This document shows, piece after piece, positions 1 to 61,067 of a stretch of 61,067 bases of DNA; the first letter of the stretch is position 1; every line of letters starts with the position of its first letter. The notes under the pieces were generated by a model. That model did no database searches, was not told the origin of the DNA, and was given only the letters and a program-made list of their open reading frames with translations. The DNA is from a virus (Duplodnaviria > Caudoviricetes): the IMG/VR virus record IMGVR_UViG_3300042907_000531, positions 1-61,067 of that record. One strand, written 5' to 3'. Both the position numbers and the translations under genes were made by a program.

Positions 1-178
1 TTTGCTTCTGATCCACGATTCCGACAAGCGGTAGAAAACCGCATGTCAAAAACAAACTTTAATTCATTATAATAAGGATATAAAACATGCCAATTAACGG
101 TGGCGCAGACATTACTGCAGACAATTTCCCATACAGAACAGACACAGGAGCGGGTATCGCAGGCCCAATCGCTGGTGC
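1..178. repeat. Terminal overlap (copy 1) of circular assembly
   Basis: Matches 60890-61067 except C128/A61017 and G148/C61037; spans the scaffold 3' end and capsid 5' start. Confidence 0.95.
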
Positions 179-1481
179 TAACAAGCTCTGGCTTTCGATC
201 TGGTCCGGTGAAACTATTCACGCATACGACGAGTACAATATGTTCGAGTCTATCGTTGATTCAAAGACCATCAGCAACGGCGTTGCTATGGAATTCCCAA
301 TCACAGGTACCGTCAGTCTCAACGCTGCATGGGTAGCTGGTAAGGAACTTATCGGTTCAACCGATGATAGCAAGTCAGCAACAATCGCTGTCAAACTTGA
401 CAAGCGTCCTATTGCTGCTCACTTCGAAATCGACAACGTTGACCTCATGCAAACTCAGTGGGAATTCCGCTCTGAGCTTGCACGTCAAGCTGGTCTCACC
501 CTTTCCAACGCACGTGATAAGCAGATTGCTGCTTACGTTGCAAGAGCAGCAGCTGAAGATATCAGCTTCGTTAGCACCGGATGGGTTGGTACTGATGTTA
601 CCCTTCTAAACACAGATGATCCACGCTCACTTCCATCTGGTCCAGTCTTCCTAAATGGTAAGTTCTTCGACCTCGGTCGTTCAGCTTCCGCCTCAGCAGA
701 TCGCGCAAACGCAGCTCTCCTAGCTCTCCAAGCTTGCGAAGACTTCGTTGTATACCTACAGACGATCAACGCACCAACCGATGGCGTTTACCTCGCTGTC
801 GAACCACGCGCATTCCAAGACATCCGTGCGCTTGGTGTTGCACGTGCATCAACCGAAACCTTCAACATGCAACCAATGTTCGGTGGCGTTGCTCAGGCTG
901 GCGGTCTTGGTGCCGCTCTTGCACAAGGTATGAACGGTCTCACGGACTCACTTGAGTACATGGGTGTTCGTATCATCAAGAGCAATCACCTCCCAACCTC
1001 AAACTTCTCCGGTATCGGTGAAGCGCGTTACAACCTCAACTTCGGTGATGCTGGTGTATGCGGTCTTCTCTTCCAGCGCAACGCAGTTGCATCTCTCAAG
1101 TTGCAAGGTCTCAAGGTTGATACCCTTGACGATATCCGCCGCAACACCACCTTCACTGTCGCAAGCATGATGGCTGGTACTGGCGTTCTTCGTCCAGAAT
1201 GCGCCGCAGTTCTTGTCAAGCCAACCGCAAGCAACTGGTTAGCAACTGAAGTTACTGAAGTAAACTTTGCCGGTGCATCAACAGCTTCACCAGCAAACGC
1301 AAACTTCTTCCTTGGTGGTACCGCCCCAGCTACTGGAAACACAGTAGCAAGCTACCTCCAAGCAGCTGGCTCTGGTGGCCTTGCTGCAACCAAGGCACGT
1401 CACGGCCTTCGTTGCAACTTCGGCTCAACCTTCAGCAGAGAAGTCGTAAACAGCGCAGCAGCAGCCTTCCCCTACGCATAA
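87..1481 (+). CDS. Major capsid protein (T7 gp10-like) with C-terminal extension
   Basis: LWLSIWSGE, KTISNGVAMEFPITG, RSELARQAGLTLSNARDKQI, IIKSNHLP and GTGVLRPECA motifs typical of T7-like capsids; follows scaffold; SD aagga. Confidence 0.93.
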   Translation: MPINGGADITADNFPYRTDTGAGIAGPIAGANKLWLSIWSGETIHAYDEYNMFESIVDSKTISNGVAMEFPITGTVSLNAAWVAGKELIGSTDDSKSATIAVKLDKRPIAAHFEIDNVDLMQTQWEFRSELARQAGLTLSNARDKQIAAYVARAAAEDISFVSTGWVGTDVTLLNTDDPRSLPSGPVFLNGKFFDLGRSASASADRANAALLALQACEDFVVYLQTINAPTDGVYLAVEPRAFQDIRALGVARASTETFNMQPMFGGVAQAGGLGAALAQGMNGLTDSLEYMGVRIIKSNHLPTSNFSGIGEARYNLNFGDAGVCGLLFQRNAVASLKLQGLKVDTLDDIRRNTTFTVASMMAGTGVLRPECAAVLVKPTASNWLATEVTEVNFAGASTASPANANFFLGGTAPATGNTVASYLQAAGSGGLAATKARHGLRCNFGSTFSREVVNSAAAAFPYA

Positions 1482-1534
1482 TTAGTGTAGGACACTTCTA
1501 TTACTCTTGTAATGGATGGGTGATCATATATCTA

Positions 1535-1572
1535 GCCGGGAGTCCTCGAAAGGGGACTTCCGGTTTTTTTTT
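1535..1572 (+). terminator. Intrinsic terminator after capsid (T-phi-like position)
   Basis: GCCGGGAGTCCTC-GAAA-GGGGACTTCCGGT hairpin followed by a T run. Confidence 0.9.
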
Positions 1573-1593
1573 CTTTTTAGAAAGGTAAACAAC

Positions 1594-2253
1594 ATGGGAT
1601 ACTTAACAAAACTAGACGCAGTGAATCAGATGCTGCTTGCTTCTGGAGAATCGCTTGTTGCGGATCTTCAAGAAGCAAGTGGAATTGATACAGGTATTGC
1701 TGAATTCTTATTAGATCAAGCATCGCTTGAATATCAACTACGTGGTTTAGCTAATAACAAACTTATTAAAACAGTTCGACCAGACGATAATGGTCATATT
1801 CTTCTTGGATATCCAAACACCGATTTTGGTGGGGTATTAGATGTTAAATTATTATCACAACACACAACCGAAGATGGTTTAAATATTGTTGCGCGTGTTC
1901 AAGAGGGTAATCCACCAAGGCTTTGGAATATGGTTGGTAACACAGATGTGTGGGATGTTGCTGATTATACTATTGAACAAATTAATTTCTTAACATACAC
2001 ACAACTAGATACCAATACACAAAGAACTATCTTATCATCAGCTACCCGTAAGTATCAATTATACACACAAGCTGATCCAGCTGTTGATAACTACCTAGCT
2101 CAACGTGAAATGATTGATCGTATGCGTTCAAGAGCTAATGATATCTCTACAAAACAAAGAACAATCTGGTCTAATGATGTATCGTATGCAGCTGCAAAAC
2201 GTCCATCATATTTTGGAACAGACCCAGATTCTATTAGACGAGGATCACTATGA
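1594..2253 (+). CDS. Tail tubular protein A (gp11-like)
   Basis: Start reassigned to ATG 1594 (MGYLTKLDAVNQMLLASGE, like gp11 N-termini), downstream of the terminator; synteny. Confidence 0.85.
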   Translation: MGYLTKLDAVNQMLLASGESLVADLQEASGIDTGIAEFLLDQASLEYQLRGLANNKLIKTVRPDDNGHILLGYPNTDFGGVLDVKLLSQHTTEDGLNIVARVQEGNPPRLWNMVGNTDVWDVADYTIEQINFLTYTQLDTNTQRTILSSATRKYQLYTQADPAVDNYLAQREMIDRMRSRANDISTKQRTIWSNDVSYAAAKRPSYFGTDPDSIRRGSL

Positions 2254-4898
2254 AAATAACAATCCCCATTTACTCATTAAGTGGTGGTGTAAGTAGACAA
2301 CCAGATTCAAAACGAACACCGTTTGAAGCACAGGAAATTGATAATTGTTTTGTTACATTAGAAAAATCTATTGAGAAAAGATCTGGTTTTAGGGTATTAG
2401 ATAATTCAACTTCTAATTATGATTTATCATTTCTACCACTAACAGCAGACCCATCTTTTATTTGGTATACAATAGACTCTGACAATAGATATTTAATAAT
2501 TATTGATAGAGCAGCTCAAAGCGCAACGTCTAAACTTCTATACGTTATAAAACTAACTAATGATCGCTGGTCGAATCAAACACAAGACTATCAGTGGGAT
2601 GCCGACGATCCGGTACTAGTGTGGGATGGCTCTACTGCCATTGCTGAAAATGATTTAAGATATCCAATTTATGAGTTATCTCTATTAGAGGGTGGCTTAG
2701 ATACGCCACTTGTAAAATATAATACAATTAAATCTAAAGGAACAATCTCTAGATATTCTAGAGCCTATCTAACTTATTTTGATGGTAATGCATCTGAGAT
2801 TTTAAAGTCTCTTCAGGTTGGTACTTCTATCATCATGTTAAATACTAAAGTATATGCTGGATTTACATCAGGTAAAAACAGTAAACTTTTAAACTTAGAT
2901 GGTATAGAGAATTCAGAAGATGATATTCAAGGAAGAGCTGTAACTTATTTTTCATCTGTTAAAGTGAAGAAAACACAAACAGGTCGTTTATATCCAGAAA
3001 CAACTCTTCTAAATGATGGTGAATTTTGGGATACAAACTTTGGAGCCAAGCAAATTCCGGTAGAAGATTATATCTATGGTGATTTTGATAAACCATGGCT
3101 TGGACAATCTGTTGCAAACTTCTCAGAAATTAGATTTCCACCAGATAAAAATGATTGGATAGCTACAAATAAAAATCTAGCCACAATTCCAGTAAATGAT
3201 AAAGCTACGATAATGTTAGATTCTCTTTATGATCCTAACGCCCCGTTGGGTAATGATCAAAATGGTAGAGGAAAAATTTACTATAGTGCATCTCCATATC
3301 TTTCTGTAGATGCTGGATATTATAGAATTATATCCTTTCCAGAAACAGAAGTTAGTGGAGCAGTTGTTGGTGTGGGTAAACCATATACCCAAAAAGTTAG
3401 AACACCAGACTACTGCAGTATAGTTGATAAGAGAAGAATGCCACAACGTATTCTTTTTAATGATGGTAAATTTGTCGTTTCTCCAATTGACTGGACCCCA
3501 CGAACAATTGGCGATAGAGATACAAATCCAGGACCATCTCCATTTTTAGATTCTAATAGAGAAGCAAGACAAGTTCAATTAACAGCATTAGCTAATTTTA
3601 GAGATAGACTTTTTATTGCTGCTGGTGATGTTTTATTCTCCTCTCAATTAGGTGTACTAGAAGATTTATGGATTAAAGATCCATCAAACATAACCACAGC
3701 AGATCCAATTGATATTAGAGCGGCAAGTAATTCGTATGCTGAAATTACAGCTATGATTCCTTTTAATGCTTATTTATTTATCAACACAAAGTCTAATGTA
3801 CAGTTTGAATTAAAGGGAGACAGTAATTTAATTTCTCCGTTAACGGCAGAAGTTTCAGCAACTACCTTTTACTCAACAGCTGAATTAGTAGACCCAATTA
3901 GTCTGGGTAGTAATATTTATTTCTGGGATGCACATAGATTATACATTTATTTGAATCAAGATAGTAGAGAATTTAATACAGCATTTGAGTTATCACTAGG
4001 AATTGAAGGTTACTTACCATCAAACTTTCAATCAGTTACTGTTGCTACAGCTAACAATCAATTAATTGCTGTTGATAGAGATCATTTAAATCATTTATAT
4101 TTTTATGGTTCTAGATTCATGGGTAATGAAATAAGACAATCAGCGTTTTGGAGATATGTTTTATCTGATATAGAAAGCATACTAAGTATTAATACATATA
4201 AAACACTTGTGTATGCAATTACAAAAAGAAAAACAAATGAAGCATCTGCGTGGTATTTACTTGTTCACGACTTAGAGGATAAAGATAATCCACGATTAGA
4301 TAATTTCTCAGATATTACATTAACAGAAGCTAACTGTACATCTGATGGTATGACATCAACTCTTTTTGTTCCATATATTATGGATACTAGTAAAGATATT
4401 TATATTGTTTTAGAAGAAGACTGGAATAACTTAGCTGGTTCTGTCTTTAAATCTTCTACTAGTAAAGTAGTTGGTTTTGGAACAGAACTTACAATTTCTG
4501 GTATAAAGTTATCAAGTTATCTAGGTAAGACTTTGTTTGTTGGCTCTTCATATCAAATGAATGTAGAACTTTCTAAACAATATTACAGACAGAACGATGG
4601 AAATATTATTGAGGGTGTTTCAAATCTTAAAACATTACACCTTCGCCACAATAATACAGGTACTTATCGCGTAGAAGTCACAAGACGGGGTAGACAGCTA
4701 CCACTTATTAGTGAGTTTTCTGCAACTAATTTAGAAACAACAGAATACACAGAAGGCAATGGAACATTTGTTGCTAAAATATTTGGCTTTTCTGATGAAA
4801 CTTCTATTCGTTTAGTATCTGATGGTATTACTCCTTGTAATATAACTCAACTAGAGTTTAGAGGAACATTCAATAAGAAATCAAAATCCTTGAGATAA
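2250..4898 (+). CDS. Tail tubular protein B / nozzle (gp12-like)
   Basis: SLSGGVSRQPD, NCFVTLEKSIEKRSG, W-TPRTIGD-NPGPSPF, FRDRLFIAAGD and DPIDI motifs; size and synteny. Confidence 0.9.
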   Translation: MKITIPIYSLSGGVSRQPDSKRTPFEAQEIDNCFVTLEKSIEKRSGFRVLDNSTSNYDLSFLPLTADPSFIWYTIDSDNRYLIIIDRAAQSATSKLLYVIKLTNDRWSNQTQDYQWDADDPVLVWDGSTAIAENDLRYPIYELSLLEGGLDTPLVKYNTIKSKGTISRYSRAYLTYFDGNASEILKSLQVGTSIIMLNTKVYAGFTSGKNSKLLNLDGIENSEDDIQGRAVTYFSSVKVKKTQTGRLYPETTLLNDGEFWDTNFGAKQIPVEDYIYGDFDKPWLGQSVANFSEIRFPPDKNDWIATNKNLATIPVNDKATIMLDSLYDPNAPLGNDQNGRGKIYYSASPYLSVDAGYYRIISFPETEVSGAVVGVGKPYTQKVRTPDYCSIVDKRRMPQRILFNDGKFVVSPIDWTPRTIGDRDTNPGPSPFLDSNREARQVQLTALANFRDRLFIAAGDVLFSSQLGVLEDLWIKDPSNITTADPIDIRAASNSYAEITAMIPFNAYLFINTKSNVQFELKGDSNLISPLTAEVSATTFYSTAELVDPISLGSNIYFWDAHRLYIYLNQDSREFNTAFELSLGIEGYLPSNFQSVTVATANNQLIAVDRDHLNHLYFYGSRFMGNEIRQSAFWRYVLSDIESILSINTYKTLVYAITKRKTNEASAWYLLVHDLEDKDNPRLDNFSDITLTEANCTSDGMTSTLFVPYIMDTSKDIYIVLEEDWNNLAGSVFKSSTSKVVGFGTELTISGIKLSSYLGKTLFVGSSYQMNVELSKQYYRQNDGNIIEGVSNLKTLHLRHNNTGTYRVEVTRRGRQLPLISEFSATNLETTEYTEGNGTFVAKIFGFSDETSIRLVSDGITPCNITQLEFRGTFNKKSKSLR

Positions 4899-4900
4899 CT

Positions 4901-5806
4901 ATGCCAACCAATCAAACACAAGTTACGACAGCCGTACAAACAACATACTCTTTACCTATGTCTTTTTCAGCTTTAACGCTGGCATCCGGCATTGGAACAA
5001 AAGAGCAACTTTTAGTTTTTAGACCAACGATTGATTCTATTTATGGCAGTACTCTTACTGTTTCTGATTATCGTGGATTAGGTCAAGTTGCTTCTGCGTG
5101 GTTAGGGATTAATGAAAACACAAGACAAATTATATCAATTACTATTCCTCCAACAGCTACTTATATTCTAAGTAACGGAACGTCTATTCCATACCCCACT
5201 ATGGTATCGGCTGAACCACTAATTATTCAGCGTTCTGTAATTACATCAGAACCTTATGTTGATTGGGTAACTGGATCTCGCATTACAGCTGATCAGTTAA
5301 ATTTAAATACTGAACAACTCTTAGCTATTTCTCAGGAAATAAAGAATGACTTATCAAATAAGATTGGTCGATCTGATTTTGATTCAGTACTTAATCCACT
5401 CATAGAAGATTTAAACTGCGGTGTTAAAAAATTAACTAATGTAGCTACACCCGTAGCAAATTCCGATGCTGCAACAAAAGCTTACGTAGATACTCTTATT
5501 AATACGCTACTTACAGCCAAGCTAGGACAGCCAAATGGCATTGCAACATTAGATGCAGGCGGCATTTTAACAACATCACAACGCTCATCATCTACATCCA
5601 TACTACCATCTACATTCTTTTCAAAAGCAACTGCTCCAGTAAGAACAACGGGTGGAGATGGTTTATATTCCCACGGATCTTTGTGGTTTAATACAACGAC
5701 TGGTCGTTTGTTTGTATACGCACCAGACGATAGATACACAGGGCTTCCTAATACACATAATGGAGATATCGGCTATTGGGTTGATGTCTCTTCACCAGCA
5801 CAGTGA
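4901..5806 (+). CDS. Tail fibre adaptor with T7 gp17-like N-terminal domain
   Basis: VDWVTGSRITADQLNLNTEQLLAISQE resembles the gp17 N-terminal anchor; DAATKAYVD and GSLWFNTTTGRLFVY fibre motifs. Confidence 0.75.
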   Translation: MPTNQTQVTTAVQTTYSLPMSFSALTLASGIGTKEQLLVFRPTIDSIYGSTLTVSDYRGLGQVASAWLGINENTRQIISITIPPTATYILSNGTSIPYPTMVSAEPLIIQRSVITSEPYVDWVTGSRITADQLNLNTEQLLAISQEIKNDLSNKIGRSDFDSVLNPLIEDLNCGVKKLTNVATPVANSDAATKAYVDTLINTLLTAKLGQPNGIATLDAGGILTTSQRSSSTSILPSTFFSKATAPVRTTGGDGLYSHGSLWFNTTTGRLFVYAPDDRYTGLPNTHNGDIGYWVDVSSPAQ

Positions 5807-5813
5807 GGTAAAC

Positions 5814-7247
5814 TTGGCTATTAATTTTCCAAACTCTCCCAATAACGGAGACACATATACAGAGGGTACTGTTCAATGGCAGTACTCAAGTTTAAATAAC
5901 GCTTGGACTATGATTACAACGGGTGTTGTTGGTGTTGATAACGGAACAAACCACGATCAAGAAGTATTATTTTTAGATCGTAATGTAAGTAATCAAAATA
6001 TTCCAACAGCTGGTGTTGGTTTTACTTATAATCCAAGCACACGAACAGTTGTTATTAAGGGCGCAACATCACAAAGTAATAACTTAATTGAACTAACAGA
6101 TAATGCTAATGTAGTATTAAATTCATTTAATCAGAGAGGTATTTTATCTAAAGCTGGTAGAGTTTATTATCAATCCACTACACCAGACGTTAATTCTGCT
6201 GATATTGGACAACTTTGGTATAACACTAGTAATAATACACTAGTAATTTGGAGTGGTACCGCTTGGAATTCGGTTGGTAGTGGTGTAGATATTACAACTA
6301 GTCAAATAATTACAGGAGCTAAGACATTTAGTTCTAGTTCTGGATTAACACTTGCTACTTCGTGTTCATTAGTTGGAGAATCTAGTTTACTTTTTAAGCC
6401 CTCTAATACATTAAGTCTAACACTATCTAATACAGCAGCAAATTTTGCAGTACCCATTAACTTTTCTGCGGTTGGTGCGGACGTTAAAAACGCTGTTGTT
6501 ACTAAAGCAGATACCATGACAGTTGATGGTGTGAAAACCTTCTCTGGTACTATTAATGCTAGTTCTGGTATTCTATTAAACTCTAGTTCGGGGTTAAGTA
6601 GAATTTTTAGTTCTGCCACTACCAGTCCTGGAGCTAATACAGATAGTATTATTTTACAACCAACTCAAAGTTCATCTGGAAGATATATTCGTTTATATAG
6701 TAACCATGAAACCTTAGAAACAACCGGTATTACTATTAGACCAAAGAATGAAAATAACCAAGGTGCTTTAAATGTTATTGGAAATACTAAGATTACTGGT
6801 GATTTAGTAATTACTGGTAATCTTAGCTCTGGAGCAACAACTGCAACAATAGGAGCTACATCAATTGGTAGTTTTAAATCGCAGAGTGGTAGTGGCGTTG
6901 GAAATATAAACGTAGTTCCTAAAGCAATAGGACCACTTACATTTGCCCATACACTAGATACAGCAACTTGGCTTCCTACAGTAAACGTAACTAATAGTTC
7001 TCCGGTCGCCGTCTCATTCTATTATAAACGCGATCAAGTACAAATTATTAGTGGAGTTAGTACTTATACATATGGAATTACATTATTTGTGTTAAATGGA
7101 AACAGTACAATATCAATTCCTATTACAAATATTGCGGGCATGAGTGCTGGACCTTATACTAAAACATCATTGACATCTAGCCCAACAGTAATTAGTTTAG
7201 TTAATCTAGAAAATTCACCAGTAGTTACGAGTTTTATTATATGCTAA
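5814..7247 (+). CDS. Tail fibre / receptor-binding protein
   Basis: Probable TTG start at 5814 after SD gaggt (MAINFPNSPNNGDTY); GQLWYNT, QIITGAKTF and TVDGVKTF fibre repeats. Confidence 0.7.
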   Translation: MAINFPNSPNNGDTYTEGTVQWQYSSLNNAWTMITTGVVGVDNGTNHDQEVLFLDRNVSNQNIPTAGVGFTYNPSTRTVVIKGATSQSNNLIELTDNANVVLNSFNQRGILSKAGRVYYQSTTPDVNSADIGQLWYNTSNNTLVIWSGTAWNSVGSGVDITTSQIITGAKTFSSSSGLTLATSCSLVGESSLLFKPSNTLSLTLSNTAANFAVPINFSAVGADVKNAVVTKADTMTVDGVKTFSGTINASSGILLNSSSGLSRIFSSATTSPGANTDSIILQPTQSSSGRYIRLYSNHETLETTGITIRPKNENNQGALNVIGNTKITGDLVITGNLSSGATTATIGATSIGSFKSQSGSGVGNINVVPKAIGPLTFAHTLDTATWLPTVNVTNSSPVAVSFYYKRDQVQIISGVSTYTYGITLFVLNGNSTISIPITNIAGMSAGPYTKTSLTSSPTVISLVNLENSPVVTSFIIC

Positions 7248-7516
7248 CTGTTGAACAACTCTTAACGGTTATTACAGCTGTTGTAATTCCAATCTCCTTA
7301 TCCACATATTGGATAGCAACAAGATTATCTGCTGTAGAAACAGTCTTAAAAATTCAAAAAGAAATTACAGAATTAGAACAAAGACAAGTATTATATCGGG
7401 TTGATAAACTTGAAAAACATGTACATGAGATTAGAAATGTATTACAAGCTTTAACATTTAAACTAATGAAAGGAGATACATTAGATGATGATTTTAAAAC
7501 TCCTACTATCCTGTAG
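7241..7516 (+). CDS. Small membrane protein (one N-terminal TM plus coiled coil), possible lysis-module protein
   Basis: Hydrophobic LLTVITAVVIPISLSTYWIA followed by a heptad-like region. Confidence 0.5.
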   Translation: MLTVEQLLTVITAVVIPISLSTYWIATRLSAVETVLKIQKEITELEQRQVLYRVDKLEKHVHEIRNVLQALTFKLMKGDTLDDDFKTPTIL

Positions 7517-8102
7517 TTTTTTAATAGGGTGTTCATCCGTAAAGAAAATTCAAGCTGGTTCAAATGCAATTAATACTTCATCAACCGTTACAACTAAAGT
7601 TTTAGAGGAAATAAAAGAAGCGGCAATTGTTAGTGAATCAAGTTTAGAGACAATTTCTGAAGCTGCTAAAGAAACACCAAAAGCCAAAGAGATTGAGCAC
7701 CACGCTATTATCGCTACAAAAGCCCAGCATACGATCATTGAAAGATCTAATCAGGGGCTTTTAGAACAGGCCAAAATTGCTACGACAGTTAAAGAAGTAA
7801 TTGAAGCTACATCCTCGGTAGAGGATTCAGAACCGTGGTGGTCTAATTTACTACAGTATTTAGCTGCAGCTATTATTAGTTTAGCTGTTGTTTTTATTCT
7901 TTGGCAAACTGGTATTGGATTATTATTTAGACGTTTAATCAATTTTATCCCGGCTACGAAACAAGAAGAAGCAAAGATATTAGATGAAGCAATGTCTAAG
8001 GAATCTGATACAACTATCCGGGAAGCTGTGGCAATGCTAAGGGCTAAAGATCCAGAGCTAAATGCTGCATTTAAACGGAGAAAGAAACGTGCCAAACTAT
8101 AA
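7485..8102 (+). CDS. Lipoprotein with C-proximal TM helix; candidate unimolecular spanin
   Basis: Lipobox FLIG-C at residue 16; TM LLQYLAAAIISLAVVFILW near residues 122-140. Confidence 0.5.
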   Translation: MMILKLLLSCSFLIGCSSVKKIQAGSNAINTSSTVTTKVLEEIKEAAIVSESSLETISEAAKETPKAKEIEHHAIIATKAQHTIIERSNQGLLEQAKIATTVKEVIEATSSVEDSEPWWSNLLQYLAAAIISLAVVFILWQTGIGLLFRRLINFIPATKQEEAKILDEAMSKESDTTIREAVAMLRAKDPELNAAFKRRKKRAKL

Positions 8103-8373
8103 ACGTACTAATATCAGCCTTCAGGCTGTAGATTTACGTGGACGTATATCTCGCGTATATACTAATAGTAATGGCGATCTTGTATTTGAATTTGCGACTG
8201 GTCAGATAACAGTAATTTCTGGTGGCGGTGGAACAATCGTATCGGATGTATTAGATGGCGGTAATTCAACAGCTGTAAATACAACTGATATAGATGGTGG
8301 AAACGCCACAGCAATAAATGTTAATGATTATAATGGAGGAGATTCAGGTGCAGTTATTATATTCCCACTATAA
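8089..8373 (+). CDS. Small virion-associated protein with DGG repeats
   Basis: GTG start after SD ggag; LDGGNS, IDGGNA and YNGGDS repeats. Confidence 0.55.
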   Translation: MPNYKRTNISLQAVDLRGRISRVYTNSNGDLVFEFATGQITVISGGGGTIVSDVLDGGNSTAVNTTDIDGGNATAINVNDYNGGDSGAVIIFPL

Positions 8374-8382
8374 GGATATTAA

Positions 8383-11300
8383 ATGGCTAATGACTTAATT
8401 AGAATAAGACGCGATACATTTGCTAACTGGCAAACAGCTAATCCAACTTTATTCTTAGGTGAAATTTCCTACGATCAGACTAATAATGCAATTAGAGTTG
8501 GAAATGGAACCACACCGTGGCTTCAATTACCAGTAATTGGAACTGCTAATCTAGCTGATGGAAATAAGGGAGATATTGTTGTATCTTCTAATGGAACTGT
8601 TTGGAGTTTATCATCAGCTGTATTGGCTGATTTAAATTCAAAATTAGAAGCTAATGCTTTAAACTTGGGAACATCAACAAGCCCCTCTCCTACAGCATTA
8701 CAAATTAGAAGTGGACAAGCAAACAGTTGGAATTCTGTTGTACTAGCACTAGGTGAAATTGGGTTTGATAGGACACTCAATGAAATTAGAATTGGTGATG
8801 GTACAACACTCTGGGAAAATTTAAATCCAATCGGATTAAATAAATTACAGAGTTTTACACTAGAACAAATAGGTGACGTTGAGTATATTAACTCTCCAGC
8901 TATTGATCAGGTTTTAACGTATGATGGAACAAACTGGACTAATGGTCAAATAACCTTTCCAACGTTGGGTTTAGATGACTTAAATAATGTAACGGTAACC
9001 TCACCAAGTGCATCACAGGTTTTACAATATAATGGTGCAATTTGGTTAAATGCAGCATTGCCACCAACTGTTGCAGAAATACCAGCTGGAATTAAAAATG
9101 ATATTACAGTTATAAATCAAACTAACTGGGAAATTACTGATGACTCTGTTACTCAAGCTAAACTTGCATTAGAATTACCTATTAATCTGTGGGATGCTTC
9201 TACAAAAGAATACACAGATATTATAGCTGGGTTAACAATTACAACACTAGAAGATCAGTATGGTCAACCAAATGGACCAGCTATCTTAAATGCCTCTAGT
9301 AAGATTCCTACAATAAATCTAGGAACTGGTACAGCTGATGTTGATTCCTTTTTACGTGGGGATGGAACATGGCAAGCTTTAGATCTTAATGCTTTGGCCG
9401 CTGATATCCCCATTTTACCGGCTGGCTTACAGGCATCAGGTATTGGTGGTAGAGTTTTAATAAGTAGTCTATTGACTCAAGCTGGAGCGAATACACAGGA
9501 AACAGTATATGGTCTATTTATAGATACACCTACTATAGACGCGACTTTTGAAGATCGTTCTATAGGTACTCCGACAACAACAGCGAAGTGGAAATTTGAT
9601 GTTAAGGATTCTTCCATAACACTTGCAAAATTTGCACCAGAGATCACTGCGGCTGGTAAGGCTTTGTTAGATGATGTTGATGCTGCCGCTCAGAGATCAA
9701 CGCTTGGTCTTGGAACAGCAGCTACACAGGCTTCTACGAGCTTTGCTAATGCAACCCACACTCATGCCATCGCAGACGTTACTAACTTACAGAGCACTCT
9801 AGACGGTAAAGCTGCGACAATGCATAGCCATGCCATCGCAGACGTAACTGGTCTACAAACCGCATTAAATTTAAAACTTGATACAAGTCAAGCCGTCTCT
9901 TCGTTAAACGGCTTAACGGATGTAACACTTGGTACCCCCTCAAGCAATCAAGTTTTAGCTTTTGATTTTAATACTCAACAGTGGAAAAACAGTTCAGTTG
10001 CAACCTTAGATTCTACACTTTATAATACAATTCCTCCAGCTACACCCACAACTGTGGGTAGTTTATATTACAATGCTGATAAAAGTTCACTTGCAACACC
10101 ATTAAGTGCATCTGTTCTTTCACTATTTGGTCAAACATCACATATAAGAGTATGGAATCCAAATGCGGCAATAGCTAAGGGTGTTGTTGTAAGAGTAACC
10201 GGTAGTCATAGTAATTCCGAAATAAAAATTGGATTAGCTAATGCTACTACAGAATCTACAGCCGCTACTACAATAGGTATAACAGCTGAAATTATAGATC
10301 AAAATACCTCTGGTTACATAATAACATCCGGTCTTTTACGGGGTATTAATACACTGTCACTGGGTAGTGTTGGTGATCTACTGTGGTTAAATACTATAGA
10401 CGGTGGAATAACAAACACCAGACCATCAGCACCTAATCACGGTGTCTTCTTGGGCTGGCTAGTAAAAAGTGCTGGTGGTGCTGGTGAGATCTTCGTTAAA
10501 GTAGATAATGGTTCAGAACTAGAGGAACTCCACGATGTAACGATTACGAATCCAGTTTCTGGCCACGTATTAAAATATAGTGGAACAATTTGGGTTAATA
10601 GTGCGATTGCCATCACAGACGTTACTACCTTACAGAGCACTCTAGACGGTAAAGCTGCGACAACGCATAGCCATGCGGCTGGTGACATCACTAGTGGTAC
10701 CCTAGCTACAGTAAGACTGGGTTCTGGTACAGCTAATAATACAACATTCCTCAGGGGTGACAACACTTGGCAAACCGTAAGTAGTGGTGCAACAAACCTT
10801 GATGGTTTGTCAGACGTTATAGTAGCAACTCCAACAACAGGTCAAACTTTAAAATACAACGGTACTGACTGGACTAACACCACGTTAGCTACGTCTGATA
10901 TAACTAGTTTAGATACCACTTTAGCGGGTAAGGCTTCTACAAGCCATACTCACGCCGCTAGCGACATTACCTCAGGTACTATAGCTACAGTAAGACTTGG
11001 TTCTGGTACAGCATCAAGCGGAACATTTTTACGGGGTGATGGTTCTTGGTCAGATTCAACAACATCGTATTTAGCAAGTGACTTAGGTTATCGTGTTAGT
11101 TCATCAGCGGTAAATGCACTAACTGCTTCTTATACCTTAGTTTCATCAGACAATGGAAAGATTATAACTATTAACTCTTCATCACCTACAACAATTACTG
11201 TGCCATCCGGTTTAAGTATAGGCTTTAATTGTACGGTAATTAGGCTCGGAACAGGTACGGTTACGTTTAGTTCTTCCGGTGTAACAATTAATAGTATAGA

Positions 11301-11391
11301 TAATTTACTTTCGATTGATAGTCAGCATGGAGCTGTATCATTATTTTCGTATGCATCAAATATATTTAACTTAGCTGGAAATTTAGGATGA
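8383..11391 (+). CDS. Long modular tail fibre (two Mtd-N/hyaluronidase-like N-terminal modules, HxH repeats)
   Basis: IRIRRDTFANW-NPTLFLGEISYD-IRVGNG-W repeated twice; THTHAIADVTNLQ, RLGSGTA-TFLRGD and LDDLNNV repeats. Confidence 0.8.
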   Translation: MANDLIRIRRDTFANWQTANPTLFLGEISYDQTNNAIRVGNGTTPWLQLPVIGTANLADGNKGDIVVSSNGTVWSLSSAVLADLNSKLEANALNLGTSTSPSPTALQIRSGQANSWNSVVLALGEIGFDRTLNEIRIGDGTTLWENLNPIGLNKLQSFTLEQIGDVEYINSPAIDQVLTYDGTNWTNGQITFPTLGLDDLNNVTVTSPSASQVLQYNGAIWLNAALPPTVAEIPAGIKNDITVINQTNWEITDDSVTQAKLALELPINLWDASTKEYTDIIAGLTITTLEDQYGQPNGPAILNASSKIPTINLGTGTADVDSFLRGDGTWQALDLNALAADIPILPAGLQASGIGGRVLISSLLTQAGANTQETVYGLFIDTPTIDATFEDRSIGTPTTTAKWKFDVKDSSITLAKFAPEITAAGKALLDDVDAAAQRSTLGLGTAATQASTSFANATHTHAIADVTNLQSTLDGKAATMHSHAIADVTGLQTALNLKLDTSQAVSSLNGLTDVTLGTPSSNQVLAFDFNTQQWKNSSVATLDSTLYNTIPPATPTTVGSLYYNADKSSLATPLSASVLSLFGQTSHIRVWNPNAAIAKGVVVRVTGSHSNSEIKIGLANATTESTAATTIGITAEIIDQNTSGYIITSGLLRGINTLSLGSVGDLLWLNTIDGGITNTRPSAPNHGVFLGWLVKSAGGAGEIFVKVDNGSELEELHDVTITNPVSGHVLKYSGTIWVNSAIAITDVTTLQSTLDGKAATTHSHAAGDITSGTLATVRLGSGTANNTTFLRGDNTWQTVSSGATNLDGLSDVIVATPTTGQTLKYNGTDWTNTTLATSDITSLDTTLAGKASTSHTHAASDITSGTIATVRLGSGTASSGTFLRGDGSWSDSTTSYLASDLGYRVSSSAVNALTASYTLVSSDNGKIITINSSSPTTITVPSGLSIGFNCTVIRLGTGTVTFSSSGVTINSIDNLLSIDSQHGAVSLFSYASNIFNLAGNLG
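9765..9833 (+). repeat. 69-bp direct repeat, copy 1
   Basis: Matches 10608-10676 with 3 mismatches. Confidence 0.85.
10608..10676 (+). repeat. 69-bp direct repeat, copy 2
   Basis: Matches 9765-9833; offset 843 bp, in frame. Confidence 0.85.
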
Positions 11392-11573
11392 TGGTTTTAC
11401 CAACAATGAGGGGTTCTATATATTCCTCAAGACCAACTAACATTCCTCCACCAGAATTTAGAAGTTTAAATTTTGTATTTTATCCTTTTTGGGATAGAGA
11501 AACTATTATAAATAGATATGATTCTTCGGTAGTTACTACAACTACAACAGCGAGAGGATGGTTTTTTAGATGA
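11388..11573 (+). CDS. Hypothetical small protein
   Basis: ATGA overlaps with both neighbours. Confidence 0.5.
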   Translation: MMVLPTMRGSIYSSRPTNIPPPEFRSLNFVFYPFWDRETIINRYDSSVVTTTTTARGWFFR

Positions 11574-14500
11574 GAAAGAATAGACATAACAACGGCTATA
11601 TTGGCTCTGATAAATATGAAGCAAATTCTAGTGGAAGTATAAACCCATCAAAATATTTTAATCAACAACAAGAAATAACTAAAGAGATATCTCCAACAGC
11701 CCCGTATATTAGACCAACCAATGGTGGGGGATCTGGCGCAACGGCAACTATTGCACTACAAAACGGAACTATTGTTGGAGCTTTTGTTACAAATGTTGGT
11801 GCTGGTTATACTTCTGATCCTACAGTAATATTTACTTCCATTGCCGGATCTGGTGCCGCAGCTGGTGTTACAAGAACATCTGGAACAATAACTGCAATAA
11901 ATTTATGGCATACAGTATCCAGCGTTAATATTCTAGATGGTGGTATAGGATATACTGCTGCACCATCTGTAACCTTTAGTGCGCCCGCAGCTGGAGGTAC
12001 TACTGCAACCGGAACTGCAACAATTGTAAATGGTAGGGTAACATTAGTTACTATTACAGATGTTGGTTCTCGTTATCTTACACCACCAACAATAACCTTT
12101 ACTGCGGCTCCCGCTGGTGGTGTTACGGCTCAAGCTGCAACTACTATAATTTGTGGTAGTGGTTATACAACTACACCAACTATATCTTTTAGTGGTGGCG
12201 GTGGTACTAATGCCGCCGCTCAATGTGAGATGGTTGCGGATCTCGGAACAATTACAATTACAAGTGGTGGTACTAATTATACTACTGCTCCTACTGTATT
12301 TTTAGAGGGTTTAGAAACTACATACGTAGGAACTGCAACAATTTCAGGTGGTTCAGTTACTGGAATAACCTTTTCATCGTATTCCCCTCAAAAATTTAAT
12401 GTACCACCGCCTATTATTATTGGTGGTTGGGTTGATTTACCGTCCGTTACTGTTGGCGAACAGAAATTAGTTGGCGCATATGCTATTTATAATAGAAACA
12501 ATCAGTATTGTACTATACAATGTAGTGGTGCATTTACCGTTAATTGGGGTGATGGAACAACATCAAATTACTCATCTAATCAAATAGCTACGAGAGAATT
12601 TACCACAACAGATTATGCAAATATTAGTGGACAAGATTCTTTTAGGGATTATAAAACAAGATTAATATCAATAATACCACAAGCAGGACAAAACCTAATA
12701 ACGGTAAGCTTTCAAAATCTCTATCCTAACACACCCCTATTAAATACCAGAATGACTGCGGGTTGGTTAGATATTAAAGTTGCCGGATCTAATATACAAA
12801 ATTTAACGTTACATAGTAGTACCGGTAATAATAGACTAACATTATTAGAACAGTTTGAATATGTTGGTAATTCTGCAATATTTAGTCCCAGTGACTCATT
12901 TGCGAACTTATACGGTTTAAGGAAAATTATAGGTAATTCTTTTACTAGTAATATGGTAGACTGTACAAGCCTTTTCAGGTTTAATTATCGCTTAAGTGAA
13001 ATACCAGAATTTAATTTTTCTTCCGCTACTAATCTAACCAATTGTTTTAATGGTTGCACTTCTCTTACTATTTTCCCGCCAATTACCGTATCTTCTTCTC
13101 TAACGAATACTAGTTCTATGTTTGAGGGTTGTAGTCGTCTTGCGGGATTTTATGGTTTTAAGCAACCAATAACATCACTTACGAATATTAGTACTATGTT
13201 TAGTAATTGTGTTTCTTTAAAAAAAATACAATACTTTAATACAGAAAATGTTACAAACAGTTCTAGCGTATTTAATAGTTGTTTTGCATTAAAAGAAATA
13301 CCAAAGTTTAATTTTAGTAAGGTACTAAATATGACTTCTGCCTTCGCATTTTGTAGGGCATTAGAAACTATTCCAGATTTAAACACACAGTCTTGTACTA
13401 ATTTTTCTCTAATGTTTAACAATTGTCCTGCGTTAAAGACTATCCCAACTTTAAATATGAGTAAGTGTTCTGATGCCAACAATATGTTTAGTGGTTGTTA
13501 TTCCTTAAGAGAAATTACAAATTTAAACACACATAACACAGTAAACACATCAAATATGTTTGCAAATTGTTTTTCGTTAGAAAGAATAGATAATCTAGAT
13601 CTAACAAATTGTACGAATGCTGCTTCTATGTTTAGTGGTTGTTCTTCCTTAAGATTTATACCATTTTTAAATACTGGAAAGGTTACTACCTGTTCATCTA
13701 TGTTTAGTAGTTGCACCTCATTAGAGTCAGCACCTATGATGAATCTTGGTAGGTGTACTACTGTAAATGGCATGTTTAATGCTTGTAGAAAACTACATAC
13801 AGTTCCTTTATATAATACAAGTAATGTTATAGATTTTACCAGTATGTTTGCTAGTTGTTCGTCTCTACACCATATCCCACAATTTAATGTAGCAAAGGGA
13901 ACTACATTTACCACCATGTTTAGTTTATCTAGAATTATAAATATTCCAGCATTAAACTTTATATCAGCAACTTCTGCATCTTCTTTTTCTAGTGCTTGGA
14001 GTTCTTTGAATTCAAGTACTGAGGCTTCTTCTCTAATGAGTTTTCTGGGTACAAATATAAACGCAACTGTAAGTTTTCAATATACAAATCTTTCTGCAGA
14101 AGCCTTAAATACAGTTTATAATAATTTATCAGCAAGCGGTACTGGTAAAACCATAACAATATCCAATACCCCCGGTGGATGTAAAGCAACAGTAACTGGA
14201 AGTATAAGTGGAAATACTTTAACTGTAACTGGTCTTACTTCTGGTTCTCTATGTCCTAATCAACCCATAACAGGAACTGGTATTACTGCTGGAACAACTA
14301 TAACACAGCAATTAACTGGAACAAGTACCCCAGCAGCCTCCCCCACTTCTACAGGAAGTTTAAGCGGACAAAATGTTTTAAGTGTTAGTAATGCAGCTAA
14401 TATCCTTGTTGGACAGATAGTAAGTGGAACAGGTATTCCACCAAATACATTTGTAAAAACGATTGAACAAACAAACATTATATTATCACGTAATTTAACA

Positions 14501-14653
14501 GCAAACTCATCAGGTACATATAACTTTAGAGTCAAAGCAAGCGTTGGAACATATGAAGTAAATACTTCTCAAACAGTTGCCTCAACAACTATTACAGCAA
14601 CTCCACCATATTCAAACATTGCCACAGCAAAATCGTGGACAGTAGCCGCATAA
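11570..14653 (+). CDS. Virion adhesin-like protein with Gly/Thr-rich beta repeats and BspA/DUF285-type leucine-rich repeats
   Basis: GxGYT-xPTV/I repeats at the N-terminus; many approximately 22-aa repeats such as NTSNVIDFTSMFASCSSLHHIPQF. Confidence 0.8.
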   Translation: MRKNRHNNGYIGSDKYEANSSGSINPSKYFNQQQEITKEISPTAPYIRPTNGGGSGATATIALQNGTIVGAFVTNVGAGYTSDPTVIFTSIAGSGAAAGVTRTSGTITAINLWHTVSSVNILDGGIGYTAAPSVTFSAPAAGGTTATGTATIVNGRVTLVTITDVGSRYLTPPTITFTAAPAGGVTAQAATTIICGSGYTTTPTISFSGGGGTNAAAQCEMVADLGTITITSGGTNYTTAPTVFLEGLETTYVGTATISGGSVTGITFSSYSPQKFNVPPPIIIGGWVDLPSVTVGEQKLVGAYAIYNRNNQYCTIQCSGAFTVNWGDGTTSNYSSNQIATREFTTTDYANISGQDSFRDYKTRLISIIPQAGQNLITVSFQNLYPNTPLLNTRMTAGWLDIKVAGSNIQNLTLHSSTGNNRLTLLEQFEYVGNSAIFSPSDSFANLYGLRKIIGNSFTSNMVDCTSLFRFNYRLSEIPEFNFSSATNLTNCFNGCTSLTIFPPITVSSSLTNTSSMFEGCSRLAGFYGFKQPITSLTNISTMFSNCVSLKKIQYFNTENVTNSSSVFNSCFALKEIPKFNFSKVLNMTSAFAFCRALETIPDLNTQSCTNFSLMFNNCPALKTIPTLNMSKCSDANNMFSGCYSLREITNLNTHNTVNTSNMFANCFSLERIDNLDLTNCTNAASMFSGCSSLRFIPFLNTGKVTTCSSMFSSCTSLESAPMMNLGRCTTVNGMFNACRKLHTVPLYNTSNVIDFTSMFASCSSLHHIPQFNVAKGTTFTTMFSLSRIINIPALNFISATSASSFSSAWSSLNSSTEASSLMSFLGTNINATVSFQYTNLSAEALNTVYNNLSASGTGKTITISNTPGGCKATVTGSISGNTLTVTGLTSGSLCPNQPITGTGITAGTTITQQLTGTSTPAASPTSTGSLSGQNVLSVSNAANILVGQIVSGTGIPPNTFVKTIEQTNIILSRNLTANSSGTYNFRVKASVGTYEVNTSQTVASTTITATPPYSNIATAKSWTVAA

Positions 14654-14663
14654 GGATTTTATT

Positions 14664-14882
14664 ATGAGTACTTCTGGTTTTTATAAAAAAGATATAGACA
14701 TAGTGTATGCCCCTAATTTGGTATATAATATAAATTATACTTTAAATGCGGATCTAAGGGATGATTATACGTACCCAATAGATGGATGGTATTGGTTTGA
14801 TAGTATAGAGAGTGCGTATTTATTTTTTGACGAACAACTACCACAGTGGTATACAGAATCATTAGAGGAATTAAATGGCTGA
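14664..14882 (+). CDS. Hypothetical protein (possible fibre accessory)
   Basis: SD aagga; YTYPIDGWYWFD. Confidence 0.6.
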   Translation: MSTSGFYKKDIDIVYAPNLVYNINYTLNADLRDDYTYPIDGWYWFDSIESAYLFFDEQLPQWYTESLEELNG

Positions 14883-15195
14883 AGCATATAAAAGTCAAGC
14901 AACAAAATTAACTACTACCGGAACTACTACAATTTATAGTGGTATCGCTGGTACTGGTATAATTAACAGTATAAATATATCTAACGTAGACTTATACACG
15001 GCAGTAGTCTTAAGTGTATTTCTAGTAAAGGGTGGAACATCCTATAGTATTATTTCTAATACCACTGTTCCAACAGGAACAACCTTACAAATTTTAGACG
15101 CTCCATTAGTTTGTGAAAACGGTAATACTATTACAGCTATAGCTTCCGTTGCAAATGATTTGGAAATTATTGTCTCCGTCTTAGAGATAACATAA
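14875..15195 (+). CDS. Small beta-rich virion protein
   Basis: Coupled ORF; beta-strand pattern ending VSVLEIT. Confidence 0.65.
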   Translation: MAEAYKSQATKLTTTGTTTIYSGIAGTGIINSINISNVDLYTAVVLSVFLVKGGTSYSIISNTTVPTGTTLQILDAPLVCENGNTITAIASVANDLEIIVSVLEIT

Positions 15196-16721
15196 TGATA
15201 AATCCACTATTTAATGTAGATCGACGACCATGTGTACACTTAGCTGGTCTTATTGCATTTGGTACAGATCCAACGTGGTCAAGTTCAGCAGCCTTTTGTC
15301 AACCAGCGTTTAATACCGACACTGGAGATAGATATCCCACCTATACCAAAGATACTATTAAGGGTGTTCAGGAACAAATCGCAAGTATGACGTATCTATA
15401 TGATCGTGGAATGCGGCGATTTCTGATAAACTCACCTTGTGGTAATGTTTCTACCGGTGGTATTCCAGCTTATGGTGGAATCTGGGATGTAATGGAATCT
15501 AGATACGTAGTTAGACCAACGGATAATGCTAAAATACCAAACCCATATACAGAGTGTTGGAAGAATATAGCTGGTCAAACAAGCCCACCAACTATAGTAC
15601 CAATCATAGATGATCCTAATCTAGATACACTACCTTTTAAAGCTAATGGTCGTTCGGCTGAATGGAACGATACACTTAGGACTTGGCTAATAGGTGCTCA
15701 AGGTTGGGATAACCATAGTGATGCAGAAATCTATATCTATACTGGATATGGTATTCCAACTAAAATTGTTTCTTCAGCTATTACTCCTGATTACGCTGCA
15801 AACTATGTAAGAGAAATGGGACAGAATTTAACCTATCTTAATAAGTCTGATGGTATTGGGTTTCAGATGCCAGACCCAGATAAAAATCCATTACACGATA
15901 ACTATCTACGTTCACAGTGGATGAAGTGGTTAAAAGCGGGAATCTGTGGTGTAGGAGCAGATGTTGGTGTATATGGATTTAATCATAGGTTTGGTTCTTG
16001 GATTTATAATCAATGGGTAAGCCCAAATCTAGACGCTATTACACCCCCTAACTATAATGCACCTAACACCAACATGCGTAAGTGGTTTGAAAAACTCTGG
16101 AATAGCACCCCTAAGGGTGAGGGCAACGGGGAAAAGTTTAGTAATGCAAAGAACTTTAGTTATTTCTTAGAGGGTTTCCCGTGGGATACAGACCCAAATA
16201 AAATTATAAATAGAACAACGACTAATGTCTACCCAACAGCCGATACAGATGAATATTATTCCTTTTGGAATCCAAGTGGTGGACAGCGTGATATTAACTC
16301 TACAGAGCATACTGGTGGTTGGATGCATTACGCAAAATATATTATCACTCAAGACTCACTTACCACAAGAAAAAATAATGCGTGGCCAGGATCAGCTAAT
16401 TCCTATAATGGTGCTGACCCAAATAGAAAATGGAGATTTGATCCATCTTCAACAGAGATTCACATTCTAGCTCAATCATTAGCTAGACCGTTTACCGCAG
16501 ATACAGACACTGTATTGGGTGGGTTTGAAACCACCATTAACACCCCACAAACACAAGCGATTATCGCAGATTGTGTTGACTGGTGGCTATATTACTTTCA
16601 AGAGTGTGGTTACGTATACCAACCACTCGTTTATTATAACAGTTATAAAATTCAAAAACACATTCACAAGGGTATTATGCAGGGTCTAGGTTACTGGCCC
16701 CAAAGCGATCCCGCACCTTAA
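15195..16721 (+). CDS. Hypothetical 508-aa protein, Trp/Tyr/Pro-rich
   Basis: Long ORF, TAATG-coupled. Confidence 0.75.
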   Translation: MINPLFNVDRRPCVHLAGLIAFGTDPTWSSSAAFCQPAFNTDTGDRYPTYTKDTIKGVQEQIASMTYLYDRGMRRFLINSPCGNVSTGGIPAYGGIWDVMESRYVVRPTDNAKIPNPYTECWKNIAGQTSPPTIVPIIDDPNLDTLPFKANGRSAEWNDTLRTWLIGAQGWDNHSDAEIYIYTGYGIPTKIVSSAITPDYAANYVREMGQNLTYLNKSDGIGFQMPDPDKNPLHDNYLRSQWMKWLKAGICGVGADVGVYGFNHRFGSWIYNQWVSPNLDAITPPNYNAPNTNMRKWFEKLWNSTPKGEGNGEKFSNAKNFSYFLEGFPWDTDPNKIINRTTTNVYPTADTDEYYSFWNPSGGQRDINSTEHTGGWMHYAKYIITQDSLTTRKNNAWPGSANSYNGADPNRKWRFDPSSTEIHILAQSLARPFTADTDTVLGGFETTINTPQTQAIIADCVDWWLYYFQECGYVYQPLVYYNSYKIQKHIHKGIMQGLGYWPQSDPAP

Positions 16722-16731
16722 AGGATAAAAC

Positions 16732-16866
16732 ATGATTTTAGCTTCTTTCGAATCGTTACTTGGTAGTATTTGGTTTGCTGGTCTTACATTAGTTGTTGGC
16801 TATATTGCCGCTCATGTAGTACCAATTACAACTCTCTCAGATTTATTTAAAAAGGATGGTAAGTAA
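16732..16866 (+). CDS. 44-aa membrane peptide (holin-like candidate), not in the ORF track
   Basis: SD aagga; MILASFESLLGSIWFAGLTLVVGYIAAHVVPITTLSDLFKKDGK. Confidence 0.6.
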   Translation: MILASFESLLGSIWFAGLTLVVGYIAAHVVPITTLSDLFKKDGK

Positions 16867-17024
16867 TGCCTAAGGTTGGTAAAAAAGAATTTCCATACAC
16901 TGCTAAGGGAATGGCTATGGCCAAAGCTGCAGCAAAGAAAACCGGTAAGGGAGTGGCTATGGCAAAAGTCGTAGCAAAGAAAACCGGTAAGCCCACAAAG
17001 AAGGTTGTTCAAAAGAAAAAGTAA
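16866..17024 (+). CDS. 52-aa Lys/Ala-rich basic protein, not in the ORF track
   Basis: MPKVGKKEFPYTAKGMAMAKAAAKKTGKGVAMAKVVAKKTGKPTKKVVQKKK; TAATG-coupled. Confidence 0.7.
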   Translation: MPKVGKKEFPYTAKGMAMAKAAAKKTGKGVAMAKVVAKKTGKPTKKVVQKKK

Positions 17025-17149
17025 TGAAAAAGAAACCACACTCAATGAAGGCAGAAGGTAAAAAGCACGGCAAGAAGCACGAGAATTCCGAATCAAAGGC
17101 TTTCGAGAAGAAGGAAAAGCAGGCTAAGAAGTACAAGAAGGGTATGTGA
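17024..17149 (+). CDS. 41-aa Lys-rich basic protein, not in the ORF track
   Basis: MKKKPHSMKAEGKKHGKKHENSESKAFEKKEKQAKKYKKGM; TAATG/TGATG-coupled. Confidence 0.65.
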   Translation: MKKKPHSMKAEGKKHGKKHENSESKAFEKKEKQAKKYKKGM

Positions 17150-17481
17150 TGCCAAAGAAGCCACCAGTATCTATGACCAAAAAGGATAAGAACCCTAGTG
17201 GTGGCTTAACCCAAGCTGGTCGAAACAAGTATAACAAAGCAACTGGCTCTAATCTAAAGGCTCCTGTTGGTCGTGCTCCCAAGACACCAGAAGAGATGCG
17301 TAGACAAGGATCATTTCTAGTTCGCATGGGTTCTTCGGCTGGTCCACTAAAGGATGAGAAGGGTCGTAAGACACGCTTGAAACTTAGCCTAGAAGCTTGG
17401 AATCATACTGGAGATAAGGCTTCAGCTGTTTCTAAGGGTCGTCGTCTTTTAGAACGATATCAAAAAAACAAGAAAAAATAA
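17149..17481 (+). CDS. Basic phage hypothetical protein
   Basis: KNPSGGLTQAGRNKYN-TGSNLKAPV-SF-RM-TRL-SL-AW, a pattern I recall from aquatic phage proteins. Confidence 0.7.
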   Translation: MPKKPPVSMTKKDKNPSGGLTQAGRNKYNKATGSNLKAPVGRAPKTPEEMRRQGSFLVRMGSSAGPLKDEKGRKTRLKLSLEAWNHTGDKASAVSKGRRLLERYQKNKKK

Positions 17482-17482
17482 A

Positions 17483-17683
17483 ATGAATAAAGATATCAAA
17501 ACATTAAAAAATCTTCTTATTGATTGCCTCATCGAAGATCTCGGTGATGTTGATAAAAGAACTCCCGGACTATATCAAGTAGTTGCGCGGGTAGTTGCAG
17601 ACAATAGAGAAGATACCATTCCAGCTGTAAGTGCTGAAACCTTAGAGGGATTATCTCCCTTTAAACTTAGAAAACAAGCTTAG
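17483..17683 (+). CDS. Putative terminase small subunit (gp18-like)
   Basis: Short helical ORF (RTPGLYQVVARVVADN) directly upstream of the large terminase. Confidence 0.5.
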   Translation: MNKDIKTLKNLLIDCLIEDLGDVDKRTPGLYQVVARVVADNREDTIPAVSAETLEGLSPFKLRKQA

Positions 17684-17797
17684 TCTACATAGACAGCGCA
17701 AGCTGAGACTAAGCTTATATTGGCCGCACCCGCTCTGATAGGCTGGTGTCTTATGGCCGCTCTACCGGGCAAGAAATGCGCCGGGAATTTCGCTACG
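17676..17797 (+). ncRNA. Candidate structured RNA (three hairpins)
   Basis: AAGCTTAGTCT..CAGC-GCAA-GCTG-AGACTAAGCTT; GGCCGCACC..GGTGT..GGCC; CCGGGCA-AGAAA-TGCGCCGG. Confidence 0.4.
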
Positions 17798-17829
17798 GGA
17801 GAAGAGATCGAAAGGTCTCTTCTTCTTTT
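17798..17829 (+). terminator. Intrinsic terminator-like hairpin upstream of the large terminase
   Basis: GGAGAAGAGATC-GAAA-GGTCTCTTCTTC followed by TTTT. Confidence 0.7.
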
Positions 17830-17843
17830 GAAAGGAGGTGCTT

Positions 17844-19514
17844 ATGCAAGTACCACAAGAAGTTTTAGATGACTTTAGAAATCATTGTTTCTTTAGTATG
17901 AAGTATTTAGGATTAGGTGAACCAAGTCCTCTACAATATGCTATTGCAGAGTGTGTTCAGAATGGTCCTAAAGATATGCAGTTACAAGCTGGACGTGGTG
18001 CCGGTAAATCAACCATCGTTGCTATGTATGCTTCGTGGTTGTTATTAAAAAACCCAAACACAACCATTATTGTTTTGTCAGCAACACAAGATAAAGCTAT
18101 TAAGTTTATCTCACAAGTGCGTCAAATTTTAAACCTTGTTCCTTATATGAAGCATCTCTTACCTAAGGAACACGATAAAGACTCAGCATTTGGTTTTAAT
18201 GTGGGTATAAAGGATAGGGTTGGACAAGATCTTTCATGCTACGCTAAGGGTATCACAGGACAAATTACGGGTAGTCACGCTGATTATGTATTAGCTGATG
18301 ATATTGAAATTGAAAAGAATTCAGACAACCCGCAATCAAGACAGAAACTATTAGAGAAATTAACTGAATTAGAACAGATTAGAAATCCAGTTGAGTGGGG
18401 TCGTATTGTATTTCTAGGTACTTATCAAAGTACTGATTCTATTTATCTACGCTTACCCTATGAGATTGTTAAGTTTCCGGCAGTCATTCCAGACCCAGAT
18501 ATTGAATCTCAGTGGCTTTATTGTCATCCATACATCTCAGAATTAGACGGAGAACCGGGAGATACGGTAGATCCAGCACGATTTCCACAGCATATTCTTG
18601 AAGAACGACTTGCTAAAATCGGACCAAGACAATTTGCTTTACACTATTTATTAGATCCTTCCTTAAGTGACTCAAGTAAGCATCCTCTTAAGCTAGAAGA
18701 CTTAGTAGTAATGGATGTTTCTCCAGAGGTATTTCCAGAAAAGGTAGTTTGGTCTAGAGCTAAGGCATTAGATATACCAAGTTACGGATTGAATGGTGAT
18801 CTTTTGTATGGGCCTATGTGGTCTTCCACAACCATGACTAAATATCTAGATACAAGATTATGTATTGATCCATCTGGTCGTGGTGGAGACGAAACAGCTT
18901 ATTGTGTTGCGTCTTTTGTAAATGGCTATATAGTCATACATGAGTTAGATGGTCTTCCGGGTGGGTATGACGATGTAACACTTAGCCGTATAGCTAAGAT
19001 TGCTAATCAATACCAAGTATCTACTATTATGGTAGAAGCAAACTATGGTGATGGTATGTTTACGTCACTACTTAGACCTATCGTATACAGTATTTGTGGT
19101 AGATTAGCTATTGAAGAATTTAAGGTTTCTGGTTCTAAAGAAAAAAGAATCATAGATACGCTAGAACCAATCATGTCACAACACCGCCTTATTTTTGATA
19201 CTGAAGCTATTAGATCTAAGGAAACACAAATACAAATTTCAAGAATGCAAGATAGACGAGGAGCATTAAAACACGATGACCGTATAGATGTTCTCTCTAG
19301 TATTGTAAAACTGTGGGTTAATAATCTTGTTATTACCCCAGATGAAATAGTTGAACGTAACAAAGATAAAGAACACCGAGATACGGTTAAAGAGTGGTTA
19401 AGCAATAAAAGAATTATTGGCCTTCTTGGTGAGAAGTATCGTGGAATTGTAGAAGCACAAGAGCGCGGAAATAAACAACGTGTCTCTATAATAGATAATT
19501 TTTATAGGAGATAA
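17844..19514 (+). CDS. Terminase large subunit (gp19-like)
   Basis: QAGRGAGKST Walker A, GITGQITGSHADYVLADDIE, IDPSGRGGDET, EANYGDGMF and HDDRIDVL; SD aggagg. Confidence 0.95.
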   Translation: MQVPQEVLDDFRNHCFFSMKYLGLGEPSPLQYAIAECVQNGPKDMQLQAGRGAGKSTIVAMYASWLLLKNPNTTIIVLSATQDKAIKFISQVRQILNLVPYMKHLLPKEHDKDSAFGFNVGIKDRVGQDLSCYAKGITGQITGSHADYVLADDIEIEKNSDNPQSRQKLLEKLTELEQIRNPVEWGRIVFLGTYQSTDSIYLRLPYEIVKFPAVIPDPDIESQWLYCHPYISELDGEPGDTVDPARFPQHILEERLAKIGPRQFALHYLLDPSLSDSSKHPLKLEDLVVMDVSPEVFPEKVVWSRAKALDIPSYGLNGDLLYGPMWSSTTMTKYLDTRLCIDPSGRGGDETAYCVASFVNGYIVIHELDGLPGGYDDVTLSRIAKIANQYQVSTIMVEANYGDGMFTSLLRPIVYSICGRLAIEEFKVSGSKEKRIIDTLEPIMSQHRLIFDTEAIRSKETQIQISRMQDRRGALKHDDRIDVLSSIVKLWVNNLVITPDEIVERNKDKEHRDTVKEWLSNKRIIGLLGEKYRGIVEAQERGNKQRVSIIDNFYRR

Positions 19515-19515
19515 T

Positions 19516-20154
19516 ATGCCCCCCTTTACAGCAGCAATAGTTGGTGGTTTAGCAGCGGGATCTGGAATTCTGAGTGGAATGAGCGGAGCAGCGCAAGCAG
19601 ACGCTCAAGCACAAGCCCAACAGATGCAACAAGATCAACAAAACTTTCAGAATCGTTGGCAGAATGAAGCACAGAATAGAAATATTCTTCGTCAGTGGCA
19701 GGCGCAATATCACGCAAATAGACAGATAGAGCGATCATCTCTACAGCAAGAAGTAGCTGGTGCATTCTACGGAACGAAGGCCTATCAAAACGCTACTTCA
19801 GAATTAAGTAAACAAACAAGACAAGTAACAGATCAGTTACTATCCTCAGCATCATCTAGTGGAGTGTCTTTAAATTCAGCTTCTGTAAGAGCAACAATGA
19901 GACAGGCAACAACAGAAGCCCAAAAGATGTCGGGATCAATGCGAGTAAACTACATTAATCAAATGCAAGATCTTTCAACACAAAGAAATAATCTTCTCGG
20001 ACAGAGAAATATTATGGCCCCAGAACAGCAAGCCTTTATGAATACAACAGGTGGTATTGTAAACTCCTCTTCAAACATACTTGCTACCGGAATTGCTACA
20101 GGATTGATGTCTGGATTATCTTCAGGTATTGGTGCATATAAGGCTTCCAGCTAA
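19516..20154 (+). CDS. Internal virion/ejection protein (gp14-like)
   Basis: Gly/Ala-rich hydrophobic ends with a Gln-rich centre; precedes the large internal proteins. Confidence 0.65.
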   Translation: MPPFTAAIVGGLAAGSGILSGMSGAAQADAQAQAQQMQQDQQNFQNRWQNEAQNRNILRQWQAQYHANRQIERSSLQQEVAGAFYGTKAYQNATSELSKQTRQVTDQLLSSASSSGVSLNSASVRATMRQATTEAQKMSGSMRVNYINQMQDLSTQRNNLLGQRNIMAPEQQAFMNTTGGIVNSSSNILATGIATGLMSGLSSGIGAYKASS

Positions 20155-21122
20155 TGTTAAACCAAAATAAATTACAAAAATTATTTGAAATAGCTACAGG
20201 ACGTATGCCAGAACAACAACGACTTACTGAAGCTAAACAAAAAGTAAGTGGACTTGATAGAACTAAAAAACGAAAACAAATCTTTAATAGTCTATTTAAA
20301 GATCCATTAACGGCTTTCGAGCGTTGGTATCAAGACTCCCTAAAGGATGTTAATTCAAACAACGTCGATGAGTTTTGGGGAGACGCTGAAACAAGTTTTC
20401 CGGGTAGCCCAGAGCAAGCAAAAGATTGGTTACGTTCTAATGTTAGTAGACCTCAGGATGCTTCTAATAAGGAGTTTACACTTAGAAATACAATGTCTAA
20501 GTCGCCACGTTGGTTACAACAAGAATTATCTCCAGAGTTAGCAGATACCGAACAGATAGTAGCTTCGCAAAACCTAAGTAAGTCTCAGCTAACCTATAGA
20601 AAAGTATTACAGGATAAGATAAATAAGTTTGATTTTTCTGCTTTAGACCAAGATGTCCCGGCTGAAATACATGTTGATGATATGTTAAAGCTTGAGATGA
20701 TGGGTATTCTAGATACAGCATCCGTTATAGATGGTCGTTTTGTTACTCTTAATAAAGATGGAACAATTCAACCAGCCTTTGCTTTAGGTAATTCTGACGA
20801 AGCTGGTGGACTTGGACTTGGACCAGAAACAGAAATTGTCACAAAGATGGCCAAACCCCTATTTGAAAAGGCTGTTGTTTCAGGTCTAGATACTAGTACT
20901 TCTATGCAAGCATTAAATAACAAAGCTGTTATGGGTGTTGGTTTAAAAATGTTACCAGATATGGATATCTCAGAGTGGTCTACTGTTTTAGGGACAATGC
21001 CAAAAGAAGAAATACGTGGAGCTATTCAAACAGGGTTTAATAAAAAAGCAGATATTGATCCCTTCGCATCAAATGAAGATGTACTAGCGGATACTCTTTC
21101 TATACAGGAATTCTTACAATGA
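20154..21122 (+). CDS. Hypothetical protein in internal virion cluster
   Basis: Coupled 322-aa ORF. Confidence 0.7.
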   Translation: MLNQNKLQKLFEIATGRMPEQQRLTEAKQKVSGLDRTKKRKQIFNSLFKDPLTAFERWYQDSLKDVNSNNVDEFWGDAETSFPGSPEQAKDWLRSNVSRPQDASNKEFTLRNTMSKSPRWLQQELSPELADTEQIVASQNLSKSQLTYRKVLQDKINKFDFSALDQDVPAEIHVDDMLKLEMMGILDTASVIDGRFVTLNKDGTIQPAFALGNSDEAGGLGLGPETEIVTKMAKPLFEKAVVSGLDTSTSMQALNNKAVMGVGLKMLPDMDISEWSTVLGTMPKEEIRGAIQTGFNKKADIDPFASNEDVLADTLSIQEFLQ

Positions 21123-24100
21123 TTGAAATGCAAGGTCCGGGTGTATTTTTAAATCCACCCAATAAACCCATATATCAAGAGACACAAACAATACTACCAA
21201 ATGTTGTAGTTGGTGTTGGTCAGGGTGTTGATTGGGGAGCTATTGGTCAATCAGCTTCTCAACTAGGAACTACTCTAGTTGAATACAATATAGATGAAAA
21301 AAGAAAAAAGAAGATGCGGTTACTAGATGATTTAGAAGCTAAAACTAAAAATCAAATTGATTCTGCAGCTTCTATTAATGATTTTGATTCTGTAGATGTG
21401 CTAACTTCTGAGTATAAAAATCAAGTAAAAAATATTGTTGGTTATGATATTGAATCTGATGGCGGTGGACAGACAAGTTCAGTACTTTTAGAAAAGGCTA
21501 GAGAAGTATCTTATGGCTTTGATTTATATCGTCAAAAGGCCAGAAGAGAAACATCTGATGATGTACAACTAGCCGCTTATCGCGATGATAGTTTAACATT
21601 TCAAGAACAACTTCAAAATATTGATGATATTACTACCTTTGAATCTACCGTAAAAGATAGAGAAACACAACTACATCAAATGATTGAGGACAGCAAAAAC
21701 GCACCTCAAACACTAGGACAGATGGCTTATACTGCTTCCATTCGAAAGGATCTATTAGATCTAAATGATTCAGCGAAAAGGGTTAAAGAAGCTAATGTTA
21801 AAACAATAACAGAAGCTAGCGAGAGTAAGAGAAAAGCTGATCTTGGTATTATTCTAAATTTAACCAATTCAATTTCACAAGAATATGCTAATGTTGCTGA
21901 CTTACAAAAACAAATTGATAGTGCTAAAGATGGTGGATTAGAAGCCGATACTGAATTAGTAACTAGGCTTACTATTGAATTAAACTCAAAACTAGATACT
22001 ATTGATGGTTTTCGTACTACAGTAGACGAACAAAAAAACAACTATGCCAAGACTTACTATAATGCAGGGTGGTCAAAGGACCTTGCTGTAAGATACTTAG
22101 GTAAAGAAGATTACAATACTATATTAAATGAACAGGAAAAACACGATGAAGCGTTTAATCTTAGATCTGCTGCTCCATTTAGAGTTGCTAGAGAACGGCA
22201 AAAGACAGCCATAAAGAGTATTAATGATAGAGTAGATACCAGTATAGGTTCTGCTTCTGTTCGGATTGCTGCTATTGATCAACTAATAGATGAAGCACCA
22301 ACTGAGCAAGCAAAAGAAAAACTAAGAATAGCTAGAGATAGTATATTTATAGCGTTAGAAAACGAGTTACTATCTACAGTAGAGGGTGGTGTTCCAGCTT
22401 TTACTAAGGATTTAGTTGCGAGTTATTCTGGTTTAAAGGTACTTGGATCTCGCCCACTTCCATATCCAGTGTATTCACAACGATTGGATGGGACTATGGC
22501 AGATGCAATTGAATCCGAGGTTGCATCCTCTAGTAATATCTATAAAGTCTTTCGACCAACAGTTGATAAGTTTAATGCGTTTTTACAAACACGTTTAGAT
22601 GTTAAGGGAGGTAGCAATACGGGAAGATCAACACAACAAGAAAAACAATTAAAATATAAATTTATTTTAAATACGTTATCGCAAAGACTTCCTATTACTG
22701 CTTCCCGAGAAGATATTAATGGAGCTTATAACTCTTATTTGGTGGAGAGTGGTATTAATATCTATGAGCCGGATGGTATTACACTTAAGCCATATACAGA
22801 AATTGTACCACAACTACAAGAAAAGAATATTAAGCTACCACCAAACGGTTTTATGCATACTGATTTCTTTCAAGATATGCTTCAAAACTATTTACGATCA
22901 CAAACTCCTGTAGATTTAAATAAACTATCTAGTGACTTTGTTACACTTTTCTCAAGCCCTGAAAATGCTTGGTATGGTGGATTAACAGGAGCAAGTGATA
23001 TCAACTCAATGACACGCGGTATTGCTGATATGATTGCTGGTGGACTATCTAGACCAGAAACATCGGGTGTAGCAACAGCCATGTTTTTAATGTTTACACC
23101 AAGAAATCAAATAGATACAAATCTTACAGCACTAGCTGCAGCTATGCCACCTAATGATTTTCTATCAGATAAGGAAGTAAGAAACCTTGGTGTTTTAGCA
23201 CGAGCTTATAATGGAAATGGCGATCCAATTTTATTTGCCGCAGCTAGACAAAAAGATATTAGTATTCTTAAAGCTAAAGAACAAACAATAAAACAAGTAA
23301 ACGATACTGACTCAACAAGCGCATTAGTTGGTAGGTATAAGTCAACAGCTAAAGTAAAAGATGTTAACGAGGAATCCAGAACTGAACTTAATAGTATTGT
23401 TTTAAAGCTTAGAGAATCTGTATTTCCTATCTTAGATATTCCGCGAGACGATGAAACACTTAGTCCTACTGACTTTAATCAGAAATACTTACTTGGTAAT
23501 GCTGTTTCTCAAATAACTAAAGATATTATAACAATGTCTCTAGGTCATTACTATGATCTTTTAATAGACCAACCAAATCTAGACGAAAAATCTAGATTTG
23601 AAAAAGTTACTACCCGTATACAAGATGATCTTAATAACGGATATAGAGCTAGTATAGATGGTTTGAGAAAGGTTGTAACACCAAATGTTAAACAACAATC
23701 ACTAAGCTCTACCATGATTGCTGGATCTAATATTGATTTACCGGGTATTGAAAACAGAGGACAGTATGTACTTAATACCATGCTGGCTTCTGATTGGGAT
23801 CATAATGGATCTGATCACACTGTCTGGAATCAATTTGGTATGGTTACCCGTCCACCAGATACAGATAGACCAACAGCATTAGCTCTGTCTATTTCTGCTA
23901 GTAATGGAACAGACATCTCAAGTATTCCGGGAGATAGATCTTTTAATCTTATGGCCATTGCGGAAGCGGCTGTTGGTGATAAAAAAGATAACAGAACAAT
24001 GTTAATTGCTCAAGCTGCAATTAGAGATCTAAAAAACCCAACCACACTAGCTGATGCAATAAACCAAGTTAGAACAAGAATGGCCAGTTATAAAAGTGGA

Positions 24101-25228
24101 TTAGATTCTGGAGAATATAAGTTTTTTGTCACAACAACTACAAGTAATGCAAACAAGAAAGTCGTATCGCCTTTAGTTACGTTACAGAAAAAAGACGGCA
24201 CTCCAGCTTCTTCCATGCAATTAACGCCTCTACGAGAACCACTTAAAGGTACATCAGTACACAGAGAAACTTTCAAGAGTGTTTCTAAAGAACAATTCAA
24301 TACGTGGGCTGTGAAGCAAATCAACAATGGAACAATAAACCATACCAGTGTTATTGATTACTTAACAATTCATAATATCAATCAGCAGACCTTTAGTGAA
24401 ACAATGCAAGTTGTAATAACTGCTGATGATCTTCCATACCCTTTTATAGCTATACCAACAAGTATTCCAAATGAAGATTATACATATGAGTTCGAAGAAT
24501 ACTTAGGAAAAAAGCAATGGTATGTGACACAAGATGGTGGACAAAGAGTTGCACTTACATCTTCATTTGATACTTCTGACTTACAACCAGTAGGTAAGAA
24601 GATACCAAGTATGTTAGATAAGGTGGTAGGAATCTTTTCACCGACTCCAGACAGCACTGGTATTACATCTGATGGTATTATAGATCGTAAAAGAGTTGTA
24701 ACTACTGTTGCTGGAAAACCAATAGTATTGTCTTATTCAAAACCAACCCTAAGTGATAAGTGGAGTTTAGAGACCACATCTCCAAACGTCACCGAAAAAG
24801 AAATAACAACTGGGGTTGTGGACATGAAAGAAACATATGTTAGTGGTGGTGATGAAGTTGTACGTCTAAAGTATGTAAAACCATCCTCCTCTAAAACTTG
24901 GATTTTAATCGAAGGACCATCTTCAGAAAACGTTACTGATTCTTTTACGGGACGTTTACCAAAAGAAAACAGTATTGTTAAACAAGCACTAGGAATAGAA
25001 GATCCAATTGAACGGTATACTATGATAGCTGGCGAATTACGTCGTCAAGCTATTGCATCTAGCGATAAGACACCAGAAAGCCGTAAAAGAATTTTAGCGG
25101 CTGATAGGTATTTCGATAGAGCTATATCCTTTATGAAGGAACAAAAGAGATTACGTAATGATAGAAAAGATTTATTAACAACTTTCCAAGAGTATGTCTC
25201 TGAGGAAGTAAACCAATTAATTGATTAA
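21119..25228 (+). CDS. Large internal virion protein (gp15-like by position)
   Basis: 1369 aa, largely helical/coiled; synteny only. Confidence 0.6.
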   Translation: MIEMQGPGVFLNPPNKPIYQETQTILPNVVVGVGQGVDWGAIGQSASQLGTTLVEYNIDEKRKKKMRLLDDLEAKTKNQIDSAASINDFDSVDVLTSEYKNQVKNIVGYDIESDGGGQTSSVLLEKAREVSYGFDLYRQKARRETSDDVQLAAYRDDSLTFQEQLQNIDDITTFESTVKDRETQLHQMIEDSKNAPQTLGQMAYTASIRKDLLDLNDSAKRVKEANVKTITEASESKRKADLGIILNLTNSISQEYANVADLQKQIDSAKDGGLEADTELVTRLTIELNSKLDTIDGFRTTVDEQKNNYAKTYYNAGWSKDLAVRYLGKEDYNTILNEQEKHDEAFNLRSAAPFRVARERQKTAIKSINDRVDTSIGSASVRIAAIDQLIDEAPTEQAKEKLRIARDSIFIALENELLSTVEGGVPAFTKDLVASYSGLKVLGSRPLPYPVYSQRLDGTMADAIESEVASSSNIYKVFRPTVDKFNAFLQTRLDVKGGSNTGRSTQQEKQLKYKFILNTLSQRLPITASREDINGAYNSYLVESGINIYEPDGITLKPYTEIVPQLQEKNIKLPPNGFMHTDFFQDMLQNYLRSQTPVDLNKLSSDFVTLFSSPENAWYGGLTGASDINSMTRGIADMIAGGLSRPETSGVATAMFLMFTPRNQIDTNLTALAAAMPPNDFLSDKEVRNLGVLARAYNGNGDPILFAAARQKDISILKAKEQTIKQVNDTDSTSALVGRYKSTAKVKDVNEESRTELNSIVLKLRESVFPILDIPRDDETLSPTDFNQKYLLGNAVSQITKDIITMSLGHYYDLLIDQPNLDEKSRFEKVTTRIQDDLNNGYRASIDGLRKVVTPNVKQQSLSSTMIAGSNIDLPGIENRGQYVLNTMLASDWDHNGSDHTVWNQFGMVTRPPDTDRPTALALSISASNGTDISSIPGDRSFNLMAIAEAAVGDKKDNRTMLIAQAAIRDLKNPTTLADAINQVRTRMASYKSGLDSGEYKFFVTTTTSNANKKVVSPLVTLQKKDGTPASSMQLTPLREPLKGTSVHRETFKSVSKEQFNTWAVKQINNGTINHTSVIDYLTIHNINQQTFSETMQVVITADDLPYPFIAIPTSIPNEDYTYEFEEYLGKKQWYVTQDGGQRVALTSSFDTSDLQPVGKKIPSMLDKVVGIFSPTPDSTGITSDGIIDRKRVVTTVAGKPIVLSYSKPTLSDKWSLETTSPNVTEKEITTGVVDMKETYVSGGDEVVRLKYVKPSSSKTWILIEGPSSENVTDSFTGRLPKENSIVKQALGIEDPIERYTMIAGELRRQAIASSDKTPESRKRILAADRYFDRAISFMKEQKRLRNDRKDLLTTFQEYVSEEVNQLID

Positions 25229-25233
25229 CAAGG

Positions 25234-25257
25234 AGGGGGGGTCGAAAGATCCCCCCT
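25234..25257 (+). terminator. GC-rich hairpin (terminator or processing site)
   Basis: AGGGGGGGTC-GAAA-GATCCCCCCT; weak T tail. Confidence 0.55.
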
Positions 25258-25275
25258 TAACTTATAAGGATTTAT

Positions 25276-28200
25276 ATGATATCTGATCTGAATAAAGTTC
25301 TCGACGAAGCATCACAACCGCTTCGTCCTTCGAACGTGTATTTTTCGTCAGCCACAACTCCAACTACTCAATATAGTGGAGAGAAACCAGATTTAAATGA
25401 ACAACGTATTTACAATGAAAGGGTTCAACTCGGTCTTTTAAGCCCTACCTTTCTTAATGGTAAATGGAATATAGCTGAAACTAACCTTACACGCGAGGAA
25501 ATTGGTGATCAAGCTTTAGCTTATACAATCGGTAACGGTAGTAGGGGTTGGGGTGAAGCTAGTATTCAAAACGCGAAGAAAATAGCTGATCAATATTATA
25601 ATAAGGGTGACGCAATGTTTACCCACGGTGGGAGAGAGACATCTCACTGGGAACAGTTTGTTGAGGGTTTCAATTTTTTTAATGTGTTCGGAGAAAACCA
25701 ATCTCTTCAAACTGCTGAGGAAATTAAAAAGAAAATACAAACTGTAGATCCTCTATGGACAACCGATAAAAAGATAGATGAGTTAACAGAGTGGAAAAAA
25801 ATTAATCCAGACGTTGATAAATTTCTTTCCTCTGCTGGGATTGACGTACAGGATTATGCCCTCAATACTAGAAACCAAGAAGCTTTCCTCTTTAACATGA
25901 ATGAAGCTGTTCAAAACGCTAGAATGAATATTGGTATGGGGTTATTTGAAAGAGATAATAATACTCTTGAGAAACTTGGTAATAGTTTAGCTGAGGGAAT
26001 TAAAGACCCACTAATGCTTCGCGATGTTGTCCTAACTACCGCCGCAACAGCTGGTCTTGGTCTTATTGCGGGTGTTGCTGGTTTATCAGCAAGAGCATTA
26101 TCTGGTGGTATTGTAGCCGGGGTGAATGCATCTAGATCTATAAGGGGTTTAGAACTTGCTCGAAAAGCTGCAAACGCTGCTGCCCTCGCTACTGGACCAA
26201 TGACTGGATTAGTTGAAGGTCCAGCCTATGCCGCTATTCGTTCTATTATACCAGCTACTGGTCGATCTGTTACTTCTACACTAGCAGCTAGGGGTTTGGC
26301 TCTTGGTTTAGAGGGTGGAGTTGCTGGAGCTGTCTCATCACTAGCTGATCAAAGATCAGAACATGAGTGGAGATCTTTAGTTTTTCAGGGTGTTGATCCT
26401 GTTCTAAAGTATAATCTGGGTGAAACAGCCCTAGCTGCATTAACTGGATCGCTAGGTTCAGTTGGGCTAGCTACAGCCTTCCGTTTTGGTTTGGGTTCAA
26501 TTGGCGATTATAAGTATTACAAGACCGGAGATTGGGATAGCTTACGTAGACAAGTTACTAATTCTATGGATACGTGGGCAACCACCCGAGATGGTGACAT
26601 TGTTTGGGGCAATACCCTAAGCGATGGTCGTGGTATGTTCTTTGGTAATGTTATTGATAACTTTATGAAGAATTACGATGGTAGGGATTTTACCAACGTA
26701 ATGTTAAATGGGTCTAGACTCTTTGGTAAGTTTAATCCACGTATTGCTGGAAAAATGAAACTAGATGTAACTAAGGTCTTACCAGTTATTGAAGAGTTTG
26801 AAAAAGCAACAGGAATTGCAGGAGAAGCAGCAATGCTTCGGGTAGATGGAGTTGCTCCTGAAACCAGAAGAGTGTTTGATCTTATCCTCAATGAAAAAAA
26901 CTTAGACGACGCTAACCTTTCTCTTGCTGATGTCAGAAACGTTTTAACAGACTACAACCTTACTCGTTCTAAGGAACTAGTGGGACCAAGACCAACCACA
27001 GCAGTGGAAGGTGTACTTGCTACCATTTCAACCGCGACTAAACAGGTTGATATTGCAAATCAAATTCATCGTCTTATTGGAGCAAAGAGTTTAGATCGCA
27101 AGTTAGAAACAATTGGTATACAATCATCAGATGTAATTAACAACGCGGAAGCAACACTAGGTCGTTCTATAAACTTATCGGATGATGTTGACTTTGGTAA
27201 CTTTGTTGTAGCGGCTAAATATGCTGCTGCCTCAGTTGACGAAGCTCAGGTTGTCGGAACACTAAAGAGAATTCTTAGTGGAGATTTTGGCGGTGGTCGT
27301 ACCATTCCACGAGAAGTAGTTCAATCTATTTTTGCTAATGCGTTTGGTACTAAGCCCTTAATCATTACAGCTTCTGGTTCTAATAAGAACTTTGCTGTAT
27401 CGGTAGATCCAACTATTGGAGAAGTCTTTAGTACTAAACGTACTTTAAAGGTTGGACCTAATGGTAAGTTAGAGATTGAATTAAGAGCTGATGATCCAAC
27501 CTTAAAGTTCTTTACTACAGATAGTATAAGACTAGACACAGAAACATTTAAAACTAAACTAGCTGATTTAAACGATAAGTTAAATACAGTTTGGAATACC
27601 AGCGTAAAGAAAAAGATTAAAGATACAATTGATACCGTTAAGGATATTAAATCAAAAGAAACACTTACTGATTCATTTGCAAGTGGTAAGAGTGTAACAG
27701 TTGATAACATTAAAAAGATCTTTAAACTAACAACGACTGAGGCTACAACCGCAAAAATTATTATGGATTCCTTGGGGTATAGTGGCGATTCGAGCATACT
27801 TCGTATTGCTAAGTTAGCAGCAGATGATCGAAATGCTGAGATTGTATTCGAAGGAACAACAGCTCTGATAAGAGCTACAACATCATCTGATTTAGGTACT
27901 GTAACACATGAGATGTCTCACTACTTACAGGTTATGGTTCTTGATAATTTAGATTCCGAAGCTAGACAAGCCATAGGTATTACAGATGATATGTGGGTTA
28001 AATTTAAAGATTGGGTTGGGTTCACTGGCGATGAGTGGTCTGAGAAGGCCGCAGAAAAGTTTGCAAATGGTATGTCTCAATATGTTAGACGTATTATGGC
28101 TGGTGATGGTCGCGCCCCAGCAACCCAAATTCAAAGGTTGTTTCATCGTATTGGTGATCACCTTGGTGATCTAGGAGAACGATTTAAATCACAAGATGGT

Positions 28201-31200
28201 CTTGAAGCTGGTCTTATTATTTCGGCAGAAGCTGAAAGTGTGTTTGAAGCTTTATTAAATAGATCTAATGATAAGATTGGCGAGTTGTTTGATAGTGCCT
28301 ATCAGGGTCTCTTTCAACGATTATCTAAAGAGAAAAGACAGGCTATTGGTAAAGATATTTTAGGTCAAGCCGCTTTTAGTGATTATCTTGCAAAGAGAGA
28401 ACTCAAACATGAAGCATCTACAAAGGTTATTGATCCGCTTGCTAAAGCGTCGTCTATTAAGTCAGAATCAACCACAGCCATAATTAATAGTATTTATGAT
28501 AACCTTAAGAAATCTGTTACACGAAAAGCAGTTAAAGAAGCTATTACACTTGCTGGTTATACAAAAGAAGAATACATTAAAGATGTAACAACTCTTTTAA
28601 ATAACACTATTGGACAAAAGAATATAACGGCAACTAAACCAGCTCGTCTTGATTCAGCATCAAAACTAGGTGATGATGAATTAGTTGATCTATATTTTGA
28701 TTTATTTTTAGCTGGTTCAACTGACGAATCCTTAAACTATATCAGCGTTATTATTGACACAGAACCTACGCTTATAGTAAAAAGTCGTGGTACTAAAACT
28801 GAAGAAGATTTATTAAAAGAAACAGGATCAACTCCTACAGAACTAGGTGGTAAGATTCCTTCAGATCCAGCATGGATTCTAACCTCGCGTAATGAAAAGA
28901 AAAAAACTTATAGCAAAGACGCATTACTAACGGAAATAAATAAAAGAAAAGATACTGGTATAACTAAACTAGACAAAAGTTTAACAGTCTCTAGTGAACT
29001 TACAGCAGCTCTTGATGAGCTATTTAAGGAAACGGGATTCGTTGACTCGGTTGGTATTCCAGTTAGTCTTACACCAACAGAAAAAATTGTAGTTGAACGA
29101 ACAGCCGCAGCTGTGGAAGCATCGCGACACGCTAGCGATCATATGGCAGCTGTTACTACCGCACTTAGCGAAGATAGGCTATTAGATGCAGCTTTGGCTG
29201 AACGTGCCGAAGTAATTCTTCCAACCGTAATTAATGTGGAAGCAATCCCAACAGATTTAACAGCTAGTCTAACTGCTCTCGGAACGGTGGGAGACACAGC
29301 TAAAGAAGAAGCAACTAGATTAAAGTCATCAATTTCTGTAGCTGAGGTTAAAGAAGTTAAGAATATCGTAGCAGCTGTTGTAGCTAAAACAACAAAATCA
29401 AAACAGTTATTAGACACATACTTAGAAGTTACCGAGAATCAGATTGCTAAGGATTATCTTAAAGCAGAGCTTCGATCACAGATTACAACACTTACAATTG
29501 AAGGCATTGCTGGTTTAGATTCTAATCAATTTAAACGGTTTATCGAACTAGAGGCAATTATTTCTGCTCTTCCATCAGACACAAGAGAAACACTTGCTAT
29601 AGAACAAGCACTTGATCGTGTGCAACAAGACTCCTCTAATGATGCCATGAACCAAGCTATTAGTGTAACTAAGTGGACTAAGCAAGATATTAGTTTATAT
29701 GTTACAGGTAGGTTTCATAGAACAAACGGTTCATTAGTATCAGAATTTATAGATGCTAAGAAATATGTAGAGACTAATATTGTAGCGTATAAGAAACTAA
29801 TAAAAGAAATTATTGATTTAGAATCAACCTATAACGCAGCAGTAACGAAACTTAAGGAAGCTGGTGATATTCTTTCGGTGATCGAAAAGAATAAACTTAC
29901 GGAAATTACTAAATCATTTATTAGTAAGAAGGCACAAATAGGTAAGTTTGAAGCTGCAACGAAAAGACTTAAGCTAGGCGTACTTCGTTCATCTATTACT
30001 GATGTAACAGAAGCCGATCTTATGTTAAAGTCCTCTATTGTTACGTTAAAGACAGAGTGGCTACAGGTGGATAAGGTTGGATCTAAACTAGCAAACCTTA
30101 TTATGGGTAAGTTAGATAATGCTGATTTCCAAGATATTCTAATAACACTAGATAAGAATATAAATAAATTAGTTGATAAGGTTGTGTTTGATGGAGAACC
30201 AACCACAAAACTTTCTCTAGCTGAGTTTAATATAATGACTCCACTAGATAAAGCGGAAGCATGGTCTCGTGGTAATATTAAATCAAACGCTGCTTCTGCC
30301 TTTGTTAAAACAGTAATCAATAATTTAGAACTCAATGCTAAGAGACGTTTAGAGGGAACTAAAAAGGGTGTTCTTACTGGCGATGTAGAGCTTGGTGAAA
30401 AACGAGCGGTTAGTTTAATTGAATCATCTAAGGCTGTTACTAAGACAGAAACAAAAGCAGATAGAGAAGATTTTTACTATAAGCTTGAAGAAGAAGTAAC
30501 ATCATTACGATATGTAGCTTCTCTGTTTTATCAACATCTTGTAGAGACGGATCAAGAAGAATTATCGAAAGTCTTTATGGCGCGTAAACAAGCCATGACA
30601 TCTAGGGGTGAGGTTCTAGCTTCAACTGCTCGTGTTCTAGAAAACTTCGGTATTACTATGACAACGAGTACAGTAAAGAATCGTATATCTAAACTGTCAG
30701 ATGCATTCGAAGATTTCGTTTCTACTCTTCCAGAAGTAGAAGCTACTTCTCTTAAGGCGAAGTTTAGATTCGAAAAAAAGAAAAAGACACTTGCTCAACG
30801 TCTAACAAAAGAAATGACTGATGATGAACTAGATGAATTGGATTCTCTATTTGCTTCAATTCAACCCGGAGAATCATTAGTAGCTCCTGAGTTCTTACGT
30901 ACACTTATAGAAGAATCAACCTCTAGTCTATATCGTAATATTGCAGATGGTTCAGTCTCAAGTGCCGGGGAAGCCCTACAACAGTTGGCTGAAAGTACTA
31001 CATCTAAGTATGCTACACTTGCACAACAATTATTAGAATCACGCGGTGATGTATTAAATAACATTGGTTTACATCTAGCTCTATATGCTAAGGATGATTT
31101 AACTGATGGTGAATTTGTTGGTAACAACATATTTTTAAACGCACGATTTGGTAAGATTAATGTTGTTGTGTTGTTACATGAAATTATTCATGCTATCACA

Positions 31201-34200
31201 AGTAGAGATCTTGATCGCTATGGGTTTGATGATGCAGCTGGTTCTGTTGCGTACTTAGCTACTTTAAATAAATCAATTGAAAGTGGTGTTGGTCCAAACG
31301 GAACTAAGTTAAGTAAGGGTGCTCGTTCTATTATTCAGTCTTATCTTCAAACTATAGACTGGATTGAAACGACACCCAGAGCAATGGATTTACTTGGTAT
31401 TGATTTCAAGGAAAAACTAATTGGTCAAACTGTATCTCAACCTGAAACATCAGCTCATTATGCTATATCAAATATACATGAGTTTGTTGCTGTTGCTCTT
31501 ACTGATGTATCTGTATTAGGATTCTTTGGTGCTGTTCCTGGTTTAACAGGCAGACAATCAAAACCAATTACTGGTATGATTAGGGGAATTGCTGAAAGTA
31601 TCTGGCCTACGCTTCCAGAAAATAAACTTATTCAGCGGATTGATTATTTACGAAAGCAAGTAACAGCTGGTTTAGTAACTGGAGCATTAACAACTAAGAT
31701 AGATATACCAGATCCTGTTGATATTCTTCTTCCGCCGCTTATGCCGGGTACAACCCCGTTTAGGGTTTTTGGTGAAGAAGTATTTAAAACTCAAGGTCTA
31801 GATGTAGCAGATCTACTTAGATCAAATCTAAAGTCAGCCAAGGGTAGAGTATATGCTCAACTTCGAGCTGTAAATCTTCAGGAACAGTTATCCGAATCAG
31901 CTAGAGCTTCAGGTGCAGATGCAACTAAGTTTGAAACTAAGCTTTCTGAATTAATTGATTCAGCTGAAGTACGGAGACGTAATCTCTTAGCAGCTGGACT
32001 CCATGAAGAAATGGAGCCAGAGGATCTTGAAATTATTCAAAGTATGATAAATGGAACAAAAGCGTTTACTCAACGTAGTGCTGATCACCTTACTCGTAGA
32101 GTTGGTGGAAGACCACCATCCGTCAACATAACTTCCAAGTTTGTTGGTAAGTCTTATAGAGATCTTACAGACGATGAACGTAGATCTTTTGTATCTGATG
32201 TTCTTCTTCCTACAGTAGAAAATAAGATGGGTAAGCGTAATCGTAGTGCTGGTATATATTCTATGATAACAGACTCTACAGTCGGTAAGTCTGTAAACTC
32301 TCTTATTGGTGGCGGTGCTGCCTATGGCGATACAGCAGATGCTGACTCTTTATTACTACAATTCTTTTCCAAGATTTATGATCCTCTAATGGACTTACGT
32401 GATGGTGAGTTATCCGGTGTGTTTGAATTATTCTCTGTTGACCTTGTTAATGCTGAAACCAATAACATGTATAGTAGGGCTGGTCTATTAAACATACAGC
32501 GTAAGATTACAACACAGGTCTCAAATACAGCAGAGTTAGAACAACTCTACGAAAAGGCTTGGATGTATCTTAGTAAGCTTTCTGAATTACCGAATGGATT
32601 ACCACATAGAGAACTTATTGTAGAACTAATTAAGGGTGTTCATAAGTATAATGAAGTTATTGGAGAAACCCTAAATAAATATGGTTTCTTAGCTGATCCT
32701 ATGAATCCAACGGAATATGGTACAATACATAAAGTTAATATGCTTGCGTTTGAGGAGCAGAAGCAATTTGTTGATGCTCTTGTAAAACATGCTTTAATTA
32801 AAGAACGAGATAGTAAAGAACTATCTATTGTAACTATGGATGCATTAGGTTGGATTAAACTTGTTAGAGATCCTGATAGTGATACCATTGTCTCTGTAAC
32901 GGTTACTGATGAATCTCCTTTAGTTGATTTTGTTGGTACTTATGATTACTCAAAATTTAAACAACTAGCACTTAAGAAAAACCTAAAGCCAGAGTTATTA
33001 TCGGTTTATGAAAACGGTTTAATCTCTTCACGTGATTACAAGAACTGGGATATCTATAAGTCACGCGGAGATAGTTATACAGCTATCCAGCACACAATGA
33101 CTGTAGCTAAGAATAACTATCTTAATATCGAAGCAGCTGAATCACGTGGTGGTAAGCCACGTACTGAAAGTATTGGTGCTGGTCGTGAAATGGATATCTC
33201 TAGAATTCTATCTCATTCTGAGATTACCAACAATCCAGAATTAGCAAAATACTTTGATAAGGATATCTTCGGACTTATTAACCAACAGTTACGAACAAAT
33301 GTAACAGAAGCTGTAATGACAAAATATATTACAGAAACGTTTGGTCTTAAAATGTCTTGGTTAGATCTTATTGAGGTTTCCAAAAAGCATGGAGAAGCTA
33401 GTCGCGGTCAACTTACAAAGAGTGAGCAAGACTCACTTAATCGTGGGTATGATCGAATTAAAACAATCTGGGAAGCTAATACGGGTAAGATGCTAAGTAG
33501 TAGAGATGGTCTGGATCGTCATTATAGATCCTTATTAGAGAATGGTTCAAGACCTTTAGTATTAGCAGCAAGCGGTTTACGTGCTGCCTTAACATCTACA
33601 GGTGAAACCGTAAGAGCTATTCTACAAAGTAACCATAACCGTGGAATGCTCCGACAAGTATTACCTAACTTTATTCAAACACTAAAGTTATTTAGTCGCG
33701 ATAAGAGACAGACAATCCAACAGGTAGCTTCAGCCACTCACTGGATTAGAGGGCTATCATCTGACCACCTATTACTACGTGCAGAAATGAATCCAAACAA
33801 TCCCTTTGGTGGGACTATTATGGGTGCTAGACGTGGTGGCTGGTTCAAGGACTTGGCTGCAGCTTGGGCTGGTGTTAAGGAACGAAACAAGTTAGAGGAC
33901 TCTATTGTTGGTAAAGCAGCTAATTATTTATCTGTACCAGCAAGTAAGTTAGGTTCTCCACTAGCTTTCGTAAACGATATTACTACAACGCTTCATGTTC
34001 AGAACTTACAATACAACCTAACTCAAAATTCTAAGAAGTTTTTAGCTTTAGCTAATCTCTTAAAGGATGGTGGTACAGATTCATTATCTGGTTTTAGTGA
34101 GTTAGCTACTAAGGTTGGATTATCTCCTAAGGAAGCTATTGACTTATCTTCTATGGGTCTTCTAGATCCCAAGAGAATTGAAGTAATGATTGAAGCTGCT

Positions 34201-34791
34201 AAGGACCAACGTAACTATCGTGAAGGTATGTTAGATGTCCAAAGTCTATTTATCTGGGCAGGCGAAGACCCCACTAAGATTGACACAATCAATCGTATGG
34301 GATCACTTATTAATGCCACAGTTAGACATACCAATACCGACCCCACACTACTTGATTTAAGAATTAATCAATCTGCATACGCCCGATCTATGGGTGTATT
34401 CATGCAATTCTTATTAAGTCACTCCACTCAAGAAATAGGTAGACGTAGACGTTATACAACTACCGCCTACTCTAAACACCTTGCTGGTCTTGTTATGATG
34501 GAAGCTATTGCCTACAGTCTAGCAAGAACTAAAGACGAGGATGAAGATACCTGGGTCTGGCAAGACCTTAATGAGAAACCATTTGAAACCGTAGTTAACT
34601 TTGGTACCTCTCTTCCACTACTAGGAAGTTATCAGTTCTTATCCTCTTTGTTAAGAGCTGGTATCCTTCAGACCCACTCTACCATTACAGGGGACAAGTC
34701 TGATAATACATATAGAGTACCAGATCTATTCTCCGGTCCATCTGAGAATATTCCACGTAAGGCTGTAGATATGATTAAAGATCTACTGTAA
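25276..34791 (+). CDS. Giant internal virion / polyvalent protein (gp16-like by position) with two zincin HExxH modules and a sigma70-like segment
   Basis: 3171 aa; TVTHEMSHY (27907), LLHEIIHA (31177) plus HEFVA (31477); membrane-like GA-rich N-terminal helices. Confidence 0.7.
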   Translation: MISDLNKVLDEASQPLRPSNVYFSSATTPTTQYSGEKPDLNEQRIYNERVQLGLLSPTFLNGKWNIAETNLTREEIGDQALAYTIGNGSRGWGEASIQNAKKIADQYYNKGDAMFTHGGRETSHWEQFVEGFNFFNVFGENQSLQTAEEIKKKIQTVDPLWTTDKKIDELTEWKKINPDVDKFLSSAGIDVQDYALNTRNQEAFLFNMNEAVQNARMNIGMGLFERDNNTLEKLGNSLAEGIKDPLMLRDVVLTTAATAGLGLIAGVAGLSARALSGGIVAGVNASRSIRGLELARKAANAAALATGPMTGLVEGPAYAAIRSIIPATGRSVTSTLAARGLALGLEGGVAGAVSSLADQRSEHEWRSLVFQGVDPVLKYNLGETALAALTGSLGSVGLATAFRFGLGSIGDYKYYKTGDWDSLRRQVTNSMDTWATTRDGDIVWGNTLSDGRGMFFGNVIDNFMKNYDGRDFTNVMLNGSRLFGKFNPRIAGKMKLDVTKVLPVIEEFEKATGIAGEAAMLRVDGVAPETRRVFDLILNEKNLDDANLSLADVRNVLTDYNLTRSKELVGPRPTTAVEGVLATISTATKQVDIANQIHRLIGAKSLDRKLETIGIQSSDVINNAEATLGRSINLSDDVDFGNFVVAAKYAAASVDEAQVVGTLKRILSGDFGGGRTIPREVVQSIFANAFGTKPLIITASGSNKNFAVSVDPTIGEVFSTKRTLKVGPNGKLEIELRADDPTLKFFTTDSIRLDTETFKTKLADLNDKLNTVWNTSVKKKIKDTIDTVKDIKSKETLTDSFASGKSVTVDNIKKIFKLTTTEATTAKIIMDSLGYSGDSSILRIAKLAADDRNAEIVFEGTTALIRATTSSDLGTVTHEMSHYLQVMVLDNLDSEARQAIGITDDMWVKFKDWVGFTGDEWSEKAAEKFANGMSQYVRRIMAGDGRAPATQIQRLFHRIGDHLGDLGERFKSQDGLEAGLIISAEAESVFEALLNRSNDKIGELFDSAYQGLFQRLSKEKRQAIGKDILGQAAFSDYLAKRELKHEASTKVIDPLAKASSIKSESTTAIINSIYDNLKKSVTRKAVKEAITLAGYTKEEYIKDVTTLLNNTIGQKNITATKPARLDSASKLGDDELVDLYFDLFLAGSTDESLNYISVIIDTEPTLIVKSRGTKTEEDLLKETGSTPTELGGKIPSDPAWILTSRNEKKKTYSKDALLTEINKRKDTGITKLDKSLTVSSELTAALDELFKETGFVDSVGIPVSLTPTEKIVVERTAAAVEASRHASDHMAAVTTALSEDRLLDAALAERAEVILPTVINVEAIPTDLTASLTALGTVGDTAKEEATRLKSSISVAEVKEVKNIVAAVVAKTTKSKQLLDTYLEVTENQIAKDYLKAELRSQITTLTIEGIAGLDSNQFKRFIELEAIISALPSDTRETLAIEQALDRVQQDSSNDAMNQAISVTKWTKQDISLYVTGRFHRTNGSLVSEFIDAKKYVETNIVAYKKLIKEIIDLESTYNAAVTKLKEAGDILSVIEKNKLTEITKSFISKKAQIGKFEAATKRLKLGVLRSSITDVTEADLMLKSSIVTLKTEWLQVDKVGSKLANLIMGKLDNADFQDILITLDKNINKLVDKVVFDGEPTTKLSLAEFNIMTPLDKAEAWSRGNIKSNAASAFVKTVINNLELNAKRRLEGTKKGVLTGDVELGEKRAVSLIESSKAVTKTETKADREDFYYKLEEEVTSLRYVASLFYQHLVETDQEELSKVFMARKQAMTSRGEVLASTARVLENFGITMTTSTVKNRISKLSDAFEDFVSTLPEVEATSLKAKFRFEKKKKTLAQRLTKEMTDDELDELDSLFASIQPGESLVAPEFLRTLIEESTSSLYRNIADGSVSSAGEALQQLAESTTSKYATLAQQLLESRGDVLNNIGLHLALYAKDDLTDGEFVGNNIFLNARFGKINVVVLLHEIIHAITSRDLDRYGFDDAAGSVAYLATLNKSIESGVGPNGTKLSKGARSIIQSYLQTIDWIETTPRAMDLLGIDFKEKLIGQTVSQPETSAHYAISNIHEFVAVALTDVSVLGFFGAVPGLTGRQSKPITGMIRGIAESIWPTLPENKLIQRIDYLRKQVTAGLVTGALTTKIDIPDPVDILLPPLMPGTTPFRVFGEEVFKTQGLDVADLLRSNLKSAKGRVYAQLRAVNLQEQLSESARASGADATKFETKLSELIDSAEVRRRNLLAAGLHEEMEPEDLEIIQSMINGTKAFTQRSADHLTRRVGGRPPSVNITSKFVGKSYRDLTDDERRSFVSDVLLPTVENKMGKRNRSAGIYSMITDSTVGKSVNSLIGGGAAYGDTADADSLLLQFFSKIYDPLMDLRDGELSGVFELFSVDLVNAETNNMYSRAGLLNIQRKITTQVSNTAELEQLYEKAWMYLSKLSELPNGLPHRELIVELIKGVHKYNEVIGETLNKYGFLADPMNPTEYGTIHKVNMLAFEEQKQFVDALVKHALIKERDSKELSIVTMDALGWIKLVRDPDSDTIVSVTVTDESPLVDFVGTYDYSKFKQLALKKNLKPELLSVYENGLISSRDYKNWDIYKSRGDSYTAIQHTMTVAKNNYLNIEAAESRGGKPRTESIGAGREMDISRILSHSEITNNPELAKYFDKDIFGLINQQLRTNVTEAVMTKYITETFGLKMSWLDLIEVSKKHGEASRGQLTKSEQDSLNRGYDRIKTIWEANTGKMLSSRDGLDRHYRSLLENGSRPLVLAASGLRAALTSTGETVRAILQSNHNRGMLRQVLPNFIQTLKLFSRDKRQTIQQVASATHWIRGLSSDHLLLRAEMNPNNPFGGTIMGARRGGWFKDLAAAWAGVKERNKLEDSIVGKAANYLSVPASKLGSPLAFVNDITTTLHVQNLQYNLTQNSKKFLALANLLKDGGTDSLSGFSELATKVGLSPKEAIDLSSMGLLDPKRIEVMIEAAKDQRNYREGMLDVQSLFIWAGEDPTKIDTINRMGSLINATVRHTNTDPTLLDLRINQSAYARSMGVFMQFLLSHSTQEIGRRRRYTTTAYSKHLAGLVMMEAIAYSLARTKDEDEDTWVWQDLNEKPFETVVNFGTSLPLLGSYQFLSSLLRAGILQTHSTITGDKSDNTYRVPDLFSGPSENIPRKAVDMIKDLL

Positions 34792-34803
34792 TCAGTCTAG
34801 GTT

Positions 34804-34873
34804 GCCATTAGGGACGTTCTAAGGATTCATACCACCCTGTATGGGGGTAAACCTTAGAACGTCTCTAATAGGC
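34804..34873. other. Long imperfect inverted repeat after the last late gene
   Basis: ATTAGGGACGTTCTAAGG ... CCTTAGAACGTCTCTAAT. Confidence 0.75.
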
Positions 34874-34906
34874 TTATAGGGGGTTTAATGATGTGGTGTA
34901 TTAACC

Positions 34907-34937
34907 ATACGAGCAGTCCCTGAGTTGGTGCTAGGAA
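34907..34937 (+). promoter_or_regulatory. Conserved bipartite motif, copy 1 (putative phage promoter)
   Basis: ATACGAGCAGTCCCTGA-gttggt-GCTAGGAA. Confidence 0.7.
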
Positions 34938-35099
34938 CAGCCTAGTACTGAGTGGAATCAGTATAAATAAAAGAGCGGTCTCTCTTCATAGGGAGAGACT
35001 AGGAAAGGTAGTAAGGGGATACTCTAGGGATAACGTAAGGATAGAACAATACATAAACAATACTATAGGGGTCTATGTACTCCACACTATACATTTCAC

Positions 35100-35146
35100 T
35101 GTAAGGAATAACACGGCTAGGGACTAGCTCCTAACAATTCCTTACA
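35100..35146. other. Stem-loop in non-coding region
   Basis: TGTAAGGAAT...ATTCCTTACA enclosing GCTAG-GGA-CTAGC. Confidence 0.6.
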
Positions 35147-35488
35147 CCGCCTCAGGTACATTCCCCCGTCTGTGCCTTGAGTCTATCTATCCCTCCTTTC
35201 CCTAACGGGGAAGGCGGGGTTTCATAAGTTTAACCTGTAAAAACCTTTTAGGTATCGAAAATTTCAAAGCGGGTACCCCCTAACCCCCGCGTTATTTCTT
35301 ACCCCCCCTACCCCCCCTCGCAAGAAAACGAAAGAGACCCACCCGGACCACTCTCCCCCCACCCGGCACGCTGCGGTTTCAACCGATGGCTACCTGTCTG
35401 CCCCTATTCCGGACAGTCAAATGTCTGAAACGACCCGGAACAACGACCCACGGAACCGTGGTGAGTACGGCAAGTAACCGACCTACCT

Positions 35489-35567
35489 AGATTCTTTGAA
35501 ACAAATGCATGGAAATAAGTAAGGGCGAAAGTCACAATGCTCTAAAGGTACTTGTTTCAAAGAATCT
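35489..35567 (+). other. Long hairpin, RNase III-like processing site candidate
   Basis: AGATTCTTTGAAACAA ... TTGTTTCAAAGAATCT perfect 16-bp arms. Confidence 0.65.
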
Positions 35568-35610
35568 TTCCTTGAGTCTATCCTAACGGTTAGACGTAAG
35601 ATTCTCATCT

Positions 35611-35631
35611 ATGCTTGAACGGTTCAAGCAT
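35611..35631. promoter_or_regulatory. Perfect palindrome upstream of the first early gene (operator-like)
   Basis: ATGCTTGAAC-G-GTTCAAGCAT. Confidence 0.5.
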
Positions 35632-35659
35632 CATCCGCACTTTCTGAGGAACTTCCCCC

Positions 35660-36043
35660 ATGTCTACTATTCTCCCGAACGTTGAATCTTTCCGCTCCTT
35701 GTTTCTTCCGGCTATTCTCGCTGAATTGGATGAGAAGTATCGTATTGCGAAACGTGACTTAAAGGGGTTTCATGCGGCATGGTTGAATGCGTCCGGCGAT
35801 TGTACGGTGCATGTTGCTGGACGTGCACTAACGACTCGCGATATTATCGCCGGAAAGAATGGCTACGCTTCGGCTAGTCATATTGACTGGCGGGCAACCA
35901 GTGTACCGGGAGTCGCGCAAGATACGTTAGCCTATATTTATAATATGGTCAAGGCTGAACGTCCGGAGTGGTTCGTCAAGACTTCTAAGGTATACGCAAA
36001 GTCTGCGCCGTCTGTTGACATGCTTGCTGAACTTGGACTCTAA
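35660..36043 (+). CDS. First early gene, hypothetical
   Basis: SD gagga; 127-aa ORF. Confidence 0.7.
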   Translation: MSTILPNVESFRSLFLPAILAELDEKYRIAKRDLKGFHAAWLNASGDCTVHVAGRALTTRDIIAGKNGYASASHIDWRATSVPGVAQDTLAYIYNMVKAERPEWFVKTSKVYAKSAPSVDMLAELGL

Positions 36044-36050
36044 TAACTTC

Positions 36051-36082
36051 GGATTCTACGGGTGAAATATTCCGTAGAATCC
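36051..36082 (+). other. Hairpin (processing site or terminator)
   Basis: GGATTCTACGG-gtgaaatatt-CCGTAGAATCC. Confidence 0.6.
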
Positions 36083-36117
36083 TTTCCAAAGTGTTTCTTA
36101 CCTAATAGGAGCCTACT

Positions 36118-36312
36118 ATGCAAAGTTTCGTGAAAGAATTATTGGCTGCAAAGATTCAATGTGCTTGCGAATTGCGTACTGTAAACTCACTAGAAGAGTG
36201 TGTAGAATTGGTTATCAAGCACACAAAGATTCCACGTAGACTAGTTGTAGAGCGTTTGTCTGCAAAGTATCCCGTGTTTAGGGTTCTACCCACTAGAAAG
36301 GGTTGTATCTAA
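36118..36312 (+). CDS. Hypothetical early protein
   Basis: SD aggag. Confidence 0.6.
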   Translation: MQSFVKELLAAKIQCACELRTVNSLEECVELVIKHTKIPRRLVVERLSAKYPVFRVLPTRKGCI

Positions 36313-36345
36313 TCGTGTGTATTCTCGCAACTTTGGAGTCAAACA

Positions 36346-36450
36346 ATGTACGTGACTGAATTGTTCATCTTGTGTGCCGTTGCTATGGTTGTGGCCGGAT
36401 GTATCTACGTGGCTGGCAACATTATCTCTAACCCGGGGGAGCGAAACTAA
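36346..36450 (+). CDS. 34-aa membrane peptide, not in the ORF track
   Basis: SD ggag; MYVTELFILCAVAMVVAGCIYVAGNIISNPGERN; TAATG-coupled to the next gene. Confidence 0.5.
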   Translation: MYVTELFILCAVAMVVAGCIYVAGNIISNPGERN

Positions 36451-36797
36451 TGCGTGTAATTGAGCATCATATGGTTCAGGCGTTCAAGAAATGTGTACAT
36501 GGTAATTTGTCGCGATATCGTACCGGTAATACTAGTGTATGGTGTGAAGGTACTAAAGTGTGTATATCTCTCCATGGTAACACCATCATAACACATGATA
36601 TTACATGTCCGAATGAATACTTCTTCGATACGTGCGGGTGGCACACTAGAACTACCTTTAGCCGTATGAATACCTTTGCTCATATTATGGGTATAGATGT
36701 TAGGTTCTATACCAACAAACATATCTCGTGTGTAAGGGATCGTGGACAAGACCATAAACTATTTGGTAGTTACTTATACAAAGGAAAGACACAATGA
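36450..36797 (+). CDS. Hypothetical early protein
   Basis: SLHGNTI and DTCGWHTRTTFSRMN pattern. Confidence 0.65.
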   Translation: MRVIEHHMVQAFKKCVHGNLSRYRTGNTSVWCEGTKVCISLHGNTIITHDITCPNEYFFDTCGWHTRTTFSRMNTFAHIMGIDVRFYTNKHISCVRDRGQDHKLFGSYLYKGKTQ

Positions 36798-36834
36798 ATA
36801 CTGCTGTCTACACCATCATGGAGTCATCTATCCG

Positions 36835-37221
36835 ATGATTACGTACATTGTTTCTTTGGCACTATGTGTGCCACCACCTAGTGGTACAGATGTGACCGGC
36901 TATCTGTCTGCTATTCGTCAAGTCGAAAGTAGTGGCAAGGATAATGCCGTGGGAGATAATGGCAAGGCTATTGGTCCATATCAAATTCATCGTGAGTATT
37001 GGGTAGACGCTACAACCTATGATCCATCTATTGGTGGGGTATATAAGGATTGTTTCAAGGAACCGTATGCACGCAAGATTGTGATCGCATATATGTCAAG
37101 GTATGCTCCAAACTGGAACCTATCAACTATCGCCGGTATTCATAACGGTGGTCCTAAGGGTCATGTTCGAAAGTCAACGCAAGTATATCGAAACAAAGTA
37201 ACAAAGGAATATAATGACTAA
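36835..37221 (+). CDS. Lysozyme-like protein (i-type/destabilase-like) with N-terminal hydrophobic segment
   Basis: AIRQVES (catalytic Glu), GDNGKAIGPYQIHREYWVDA, YMSRY and IHNGGPKG. Confidence 0.75.
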   Translation: MITYIVSLALCVPPPSGTDVTGYLSAIRQVESSGKDNAVGDNGKAIGPYQIHREYWVDATTYDPSIGGVYKDCFKEPYARKIVIAYMSRYAPNWNLSTIAGIHNGGPKGHVRKSTQVYRNKVTKEYND

Positions 37222-37480
37222 GTATGTTGTGTCAATTGTTGTTTTCGTTGATGGGGACGTAAATATTCATGTGTTGCGTATCTGTGATACTCTTGAAGAC
37301 TGTCATAAGTGTATGGCGGATGTAGCAGATACCCTTAGACATCGTCACTTTGTTTGTCCTCTTGTCTGGGTTCCAAATGAGGATTTAAACTATAGTCTTT
37401 ATTATACGTCTAACAACGCATGTGTAGCCGAAACGTTGACTGATGCATGTGGTAGTGCTTCTATTCGCGAGGTAGAATAA
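37214..37480 (+). CDS. Hypothetical protein, paralogue of 37772-38038
   Basis: KYVVSIVVFVDG-IH..C..LVWV pattern shared. Confidence 0.65.
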   Translation: MTKYVVSIVVFVDGDVNIHVLRICDTLEDCHKCMADVADTLRHRHFVCPLVWVPNEDLNYSLYYTSNNACVAETLTDACGSASIREVE

Positions 37481-37782
37481 TGACTAAGTATACGATCTAT
37501 ATCCCAAAGTATATTTCTAATGATGTCGGAGAACCGTGTGTTCGTGCTGATGCTATTGTTGATAGCATTGTTGAGGAGATTGTAAATGAATGTGGTGGGG
37601 CAACTACTTATGACGGTAGTGGTTGGTGGAAGTGCGGGAATAAGGTTATCAATGATCCCGTAAAGGTATGTGTTGTTGTGTGTGCCGGTCCGTTTAACTA
37701 TGATCGTGTTCGCGCTTCAATTCAATTGCAACTAAATCAACGAAGTGTCTTTATCACGAAGGAGTCTTGTGATGTCATCTAA
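37480..37782 (+). CDS. Hypothetical protein
   Basis: CGGATTYDGSGWW and LNQRSVFIT. Confidence 0.65.
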   Translation: MTKYTIYIPKYISNDVGEPCVRADAIVDSIVEEIVNECGGATTYDGSGWWKCGNKVINDPVKVCVVVCAGPFNYDRVRASIQLQLNQRSVFITKESCDVI

Positions 37783-38038
37783 GTTTGTTCTATCTGTTAT
37801 TGTAACTGTAAATGGTACAAAGCATATTCACGATCTTGCTATCCTTAAGTCTAGGGCAAATTGTATGGTATACTTGGAAGAGATTATTAAGGATATGGGC
37901 AAGAAGTATATTGGATGTAACCTTATCTGGGTTAATACGGTAACTAATAACTTCGAACTTCAAGAGCATGGTGGGTTCTATACCACTAAACTGTTGGAAA
38001 CATATGGATACGCTTATATTCTGGAGACTAATCTCTAA
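37772..38038 (+). CDS. Hypothetical protein, paralogue of 37214-37480
   Basis: SD aaggag; KFVLSVIVTVNG-IH..C..LIWV. Confidence 0.65.
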   Translation: MSSKFVLSVIVTVNGTKHIHDLAILKSRANCMVYLEEIIKDMGKKYIGCNLIWVNTVTNNFELQEHGGFYTTKLLETYGYAYILETNL

Positions 38039-38217
38039 TGACTACTACATACGTGTCTGATACTCTTCGACTACTTGCGATGAGTGGTATTAAAACACGT
38101 GATGAATATGACTGGCTTCGTGATATCTCACAAACACTGTGGATAACTGAACTGGAATGTAGTATTATCGGTGAACTAATTCACGAGTATGTACAGGCAC
38201 TTCAACCCAATGGATAA
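38038..38217 (+). CDS. Hypothetical 59-aa protein, not in the ORF track
   Basis: TAATG-coupled; SD ggag; fills the gap. Confidence 0.55.
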   Translation: MTTTYVSDTLRLLAMSGIKTRDEYDWLRDISQTLWITELECSIIGELIHEYVQALQPNG

Positions 38218-38524
38218 CTACATGCAAACTGTAAAGATTCGGGATGTTTCTACAATACAGTCAAATAATATGAGTTTGGACTGTTCATTGGATATTAATG
38301 GAGAGTATTATGGGATGATGTTTCTTACTCTGCGCCGCTCGTTTCATTCTGCAGTTACTGTACGCACTGTAGTGTTTACAGTATATTCTTTAGGCTCCAA
38401 TGTTACAAAGTCTGAGGTGTCTGTAGATGCTGAAACATTTGACGATCTCTATCTCGCTGTAGTTAATCGTAATGTCACTGGTATTCTTTCTTACTTCAAG
38501 GATAAACACAATGTCAACCTTTAA
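38210..38524 (+). CDS. Hypothetical protein
   Basis: ORF; start uncertain. Confidence 0.55.
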   Translation: MDNYMQTVKIRDVSTIQSNNMSLDCSLDINGEYYGMMFLTLRRSFHSAVTVRTVVFTVYSLGSNVTKSEVSVDAETFDDLYLAVVNRNVTGILSYFKDKHNVNL

Positions 38525-38732
38525 TATTGATCTTCTGATGCGTCGTCTTGATACAGACTATCCGACACAATACAATAATCAAGTGTTGCGTGATGCTGCT
38601 TCGTATATTCGCGAACTAATTGATGAGCGTGATTATGCTCGTAATGTTGTATGCTCACTCGAAATTAAGTCTGGTATCTCAAGTGATAAGAAACATGTTT
38701 ATAGTAATCATGGTTGGATGACTAATGTTTGA
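38511..38732 (+). CDS. Hypothetical protein of the ERDxAR paralogue family
   Basis: LMRRL..DAASYIRELIDERDYARNVVC..HGW. Confidence 0.65.
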   Translation: MSTFNIDLLMRRLDTDYPTQYNNQVLRDAASYIRELIDERDYARNVVCSLEIKSGISSDKKHVYSNHGWMTNV

Positions 38733-38943
38733 GTTTATTTATATTGAAACGATTCGAAACATTAAGAGTTGTGATAAGTGGCGTATTCCAGTAACCGGTA
38801 TGTCTCAGAAAGATGTTGATGATATTATTCAACAACTTAAAGATAATCCTGAAGAGTTGTGGGAGTTTGATCCAACATGGTTGGAAGAAATTCACACAGA
38901 AACTGATGCGATTGAAATTTCATCTATAGGAAAGCGTAAGTAA
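38725..38943 (+). CDS. Hypothetical acidic protein
   Basis: Coupled ORF. Confidence 0.6.
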   Translation: MFEFIYIETIRNIKSCDKWRIPVTGMSQKDVDDIIQQLKDNPEELWEFDPTWLEEIHTETDAIEISSIGKRK

Positions 38944-38945
38944 CT

Positions 38946-39074
38946 ATGCATACTATTATCTACGAAAATAATTGGTGGAATGTTTACTGCGGAACAGAAG
39001 TTGTAGATGGGTTTAATACTCTAGAAGATGCGGAGTTGTATATTCGGTATCTTAAAAAGGATAAAAATGGATAA
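38946..39074 (+). CDS. Hypothetical 42-aa protein, not in the ORF track
   Basis: SD aagg; MHTIIYENNWWNVYCG... Confidence 0.5.
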   Translation: MHTIIYENNWWNVYCGTEVVDGFNTLEDAELYIRYLKKDKNG

Positions 39075-39237
39075 TGAATCTATTATCAGGTTGCTTATTC
39101 AAGAACGAGATGATGCACGTCGAATGGCTTGTTACTATCTTTCAGAACTTGTAGGTGAAGATAAGGTGTTGTCTTCTCCTGAAGATATTGCCGAAGAGTA
39201 TGGTTGGGATTGTTTTGATGGAGAAACAAATGCTTGA
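39067..39237 (+). CDS. Hypothetical protein of the ERDxAR/GWDCF family
   Basis: ERDDARRMAC...AEEYGWDCF; SD aagga. Confidence 0.65.
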   Translation: MDNESIIRLLIQERDDARRMACYYLSELVGEDKVLSSPEDIAEEYGWDCFDGETNA

Positions 39238-39418
39238 TGAAGATCGTAATGATTGGGATTGTGGTGATTGGGATTCTTTTATTGATGAGTATCACTGCAC
39301 AGACTATTGGATTGACACCGATTCGCTCATGGATTCAGGATGCTTTGAAGAAACTTTGCCTCAAGACGGTGATGAGAGTGATGATAACTCTGATGACGAT
39401 GAGGTGGAGTGTGGATAA
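39230..39418 (+). CDS. Extremely acidic 62-aa protein (DNA-mimic candidate)
   Basis: 25 of 62 residues are D/E, one Arg, no Lys; SD ggag. Confidence 0.6.
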   Translation: MLDEDRNDWDCGDWDSFIDEYHCTDYWIDTDSLMDSGCFEETLPQDGDESDDNSDDDEVECG

Positions 39419-39423
39419 CTTGT

Positions 39424-39454
39424 ATACGAGCAGTCCCTGATTCCGGGCTAGGAA
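39424..39454 (+). promoter_or_regulatory. Conserved bipartite motif, copy 2, upstream of RNAP
   Basis: ATACGAGCAGTCCCTGA-ttccgg-GCTAGGAA. Confidence 0.7.
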
Positions 39455-39502
39455 TCCAGCGTTTGGAATCCATATAATTAAACCAAACAGAAAGAATATA
39501 AA

Positions 39503-41899
39503 ATGAATAATCTCTGTTATGGTAAACAATGGATAGCAGAAAAGAATAAGAATAATAAACTTAATCTTAATGCGATTATTGAAGAGTCAATGGCTGATAA
39601 ATCTATTATGGATTATTGTGAGGAACGTAATCGTTCTCTTGGAATACCTGAAACAGATCTATGTCATGCTCTTGTTGGCTTGACAGAAGAAGCCATTGAA
39701 CAATACCTATCCGAACTTAAGAAGAGAAATCTTTCATGGATTACTCCAATCTATAAATTAGGATCACGAACTGTTGCTGCTCTTATTGTTTCTACCTATT
39801 TAGATTTCGTATTTGTTGATGGATCTTTACCAAAGATTCAATCAGTTATTAAACACATGCGAGTTAATCTAGAACTAGCAAGTACATTTCATCATACTAA
39901 GCAAAGTAATTCTGGTGCTTGGGTTATTGCATCACGTTCTCTTGGAAAGAGTTGGTCACGTAGACAGATGCAAGAGTTTATAAAGACTCACTCCTCTAAT
40001 ACTGACTGTCGAATACCTAAAAAAGATGGTGAAACTTTATGTATTCATCTTATTGATGTCTTAATTCGTATTGGGTTGTGTGAAGAACGCTATAGTTATG
40101 ATGATAAGGGTAATAGAACAACCTGGTTAATGCCAACTGATACGATCACAAAGAATTTAAATGCTGTACACGATGAACTCATGGCTATGGCAAAGATTAT
40201 CTATGCACCCATGATTGTTCCTCCGGTACGTCATACAACAACTGAGTGTGGTGGTACTCATTCACCACATCTTCGTAAGGGTATTGTATCATCCTCTTAT
40301 CTTTACTTTCAAGACGAAACATTTAAAACTAAGTATAGTGGATCTGAACCATCTGAAGAGTGTGTTACTGCTCTTAATAAACTAATGTCTACGGAGTGGT
40401 GTGTAAATCAACGTGTATTTTCTGTGATGAAAGATTTATTCGAAAATAATACACGTGTTGGTAATCTACCACCGTTTGAACCCGATCCAAAACTATTCTC
40501 AGATGATAATTCAGACAATTCTATACGAATTTCTTTATGGAAAGATTGGTTTCGTCGTCTTAACGATACAGTTAGAATGCATCTTAGGTTAAAGATTGCT
40601 AACGATATGATTGGTCACGGTTACTTCTATCATGGGTGGACGTTTGACTTTAGAGGTAGGGCTTATGCTCTATCCGATTTATTGTCACCACAGTCTGGTG
40701 ATCACGATAAATCACTACTAATGTTTGCGAATCCAATGAAGCAAACCACAAGTGGTAGGTATTGGTTAAAGATTCATGTTGCAAATCTATTTGATCAAGA
40801 TAAGTTATCTTTTGATCAGCGTATTGCTTGGGTTGATGCTAATATGGGAATGCTGACTGCTATTAATAAGTGTCCATATACATCCATAAAGTTCTGGTCA
40901 GATAATAAGCCAAAGAAAAACCAATCATTCCAACGATTGGCCGCTGTATTTGAGTTGTGTCGTACTGATGGAATGACTCAACTACCCATTGGTATGGATG
41001 GATCTTGTAATGGTATCCAACATTGGGCAGCAATTGCAAGAGATCCAGTCATTGGTGCTATGGTCAATCTTATTCCTTCTAATAAACCCGGTGATGCCTA
41101 TTCTGTTGTGGCTGAAGAGGTTACAATTAGTATGAATAAGTGTGTTGGTATTGATGATTGGGCTACAATTATGATGGCCTACTGGAATGGAAAAGTTAAT
41201 CGTAGCGTTGTTAAGAGAGCTGTTATGACAGATCCGTATGGTGTTACTAAGCGTGGTATTGTTGATGGATTAGTTAATGATGGCAACTTAGTGTTCATTG
41301 ATATTAAACAACGATATAAAGCAGCAAACTATCTAGCCGACCATATCATTAAAGCTATGGGTAATCTTCTAAAGATTCCAAATGCAGGTAAGATATGGCT
41401 TAAGAAGGTTACAGAGATTGCAGCAGACCTTGGTAAGCATCTTGCATGGACTACACAAACAGGTTTTCTTGTTCGGCATCGGTACTATCCATTAGTTACA
41501 CGATCAGTTGATATCTATACGTTAGTAAAACGTAGGCAAGTTTTGTTTGCTGAGTTTGATAAGTATTCTGTTCAACCACGCCGAGCAAAGAATGGTATCT
41601 CTCCAAATGTAATCCATTCTTTTGATGCTGCTCATATGATTAAGACAATTACCAACATGGCTAATTGTGGTATTGAAGATTTCTCCTTTATACATGATTC
41701 ATATGGCTGTCATGCTCCAATGGTAAGTGTAATGAGAACAATCACGCAAGAAGAGTTTGTAAAACTTCATAGTAGTAACTTACTAGAAGATCTAAAAAAT
41801 CAATTTGAAGAATACCTTGGAGTAAAACTTCCTGATGTACCCAAGACTGGTACATTAGATATTAATCAAGTCTTTGAAAGCGAGTACTTCTTTCATTGA
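39503..41899 (+). CDS. T7-like single-subunit DNA-directed RNA polymerase
   Basis: PMIVPP, DFRGRAY, DGSCNGIQH (motif A), RSVVKRAVMTDPYG (motif B), PNVIHSFDA and IHDSYG (motif C); ends YFFH. Confidence 0.97.
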   Translation: MNNLCYGKQWIAEKNKNNKLNLNAIIEESMADKSIMDYCEERNRSLGIPETDLCHALVGLTEEAIEQYLSELKKRNLSWITPIYKLGSRTVAALIVSTYLDFVFVDGSLPKIQSVIKHMRVNLELASTFHHTKQSNSGAWVIASRSLGKSWSRRQMQEFIKTHSSNTDCRIPKKDGETLCIHLIDVLIRIGLCEERYSYDDKGNRTTWLMPTDTITKNLNAVHDELMAMAKIIYAPMIVPPVRHTTTECGGTHSPHLRKGIVSSSYLYFQDETFKTKYSGSEPSEECVTALNKLMSTEWCVNQRVFSVMKDLFENNTRVGNLPPFEPDPKLFSDDNSDNSIRISLWKDWFRRLNDTVRMHLRLKIANDMIGHGYFYHGWTFDFRGRAYALSDLLSPQSGDHDKSLLMFANPMKQTTSGRYWLKIHVANLFDQDKLSFDQRIAWVDANMGMLTAINKCPYTSIKFWSDNKPKKNQSFQRLAAVFELCRTDGMTQLPIGMDGSCNGIQHWAAIARDPVIGAMVNLIPSNKPGDAYSVVAEEVTISMNKCVGIDDWATIMMAYWNGKVNRSVVKRAVMTDPYGVTKRGIVDGLVNDGNLVFIDIKQRYKAANYLADHIIKAMGNLLKIPNAGKIWLKKVTEIAADLGKHLAWTTQTGFLVRHRYYPLVTRSVDIYTLVKRRQVLFAEFDKYSVQPRRAKNGISPNVIHSFDAAHMIKTITNMANCGIEDFSFIHDSYGCHAPMVSVMRTITQEEFVKLHSSNLLEDLKNQFEEYLGVKLPDVPKTGTLDINQVFESEYFFH

Positions 41900-42123
41900 G
41901 TGTCCGTATTATTGATAGTGAAGGAACAATTGAAGAGGCTGTTAAAGAAGTATATAAGGCCATGGTAAATAAAGAGAGAGCTGAGATAACTCTTCAGTAT
42001 CTTTGCACAACTGACTTTATTCATACACAGTTTCTTAAATACTTAGCAAAATATATTGGCATAAAGAAGCCAAAGAAGGTAACACATGTCAAAATCGACA
42101 TCTTCATCGAAGAAAAAAGTTGA
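41896..42123 (+). CDS. Hypothetical protein
   Basis: TTGA overlap with the RNAP stop. Confidence 0.55.
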   Translation: MSVRIIDSEGTIEEAVKEVYKAMVNKERAEITLQYLCTTDFIHTQFLKYLAKYIGIKKPKKVTHVKIDIFIEEKS

Positions 42124-42304
42124 ACTTAACGGTAAGCATTATCGTTGGGGAGACTTGTATGACTCATGGAATGTACATCAACAGGCTCACTTTGATGGTA
42201 CTGGTATTGATGTAAACGCACCAATCCAACAACAAAATGGACAACCATTGCCATCTCTTTCGGAACAATGGAGAGAAGAATATAAAAATAGGAATCGTAA
42301 ATGA
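42086..42304 (+). CDS. Hypothetical protein
   Basis: SD aagg; coupled to the next gene. Confidence 0.55.
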   Translation: MSKSTSSSKKKVELNGKHYRWGDLYDSWNVHQQAHFDGTGIDVNAPIQQQNGQPLPSLSEQWREEYKNRNRK

Positions 42305-42960
42305 GTAGAGTATTAGTTATCGGAGATCTTCATTGCCCTGCTGTGCATCCACAGTATCTTGATTTTGTTCGCGATGTTAAGCGAAAGTATAGGACAGATA
42401 CTACGGTATTTATTGGAGATGTTGTAGATCATGCATCTATCTCATTTCATAAGAAGAATCCAGAACATCCTGCAGCTATGGATGAATTTAAGCAGGCAAC
42501 TGAATCACTACAGAAGTGGATCACTGCATTTCCTAAGGCTATTATTACTGTAGGTAATCACGATGAACGTGTTGCACGACTTGCCGCTGATGCTGGTATT
42601 CCTGGTCATTACTTGCAAGAATACTCTACTATATATCGAACAAAGAATTGGTCTTGGGTTCAGTCGTGTGAGCTAGATAGTGTCTACTATTATCACGGTG
42701 TCGGTGCCGGTAGTATGTATCCTGCAATTCATGCCGCAAAAATGCGACTGCAATCTGTTGTGATGGGACACTATCACAGTGTTGCTGGTATTAATTGGGT
42801 TGTTGGACCAACATCTAGAGTCTTTGGTATGAATGTTGGATCTGGTGTAGATCGTTTCCATCCCGCAATGCAGTATGGTTCAGCATATCTCAAGAAACCA
42901 ATTGTATCTTGTGCTGTTGTTATTAACGGTCATCCTTACTTGGAGTTGATGGATTTATGA
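42301..42960 (+). CDS. Calcineurin-like metallophosphoesterase
   Basis: GDLH, GDVVD, GNHD, HG and GHYH motifs. Confidence 0.88.
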   Translation: MSRVLVIGDLHCPAVHPQYLDFVRDVKRKYRTDTTVFIGDVVDHASISFHKKNPEHPAAMDEFKQATESLQKWITAFPKAIITVGNHDERVARLAADAGIPGHYLQEYSTIYRTKNWSWVQSCELDSVYYYHGVGAGSMYPAIHAAKMRLQSVVMGHYHSVAGINWVVGPTSRVFGMNVGSGVDRFHPAMQYGSAYLKKPIVSCAVVINGHPYLELMDL

Positions 42961-43403
42961 ATCTAACTCAGCTCAGGAAGAGAGCCAAATACTGGCAAGA
43001 TAAGCTTGGGCTGAAGCATTGGGCTATTAAAGTTGTATGGGCAAAATCTAGTGAATTAGATGATTCAGAAAATACAAAAGTCTATGGACTTAATACTTTC
43101 GATCCGAATCACATGACCTGTCTTATTCAAGTCCTTCACCCTAAAAATGCAGAGGCAACTTATAATGTAGAAGAAACACTTATACACGAGCTTTTGCATC
43201 TCTTTATGTTTCCGCTAGAATCGGCAGCGGGTTTTTCAATCAAGTCTCCTACCGATCAATGGGAGACAGCTATGGAACAGGCGATCAATCGTCTATCGGA
43301 GTTATTAAACAATGGAAGAACAGACTCAGAATCAAGTAATCGCAGCATCAGATCTTCGAGTATACATGATGGCAATGCAAACGGACATCAATCGAATCCG
43401 TGA
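42957..43403 (+). CDS. Small zincin-like (HExxH) protein
   Basis: EETLIHELLHL with downstream EQAIN. Confidence 0.65.
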   Translation: MNLTQLRKRAKYWQDKLGLKHWAIKVVWAKSSELDDSENTKVYGLNTFDPNHMTCLIQVLHPKNAEATYNVEETLIHELLHLFMFPLESAAGFSIKSPTDQWETAMEQAINRLSELLNNGRTDSESSNRSIRSSSIHDGNANGHQSNP

Positions 43404-43488
43404 CTTTGCCAATCAACTTAGTGAACAAGTGGGTAAGGTAATTGAGAACATTGATAGCTTGTCTAAGGAGACTGTAACTAATGGCTGA
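43312..43488 (+). CDS. Hypothetical 58-aa coiled-coil protein, not in the ORF track
   Basis: SD ggag; MEEQTQNQVIAASDLRVYMMAMQTDINR...; overlaps the low-complexity tail of the previous ORF. Confidence 0.5.
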   Translation: MEEQTQNQVIAASDLRVYMMAMQTDINRIRDFANQLSEQVGKVIENIDSLSKETVTNG

Positions 43489-44026
43489 TCGCATCAAGAA
43501 TATTATTACATCAAATCTTCAAGTTAAGTGGAGTAATTTGCTCAAGCCGGATACTATGTTCGGAGATGCCTCCGCTAATCATAATATTACTGTAGTTCTT
43601 ACGCCGGATTTTGAACAACTTCTTATGAGTATTGCTAAGGATAACGGCGTTAAGAAGATTAACGGTCTATACGAAAAGGATGGAGTTACTACAGTAAAGT
43701 TTAAGAGTAAGTCTCATGTTGATAAGGGTGCATATCCATGTCAAGATGCTACTGGAAACTTCACTGATGTGGTTCCGTTTGGTGATGATGTTGTACGCCT
43801 TAAGTTGGCACCAGTAGTAGTCACTAAGGGTGCAAGTAAAACTATGTCTTTCTATCTTAATGGTGTACAAATTGTGCATAAGAATTCTACATCAGAGAAG
43901 AAGACAAACGGTTTTGCTCCGGTGGATGGAGGATTTGTTGGAACACGTGTTGAAGCACCAGTTATTAACAAGCCTATTGAGCAAGTAATTTCCAGCGGTA
44001 TTACAGACGATGAGATTCCATTCTAA
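43481..44026 (+). CDS. Single-stranded DNA-binding protein (gp2.5-like)
   Basis: WSNLLKPDTMF, SFYLNGVQIV and acidic C-terminus DDEIPF. Confidence 0.82.
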   Translation: MADRIKNIITSNLQVKWSNLLKPDTMFGDASANHNITVVLTPDFEQLLMSIAKDNGVKKINGLYEKDGVTTVKFKSKSHVDKGAYPCQDATGNFTDVVPFGDDVVRLKLAPVVVTKGASKTMSFYLNGVQIVHKNSTSEKKTNGFAPVDGGFVGTRVEAPVINKPIEQVISSGITDDEIPF

Positions 44027-44391
44027 TGAAGTGGAAGTTCCCAATCTCACCCGTTGCTGCATCTAGGCCACGGGTTAGTAAGTGGGGTAGTTATTACACA
44101 GGTACATATAAAGAGTTTAGAGAACAGGCTAGACCGATTATTACCGCTGTACTAGACGGTCTAAGTCCTACTGACAAAGACTTAAAGGTATATGTAAAAC
44201 TCTGTGTAGAAAAACCTAAGTCAACTAAACTTGACTACCCTAGACCTGATATTGATAACTATTTAAAGTCAATTTTTGATTTAATGAATGGACATTTGTG
44301 GGTGGATGATAGACAAATTGTCTATGTTCAAGCTACAAAGGAATGGTCTAAGAGTTCTGGATACTTTATAGTGGAGATTGAATATGATTGA
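44026..44391 (+). CDS. rusA: RusA-family Holliday junction resolvase
   Basis: PVAASRPRV and RPDIDNYLKSIFD-NG-WVDDRQIV catalytic Asp pattern. Confidence 0.88.
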   Translation: MKWKFPISPVAASRPRVSKWGSYYTGTYKEFREQARPIITAVLDGLSPTDKDLKVYVKLCVEKPKSTKLDYPRPDIDNYLKSIFDLMNGHLWVDDRQIVYVQATKEWSKSSGYFIVEIEYD

Positions 44392-44611
44392 AAAAGATAA
44401 TGACGGTGGTTGGAATATTATGGCTATTGCTCGTTCTTCAAGTGGAAATCCAGCAAGTGGTGTCACACTAACAACCGATAGTGAAATCTCTGGTTTGGTT
44501 TCTGTTATGGTTGTAGCGGAGGATGACTCAGTTGCTGAAGTTAAGGTTTATCTCAGTGATCTTGAACAGGTGGTAAGTACGCTGACTAATAATCCGCGTT
44601 GTTGCCTCTAA
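44384..44611 (+). CDS. Hypothetical protein
   Basis: SD ggag; coupled. Confidence 0.55.
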   Translation: MIEKDNDGGWNIMAIARSSSGNPASGVTLTTDSEISGLVSVMVVAEDDSVAEVKVYLSDLEQVVSTLTNNPRCCL

Positions 44612-44648
44612 AACTATAGAGGGGTGCGTCTCTTTAACGCACACTTAT

Positions 44649-44725
44649 GGTAGGGTGCCTGATAGCTTGGTAAAAGGTCGTGACTTATAATCGCGCTCAT
44701 GTGGGTTCGACTCCCACCCCTACTA
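44649..44725 (+). tRNA. tRNA-Ile(UAU)
   Basis: Acceptor GGTAGGG/CCCTACT; anticodon arm CGTGA-CTTATAA-TCGCG; T arm GTGGG-TTCGACT-CCCAC. Confidence 0.82.
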
Positions 44726-44730
44726 CTTAC

Positions 44731-44803
44731 GCCATAGTAGACCAACGGCAGAGTCAATAGACTTAAAATCTGTGTAGTGTGGGTTCGAATCCCATCTATG
44801 GCA
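44731..44803 (+). tRNA. tRNA-Leu(UAA), short variable arm
   Basis: Acceptor GCCATAG/CTATGGC; ATAGA-CTTAAAA-TCTGT; GTGGG-TTCGAAT-CCCAT. Confidence 0.85.
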
Positions 44804-44807
44804 TTAT

Positions 44808-44880
44808 GATTTCGTAACTCAATTGGTAGAGTAGCGGACTTTTAATCCGTTAGTTATGGGTTCAAGTCCCGTCGAAATCA
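44808..44880 (+). tRNA. tRNA-Lys(UUU)
   Basis: Acceptor GATTTCG/CGAAATC; GCGGA-CTTTTAA-TCCGT; ATGGG-TTCAAGT-CCCGT. Confidence 0.9.
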
Positions 44881-44884
44881 CTAT

Positions 44885-44958
44885 ATCCTTGTAGCTCAGT
44901 TGGATAGAGCAATAGCCTTCTAAGCTATTTGTCAGTGGTTCGAGTCCACTCAGGGATG
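44885..44958 (+). tRNA. tRNA-Arg(UCU)
   Basis: Acceptor ATCCTTG/CAGGGAT; ATAGC-CTTCTAA-GCTAT; AGTGG-TTCGAGT-CCACT. Confidence 0.92.
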
Positions 44959-44974
44959 TTGAAAGGAGTATCAT

Positions 44975-45316
44975 ATGGATACTATTACTATTGTGTGTGG
45001 AGTTTGTGGTCTCAGTGTTGCGGGTTATGTAGCTTGGATTCTTAAGAGCGAGTTTAATACACTATATTATGAAATTGAAAACGCTAAAAGAATAAATGAG
45101 GATACTGTAAGATGTATAGCAAAAAGTTATTATCAAGATGCTGTGTATTATGTGGACTGTAAAACTGATGTATTAATGAAGCCTTTATCGGGTGTTATTA
45201 AGAAGGAAGAGATCAGAAAACAAATTGAGTTGACTCAGAATAACATTGCATACCATAACAAACGTAAGCTAGAGTGTACTAAACTACTTAAGGAACTTAA
45301 AAACAATGCATCCTAA
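44975..45316 (+). CDS. Hypothetical protein with N-terminal TM
   Basis: SD aaggag; IVCGVCGLSVAGYVAWIL. Confidence 0.65.
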   Translation: MDTITIVCGVCGLSVAGYVAWILKSEFNTLYYEIENAKRINEDTVRCIAKSYYQDAVYYVDCKTDVLMKPLSGVIKKEEIRKQIELTQNNIAYHNKRKLECTKLLKELKNNAS

Positions 45317-45773
45317 TGAACATACTAATAATACTCTTAAGGCCCGGGAGTTATCCACACCCGATGATACATATACTACAGAAGAAACGATCAATCAACT
45401 GAAAGCACTCACGGAAAAACTTTGTCTTGTGAAAGATCGCATAACGATTGACCACGCTATCATCGAGATTAGATCTGCCGCGAACGAGATTGATATTCTT
45501 CGAGTCTGGTGTAAAGGTGTTGAAGCTGATAATACCACATATCGAAACTTGTATAATGCAACGCTTCAACAACGCGATGAGGCGAAGCGGCTTCTGAAGG
45601 CTGTCGTAGACATCACGCTTGAAGGCATGGCTCCCAATGCTACGCACCCGAAGCACCCGTGCGATTTCGTGCACCGTCCCCACATTGCTATATGCAAAAT
45701 GTGCGAGGATTGGGCAAAAGCCCTTGCAGCGATCTACCCCGATGATTTTAAAGACGAGGAGGACGGCAAGTGA
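45306..45773 (+). CDS. Hypothetical protein, apparently chimeric (AT-rich 5' half, GC-rich 3' half)
   Basis: SAANEIDILR..QRDEAKR; HPC..H..CKMC. Confidence 0.6.
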   Translation: MHPNEHTNNTLKARELSTPDDTYTTEETINQLKALTEKLCLVKDRITIDHAIIEIRSAANEIDILRVWCKGVEADNTTYRNLYNATLQQRDEAKRLLKAVVDITLEGMAPNATHPKHPCDFVHRPHIAICKMCEDWAKALAAIYPDDFKDEEDGK

Positions 45774-45843
45774 AAGACACAGACATCATTGCGGCGATTG
45801 CGCCCGATGCCTATCTTGCTTGGATGCGTGAAAAAAATAAACC

Positions 45844-45871
45844 TTGACAATTGAACTCATACTGGTATAAT
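45844..45871 (+). promoter_or_regulatory. Consensus sigma70 promoter
   Basis: TTGACA-16 nt-TATAAT with extended -10 TG and an upstream A-tract. Confidence 0.85.
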
Positions 45872-45877
45872 ACGACC

Positions 45878-46294
45878 ATGAGCAACGAACACACACAATT
45901 TCTTCGTGATTTTGCGAATTACAACATTGACTCGTTTGAGGAGGAGCAACTGCGTATGCTCCGCAATGCAGCAAGAGAGATCGAAAATCTGATCGAAGAA
46001 CGCAACTCCGCAGAGCGTGACGATGCGAAGGACAAGCCCCTTACTCTCACTCCGAAGCCGATCTGCACCGCCCCAAGGGACGGAACCCCGATCCTCGTGT
46101 GGGACGGCGAGTGGAACGCATGGGTGGCAGCGAGGTGGCTAATCGTCTGTGGGATCTACAAGGGATTGGACAGCGGGGGTTGGTACGGCGACCATGATTG
46201 TTCTTGGCGAGCCAACTGCCTAGATGTAAGAACCCCCCAATGGTGGCTTCCGATGCCACCTGATCCGACCAAGAACTCAACTGCCCGACCATGA
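45878..46294 (+). CDS. Hypothetical protein with DUF551-like C-terminus
   Basis: PICTAPRDGTPILVW...PQWWLPMPPDP; ATG lies 7 nt after the -10 box (possibly leaderless). Confidence 0.65.
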   Translation: MSNEHTQFLRDFANYNIDSFEEEQLRMLRNAAREIENLIEERNSAERDDAKDKPLTLTPKPICTAPRDGTPILVWDGEWNAWVAARWLIVCGIYKGLDSGGWYGDHDCSWRANCLDVRTPQWWLPMPPDPTKNSTARP

Positions 46295-46359
46295 CCGAAC
46301 TTCAACATAAATACGCCAAAGACAAAGGCTGGGACTGCTTCAAGGAGGACAAGCGATGA
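46291..46359 (+). pseudogene. Remnant of a GWDCF-family gene
   Basis: MTELQHKYAKDKGWDCFKEDKR matches only the C-terminal motif of 39067-39237. Confidence 0.45.
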
Positions 46360-46432
46360 GCGATGATATCGTGGTGATGTTTACAAGTGGAATTTTTCCA
46401 CAAATAATTAGGAAATCTTTTAAGGAGACAGC

Positions 46433-47089
46433 ATGATTAAGAGTTGCATGATCGGTTTGCTTTTTGCTACAAGCGCAAGTGCAGAGTTTGTTGTTGTTAA
46501 TAACGCAGTTGTTGATACAACTGGCTTCTATTCAGATGCTTTTAGCTCCAATGGTGCATATACCTATGCCCAAAGTGGTGCTCAAGGTTTTAATTTAGAG
46601 GACTCGTATACGACATCATCACTTAAGTGGTGGGGTTCGATGAATGGTTTTAACGATCAGGGTATTTCAAATGTAAACGCATTCCAGATTGTTGTGTGGT
46701 CTGCTGACTTTAGTAATCAGGTAGTAAGCACTACAATTTCGCTTAATGATCTTGACATCTTCAAGACTGGTGACTATAGCTTCTTTGGTCAACCTGTCTA
46801 TGAGTTTTCTCTTCCCTTTAGCTACCAACTTTCAGCTGGTAGTTACTATATGAACATCGGCGCGTCTATTAAAGACCCAGTTGGCGATCAGTTTGTCTGG
46901 TCACAAGGTCAAGCAGTTAATGACTTTTGGTTTACCGACGATAACAGTCAGCACAATTGGGGTGATTGGAGAAAGCTTCCAACCTTTATTGGAAATACAG
47001 CTGGTGGTTCGTTTGTAATGACTGCTCCTACTCCGGGTACCATTGCACTCTTGGGTATTGCTGGTATTGTTTCGAAGCGTCGTCGATAA
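46433..47089 (+). CDS. Secreted protein with PEP-CTERM-type (PTPG) exosortase sorting signal
   Basis: Signal peptide MIKSCMIGLLFATSASA; C-terminal APTPGTIALLGIAGIVSKRRR; SD aaggag. Confidence 0.85.
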   Translation: MIKSCMIGLLFATSASAEFVVVNNAVVDTTGFYSDAFSSNGAYTYAQSGAQGFNLEDSYTTSSLKWWGSMNGFNDQGISNVNAFQIVVWSADFSNQVVSTTISLNDLDIFKTGDYSFFGQPVYEFSLPFSYQLSAGSYYMNIGASIKDPVGDQFVWSQGQAVNDFWFTDDNSQHNWGDWRKLPTFIGNTAGGSFVMTAPTPGTIALLGIAGIVSKRRR

Positions 47090-47101
47090 ACAAAACATAG
47101 A

Positions 47102-47124
47102 CCCCCCTTCAATCGTGAAGGGGG
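47102..47124 (+). terminator. Hairpin closing the accessory cassette
   Basis: CCCCCTTCA-ATCG-TGAAGGGGG; short T tail. Confidence 0.55.
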
Positions 47125-47137
47125 CTTGAGGAAACCA

Positions 47138-47794
47138 ATGATTCAATATGTAGATCACATGGGTTGTGATGAAGCCGTCTGTGATGCGGCTAGAGTCAGT
47201 ATGAACAAGTCAGCTGATCTGTTTACTGTAAGCCAAAACGAGAGACTGATTGGCTACCTTGCAAAGCACAATCACTGGAGTCCATTCTCACATTGTGTAC
47301 TAAAGGTTAGAGTTTCGGCTCCAATCTTTATTGCACGACAGCTTGCAAAACATCAAGTTGGTTTCTCATGGAACGAAGTTTCTCGTCGGTATGTATCCGA
47401 TGCTCCCACCTTCTTTGTTCCAGATAACTTTAGAGACAAGGCTGACAATGTTAAGCAAGGGTCAGCATCGACAACCAATCTTCATTCTCAGCTTTATAAG
47501 ACAAAGCTTGAGAACTTGTGTAATCATGCAGCAACTATCTATCAAGAGATGTTGGATGATAACGTTTGTCCTGAACAAGCGAGAGCAATTCTGCCTCAAG
47601 CAATGATGACAGATTGGATCTGGACAGGATCTCTATATGCGTGGTCTCGTATGTATAATCTTCGTGCTGATCCACACTCTCAATTAGAGGTTCAAGAATA
47701 CGCTGCTAAAATTGGAAACCTATGCTTCAAGTATTTTCCTATATCATGGAGAGCACTAACTAACTATGGCTTTGAACCTGAGTCATCTCGTTAA
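47138..47794 (+). CDS. thyX: Flavin-dependent thymidylate synthase
   Basis: DAARVS, HWSPFSH, ARQLAKHQVGFSWNEVSRRY, PEQARAILPQ and HSQLEV. Confidence 0.95.
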   Translation: MIQYVDHMGCDEAVCDAARVSMNKSADLFTVSQNERLIGYLAKHNHWSPFSHCVLKVRVSAPIFIARQLAKHQVGFSWNEVSRRYVSDAPTFFVPDNFRDKADNVKQGSASTTNLHSQLYKTKLENLCNHAATIYQEMLDDNVCPEQARAILPQAMMTDWIWTGSLYAWSRMYNLRADPHSQLEVQEYAAKIGNLCFKYFPISWRALTNYGFEPESSR

Positions 47795-48128
47795 ACTAGC
47801 CAAGTTATTTCCACCAGATACACGTACACATTATTCGGTTATATTACACCGTAATAAGATTGTAGCTATTGGGGAGGAGAACAGGAAGAAGACACACCCA
47901 CAAGCGAAGAAACTTGGTTATAAGTATCCAACAATACACTCAGAGCTTGCTGCTTTCATGGAGCTGGATAAAGTCTTAGTTAAAGACGCTGTGTTAGTTA
48001 ATCTTCGTATCTCCCCCACTGGTCAAGCGGGTATGGCAAAACCTTGTAGGTATTGTCTTGGGTGGGTAACAGAAATATTTAAAGAAGTTTGGTATACAAA
48101 TCAAGAGGGAATCTTAGTGAAGCTATGA
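47766..48128 (+). CDS. Zinc-dependent cytidine/dCMP deaminase-fold protein
   Basis: IHSELAA ... AKPCRYC. Confidence 0.8.
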   Translation: MALNLSHLVKLAKLFPPDTRTHYSVILHRNKIVAIGEENRKKTHPQAKKLGYKYPTIHSELAAFMELDKVLVKDAVLVNLRISPTGQAGMAKPCRYCLGWVTEIFKEVWYTNQEGILVKL

Positions 48129-48310
48129 AACGCGCCAACTTAGATGTAAGATTGTTAAAAGAACAGATTCAATTGTTAGAAGAGTCCTATCCCTATGGAT
48201 TGTTAGCGGATGAGAAAGCTAAAATAGACGGTCTGTTAGATTTCCTACATGAGATTGCTACAGGCGAGGTTGTCTGCTATCAGAAAGAACTTAATGGAAA
48301 CCTTGAATGA
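48125..48310 (+). CDS. Hypothetical protein
   Basis: ATGA-coupled. Confidence 0.5.
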   Translation: MKRANLDVRLLKEQIQLLEESYPYGLLADEKAKIDGLLDFLHEIATGEVVCYQKELNGNLE

Positions 48311-50024
48311 GTCAACCGTAGTTTCAAGAGATCGTTGTCCACGCTGCGCTGCTACTGGTGGCGATAATAGTGGAGATAATCTCGCCGTCTACAGTGACGG
48401 TCATGTACATTGTTATTGTTGTGGTTACCACAAAGGAAATAAAGTGACAGCAGAACCATTCGCTAATTTTAATAAAATTACAGGACAGTTTACGGATCTA
48501 TCTCATAGACGTATTGAAGAGAAGACATGTAGGCAATATGGTTATCAAATTGCACACGTAAATAATAATGACATTGAAATTGCTAATTATTTTTCTGGTG
48601 ATGGATCTCTAGTTGCACAGCATATTCGTGGACCAAATAAGCAATTCGCTTGGAAGGGTTCACCAAAGAATGTACAGTTGTTTGGTCAGCATCTTTGGAA
48701 GACTGCTGGCAAACGGCTTGTAATTACTGAGGGTGAGATTGATTGTATGACTGTGTGTCAACTTCTTGGTGGCACTTGGCCGGTAGTGTCTGTACCAAAC
48801 GGAGCACAGTCAGCTTTAAAGTCTATCAAAGATAACCTAGAATTCGTATCTTCATATCAAGAAGTCGTTTTGTGTTTTGATATGGATGATGCGGGACAAG
48901 ATGCAGCTAAGGCAATTAGTGAGATTCTATCACCCGGTAAGTGTAAGATTGCAAAGCTTCCACTTAAAGATGCCAATGAGTGTATCATTGCTAACCAAGG
49001 TAAGGCTGTTGTATCAGCTATCTGGGAAGCACAAATCTACAGCCCCGACGAAATTCTACACATCTCAAAGGTTATTGAGTCTACTGATACATTGAAGTGT
49101 CGGGTATATCCGTTTCCGTTTGATAAGCTATCTGAGTTTCTTATTGGGCAGCGATCAGGTGAGATTACTTTGTGGGCTTCTGGTACTGGATCTGGTAAGT
49201 CTACTATTCTTCGCGAGTTAATCTATCATCATCTTGAAGAAGGTCGATCAGTTGGAGCAATCATGTTAGAGGAATCTCCACAAGAGACGATGGATGATAT
49301 GATTTCTCTGATGATGAATAAACCAGTACGGGCTATCAATGCTGCTAAGATGATGAATGATTTACGTATTAGAATGGGTAAACAACCCATTGATATGGAG
49401 TTGCTTAGTAATGATTTTTCTTCTGATGAGTATCTAGAAGCTAAGAAAAAACTATCAGCAACTAATCTGTATATCTATGATCATCTCGGTAACAACGCAA
49501 TGTCAAATCTACTTGCTCGTATGGAGTATATGGCTGTCTCGCTCAAGGTAGATGTAATTGTGCTAGATCATATTACTGCAGCTGCTGCTGGTTTAATGGG
49601 TGCAGCAGATAAGGACATTGAGGGTGGTGGTTCTGAGCGTATTATTATTGATACACTTATGAAAGAGCTACGATCATTAGCTGTTCGAACTGGTGTTCAC
49701 GTTGACATTGTTTCTCAACTTAAGAAAACGGATAAAGCTTATGAAGAAGGCGATAGAATTACGTTGCAGGATCTTCGTGGTTCTGGTGCTCTTGCGTCTG
49801 TACCTAATACAGTCATCGCTCTTGAGCGTGATCGACAGAATCAAGATCAAACTCTAGCAAATACCACAATCATTCGTGTTCTTAAGAACCGTTTAACTGG
49901 TAGGTCTGGAATCTCTAGTGCTCTGTTTTATGACAGAACTAGCGGTCGTCTTAAGGAGATTGATTGGGCTACTAATGAAGATGGAGAGGTTGTATTTCAA
50001 CCTATTACCAATGGATCAGTTTGA
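48294..50024 (+). CDS. Primase-helicase (gp4-like)
   Basis: CPRC..HCYCC zinc finger, TEGEIDC and FDMDDAG TOPRIM motifs, SGTGSGKST, LDHI, DLRGSG and LKNR. Confidence 0.96.
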   Translation: METLNESTVVSRDRCPRCAATGGDNSGDNLAVYSDGHVHCYCCGYHKGNKVTAEPFANFNKITGQFTDLSHRRIEEKTCRQYGYQIAHVNNNDIEIANYFSGDGSLVAQHIRGPNKQFAWKGSPKNVQLFGQHLWKTAGKRLVITEGEIDCMTVCQLLGGTWPVVSVPNGAQSALKSIKDNLEFVSSYQEVVLCFDMDDAGQDAAKAISEILSPGKCKIAKLPLKDANECIIANQGKAVVSAIWEAQIYSPDEILHISKVIESTDTLKCRVYPFPFDKLSEFLIGQRSGEITLWASGTGSGKSTILRELIYHHLEEGRSVGAIMLEESPQETMDDMISLMMNKPVRAINAAKMMNDLRIRMGKQPIDMELLSNDFSSDEYLEAKKKLSATNLYIYDHLGNNAMSNLLARMEYMAVSLKVDVIVLDHITAAAAGLMGAADKDIEGGGSERIIIDTLMKELRSLAVRTGVHVDIVSQLKKTDKAYEEGDRITLQDLRGSGALASVPNTVIALERDRQNQDQTLANTTIIRVLKNRLTGRSGISSALFYDRTSGRLKEIDWATNEDGEVVFQPITNGSV

Positions 50025-50235
50025 TATCTGCCGCATAATGGCGTGGGATATGTATGCCTCCTCTATTCTTGGTATGTCTCTACATCCCGGCACTACGAGA
50101 GACGAAGCAAAGCCTAAAACAATGAAAGAGATTTGTAACCTAGCTGACGAAATGTTAGCGGAAAGAGATGGTAGATTCAATGCGTCTGGTGATCGACATC
50201 GAATCCAATGCACTTATGGAGTTGACTCTAGATAG
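50011..50235 (+). CDS. Hypothetical protein
   Basis: AWDMYASS..HPG..ADEMLAER. Confidence 0.55.
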   Translation: MDQFDICRIMAWDMYASSILGMSLHPGTTRDEAKPKTMKEICNLADEMLAERDGRFNASGDRHRIQCTYGVDSR

Positions 50236-51883
50236 TAAAGGCAACCCAGTCCGTGAGTGTACTAAGGTACACGTAGTTGTTACTAAGGATATTGATACAA
50301 ATGAAGTTAAGGTTTGGACTGAGTTTAAGGAACTCAACAATTATCTTAACAAGTCAACTATGCTCATTGGTCATAATCTATATGGGTTTGATCTCGAATG
50401 TCTTAAGCGTATGCTTGGATTCGGGGGATCTGCAAAGATCTATGACTCACTTATTGTTAGTAAGTTAATTCACCCAGACTTAACCAATCATCCACTTGGT
50501 GGTAATTCTCTTGAGAATTGGGGTAAATTTCTGGGTAATCAAAAGATTAACTATCAAGGTACATGGGAAGAGTTGACTGAAGACATGATTACATATTGTA
50601 TTCAGGACGTTCATGTAGCGCATGATATCTATAAGTACCAGCAGAAGTGGATTGCAGATCACAAGTACGAAAAGATTGTACAATTGGAATTCTTAGCCAA
50701 TGCTGTAATTGCACAACAGCAGTCAAACGGTTTTGGTTTCAATCTAAAGGCAGCAGAAAAGTTACAGCATGACTTGCTTATGTTCAAGGCTACTGTTGAA
50801 GATGAGATGCGTACTATTTTTCCAGATAAGATTACTCATCGTGTTTCTGAGAAGACTGGTAAAAGATTAAAGGATTTAATCGAACCATTTAATCCTGGAT
50901 CTAGAAAGCAGATTGCAGAAAGATTGTTTGATAAGTATAATTGGATTGCTCCTAAGACTGACAACGGTAATCCAAACGTTGATGCCACCATTCTTGGGCA
51001 ACTTGACTATCCAGAAGCAAAGAAACTAGTAGAGTATTTTGATGTGCAAAAATTAATGGGTCAGGTAGATGACTGGGTAACACGATCATCCTATAGTAGA
51101 GATAATCGCATTCATGGTTTTGTAAATGTACAGGGTGCAGCTACTGGTAGGTGTACACATTCACAACCAAATGTTGCTCAAGTATCTGGAGACCACCGTG
51201 CTAGGGAATTATGGATACCACACGATGGTGAGGTATTACTTGGATCTGATCTGAGTGGGTTAGAGTTACGTATGTTGGCCCACTATATGGCACCGTATGA
51301 TCGTGGTGCATATGCTGATGTAATCCTTAATGGTGATATTCATACACACAACCAACAAAAAGCTGGCTTACCTACTCGTAATAATGCAAAGACTTTTATC
51401 TATGGTTTCTTATATGGAGCTGGAGATGCTAAGGTTGGTAAAATTGTTGGTGGTTCTTCTAAGCAAGGTGCCTCACTAAAGGCTAAATTTCTTACAGAAT
51501 TACCAGCACTTGCTAAAGTTAAGCAGTCTGTAGACTTTCAAGTTGCTAAACGTAATGCCGTACAGTTAGTAGATGGTAGGTTTGCTCCAGTACGTAGCGC
51601 ACATGCTGCACTTAATACAATGCTTCAAGGTAGTGGTGCTGTTGTTTCTAAGTATTGGATGATCATCGCAAACAATAGATTACGAGATCGGTTTGGTACT
51701 AATATAGTAAAGCAACTTGCTTATGTGCATGACGAGTTACAGTTTTCCTGCCCTGCTAAACTCGCTGAAGAAGCCGGAAAGATTATCACAGACGCGGCAA
51801 TAGAAGCAGGAAAGCGTCTATCTATTCAAATGCCTATCAATGCGGAGTATAAAATTGGAACAAACTGGTCACAAACTCACTAA
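50180..51883 (+). CDS. DNA polymerase family A (gp5-like) with 3'-5' exonuclease
   Basis: DIESN, GHNLYGFD, YCIQDV, TGRCTH, DLSGLELR, KTFIYGFLYG and VHDELQ. Confidence 0.96.
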   Translation: MRLVIDIESNALMELTLDSKGNPVRECTKVHVVVTKDIDTNEVKVWTEFKELNNYLNKSTMLIGHNLYGFDLECLKRMLGFGGSAKIYDSLIVSKLIHPDLTNHPLGGNSLENWGKFLGNQKINYQGTWEELTEDMITYCIQDVHVAHDIYKYQQKWIADHKYEKIVQLEFLANAVIAQQQSNGFGFNLKAAEKLQHDLLMFKATVEDEMRTIFPDKITHRVSEKTGKRLKDLIEPFNPGSRKQIAERLFDKYNWIAPKTDNGNPNVDATILGQLDYPEAKKLVEYFDVQKLMGQVDDWVTRSSYSRDNRIHGFVNVQGAATGRCTHSQPNVAQVSGDHRARELWIPHDGEVLLGSDLSGLELRMLAHYMAPYDRGAYADVILNGDIHTHNQQKAGLPTRNNAKTFIYGFLYGAGDAKVGKIVGGSSKQGASLKAKFLTELPALAKVKQSVDFQVAKRNAVQLVDGRFAPVRSAHAALNTMLQGSGAVVSKYWMIIANNRLRDRFGTNIVKQLAYVHDELQFSCPAKLAEEAGKIITDAAIEAGKRLSIQMPINAEYKIGTNWSQTH

Positions 51884-52388
51884 AGTCTACATTGGTTTTT
51901 ATGATTTTCAGCGGTTACAGGGTAAGTATTTAGGATATATTGCTAAACTTATAGGTTATCGTGGTGTAACACATACTGGATTAATTTTAGAAACAGATAA
52001 AAGAGAATTCCATTTAGTACTTTGTAGCGGACAGAAAGAAAAAGATGGTAGCATATGTAGTACCTGTAAAACTTATGATCTTCAGGGTATTCAAAAAATT
52101 GGTGGAATACTATTAGATCGAGTAGAGATGCCGCTATCTAAGGATATGACACTCTATGATACAATTATGGATGCGTCATTTTATACTGACACAAATGCGT
52201 GGGATTTAATTTTCCACATTTTTATTGGTAGGTTTATTGGTCTTACTCGACCACGCAACTGTACCACACACGTCTGTCGGTTTTTTAAACTACCAGATTG
52301 TTTTTTACCAGCTCACCTTTACAGGAAATACTATGATAACCATCTTACTGTCAGGTCAAGCGCGAGTTGGAAAAACAACCGCTGCTGA
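51840..52388 (+). CDS. Hypothetical protein, possible permuted papain-like peptidase
   Basis: THTGLIL (His) precedes NCTTHV (Cys). Confidence 0.45.
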   Translation: MRSIKLEQTGHKLTKVYIGFYDFQRLQGKYLGYIAKLIGYRGVTHTGLILETDKREFHLVLCSGQKEKDGSICSTCKTYDLQGIQKIGGILLDRVEMPLSKDMTLYDTIMDASFYTDTNAWDLIFHIFIGRFIGLTRPRNCTTHVCRFFKLPDCFLPAHLYRKYYDNHLTVRSSASWKNNRC

Positions 52389-53034
52389 ATTCATTGCTTC
52401 ATACGCTAAGAAAAAAGATTTCAAGCCAATTATTTTACCATTTGCCAAGGCAATTAAAGATGAGGCAACTGCTCTTGGTTTATCAAAGGATACTGATCCA
52501 CATAAGTATCGTCAATTTTGCCAAGCTATTGGAGAGAAGAATAGAAAAGATGATCCAGATTATTGGTTAAACATTTTTAAGAAAACTTGGAAGGAAGCTA
52601 TTCTTAAGGATGATAAAGATTCTCAAGATGAGTCTAAGCTGTGGCGAGAAACAGTAATTATTGTTGATGATTGTAGATACCTAAATGAATTAAACTTTGG
52701 TAGAACAAGTGGAGCTATCTGTGTGTTTCTTAGTCGTGGACAGCGGGATCTTTTTGAGCAAACTGGTGAGTGGAGAAACCATGAATCAGAAGAGTTGGCG
52801 AATAAAACAGATAGTGGTGAAAAAGATTATGTTCAGATGTTTGATTGGATGATAAAGAATGATGGATCTATAAAGGATCTTCATGCTAAGTTACTAACAC
52901 GACTTCCATTGTGGCTTGGGTTAGATCCAACAGCTTATCTAGAATGTGATTGTAAAGGTTGTGAAAAGACCAAGCGTGATGAACCACTAAGTATAGATGA
53001 ATTCTTTGAAGATCTTTTTGGGGATGACGATTAA
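52333..53034 (+). CDS. Deoxynucleoside monophosphate kinase
   Basis: SGQARVGKTT P-loop, FAKAIK, RQFCQAIGE, DDCRYLNE and HESE. Confidence 0.85.
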   Translation: MITILLSGQARVGKTTAAEFIASYAKKKDFKPIILPFAKAIKDEATALGLSKDTDPHKYRQFCQAIGEKNRKDDPDYWLNIFKKTWKEAILKDDKDSQDESKLWRETVIIVDDCRYLNELNFGRTSGAICVFLSRGQRDLFEQTGEWRNHESEELANKTDSGEKDYVQMFDWMIKNDGSIKDLHAKLLTRLPLWLGLDPTAYLECDCKGCEKTKRDEPLSIDEFFEDLFGDDD

Positions 53035-53390
53035 TGCAATTAGATACAATTGCTATGATTGCGTGGCAAGATGGTGAATTTAAGGAAGCACCACAAGAGT
53101 GGTTTAGTGGTACGGAATTACTTATTCGTGGTTCATCTAGTGATTTAAATTGGTTGCGTGGTAAGTTCTATGACAATATAATTTCTAGTATTTCTAATTA
53201 TACTTTATATACTAATCTTAATAATAAAGCTGTTAATGAAATATCTCAAAAATTAAATGAGTATATGTCACGACACATCGTAAGTATTGAAGATAGGCCA
53301 TTCACTATTTCTATAGGCGAATTAAAGCAACTTAATAAATGGTTCAAAATTGCATCCGAGAAGGGTTGTTTTCTAAATGCTTGGTATTAA
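53034..53390 (+). CDS. Hypothetical protein
   Basis: TAATG-coupled. Confidence 0.6.
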   Translation: MQLDTIAMIAWQDGEFKEAPQEWFSGTELLIRGSSSDLNWLRGKFYDNIISSISNYTLYTNLNNKAVNEISQKLNEYMSRHIVSIEDRPFTISIGELKQLNKWFKIASEKGCFLNAWY

Positions 53391-54099
53391 CACAGCTATA
53401 CTAGATGGTGATATCATAGCCTATCGTGCTTCCTTCTGGGCTGACCAAGAGGGACATGAGTGGTTAGAGAATAGACTACAAGATGATATTAAACGGTGGA
53501 CCCCACCGGGAATTGAATCTGTTATTGTTGCCTTATCTTGTTCTCGTAAGGATAATATAAGAAAAGACTACTTACCTACTTATAAAGAGCATCGTGAAGG
53601 TAGGCCACGTCCAGATTGTTTGAGCGATGCTATACAGTTTTTACGGGATAACTATACCGTAGTAGCTGAAGATAGACTTGAAGCTGATGATCTTATGGGT
53701 ATCTATAAGTCTGATTTTAAGGCTATATGCGTAACAATAGATAAGGATCTTAAACAAGTTCCCGGATATTCTTGGCAACCACAGCTTGATAAAACGACTG
53801 AAGATCTAGGAATTGAATATACATCCGTAGCCGATGCTGACTTATGGTTTCACCGTCAGTGGATTACAGGAGATAGTACCGATAATATTCCCGGTATTTG
53901 GAAACTTGGACAGAAGAAAGCCGAAAAGCTACTAAACGAAACAAGTACAAAGAACCACACTGCTCTAGTTCTGAGCCTCTACGAACGTCGTAGAGACCGA
54001 AACGGAGATCCATATACCCTTGATGATGCCATAGCCATGGGACGCTGTGTTCGCATTCTAAGGGCTGGGGATAAGACCCCATGGAACCCATACGAGTAG
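53377..54099 (+). CDS. 5'-3' exonuclease (gp6-like)
   Basis: DGDIIAY, YKEHR, LEADDLMG, DKDLKQVPG and GDSTDNIPG. Confidence 0.92.
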   Translation: MLGINTAILDGDIIAYRASFWADQEGHEWLENRLQDDIKRWTPPGIESVIVALSCSRKDNIRKDYLPTYKEHREGRPRPDCLSDAIQFLRDNYTVVAEDRLEADDLMGIYKSDFKAICVTIDKDLKQVPGYSWQPQLDKTTEDLGIEYTSVADADLWFHRQWITGDSTDNIPGIWKLGQKKAEKLLNETSTKNHTALVLSLYERRRDRNGDPYTLDDAIAMGRCVRILRAGDKTPWNPYE

Positions 54100-54120
54100 T
54101 CCCTGATTTAGAGCTAGGAA
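54090..54120 (+). promoter_or_regulatory. Conserved bipartite motif, copy 3, upstream of dUTPase
   Basis: ATACGAGTAGTCCCTGA-tttaga-GCTAGGAA. Confidence 0.7.
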
Positions 54121-54126
54121 CAAGAT

Positions 54127-54639
54127 ATGGCAGACTATAACGCACAAACAACTACATTTGACAATCTAAATATCTTTACTTCAAGTAGTGCTACATATAC
54201 TAAGAACACAGATATTTTCTTAAAATCTGGGAAACACGGATACCCGAAGAGGGGTACACCAGAATCAGCTGGCTTTGATTTAAAAGCTGACCTAACGAAA
54301 ACTGTAACGATTCAACCAAATGAAACAGTTATGATTTCGACTGGACTTTATCTAGAACTTCCAGAAAACATCTGTGCTCTTATTTTACCACGCTCAGGGC
54401 TTTCATATAAGCATGGTATTACTGTAGCAAATGCACCGGGTCTCGTTGATCCAGATTATCGTGGGGAAATTAAAGTACTTCTTCGTAATGAAGGAAATAT
54501 CCAATACGTCGTTGAGGATGGAGACCGTATTGCACAACTTTTATTTACACCCTTTTTTGCACCATCCTTTGTAACTGTTGAGGAACTCAGTAACACCACC
54601 AGAAATGTTGGTGGCTTTGGCTCAACTAACCTAAAGTAA
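54127..54639 (+). CDS. dut: Trimeric dUTPase
   Basis: AGFDL, PRSGLS, GLVDPDYRGEI, RIAQL and RNVGGFGST. Confidence 0.95.
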   Translation: MADYNAQTTTFDNLNIFTSSSATYTKNTDIFLKSGKHGYPKRGTPESAGFDLKADLTKTVTIQPNETVMISTGLYLELPENICALILPRSGLSYKHGITVANAPGLVDPDYRGEIKVLLRNEGNIQYVVEDGDRIAQLLFTPFFAPSFVTVEELSNTTRNVGGFGSTNLK

Positions 54640-54641
54640 AC

Positions 54642-56522
54642 ATGAACACATTTGAGAATTTTATTGCCCTTAGTAGATACGCTAGATGGATTGAATCTGA
54701 ACAACGACGAGAAACATGGGAAGAAACTGTTGATCGTTGGTGGACTTACTTCACAACGAAAGAACCACAACTAGCAACAAGACCGGATATTAAACAAGCA
54801 GTATTAGATCGGGAAATCTTTCCATCTATGCGAGCTTTAATGACAGCTGGTCCAGCACTGGATAGAGACCATACAGCACTTTATAATTGTGCATATTTAG
54901 AGATAGATTCTTATGAATCGTTTTCTGAACTACAGTATATTCTTATGTGCGGAACAGGTGTTGGCTATAGTGTCGAACGACGATGTGTTGGAAAACTTCC
55001 TATTGTTCCAACAAGCATTGAACGTAAGGTTGATTCTGTAATTCAAGTCGAAGACTCAAGAGAAGGTTGGTGTAACGCACTAAAGGATCTTCTTGTCTAT
55101 CTTTATTCTGGTGTACATCCAACATGGAATACAGAATTAGTTCGTCCGGCTGGTGCGAGACTTAAGACATTTGGTGGTAGGGCTTCAGGGCCGGGACCAC
55201 TAGAAGCAGTATTTAAGTTTATCGTAAATACATTTTATAAGGCTAAGGGTAGACGTTTATCTAGCTTAGAATGCCACGATATTTGCTGTGTAATTGCACA
55301 GTCTGTTATTGTTGGTGGTGTTCGTCGCTCTGCTATGATCTCACTAAGCGATCTAGAGGATCGTGAGATGGCTGATTGTAAGAGTGGAAACTGGTGGCAG
55401 AATCATTCATACCGTGCTCTTGCTAATAACTCAGCAGTGTATGATCAAAAGCCAAGTCTTGGAAAATTCCTACAAGAGTGGTCATCACTTTATAATTCAT
55501 TCAGTGGTGAACGTGGTATTCTAAATCGCGAAGCACTTCAAAAGGTGTGCTCTAGAGTTGGTCGTGCTGTACCTGAGGGTATCTATCTAGGTACTAACCC
55601 ATGTTCAGAAATTATTCTACGACCGAACGAGTTTTGTAACCTATCAACAATTGTTATTAGGCCTAATGATACTAAGAACACCATTAAACTTAAGATTGAA
55701 CAGGCTACTATTATAGGTACAGTACAATCTAAGTTCACATATTTTCCATATCTCAGAAAAGAGTGGCAGAAAAACTGTGAAGAAGAACGGTTACTTGGTG
55801 TTAGTATGACTGGTGTTTTTGATAATCTTTTTACAGCTGGACAGACAAGTCCAATGGAACTAATTGGGTTTCTACAAGACATTAGAGAATCAAGCCAAAC
55901 AATTAATATTGAGTGGGCTAACAAATTAGATACAGAACCAAGTAAAGCTATTACGTGTGTTAAACCAGAGGGAACAACATCATGTCTTGCTGGTTGTTCT
56001 TCTGGTATTCATCCACCCTATGCTCCATATTATATTCGTCGTGTACGTCTTGATAAGAAAGACCCAATGTATTATCTTATGAAAGATCAGGGTGTTCCTG
56101 TTGAAGATTGTGTAAACAATCCAGACTCAACAGCTGTGTTTTCGTTTGCCATGAAGTCTTCACACGGCAGCAAAACAACACAAGATCTTGATGCACAAAC
56201 ACATCTTATTCTTTGGCGTATCTACGCAGATTACTACTGCGAACATAAGCCATCAGTAACTATTAACTATACTGATAACGAGTTTTTACAACTCGGATCT
56301 TCAGTATACGATCAATTTGATTATATCTCTGGTGTGTCATTTCTTCCTAAGGCAGAACACACTTATGAGCAAGCCCCATTCGAAGCAATTACTGAAGAAG
56401 AATATGATATTTTTCCTAAGGTTATTGTTGACTTCTCTCTTCTCAAGCAGTATGAGAAGGAAGATGGAACAAAGGCTTCACACGAACCAGCTTGTACTGC
56501 AGGGGGTTGCACACTTCTATGA
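54642..56522 (+). CDS. nrdJ: Class II (adenosylcobalamin-dependent) ribonucleotide reductase
   Basis: PSMRALMTAG, YNCAY, GGVRRSA, TNPCSEI, CNL, KPEGT, EHKPS and C-terminal CTAGGC; no nrdB gene present. Confidence 0.9.
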   Translation: MNTFENFIALSRYARWIESEQRRETWEETVDRWWTYFTTKEPQLATRPDIKQAVLDREIFPSMRALMTAGPALDRDHTALYNCAYLEIDSYESFSELQYILMCGTGVGYSVERRCVGKLPIVPTSIERKVDSVIQVEDSREGWCNALKDLLVYLYSGVHPTWNTELVRPAGARLKTFGGRASGPGPLEAVFKFIVNTFYKAKGRRLSSLECHDICCVIAQSVIVGGVRRSAMISLSDLEDREMADCKSGNWWQNHSYRALANNSAVYDQKPSLGKFLQEWSSLYNSFSGERGILNREALQKVCSRVGRAVPEGIYLGTNPCSEIILRPNEFCNLSTIVIRPNDTKNTIKLKIEQATIIGTVQSKFTYFPYLRKEWQKNCEEERLLGVSMTGVFDNLFTAGQTSPMELIGFLQDIRESSQTINIEWANKLDTEPSKAITCVKPEGTTSCLAGCSSGIHPPYAPYYIRRVRLDKKDPMYYLMKDQGVPVEDCVNNPDSTAVFSFAMKSSHGSKTTQDLDAQTHLILWRIYADYYCEHKPSVTINYTDNEFLQLGSSVYDQFDYISGVSFLPKAEHTYEQAPFEAITEEEYDIFPKVIVDFSLLKQYEKEDGTKASHEPACTAGGCTLL

Positions 56523-56734
56523 TTGAAGAGACACTAAAAACAAAATTAGAACGTAATCTTCCAATGTCTAGTGCTGAGTTTTCTAGATTAGCAAGACAAC
56601 TATATGATATGATTATCGTTCTAGAAAAGGACTTAAATGAAATCAAAGTATCCGTATCTAGACCCAGCGTGGATTCCACTATTGAGGGAATTGATCTCTT
56701 CGATAAACCATTACGATCCAAACCAAACAAGTGA
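56519..56734 (+). CDS. Hypothetical protein
   Basis: ATGA-coupled. Confidence 0.5.
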   Translation: MIEETLKTKLERNLPMSSAEFSRLARQLYDMIIVLEKDLNEIKVSVSRPSVDSTIEGIDLFDKPLRSKPNK

Positions 56735-56837
56735 ATACTTAGCTAGAACCTTAGCCTATCAAGCAGGAAAACTAGATATGTTATCAAAGTTAGAAGCTAT
56801 TGTACGAAAGCAACAGGAGGACAGTAAAAATGTATGA
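56637..56837 (+). CDS. Small protein (gp6.5-like by position)
   Basis: SD aagga; YP-LD...LAYQAGK. Confidence 0.5.
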   Translation: MKSKYPYLDPAWIPLLRELISSINHYDPNQTSEYLARTLAYQAGKLDMLSKLEAIVRKQQEDSKNV

Positions 56838-57555
56838 TCCTTTTGCGGTGTATAATCAAGCTATGGGAACATTCTTACAGGGTGGCAAGACCGACCTTGC
56901 TACCTTGTATTCAGAAACAGATAAGCTAAGAAAATCATCTTTTGTTGCTCCAGATACCACCCCTCTTATGAGCTTTTATAGAGATGTTATGGATCGGTAT
57001 CAAGAAAAGATGAATAAAGCTAAAGAAGTTGAGGAATCTCTTCGTGAAGATATTAACAAAAAATACACGAAGGAAGAAAAGCAGTATCTAAATACACTGA
57101 AGCGTCAATTTGCTGAAGATCAACTCACAGGTGGTAAACTTATTGATACTAGATCGCGACTTGAACAACAAAGAAAACTAGCAGAAGTATCGAATATACA
57201 AACGATTGAAGAATTTAGAAAACTTTATCCAACATACGCTGTAAGGGGTATAGGAAAACTTGGTTCTGAATATAGTTTACTATCTAATCTAGGTATAAGA
57301 AAAACGGCAGATGAAATATATAAAGACACTAACCGTAAAACGTGGGGCGAATACGCAGCCTCTTTAACAGATCTATCGGTGTTTGGATCTCAAGTAGAAT
57401 CAGCCAGTGCCTCACTTAAAGCTGAGAAATTAAAACTATCTAAAGAAAACGAACGCAAACAACGTGAGTTTATTGAAACAAAACAAAAACTTTTAGAAAG
57501 TGCCGAAGCAATTGGACGTGCCAAACGACCAGCTTATACTGAACGGCCACTATAA
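56830..57555 (+). CDS. Hypothetical coiled-coil protein
   Basis: SD aggagg. Confidence 0.65.
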   Translation: MYDPFAVYNQAMGTFLQGGKTDLATLYSETDKLRKSSFVAPDTTPLMSFYRDVMDRYQEKMNKAKEVEESLREDINKKYTKEEKQYLNTLKRQFAEDQLTGGKLIDTRSRLEQQRKLAEVSNIQTIEEFRKLYPTYAVRGIGKLGSEYSLLSNLGIRKTADEIYKDTNRKTWGEYAASLTDLSVFGSQVESASASLKAEKLKLSKENERKQREFIETKQKLLESAEAIGRAKRPAYTERPL

Positions 57556-57563
57556 GGAGTACC

Positions 57564-57896
57564 ATGGGCGGATCACCTAAAATTTCTGGTGGTATGACGA
57601 AATCAGAACAACAAGAGCTGTTAGAAGAAGAAAGACAATATCAAAAAGAACAAGAAGAACGCCGTCGTCTCATGGCAGAAGAAGATGAAAATAGACGGGT
57701 GGCTAGAGAAGAGGCAGAGAGACAAAGAGTTGCAGCTGCTGAGGCAGAAAAAATCGCATCGGCTAATAGAGCAGAACAAAACCTTATCGAAGAAGCTGAA
57801 AGTCTTGAAGATCAGGAAGATAAAGAACAAGGTGTTATGGCTCTTACGTTTTTTGAGGCACTTAATAAGGGTATAACTACCCAGAGGCCGATATGA
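57564..57896 (+). CDS. Small virion protein (gp6.7/7.3-like by position)
   Basis: MGGSPK start, charged helix, immediately before portal. Confidence 0.6.
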   Translation: MGGSPKISGGMTKSEQQELLEEERQYQKEQEERRRLMAEEDENRRVAREEAERQRVAAAEAEKIASANRAEQNLIEEAESLEDQEDKEQGVMALTFFEALNKGITTQRPI

Positions 57897-59434
57897 ATTC
57901 CTTAGCTGAACGATTCCAACGAATGCATGGAAATCGTCAGACTAAACTAAATAGAGCAAGATACTGTTCTGCGGTAACAGTTCCAACACTCCTTCCACCC
58001 GATGGATGGAGTGAAGGATTAGCTCTCCCACAGCCATTCTCTTCTGTAGGTAGTCGTGGTGTTACCGGTCTTGCTAGTCGTATCTTAAGTGCGCTTATGC
58101 CCCTTAATGATACACCCTTCTTTAAGTTTCAATTAAAGGATGGAAGTCAAGCACCACAACAACTTCAACAATTTTTAGATACGCTATCATTTCAAGTTTA
58201 TAATAAACTATCCTCTACTAATCTTAGAGAAACTGTTTATCAAATGCTTCAACACCTCATCGTTACTGGTGATGTTTTGATTGAAATGGATTCAAATTAT
58301 TTCTTTACTATTTATCGCTTAGATCAGTATACCGTTCAGCGTGATATTATGGGTGAAGTTATTGAGGTAATTCATCTTGAATATCAAATTGAAGATCCAG
58401 AGTTTATTGATTATTCTTCATACTCAAGTATTGAACATAGAATGGGTTATAAAACCTACTACTGTCAGTATCAGAAAAACGAAGACGGTTCTTGGGCTTA
58501 TTCTAAAGAAGATACCAACGGTGTTGTATCAGAATCTGGCGTGTATACCGTAGTACCTATGGCTGTATTACGTTGGTATGCAATTGCTGGTGAGAATTAT
58601 GGACGTTCTCACTGTGAGGATATACTCGGCGATTTAAATACGTTAGAAGCTTATACAAAAGCACAGATAGAAGGCATGGCAGCAGCTAGTGCTTTCTGGA
58701 TTGCTGTAGATCCTCAGGGAATTACAGAGGTTGATGATATTGCTGGTGTACGTAATGGTTCTTTTGTTGCTGCTAAAGCATCAGATATTTCTGTTATTTC
58801 TCCAGCTAGTACTATTCAACCACAAGTAGCTGCAGCTGCACAGGCTGTTGATAATATGCGTAGAGAAGTTGGTCAAGCATTTTTAATGACTGGTCAAGCA
58901 ATTCCATCTGGAGATCGTGTAACAGCAACAGCTGTACGAATGATTGGACAGGAACTTGAAACAGTCTTAGGTGGTGCCTTTTCTTCTATTGCTAGAACAT
59001 TAATGGAACCAATCGTAAAACGTTGTATTGTTCAGATGTTAGAAGATAAGCTTATTGATGAGCGATTAACAGAACAATTCTTTGATGAAGATGGCACACT
59101 AACTGTTAATATTATTACTGGACTACAGGCTCTAAGTAGAGATTCAGATCTACAAAAACTAATGCAGATGGGTGAGATGGTACGAAACCTTCCACAAGAT
59201 GCTTTAGCTACGTTTAGATGGAATGCATATGCCGGTGCTCTTATTACTGCTCTTGGTTTTGATTCAAGAAATTGGATTAAATCTCAGGATGAGATTGAGC
59301 AAGAGCAAAATGCGGCGCAGGCTAATCAAGTTCAAGCAAATACAGCAAACGCTGTTGGAACCGGTATTGCTGCATCAGCACAAGATCTGGCTTCAGCTGC
59401 TGTTCCAGCTTTTATGGAGCAACAATTACAATGA
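57893..59434 (+). CDS. Portal / head-tail connector (gp8-like)
   Basis: SVGSRGVTGLASRI, PFFK, HLIVTGD, RW-GENYGRS and RVTATAVR-ELE-LGG. Confidence 0.95.
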   Translation: MNSLAERFQRMHGNRQTKLNRARYCSAVTVPTLLPPDGWSEGLALPQPFSSVGSRGVTGLASRILSALMPLNDTPFFKFQLKDGSQAPQQLQQFLDTLSFQVYNKLSSTNLRETVYQMLQHLIVTGDVLIEMDSNYFFTIYRLDQYTVQRDIMGEVIEVIHLEYQIEDPEFIDYSSYSSIEHRMGYKTYYCQYQKNEDGSWAYSKEDTNGVVSESGVYTVVPMAVLRWYAIAGENYGRSHCEDILGDLNTLEAYTKAQIEGMAAASAFWIAVDPQGITEVDDIAGVRNGSFVAAKASDISVISPASTIQPQVAAAAQAVDNMRREVGQAFLMTGQAIPSGDRVTATAVRMIGQELETVLGGAFSSIARTLMEPIVKRCIVQMLEDKLIDERLTEQFFDEDGTLTVNIITGLQALSRDSDLQKLMQMGEMVRNLPQDALATFRWNAYAGALITALGFDSRNWIKSQDEIEQEQNAAQANQVQANTANAVGTGIAASAQDLASAAVPAFMEQQLQ

Positions 59435-60078
59435 ATTCAATGAGAATTATTGGTGGATCTAATCCAGCAATAACATCAGTTAATCGTATTACCTATGTCG
59501 TAGATACTGATGAGGTTGTTGCATATGTTAATAAATCTACCTTATTGGGTCGTTATCCTGATTTATACTACGCTTACGAAGCGGTTCGTGGAGCTATGAT
59601 GAGATGTGGGTGTAGAGATCCTTATATGATTTCTAAGATACCCGTAAACTTGGTATCTAAGTCCAATCTATTAGCTACTGTAACTACACAGTTTCCAACG
59701 CCTATAGAAAATAGTGTTGATTTACCAACTACATACGGTACTTGGCTTTTACGGGTATCAAACCCAGCTATTACTACCGTATATACACCAATTGTTATAT
59801 TACCGCCAAGTATATATTTAATGTATAAGAGTTTTCTAGGTCCAATAACCGCACCAACATCTGTTGGGGCAGCTGTAGCGGCTGGATTTATTCCAGTTAA
59901 TTCTGGTGATCCAATTATATTTCCCGCTTCCGCAACCGACTTTAGAGTACGGTTTGCACTATATATTAACTATGGGTTAACAGCAGCTCCTCCTAGTTCT
60001 GTTTTTACGTTACAAAATGTAGCGTCTGAAACGCAGAACATTAATACTACAACACTAAATTATAATTTAATTGGATAA
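59431..60078 (+). CDS. Hypothetical protein between portal and scaffold
   Basis: ATGA-coupled 215-aa ORF. Confidence 0.65.
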   Translation: MNSMRIIGGSNPAITSVNRITYVVDTDEVVAYVNKSTLLGRYPDLYYAYEAVRGAMMRCGCRDPYMISKIPVNLVSKSNLLATVTTQFPTPIENSVDLPTTYGTWLLRVSNPAITTVYTPIVILPPSIYLMYKSFLGPITAPTSVGAAVAAGFIPVNSGDPIIFPASATDFRVRFALYINYGLTAAPPSSVFTLQNVASETQNINTTTLNYNLIG

Positions 60079-60085
60079 ACACTAT

Positions 60086-60961
60086 ATGGAAAATTTAGAA
60101 CCAATGACTCCACCCGTGGTGGAACAATCAACGGCTTCAATCACTGTCGACCGTGAGAGTCAAGCATTTGAAACTCATGTTATTCAAAACCAAATTGCCG
60201 TACCGGATAATTTTAAATCCGTTGGTGATTGGTTTAATGCTCTTAAATCAGCACAAAAAGAATATACAAAGGCTCGACAGGAAATTTCAGACCTAAAAAA
60301 GCAGGTTCCAGTATCTACTCCCGTAGCTCAAGAGCAACCAAAGGAATCCCCAGTTCCTTTAATTCCTGAGGAACTACGTATCCCGGATAGACCACCGGAG
60401 CAACCCGCTATACAGGCGCAGACAGATAGTCTCACTAAAGATGAATGGAATAAGTATTCAACTGAATTTGCTGTCAACGGTACTCTCTCTCAAGAGTCAC
60501 GCGAAGCACTAAAGACGAAGACAAAGTTACCAGACTATGTTATTGATGATTATTTAGCGGGACAGAAGGCCCGTCTGCAACAGGCATATGGCAGTGCAGC
60601 TGAGATCGTCGGTGGAAAGGATCAACTAGCTAGAGTATTTGACTGGTCTAGTAAGAATCTTTCCGCAGAAGATCAGAAGTCTGTAAATGCTGCGTTGTCT
60701 GCACCTTCTTGGGAAGTAGCTTTGCTGGGTCTTAATGCCAAATATCAGGCATCCTTGTCAAAGAAACCAACCGCACAGGAACCAGTTAAGACTTCATCCA
60801 CCCAAAAGGTGGGGGCTACGACTGCAACTCCAACCCTCAGCTCTTATTCTTCTAAGGCTGAGTTTTATAAGGACAGACGCGATCCTAGATTTGCTTCTGA
60901 TCCACGATTCCGACAAGCGGTAGAAAACCGCATGTCAAAAACAAACTTTAATTCATTATAA
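60086..60961 (+). CDS. Capsid scaffolding protein (gp9-like)
   Basis: EFAVNGTLSQES, IDDYLAGQ, VGGKDQL-W-NLS and DPRF-DPRFRQAVENR; precedes capsid. Confidence 0.88.
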   Translation: MENLEPMTPPVVEQSTASITVDRESQAFETHVIQNQIAVPDNFKSVGDWFNALKSAQKEYTKARQEISDLKKQVPVSTPVAQEQPKESPVPLIPEELRIPDRPPEQPAIQAQTDSLTKDEWNKYSTEFAVNGTLSQESREALKTKTKLPDYVIDDYLAGQKARLQQAYGSAAEIVGGKDQLARVFDWSSKNLSAEDQKSVNAALSAPSWEVALLGLNAKYQASLSKKPTAQEPVKTSSTQKVGATTATPTLSSYSSKAEFYKDRRDPRFASDPRFRQAVENRMSKTNFNSL

Positions 60962-61067
60962 TAAGGATATAAAACATGCCAATTAACGGTGGCGCAGACA
61001 TTACTGCAGACAATTTACCATACAGAACAGACACAGCAGCGGGTATCGCAGGCCCAATCGCTGGTGC
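60890..61067. repeat. Terminal overlap (copy 2)
   Basis: Duplicates 1-178 with two mismatches. Confidence 0.95.

Follow-up and report, generated by a model that had tools for sequence, protein, structure and literature searches.

A probable giant ejection protein with two conserved zincin sites in a deeply divergent T7-like podophage

The window, which is the whole stretch of 61,067 nucleotides analysed here, contains a giant ORF, P0001, whose product is probably the largest of the ejection (internal virion) proteins in an uncultured, deeply divergent T7-like podophage, laid out like N4 gp50 minus the polymerase. The protein is a chain of distinct modules with two conserved metal sites; the second of the two HExxH domains (zincin 2) is homologous to the C1 subdomain of N4 gp50, and the C-terminal domain matches the fold of T7 gp16. 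[quoted passage not shown] The ORF of 3171 aa reported in the first-pass annotation was confirmed as an uninterrupted single frame through 25276..34791 on the plus strand. The features discussed below are as follows.

19516..25228, plus strand: three ORFs upstream of the giant ORF (212, 322 and 1369 aa), candidate equivalents of T7 gp13, gp14 and gp15 by size order and conserved synteny.
25276..34791, plus strand: P0001, probable ejection protein of the gp16/IVP-D type, extended N-terminally by a polyvalent-protein-like part; 22 metagenomic relatives, one ORF in loci L001 and L008-L011.
25276..28575, plus strand: conserved N-terminal region, aa 1-1100, with 30-38% identity down to the most distant relatives.
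26011..26118, plus strand: hydrophobic stretch rich in Gly and Ala, aa 246-281, marked by a Kyte-Doolittle scan as candidate membrane-spanning helices and conserved in the consensus of alignment A1.
27673..28455, plus strand: zincin 1, aa ~800-1060, with HEMSH at 27907-27921 and Glu927 at 28054-28056, by residue conservation.
28576..30042, plus strand: helical middle region, aa ~1101-1589, which evolves fast and has a hot spot for insertions at aa ~1301-1350, from the family alignment.
30043..30762, plus strand: "sigma-like" segment made of helical domains aa 1590-1692 and aa 1729-1829, by AF2 and profile search.
30355..30453, plus strand: predicted disordered linker, aa 1694-1726, between these two helical domains, by pLDDT <50 and alignment A3.
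30913..31665, plus strand: zincin 2, aa ~1880-2130, with HEIIH at 31177-31191 and Glu2069 at 31480-31482, by conservation, AF2 model and hhalign.
31831..31866, plus strand: junction KSAKGRVYAQLR, aa 2186-2197, the cargo slot, from the insertions of relatives and the pLDDT of the linker.
31843..34788, plus strand: C-terminal helical domain, aa 2190-3171, like T7 gp16/IVP-D, by Foldseek against PDB and BFVD.

The genome is T7-like, with genes for a single-subunit RNAP, primase-helicase, DNAP, portal, scaffold, capsid, tail tubes A and B and terminase, and its portal has about 32% identity with Autographiviridae portals. The cluster to which the giant belongs is placed after the terminase gene, whereas that of T7 lies between the tail tube and the fibres. 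The order TerL-212-322-1369-giant was kept in L001 and L008-L011 only. This cluster had been annotated at first pass as an internal-virion cluster; for the giant the T7 gp16 fold matches agree with that setting, and for the three upstream ORFs, which had zero matches in Pfam, PHROG and phage tblastn searches, the evidence is their size and conserved synteny. None of the four ORFs in the cluster showed a lysozyme or transglycosylase domain.

Relatives of P0001 were found in metagenomes (n = 22, 1916-4417 aa), where the giant frame is kept as one ORF of 3.1-4.5 kaa. No close relatives were found among 50,697 phage records by DNA and protein searches (zero tblastn matches for the giant protein), and an IMG/VR scan using the middle region alone gave zero relatives. 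There were likewise no PHROGs families for the giant protein, no NCBIfam matches for P0001, and no PDB matches at E<=10 when a whole-protein profile was used in hmmsearch.

The C-terminal domain, aa 2190-3171, is the most conserved part of the protein, and it was compared with known structures by Foldseek using an AF2 model that spans aa 1880-3079 only. Long helical proteins, as a general observation, easily draw spurious structural matches. The top PDB match was 9jyy_I, from an entry that contains the T7 gp16 sequence, with probability 0.98 over 882 columns and an E-value of 3.2e-3, just outside the 0.001 line of the tool; the runner-up had a probability of 0.14. In BFVD there were 17 matches at E<=1e-3, among them Autographiviridae internal virion and core proteins; by name, four of the 17 are internal virion or core proteins, one is a large polyvalent protein-associated domain and one a Matrixin. 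The TM-scores of the C-terminal Foldseek matches were low (0.14-0.31). In sequence comparisons by hhalign the C-terminus reached 0.6% with T7 gp16 and 0.2% with the N4 CTD, and T7 gp15, which was also tried, gave no link. Hardies et al. describe IVP-D-type proteins as notoriously difficult to match by sequence; they assigned the N4 gp50 C-terminus to the IVP-D family and noted that internal virion proteins host domains destined for the cytoplasm (PMC4819975). The earlier description of P0001 as a giant ejected protein is thus supported by a T7 gp16/IVP-D fold match over the C-terminal ~980 aa, while ejection itself would follow by extension from T7 and N4.

Two HExxH sites, each with a downstream glutamate, had been noted from the letters alone, and all four motifs are present, both HExxH and their downstream Glu being conserved in the family: HEMSH at aa 878 with AEKFA at aa 926 (nt 28051), and HEIIH at aa 1968 with HEFVA at aa 2068 (nt 31477). 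For a protein with 1.1% His such as P0001 the chance expectation for HExxH is 0.027, against two observed, and shuffled versions of P0001 contained at least two HExxH in 0 of 2000 cases and at least one in 2.65%, so the pair is not due to chance. Exactly two HExxH were found in all 25 full-length family proteins, and at both sites the motif is followed family-wide by a later conserved Glu, as in zincins. H1968, E1969, H1972 and E2069 were invariant in 18/18 aligned relatives, and H878, E879, H882 and E927 were present in 17 of the 18, the remaining one being an N-terminally truncated fragment.

On sequence, zincin 2 is a homologue of the HExxH-containing C1 subdomain of the N4 gp50 virion RNA polymerase. 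Alignment to C1 (residues 2124-2375) by hhalign gave 93.7% and E 1.9e-7 over 198 columns. In the control, 60 shuffles with HELVH held in place reached at most 35% and a score of at most 32.8, compared with 53.6 for the real sequence. The AF2 model of zincin 2 (block pLDDT 55-84) has strands at aa 1931-1937, 1945-1948 and 1951-1955 before a helix at aa 1963-1980 that carries HExxH, and Glu2069 lies in a helix at aa 2067-2076. A three-stranded sheet, an active-site helix and a Glu helix also form the zincin core described in PMC5512222. Folding of the HExxH segments as zincins is therefore supported for zincin 2, which is the one that the model covers. No PDB zincins were among the best 50 Foldseek PDB matches listed for the 1200-aa model (aa 1880-3079).

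Zincin 1 gave Pfam peptidase matches in four of five members, all below the cut-off. Its neighbours in the protein atlas, at 0.90-0.91, were polyvalent-protein clusters carrying LPD1, LPD5, LPD23 and ART-PolyVal. Against N4 gp50 C1 hhalign gave 15.9%, with a shuffle maximum of 2.7%, and the zincin 1 profile in hmmsearch against PDB produced a single unrelated match at E 1.1. We also tried the two zincins as paralogues and rejected this; hhalign between them gave 1.4%, and they were accordingly treated as different families.

The layout of P0001 invites comparison with three known systems. N4 gp50 (3500 aa) resembles it in having a hydrophobic part near the N-terminus, which binds membranes in N4 and is a candidate to do so in P0001, then central cargo, an HExxH domain and a helical C-terminus of ~1000 aa; in N4 the HExxH domain C1 is followed by the helical C2 of ~110 kDa (PMC13434306). 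The membrane helices predicted in the N4 NTD at residues 224-278 (PMC13434306) are placed similarly to aa 246-281 of P0001, which is an analogy only, and the P0001 N-terminus gave 0.4% against the N4 NTD by hhalign; sequence similarity between the two proteins was detected by hhalign in C1 only. Unlike gp50, P0001 has no RNA polymerase module, the T7-type RNAP of the phage being encoded by a separate gene (39503-41899), and it has a second, different zincin at aa 878. Among the ejection proteins of its T7-like genome, T7 gp16 (1318 aa) is likewise the biggest, and it matches P0001 in fold over ~900 C-terminal aa, but P0001 is 2.4x longer, lacks the transglycosylase domain and sequence-level similarity to gp16, and is encoded after the terminase. 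T7 gp16 itself contains one HERLH, at aa 559, without a matching Glu-helix motif.

The third comparison is with the polyvalent proteins of Iyer, Burroughs, Anand, de Souza and Aravind (2017, PMC5512222), which are also very large and multidomain, are encoded in a late or virion-gene setting and carry more than one zincin-like MPTase between their domains. Several unrelated enzymatic or effector domains in a virion-gene neighbourhood were found here as well, the gene adjoining terminase and structural genes. P0001 itself differs in matching no Pfam polyvalent-protein model, and no recognised effector besides the two zincins was found in it. The link to polyvalent proteins made at first pass was strengthened by ART-PolyVal within the same polypeptide in relatives, as well as by LPD/ART clusters near zincin 1 in the atlas and the fact that zincin 2 and the HExxH domain of N4 vRNAP are homologous. 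ART-PolyVal was precomputed by Pfam for 5/22 relatives and was confirmed in both of the two scanned, at aa 2355-2543 of P0004 and aa 2863-3037 of P0020, in each case between zincin 2 and the C-terminal domain. In the 4007-aa relative P0012, Pfam gave no ART domain at E<=0.01, and by hhalign the ART alignment reached 2% against its cargo. Across the relatives, the insertions between zincin 2 and the gp16-like part measure 350-1230 aa and consist of ART-PolyVal or different cargo, and the cargo modules vary mosaically from relative to relative. In P0001 this slot is empty, and the junction KSAKGRVYAQLR sits in a low-confidence linker (aa 2132-2190 by AF2 pLDDT). The cargo of N4 gp50 lies upstream of C1, whereas that of the P0001 relatives lies between the C1-like and C2-like parts. 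The main text of PMC5512222 contains no mention of gp16, T7-like phages or internal virion proteins.

From the N- to the C-terminus the protein would thus consist of a conserved region whose hydrophobic segment probably inserts into the membrane, zincin 1, fast-evolving helical modules, zincin 2 as the C1 homologue, a flexible linker that serves as the cargo slot in relatives, and a helical T7 gp16/IVP-D-type domain of ~980 aa. By extension from T7 and N4, the giant protein would be packed in the capsid core and expelled before the DNA. The N-terminal and gp16-like parts would then help to form the inner-membrane end of an ejection channel, and the middle modules may reach the cytoplasm.

The segment between the zincins had been proposed at first pass to be a sigma70-like module. 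Its motif strings are present, namely AFVKTVINNLELNAKRR at nt 30298-30348, AVSLIE at 30406, ELSKVFMAR at 30559 and ARVLENFGITMTTSTVKNRISKL at nt 30628-30696, but their supposed relation to sigma regions 2 and 4 found no statistical backing. According to this proposal, aa ~1670-1815 would be a sigma70-like factor (regions 2 and 4) that is excised by the flanking zincins and redirects the host RNA polymerase ahead of the synthesis of the phage RNAP. In the AF2 model a disordered linker does connect two helical domains, an arrangement shared with sigma-2/sigma-4 (block pLDDT about 77-92 for aa 1590-1692 and 74-88 for aa 1729-1829); a conserved basic GTKK motif directly precedes the linker in alignment A3. 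The second domain has successive helices of 13, 11 and 21 residues, like a three-helix DNA-binding unit, and the segment is indeed flanked by two conserved zincins. Foldseek against PDB gave as the first of 37 matches chain F of 5xj0, which by its title is a T. thermophilus RNAP holoenzyme and is the sole RNAP holoenzyme entry among the 37. We take this chain to be sigma-A. The match, however, is at noise level, with E 2.6, probability 0.04 and TM 0.15, serum albumin matches scored similarly, and there were no PDB matches for the segment at E<=0.001. Nor was a sigma signal obtained from sequence searches. At E<=1 Pfam returned DUF2433 only for P0001 and no Sigma70 or HTH family, and sigma and HTH Pfam models at E<=10 matched none of 10 family members. 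A six-frame search of the record with Sigma70_r4_2 (PF08281) had no matches at E<=10, the controls scoring in 14/14 genomes. The segment profile searched by hmmsearch against 1.84 billion proteins found only nine matches, all of them giants of the same family (3171-4538 aa), and when alignment A3 was compared by hhalign with alignments built from six E. coli sigma factors, the probabilities were 0.64%, 0.73% and 0.11%, compared with 93.5% for the positive control of ECF against group 1-3 sigma. In the protein atlas no sigma cluster was found for the segment, the best score being 0.86 for DUF5685. The loop, or "turn", of the putative HTH spans six residues; in distant relatives it is lengthened by an insertion of five residues, and the TVKNRISKL helix is not conserved in them either. 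The likeness to sigma-70 factors is therefore a loose one, of two helical domains with a flexible linker and short motif resemblances, set against a variable HTH loop and the lack of an HMM, profile-profile or significant structural match. Sigma-70 identity was rejected as unsupported across seven approaches, including inspection of the HTH loop, and the excision of such a factor is extremely unlikely. The segment is a family-specific two-domain helical module and not a recognisable sigma factor. It is also highly unlikely that the zincins would cut linkers after ejection and free effectors that include aa 1590-1829 as a new type of host-RNA-polymerase-directed factor with no sequence relationship to sigma-70; if true, a T7-like phage would inject a transcription-takeover protein where N4 injects a polymerase.

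As to the zincins, we tentatively suggest that their substrate may be the ejected protein itself, which they would cleave into functional parts in line with the proposal made for polyvalent proteins. Against such self-processing stand the reported packaging of N4 vRNAP in unprocessed form (PMC5512222) and, for purified full-length N4 vRNAP, the statement of "no evidence of degradation" in the cited part of PMC13434306. A repeated cleavage-site-like motif was not found at module borders; the one border with Q[LK][RK][AD] was that of the gp16-like domain, and for this reason no claim to a cleavage site is made. The stability of full-length N4 gp50 would fit with zincins that act as host-directed effectors, cutting cell-wall peptides, envelope proteins or cytoplasmic host or defence proteins, and Iyer et al. 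allow MPTases as effectors too (PMC5512222). In its wall-cutting form, the zincins would replace the lytic transglycosylase of T7 gp16 during penetration. Wall-degrading domains are known in ejection proteins: the annotation of T7 gp16 includes an endolysin domain, and gp28 of cyanophage A4 carries transglycosylase and M23 metallopeptidase domains (PMC12002296). The absence of a detectable lysozyme or transglycosylase domain from the four ORFs of the cluster also agrees with a replacement. Pfam, however, linked the zincins of P0001 to none of the known peptidoglycan peptidase families. M23 is, to our knowledge, not an HExxH enzyme, which likewise counts against wall cutting. In addition, the N4 homologue of zincin 2 is cytoplasmic in the N4 model (PMC13434306). 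We regard a host-directed role as rather doubtful. Finally, the HExxH domains could be structural or regulatory metal-binding modules of the ejectosome without proteolysis, for example docking on and restraining adjacent cargo as the N4 CTD does on the RNAP. The N4 CTD (C1 and C2) binds and autoinhibits the RNAP domain, with cleavage unreported in the cited part of PMC13434306, whose authors also point out that HExxH is found in enzymes other than proteases. In P0001 and its family, however, 25 proteins that have diverged to about 20% local identity all keep, in both domains, the catalytic Glu of HExxH besides the metal ligands, which argues for retained catalysis. We regard a structural or regulatory role without cleavage as unlikely.

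The finding provides no evidence for an injected sigma factor. Rather, it links two textbook ejection systems, as a T7-type genome with its own T7-type RNAP here encodes what is probably an N4 gp50-style ejection protein. It supports the idea that a C1-like zincin and an IVP-D unit form an old chassis loaded with varying cargo in podoviruses; T7 is known to load a transglycosylase on it, N4 a polymerase and H66 a methylase. In the lineage of P0001 the cargo would be a second zincin and helical modules, with ADP-ribosyltransferases in relatives. Processing of ejected polyproteins by HExxH domains has been proposed since 2017 and, in the cited parts of PMC5512222 and PMC13434306, is not demonstrated for N4. 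The cargo slot, filled in some members of this family and empty in others, offers a natural series in which such processing may be tested.

The uninterrupted open reading frame of 3171 codons reported by the first-pass annotation is present, and the short strings on which its interpretation was built (HEMSH, AEKFA, HEIIH, HEFVA and four sigma-like strings) were all found at the positions it had assigned. The parts of the window and of the giant protein (P0001) that are considered here are the following.

17838-34791: presumed internal-virion cluster
21119-25228: 1369-aa ORF directly upstream of the giant gene
25276-34791 (+): giant gene, 3171 aa
aa ~800-1060: zincin 1, with HEMSH at aa 878 and Glu927
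aa 1590-1829 (nt 30043-30762): helical module, formerly read as sigma70-like
aa ~1880-2130: zincin 2, with HEIIH at aa 1968 and Glu2069
36742-37221: 159-aa ORF of the early region

The giant protein had no matching model in Pfam, PHROG or NCBIfam, and neither megablast nor tblastn found a match to it in 50,697 phage genomes. A search of 5.8 billion proteins gave 22 matches at E<=0.001, and 21 of these were giants of 2570-4417 aa, all metagenomic. The remaining one, P0023, is an unrelated metagenomic protein of 1916 aa which has only the zincin 1 core in common. Four further giants were added to the family by a profile search, and the family alignments used below are shallow (16-24 sequences). 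Two HExxH motifs occur in the giant protein against 0.027 expected at its histidine content of 1.1%, and two were obtained in none of 2000 shuffles. Exactly two such motifs, at corresponding positions, were present in all 25 full-length family members. The identity profile has four zones: the N-terminal 1100 aa are conserved, the middle evolves fast and takes insertions preferentially near aa 1301-1350 and 1551-1650, at aa ~2196 the relatives carry 350-1230 extra residues, and the last 980 aa are strongly conserved.

The window, an entire IMG/VR virus record of 61,067 bases, is classed as linear with an estimated completeness of 90% (CheckV). PHROG matches comprised a T7-type RNA polymerase, primase-helicase, DNA polymerase, exonuclease and ribonucleotide reductase as well as portal, scaffold, major capsid protein, tail tubular proteins A and B, fibres and large terminase. 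By this gene content the window encodes a T7-like podophage; its portal is only ~32% identical to Autographiviridae portals. The presumed internal-virion cluster comes after the large terminase gene and closes the structural block, unlike that of T7, which is placed between the genes for tail tubular protein B and for the fibres, and this position is kept in all relatives with enough flanking DNA. The order small ORF, TerL, 212 aa, 322 aa, ~1400-1600 aa, giant, small ORFs, RNAP was conserved in loci L001, L008, L009, L010 and L011, which represent four distinct relatives since L001 and L009 encode the same protein. The 1369-aa ORF shares no more than 39-42% identity with its counterparts in L001, L008 and L009, whereas the terminases of these genomes are ~90% identical to that of the window. 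It had no BLAST match in L010 or L011, though an ORF of 1388-1634 aa occupies the same place there, and it evolves very fast and is a candidate for the gp15-like tunnel protein. In the early region, the 159-aa ORF matched Pfam Destabilase (i-type lysozyme) above the cut-off (E 9.9e-10) and is kept in L004, L011 and L012 at 56-68% identity.

The second HExxH region was proposed earlier to be a zincin, and the AlphaFold2 model bears this out. Three N-terminal helices are followed by strands (aa 1931-1937, 1945-1948 and 1951-1955), by a helix carrying HEIIH (aa 1963-1980) and by a later helix carrying Glu2069 (aa 2067-2076), the layout that Iyer et al. give for the zincin-like MPTase core (PMC5512222). 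H1968, E1969, H1972 and E2069 are invariant in an alignment of 18 sequences. In the PDB, a zincin 2 profile built from five sequences had only weak matches (best E 0.15), among them two Spartan/SprT chains and two phage ejection proteins whose alignments take in the HExxH as well as the N-x-x-E-[FL]-x-A-x-x-L-T helix. These are 11fw_A, a virion DNA-directed RNA polymerase of 2493 aa (E 0.18), and 9sfn_G, an internal virion protein of 1337 aa (weak, E 0.84), with the HExxH helix at chain residues ~416-440 and an N-x-x-E-L-x-A-x-G-L-T-D helix at ~490-509. The alignment with 9sfn_G suggests that a C1-like zincin domain may also occur in ordinary-sized IVP-D proteins.

The virion RNA polymerase of phage N4, gp50, has a single HExxH (residue 2228) and an NEF helix at 2309, both within the C-terminal subdomain C1 (residues 2124-2375). 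A conserved HExxH motif in C1, followed by the ~110 kDa helical C2, is noted in a 2026 structural paper (PMC13434306). The 18-sequence zincin 2 block was aligned with N4 C1 by hhalign at 93.7% probability (E 1.9e-7, 198 columns) and a score of 53.6, while 60 shuffles of C1 with HELVH fixed reached at most 35% and 32.8. Since the match lies far above the shuffles, zincin 2 is, as judged from these alignments, a homologue of N4 C1.

What follows zincin 2 was modelled together with it (aa 1880-3079; 24 sequences, mean pLDDT 64). The top Foldseek match of this model in the PDB was 9jyy_I, from the core proteins of mature T7 (E 3.2e-3, probability 0.98, 882 columns), and the second match had a probability of 0.14. 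The T7 gp16 sequence is present in entries 7eyb, 7k5c and 9jyy, and 9jyy_I was identified as gp16 because only gp16 is long enough for a chain of 1223 residues. In BFVD, 17 matches were found at E<=0.001, including the putative internal core protein of Ralstonia phage RSB3 (E 7.3e-7), the internal virion protein of Burkholderia phage JG068, two entries named internal virion protein D, one "large polyvalent protein-associated domain" fragment and one "Matrixin" fragment; nine were unnamed or uncharacterised. TM-scores were low (0.14-0.31), as one would expect of helical giants with a flexible structure. By sequence (PHROG, hhalign), no relation of the C-terminal domain to gp16 or IVP-D was found, which agrees with the remark of Hardies et al. 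that IVP-C and IVP-D notoriously resist matching at this level (PMC4819975). An assignment of the modelled domain to the gp16/IVP-D type is well supported by fold and context, though not proven, and for the giant protein the internal-virion setting assumed in the first-pass annotation gains from the fold matches. T7 gp16 itself (L019, 4596-8549) has a single HERLH at aa 559, with neither a hydrophobic strand before it nor a matching Glu-helix motif after it; the motif probably arose by chance or is all that remains of a decayed C1-like domain.

The stretch that joins zincin 2 to the gp16-like domain (aa 2132-2190) is disordered in the model, and the inserts of the relatives start directly after an invariant KGRVYAQL. 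Pfam ART-PolyVal was found in P0004 (aa 2355-2543, E 2.3e-18) and P0020 (aa 2863-3037, E 7.4e-22), in both proteins shortly before the gp16-like part, and was precomputed for 5 of the 22 search matches. A second class of inserts, of ~870-1230 aa, has two modules in common among P0009, P0012, P0013, P0014 and P0016. It had no BLAST similarity to the ART class, and the two inserts scanned (P0012 and P0016) had no Pfam match; one stretch showed a weak F-Y-R-G-T ... G-S-W-W-G-T pattern against the ART class (hhalign 2%), too little to establish an ART there. In the window protein this cargo slot is empty.

The AlphaFold2 models covered aa 1560-1860 and aa 1880-3079, and the evidence for zincin 1 is at the level of sequence. 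H878, E879, H882 and E927 are present in all 17 aligned sequences that cover the region. Pfam matches were all below the cut-off (Peptidase_M43 in three of five members, Reprolysin_5 in one of five), and the protein-atlas neighbours, which are leads only, carried the polyvalent-protein domains LPD1, LPD5 and LPD23 (0.90-0.91) and ART-PolyVal (0.83). Alignment of zincin 1 with zincin 2 gave 1.4% by hhalign, and on this comparison the two are different families; the match of zincin 1 to N4 C1 was weak (15.9%), yet above all 60 shuffles. P0023 is 29% identical to the window protein over aa 852-998 and has its own HEVAH at residue 852, so zincin 1 also exists outside the giant-protein family.

The segment between the zincins had been taken for sigma70 regions 2 and 4. 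Its model (aa 1560-1860; 16 sequences, mean pLDDT 67.8) has two confident helical domains, aa 1590-1692 and 1729-1829, joined by a disordered linker (aa 1694-1726). Foldseek found nothing in the PDB at E<=0.001, and the top of the 37 rows came from an RNAP holoenzyme entry of T. thermophilus (chain F, taken to be sigma-A). This would favour a sigma factor, but the row had only E 2.6, a probability of 0.04 and a TM of 0.15, it was the sole row from a holoenzyme entry, and albumin rows scored alike. Pfam sigma or HTH models matched neither the whole giant protein nor, at E<=10, any of 10 family members, and a six-frame search of the record with Sigma70_r4_2 was empty at E<=10 while controls scored in 14 of 14 genomes. 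The protein atlas gave no sigma match for the segment (best score 0.86, DUF5685), and its hhalign comparison with E. coli sigma-factor alignments (six factors) gave 0.1-0.7%, compared with 93.5% in a sigma-versus-sigma control. In distant members a 5-residue insertion falls in the supposed helix-turn-helix loop and the letters of the "recognition helix" are lost. A sigma factor at this place is therefore very improbable. A profile search of 1.84 billion representative proteins with the segment returned nine proteins, all giants of the same family; its presence in these giants, distant ones included, suits a built-in part of the protein better than a swappable effector. Just before the linker lies a basic motif, G-T-K-K-G (nt 30340-30360, aa ~1689-1695), nearly invariant in close and distant relatives (alignment A3), which could be a docking or cleavage site.

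On the pattern of T7 and N4, the giant protein would be stored in the core of the capsid and ejected before the DNA, and the remainder of it would refold beyond the inner membrane. A hydrophobic Gly-rich segment at aa 246-281 corresponds closely in place to the membrane helices predicted for the NTD of N4 gp50 (residues 224-278; PMC13434306), an analogy of position only (hhalign 0.4%). That the catalytic Glu is invariant in the two HExxH motifs speaks for active enzymes in both zincin domains. They may cut the giant protein itself, host targets or nothing. Autoprocessing is proposed by Iyer et al., who also note that N4 vRNAP is packaged unprocessed (PMC5512222); in the 2026 N4 paper the purified full-length protein showed no degradation, and the polymerase is reported to be dampened by the CTD (PMC13434306).

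The concept of an ejection protein with cargo domains is already known. Hardies et al. describe IVPs as hosts of lysozyme domains and of domains destined for the cytoplasm, among them the polymerase of N4, which lies within an IVP-D homologue, and the methylase of H66 gp60 (PMC4819975), and multi-zincin polyvalent proteins with ARTs figure in the survey of Iyer et al. (PMC5512222). BFVD contains "large polyvalent protein-associated domain" fragments of uncultured phages, named automatically and matching by fold, so relatives are already present, unnoticed, in public databases. As far as our literature searches show, the new elements are an N4-gp50-like layout in a phage with a T7-type genome and its own T7-type RNAP, a second zincin in that layout, a defined slot for cargo that separates the C1-like from the gp16-like part, and a helical module specific to the family.
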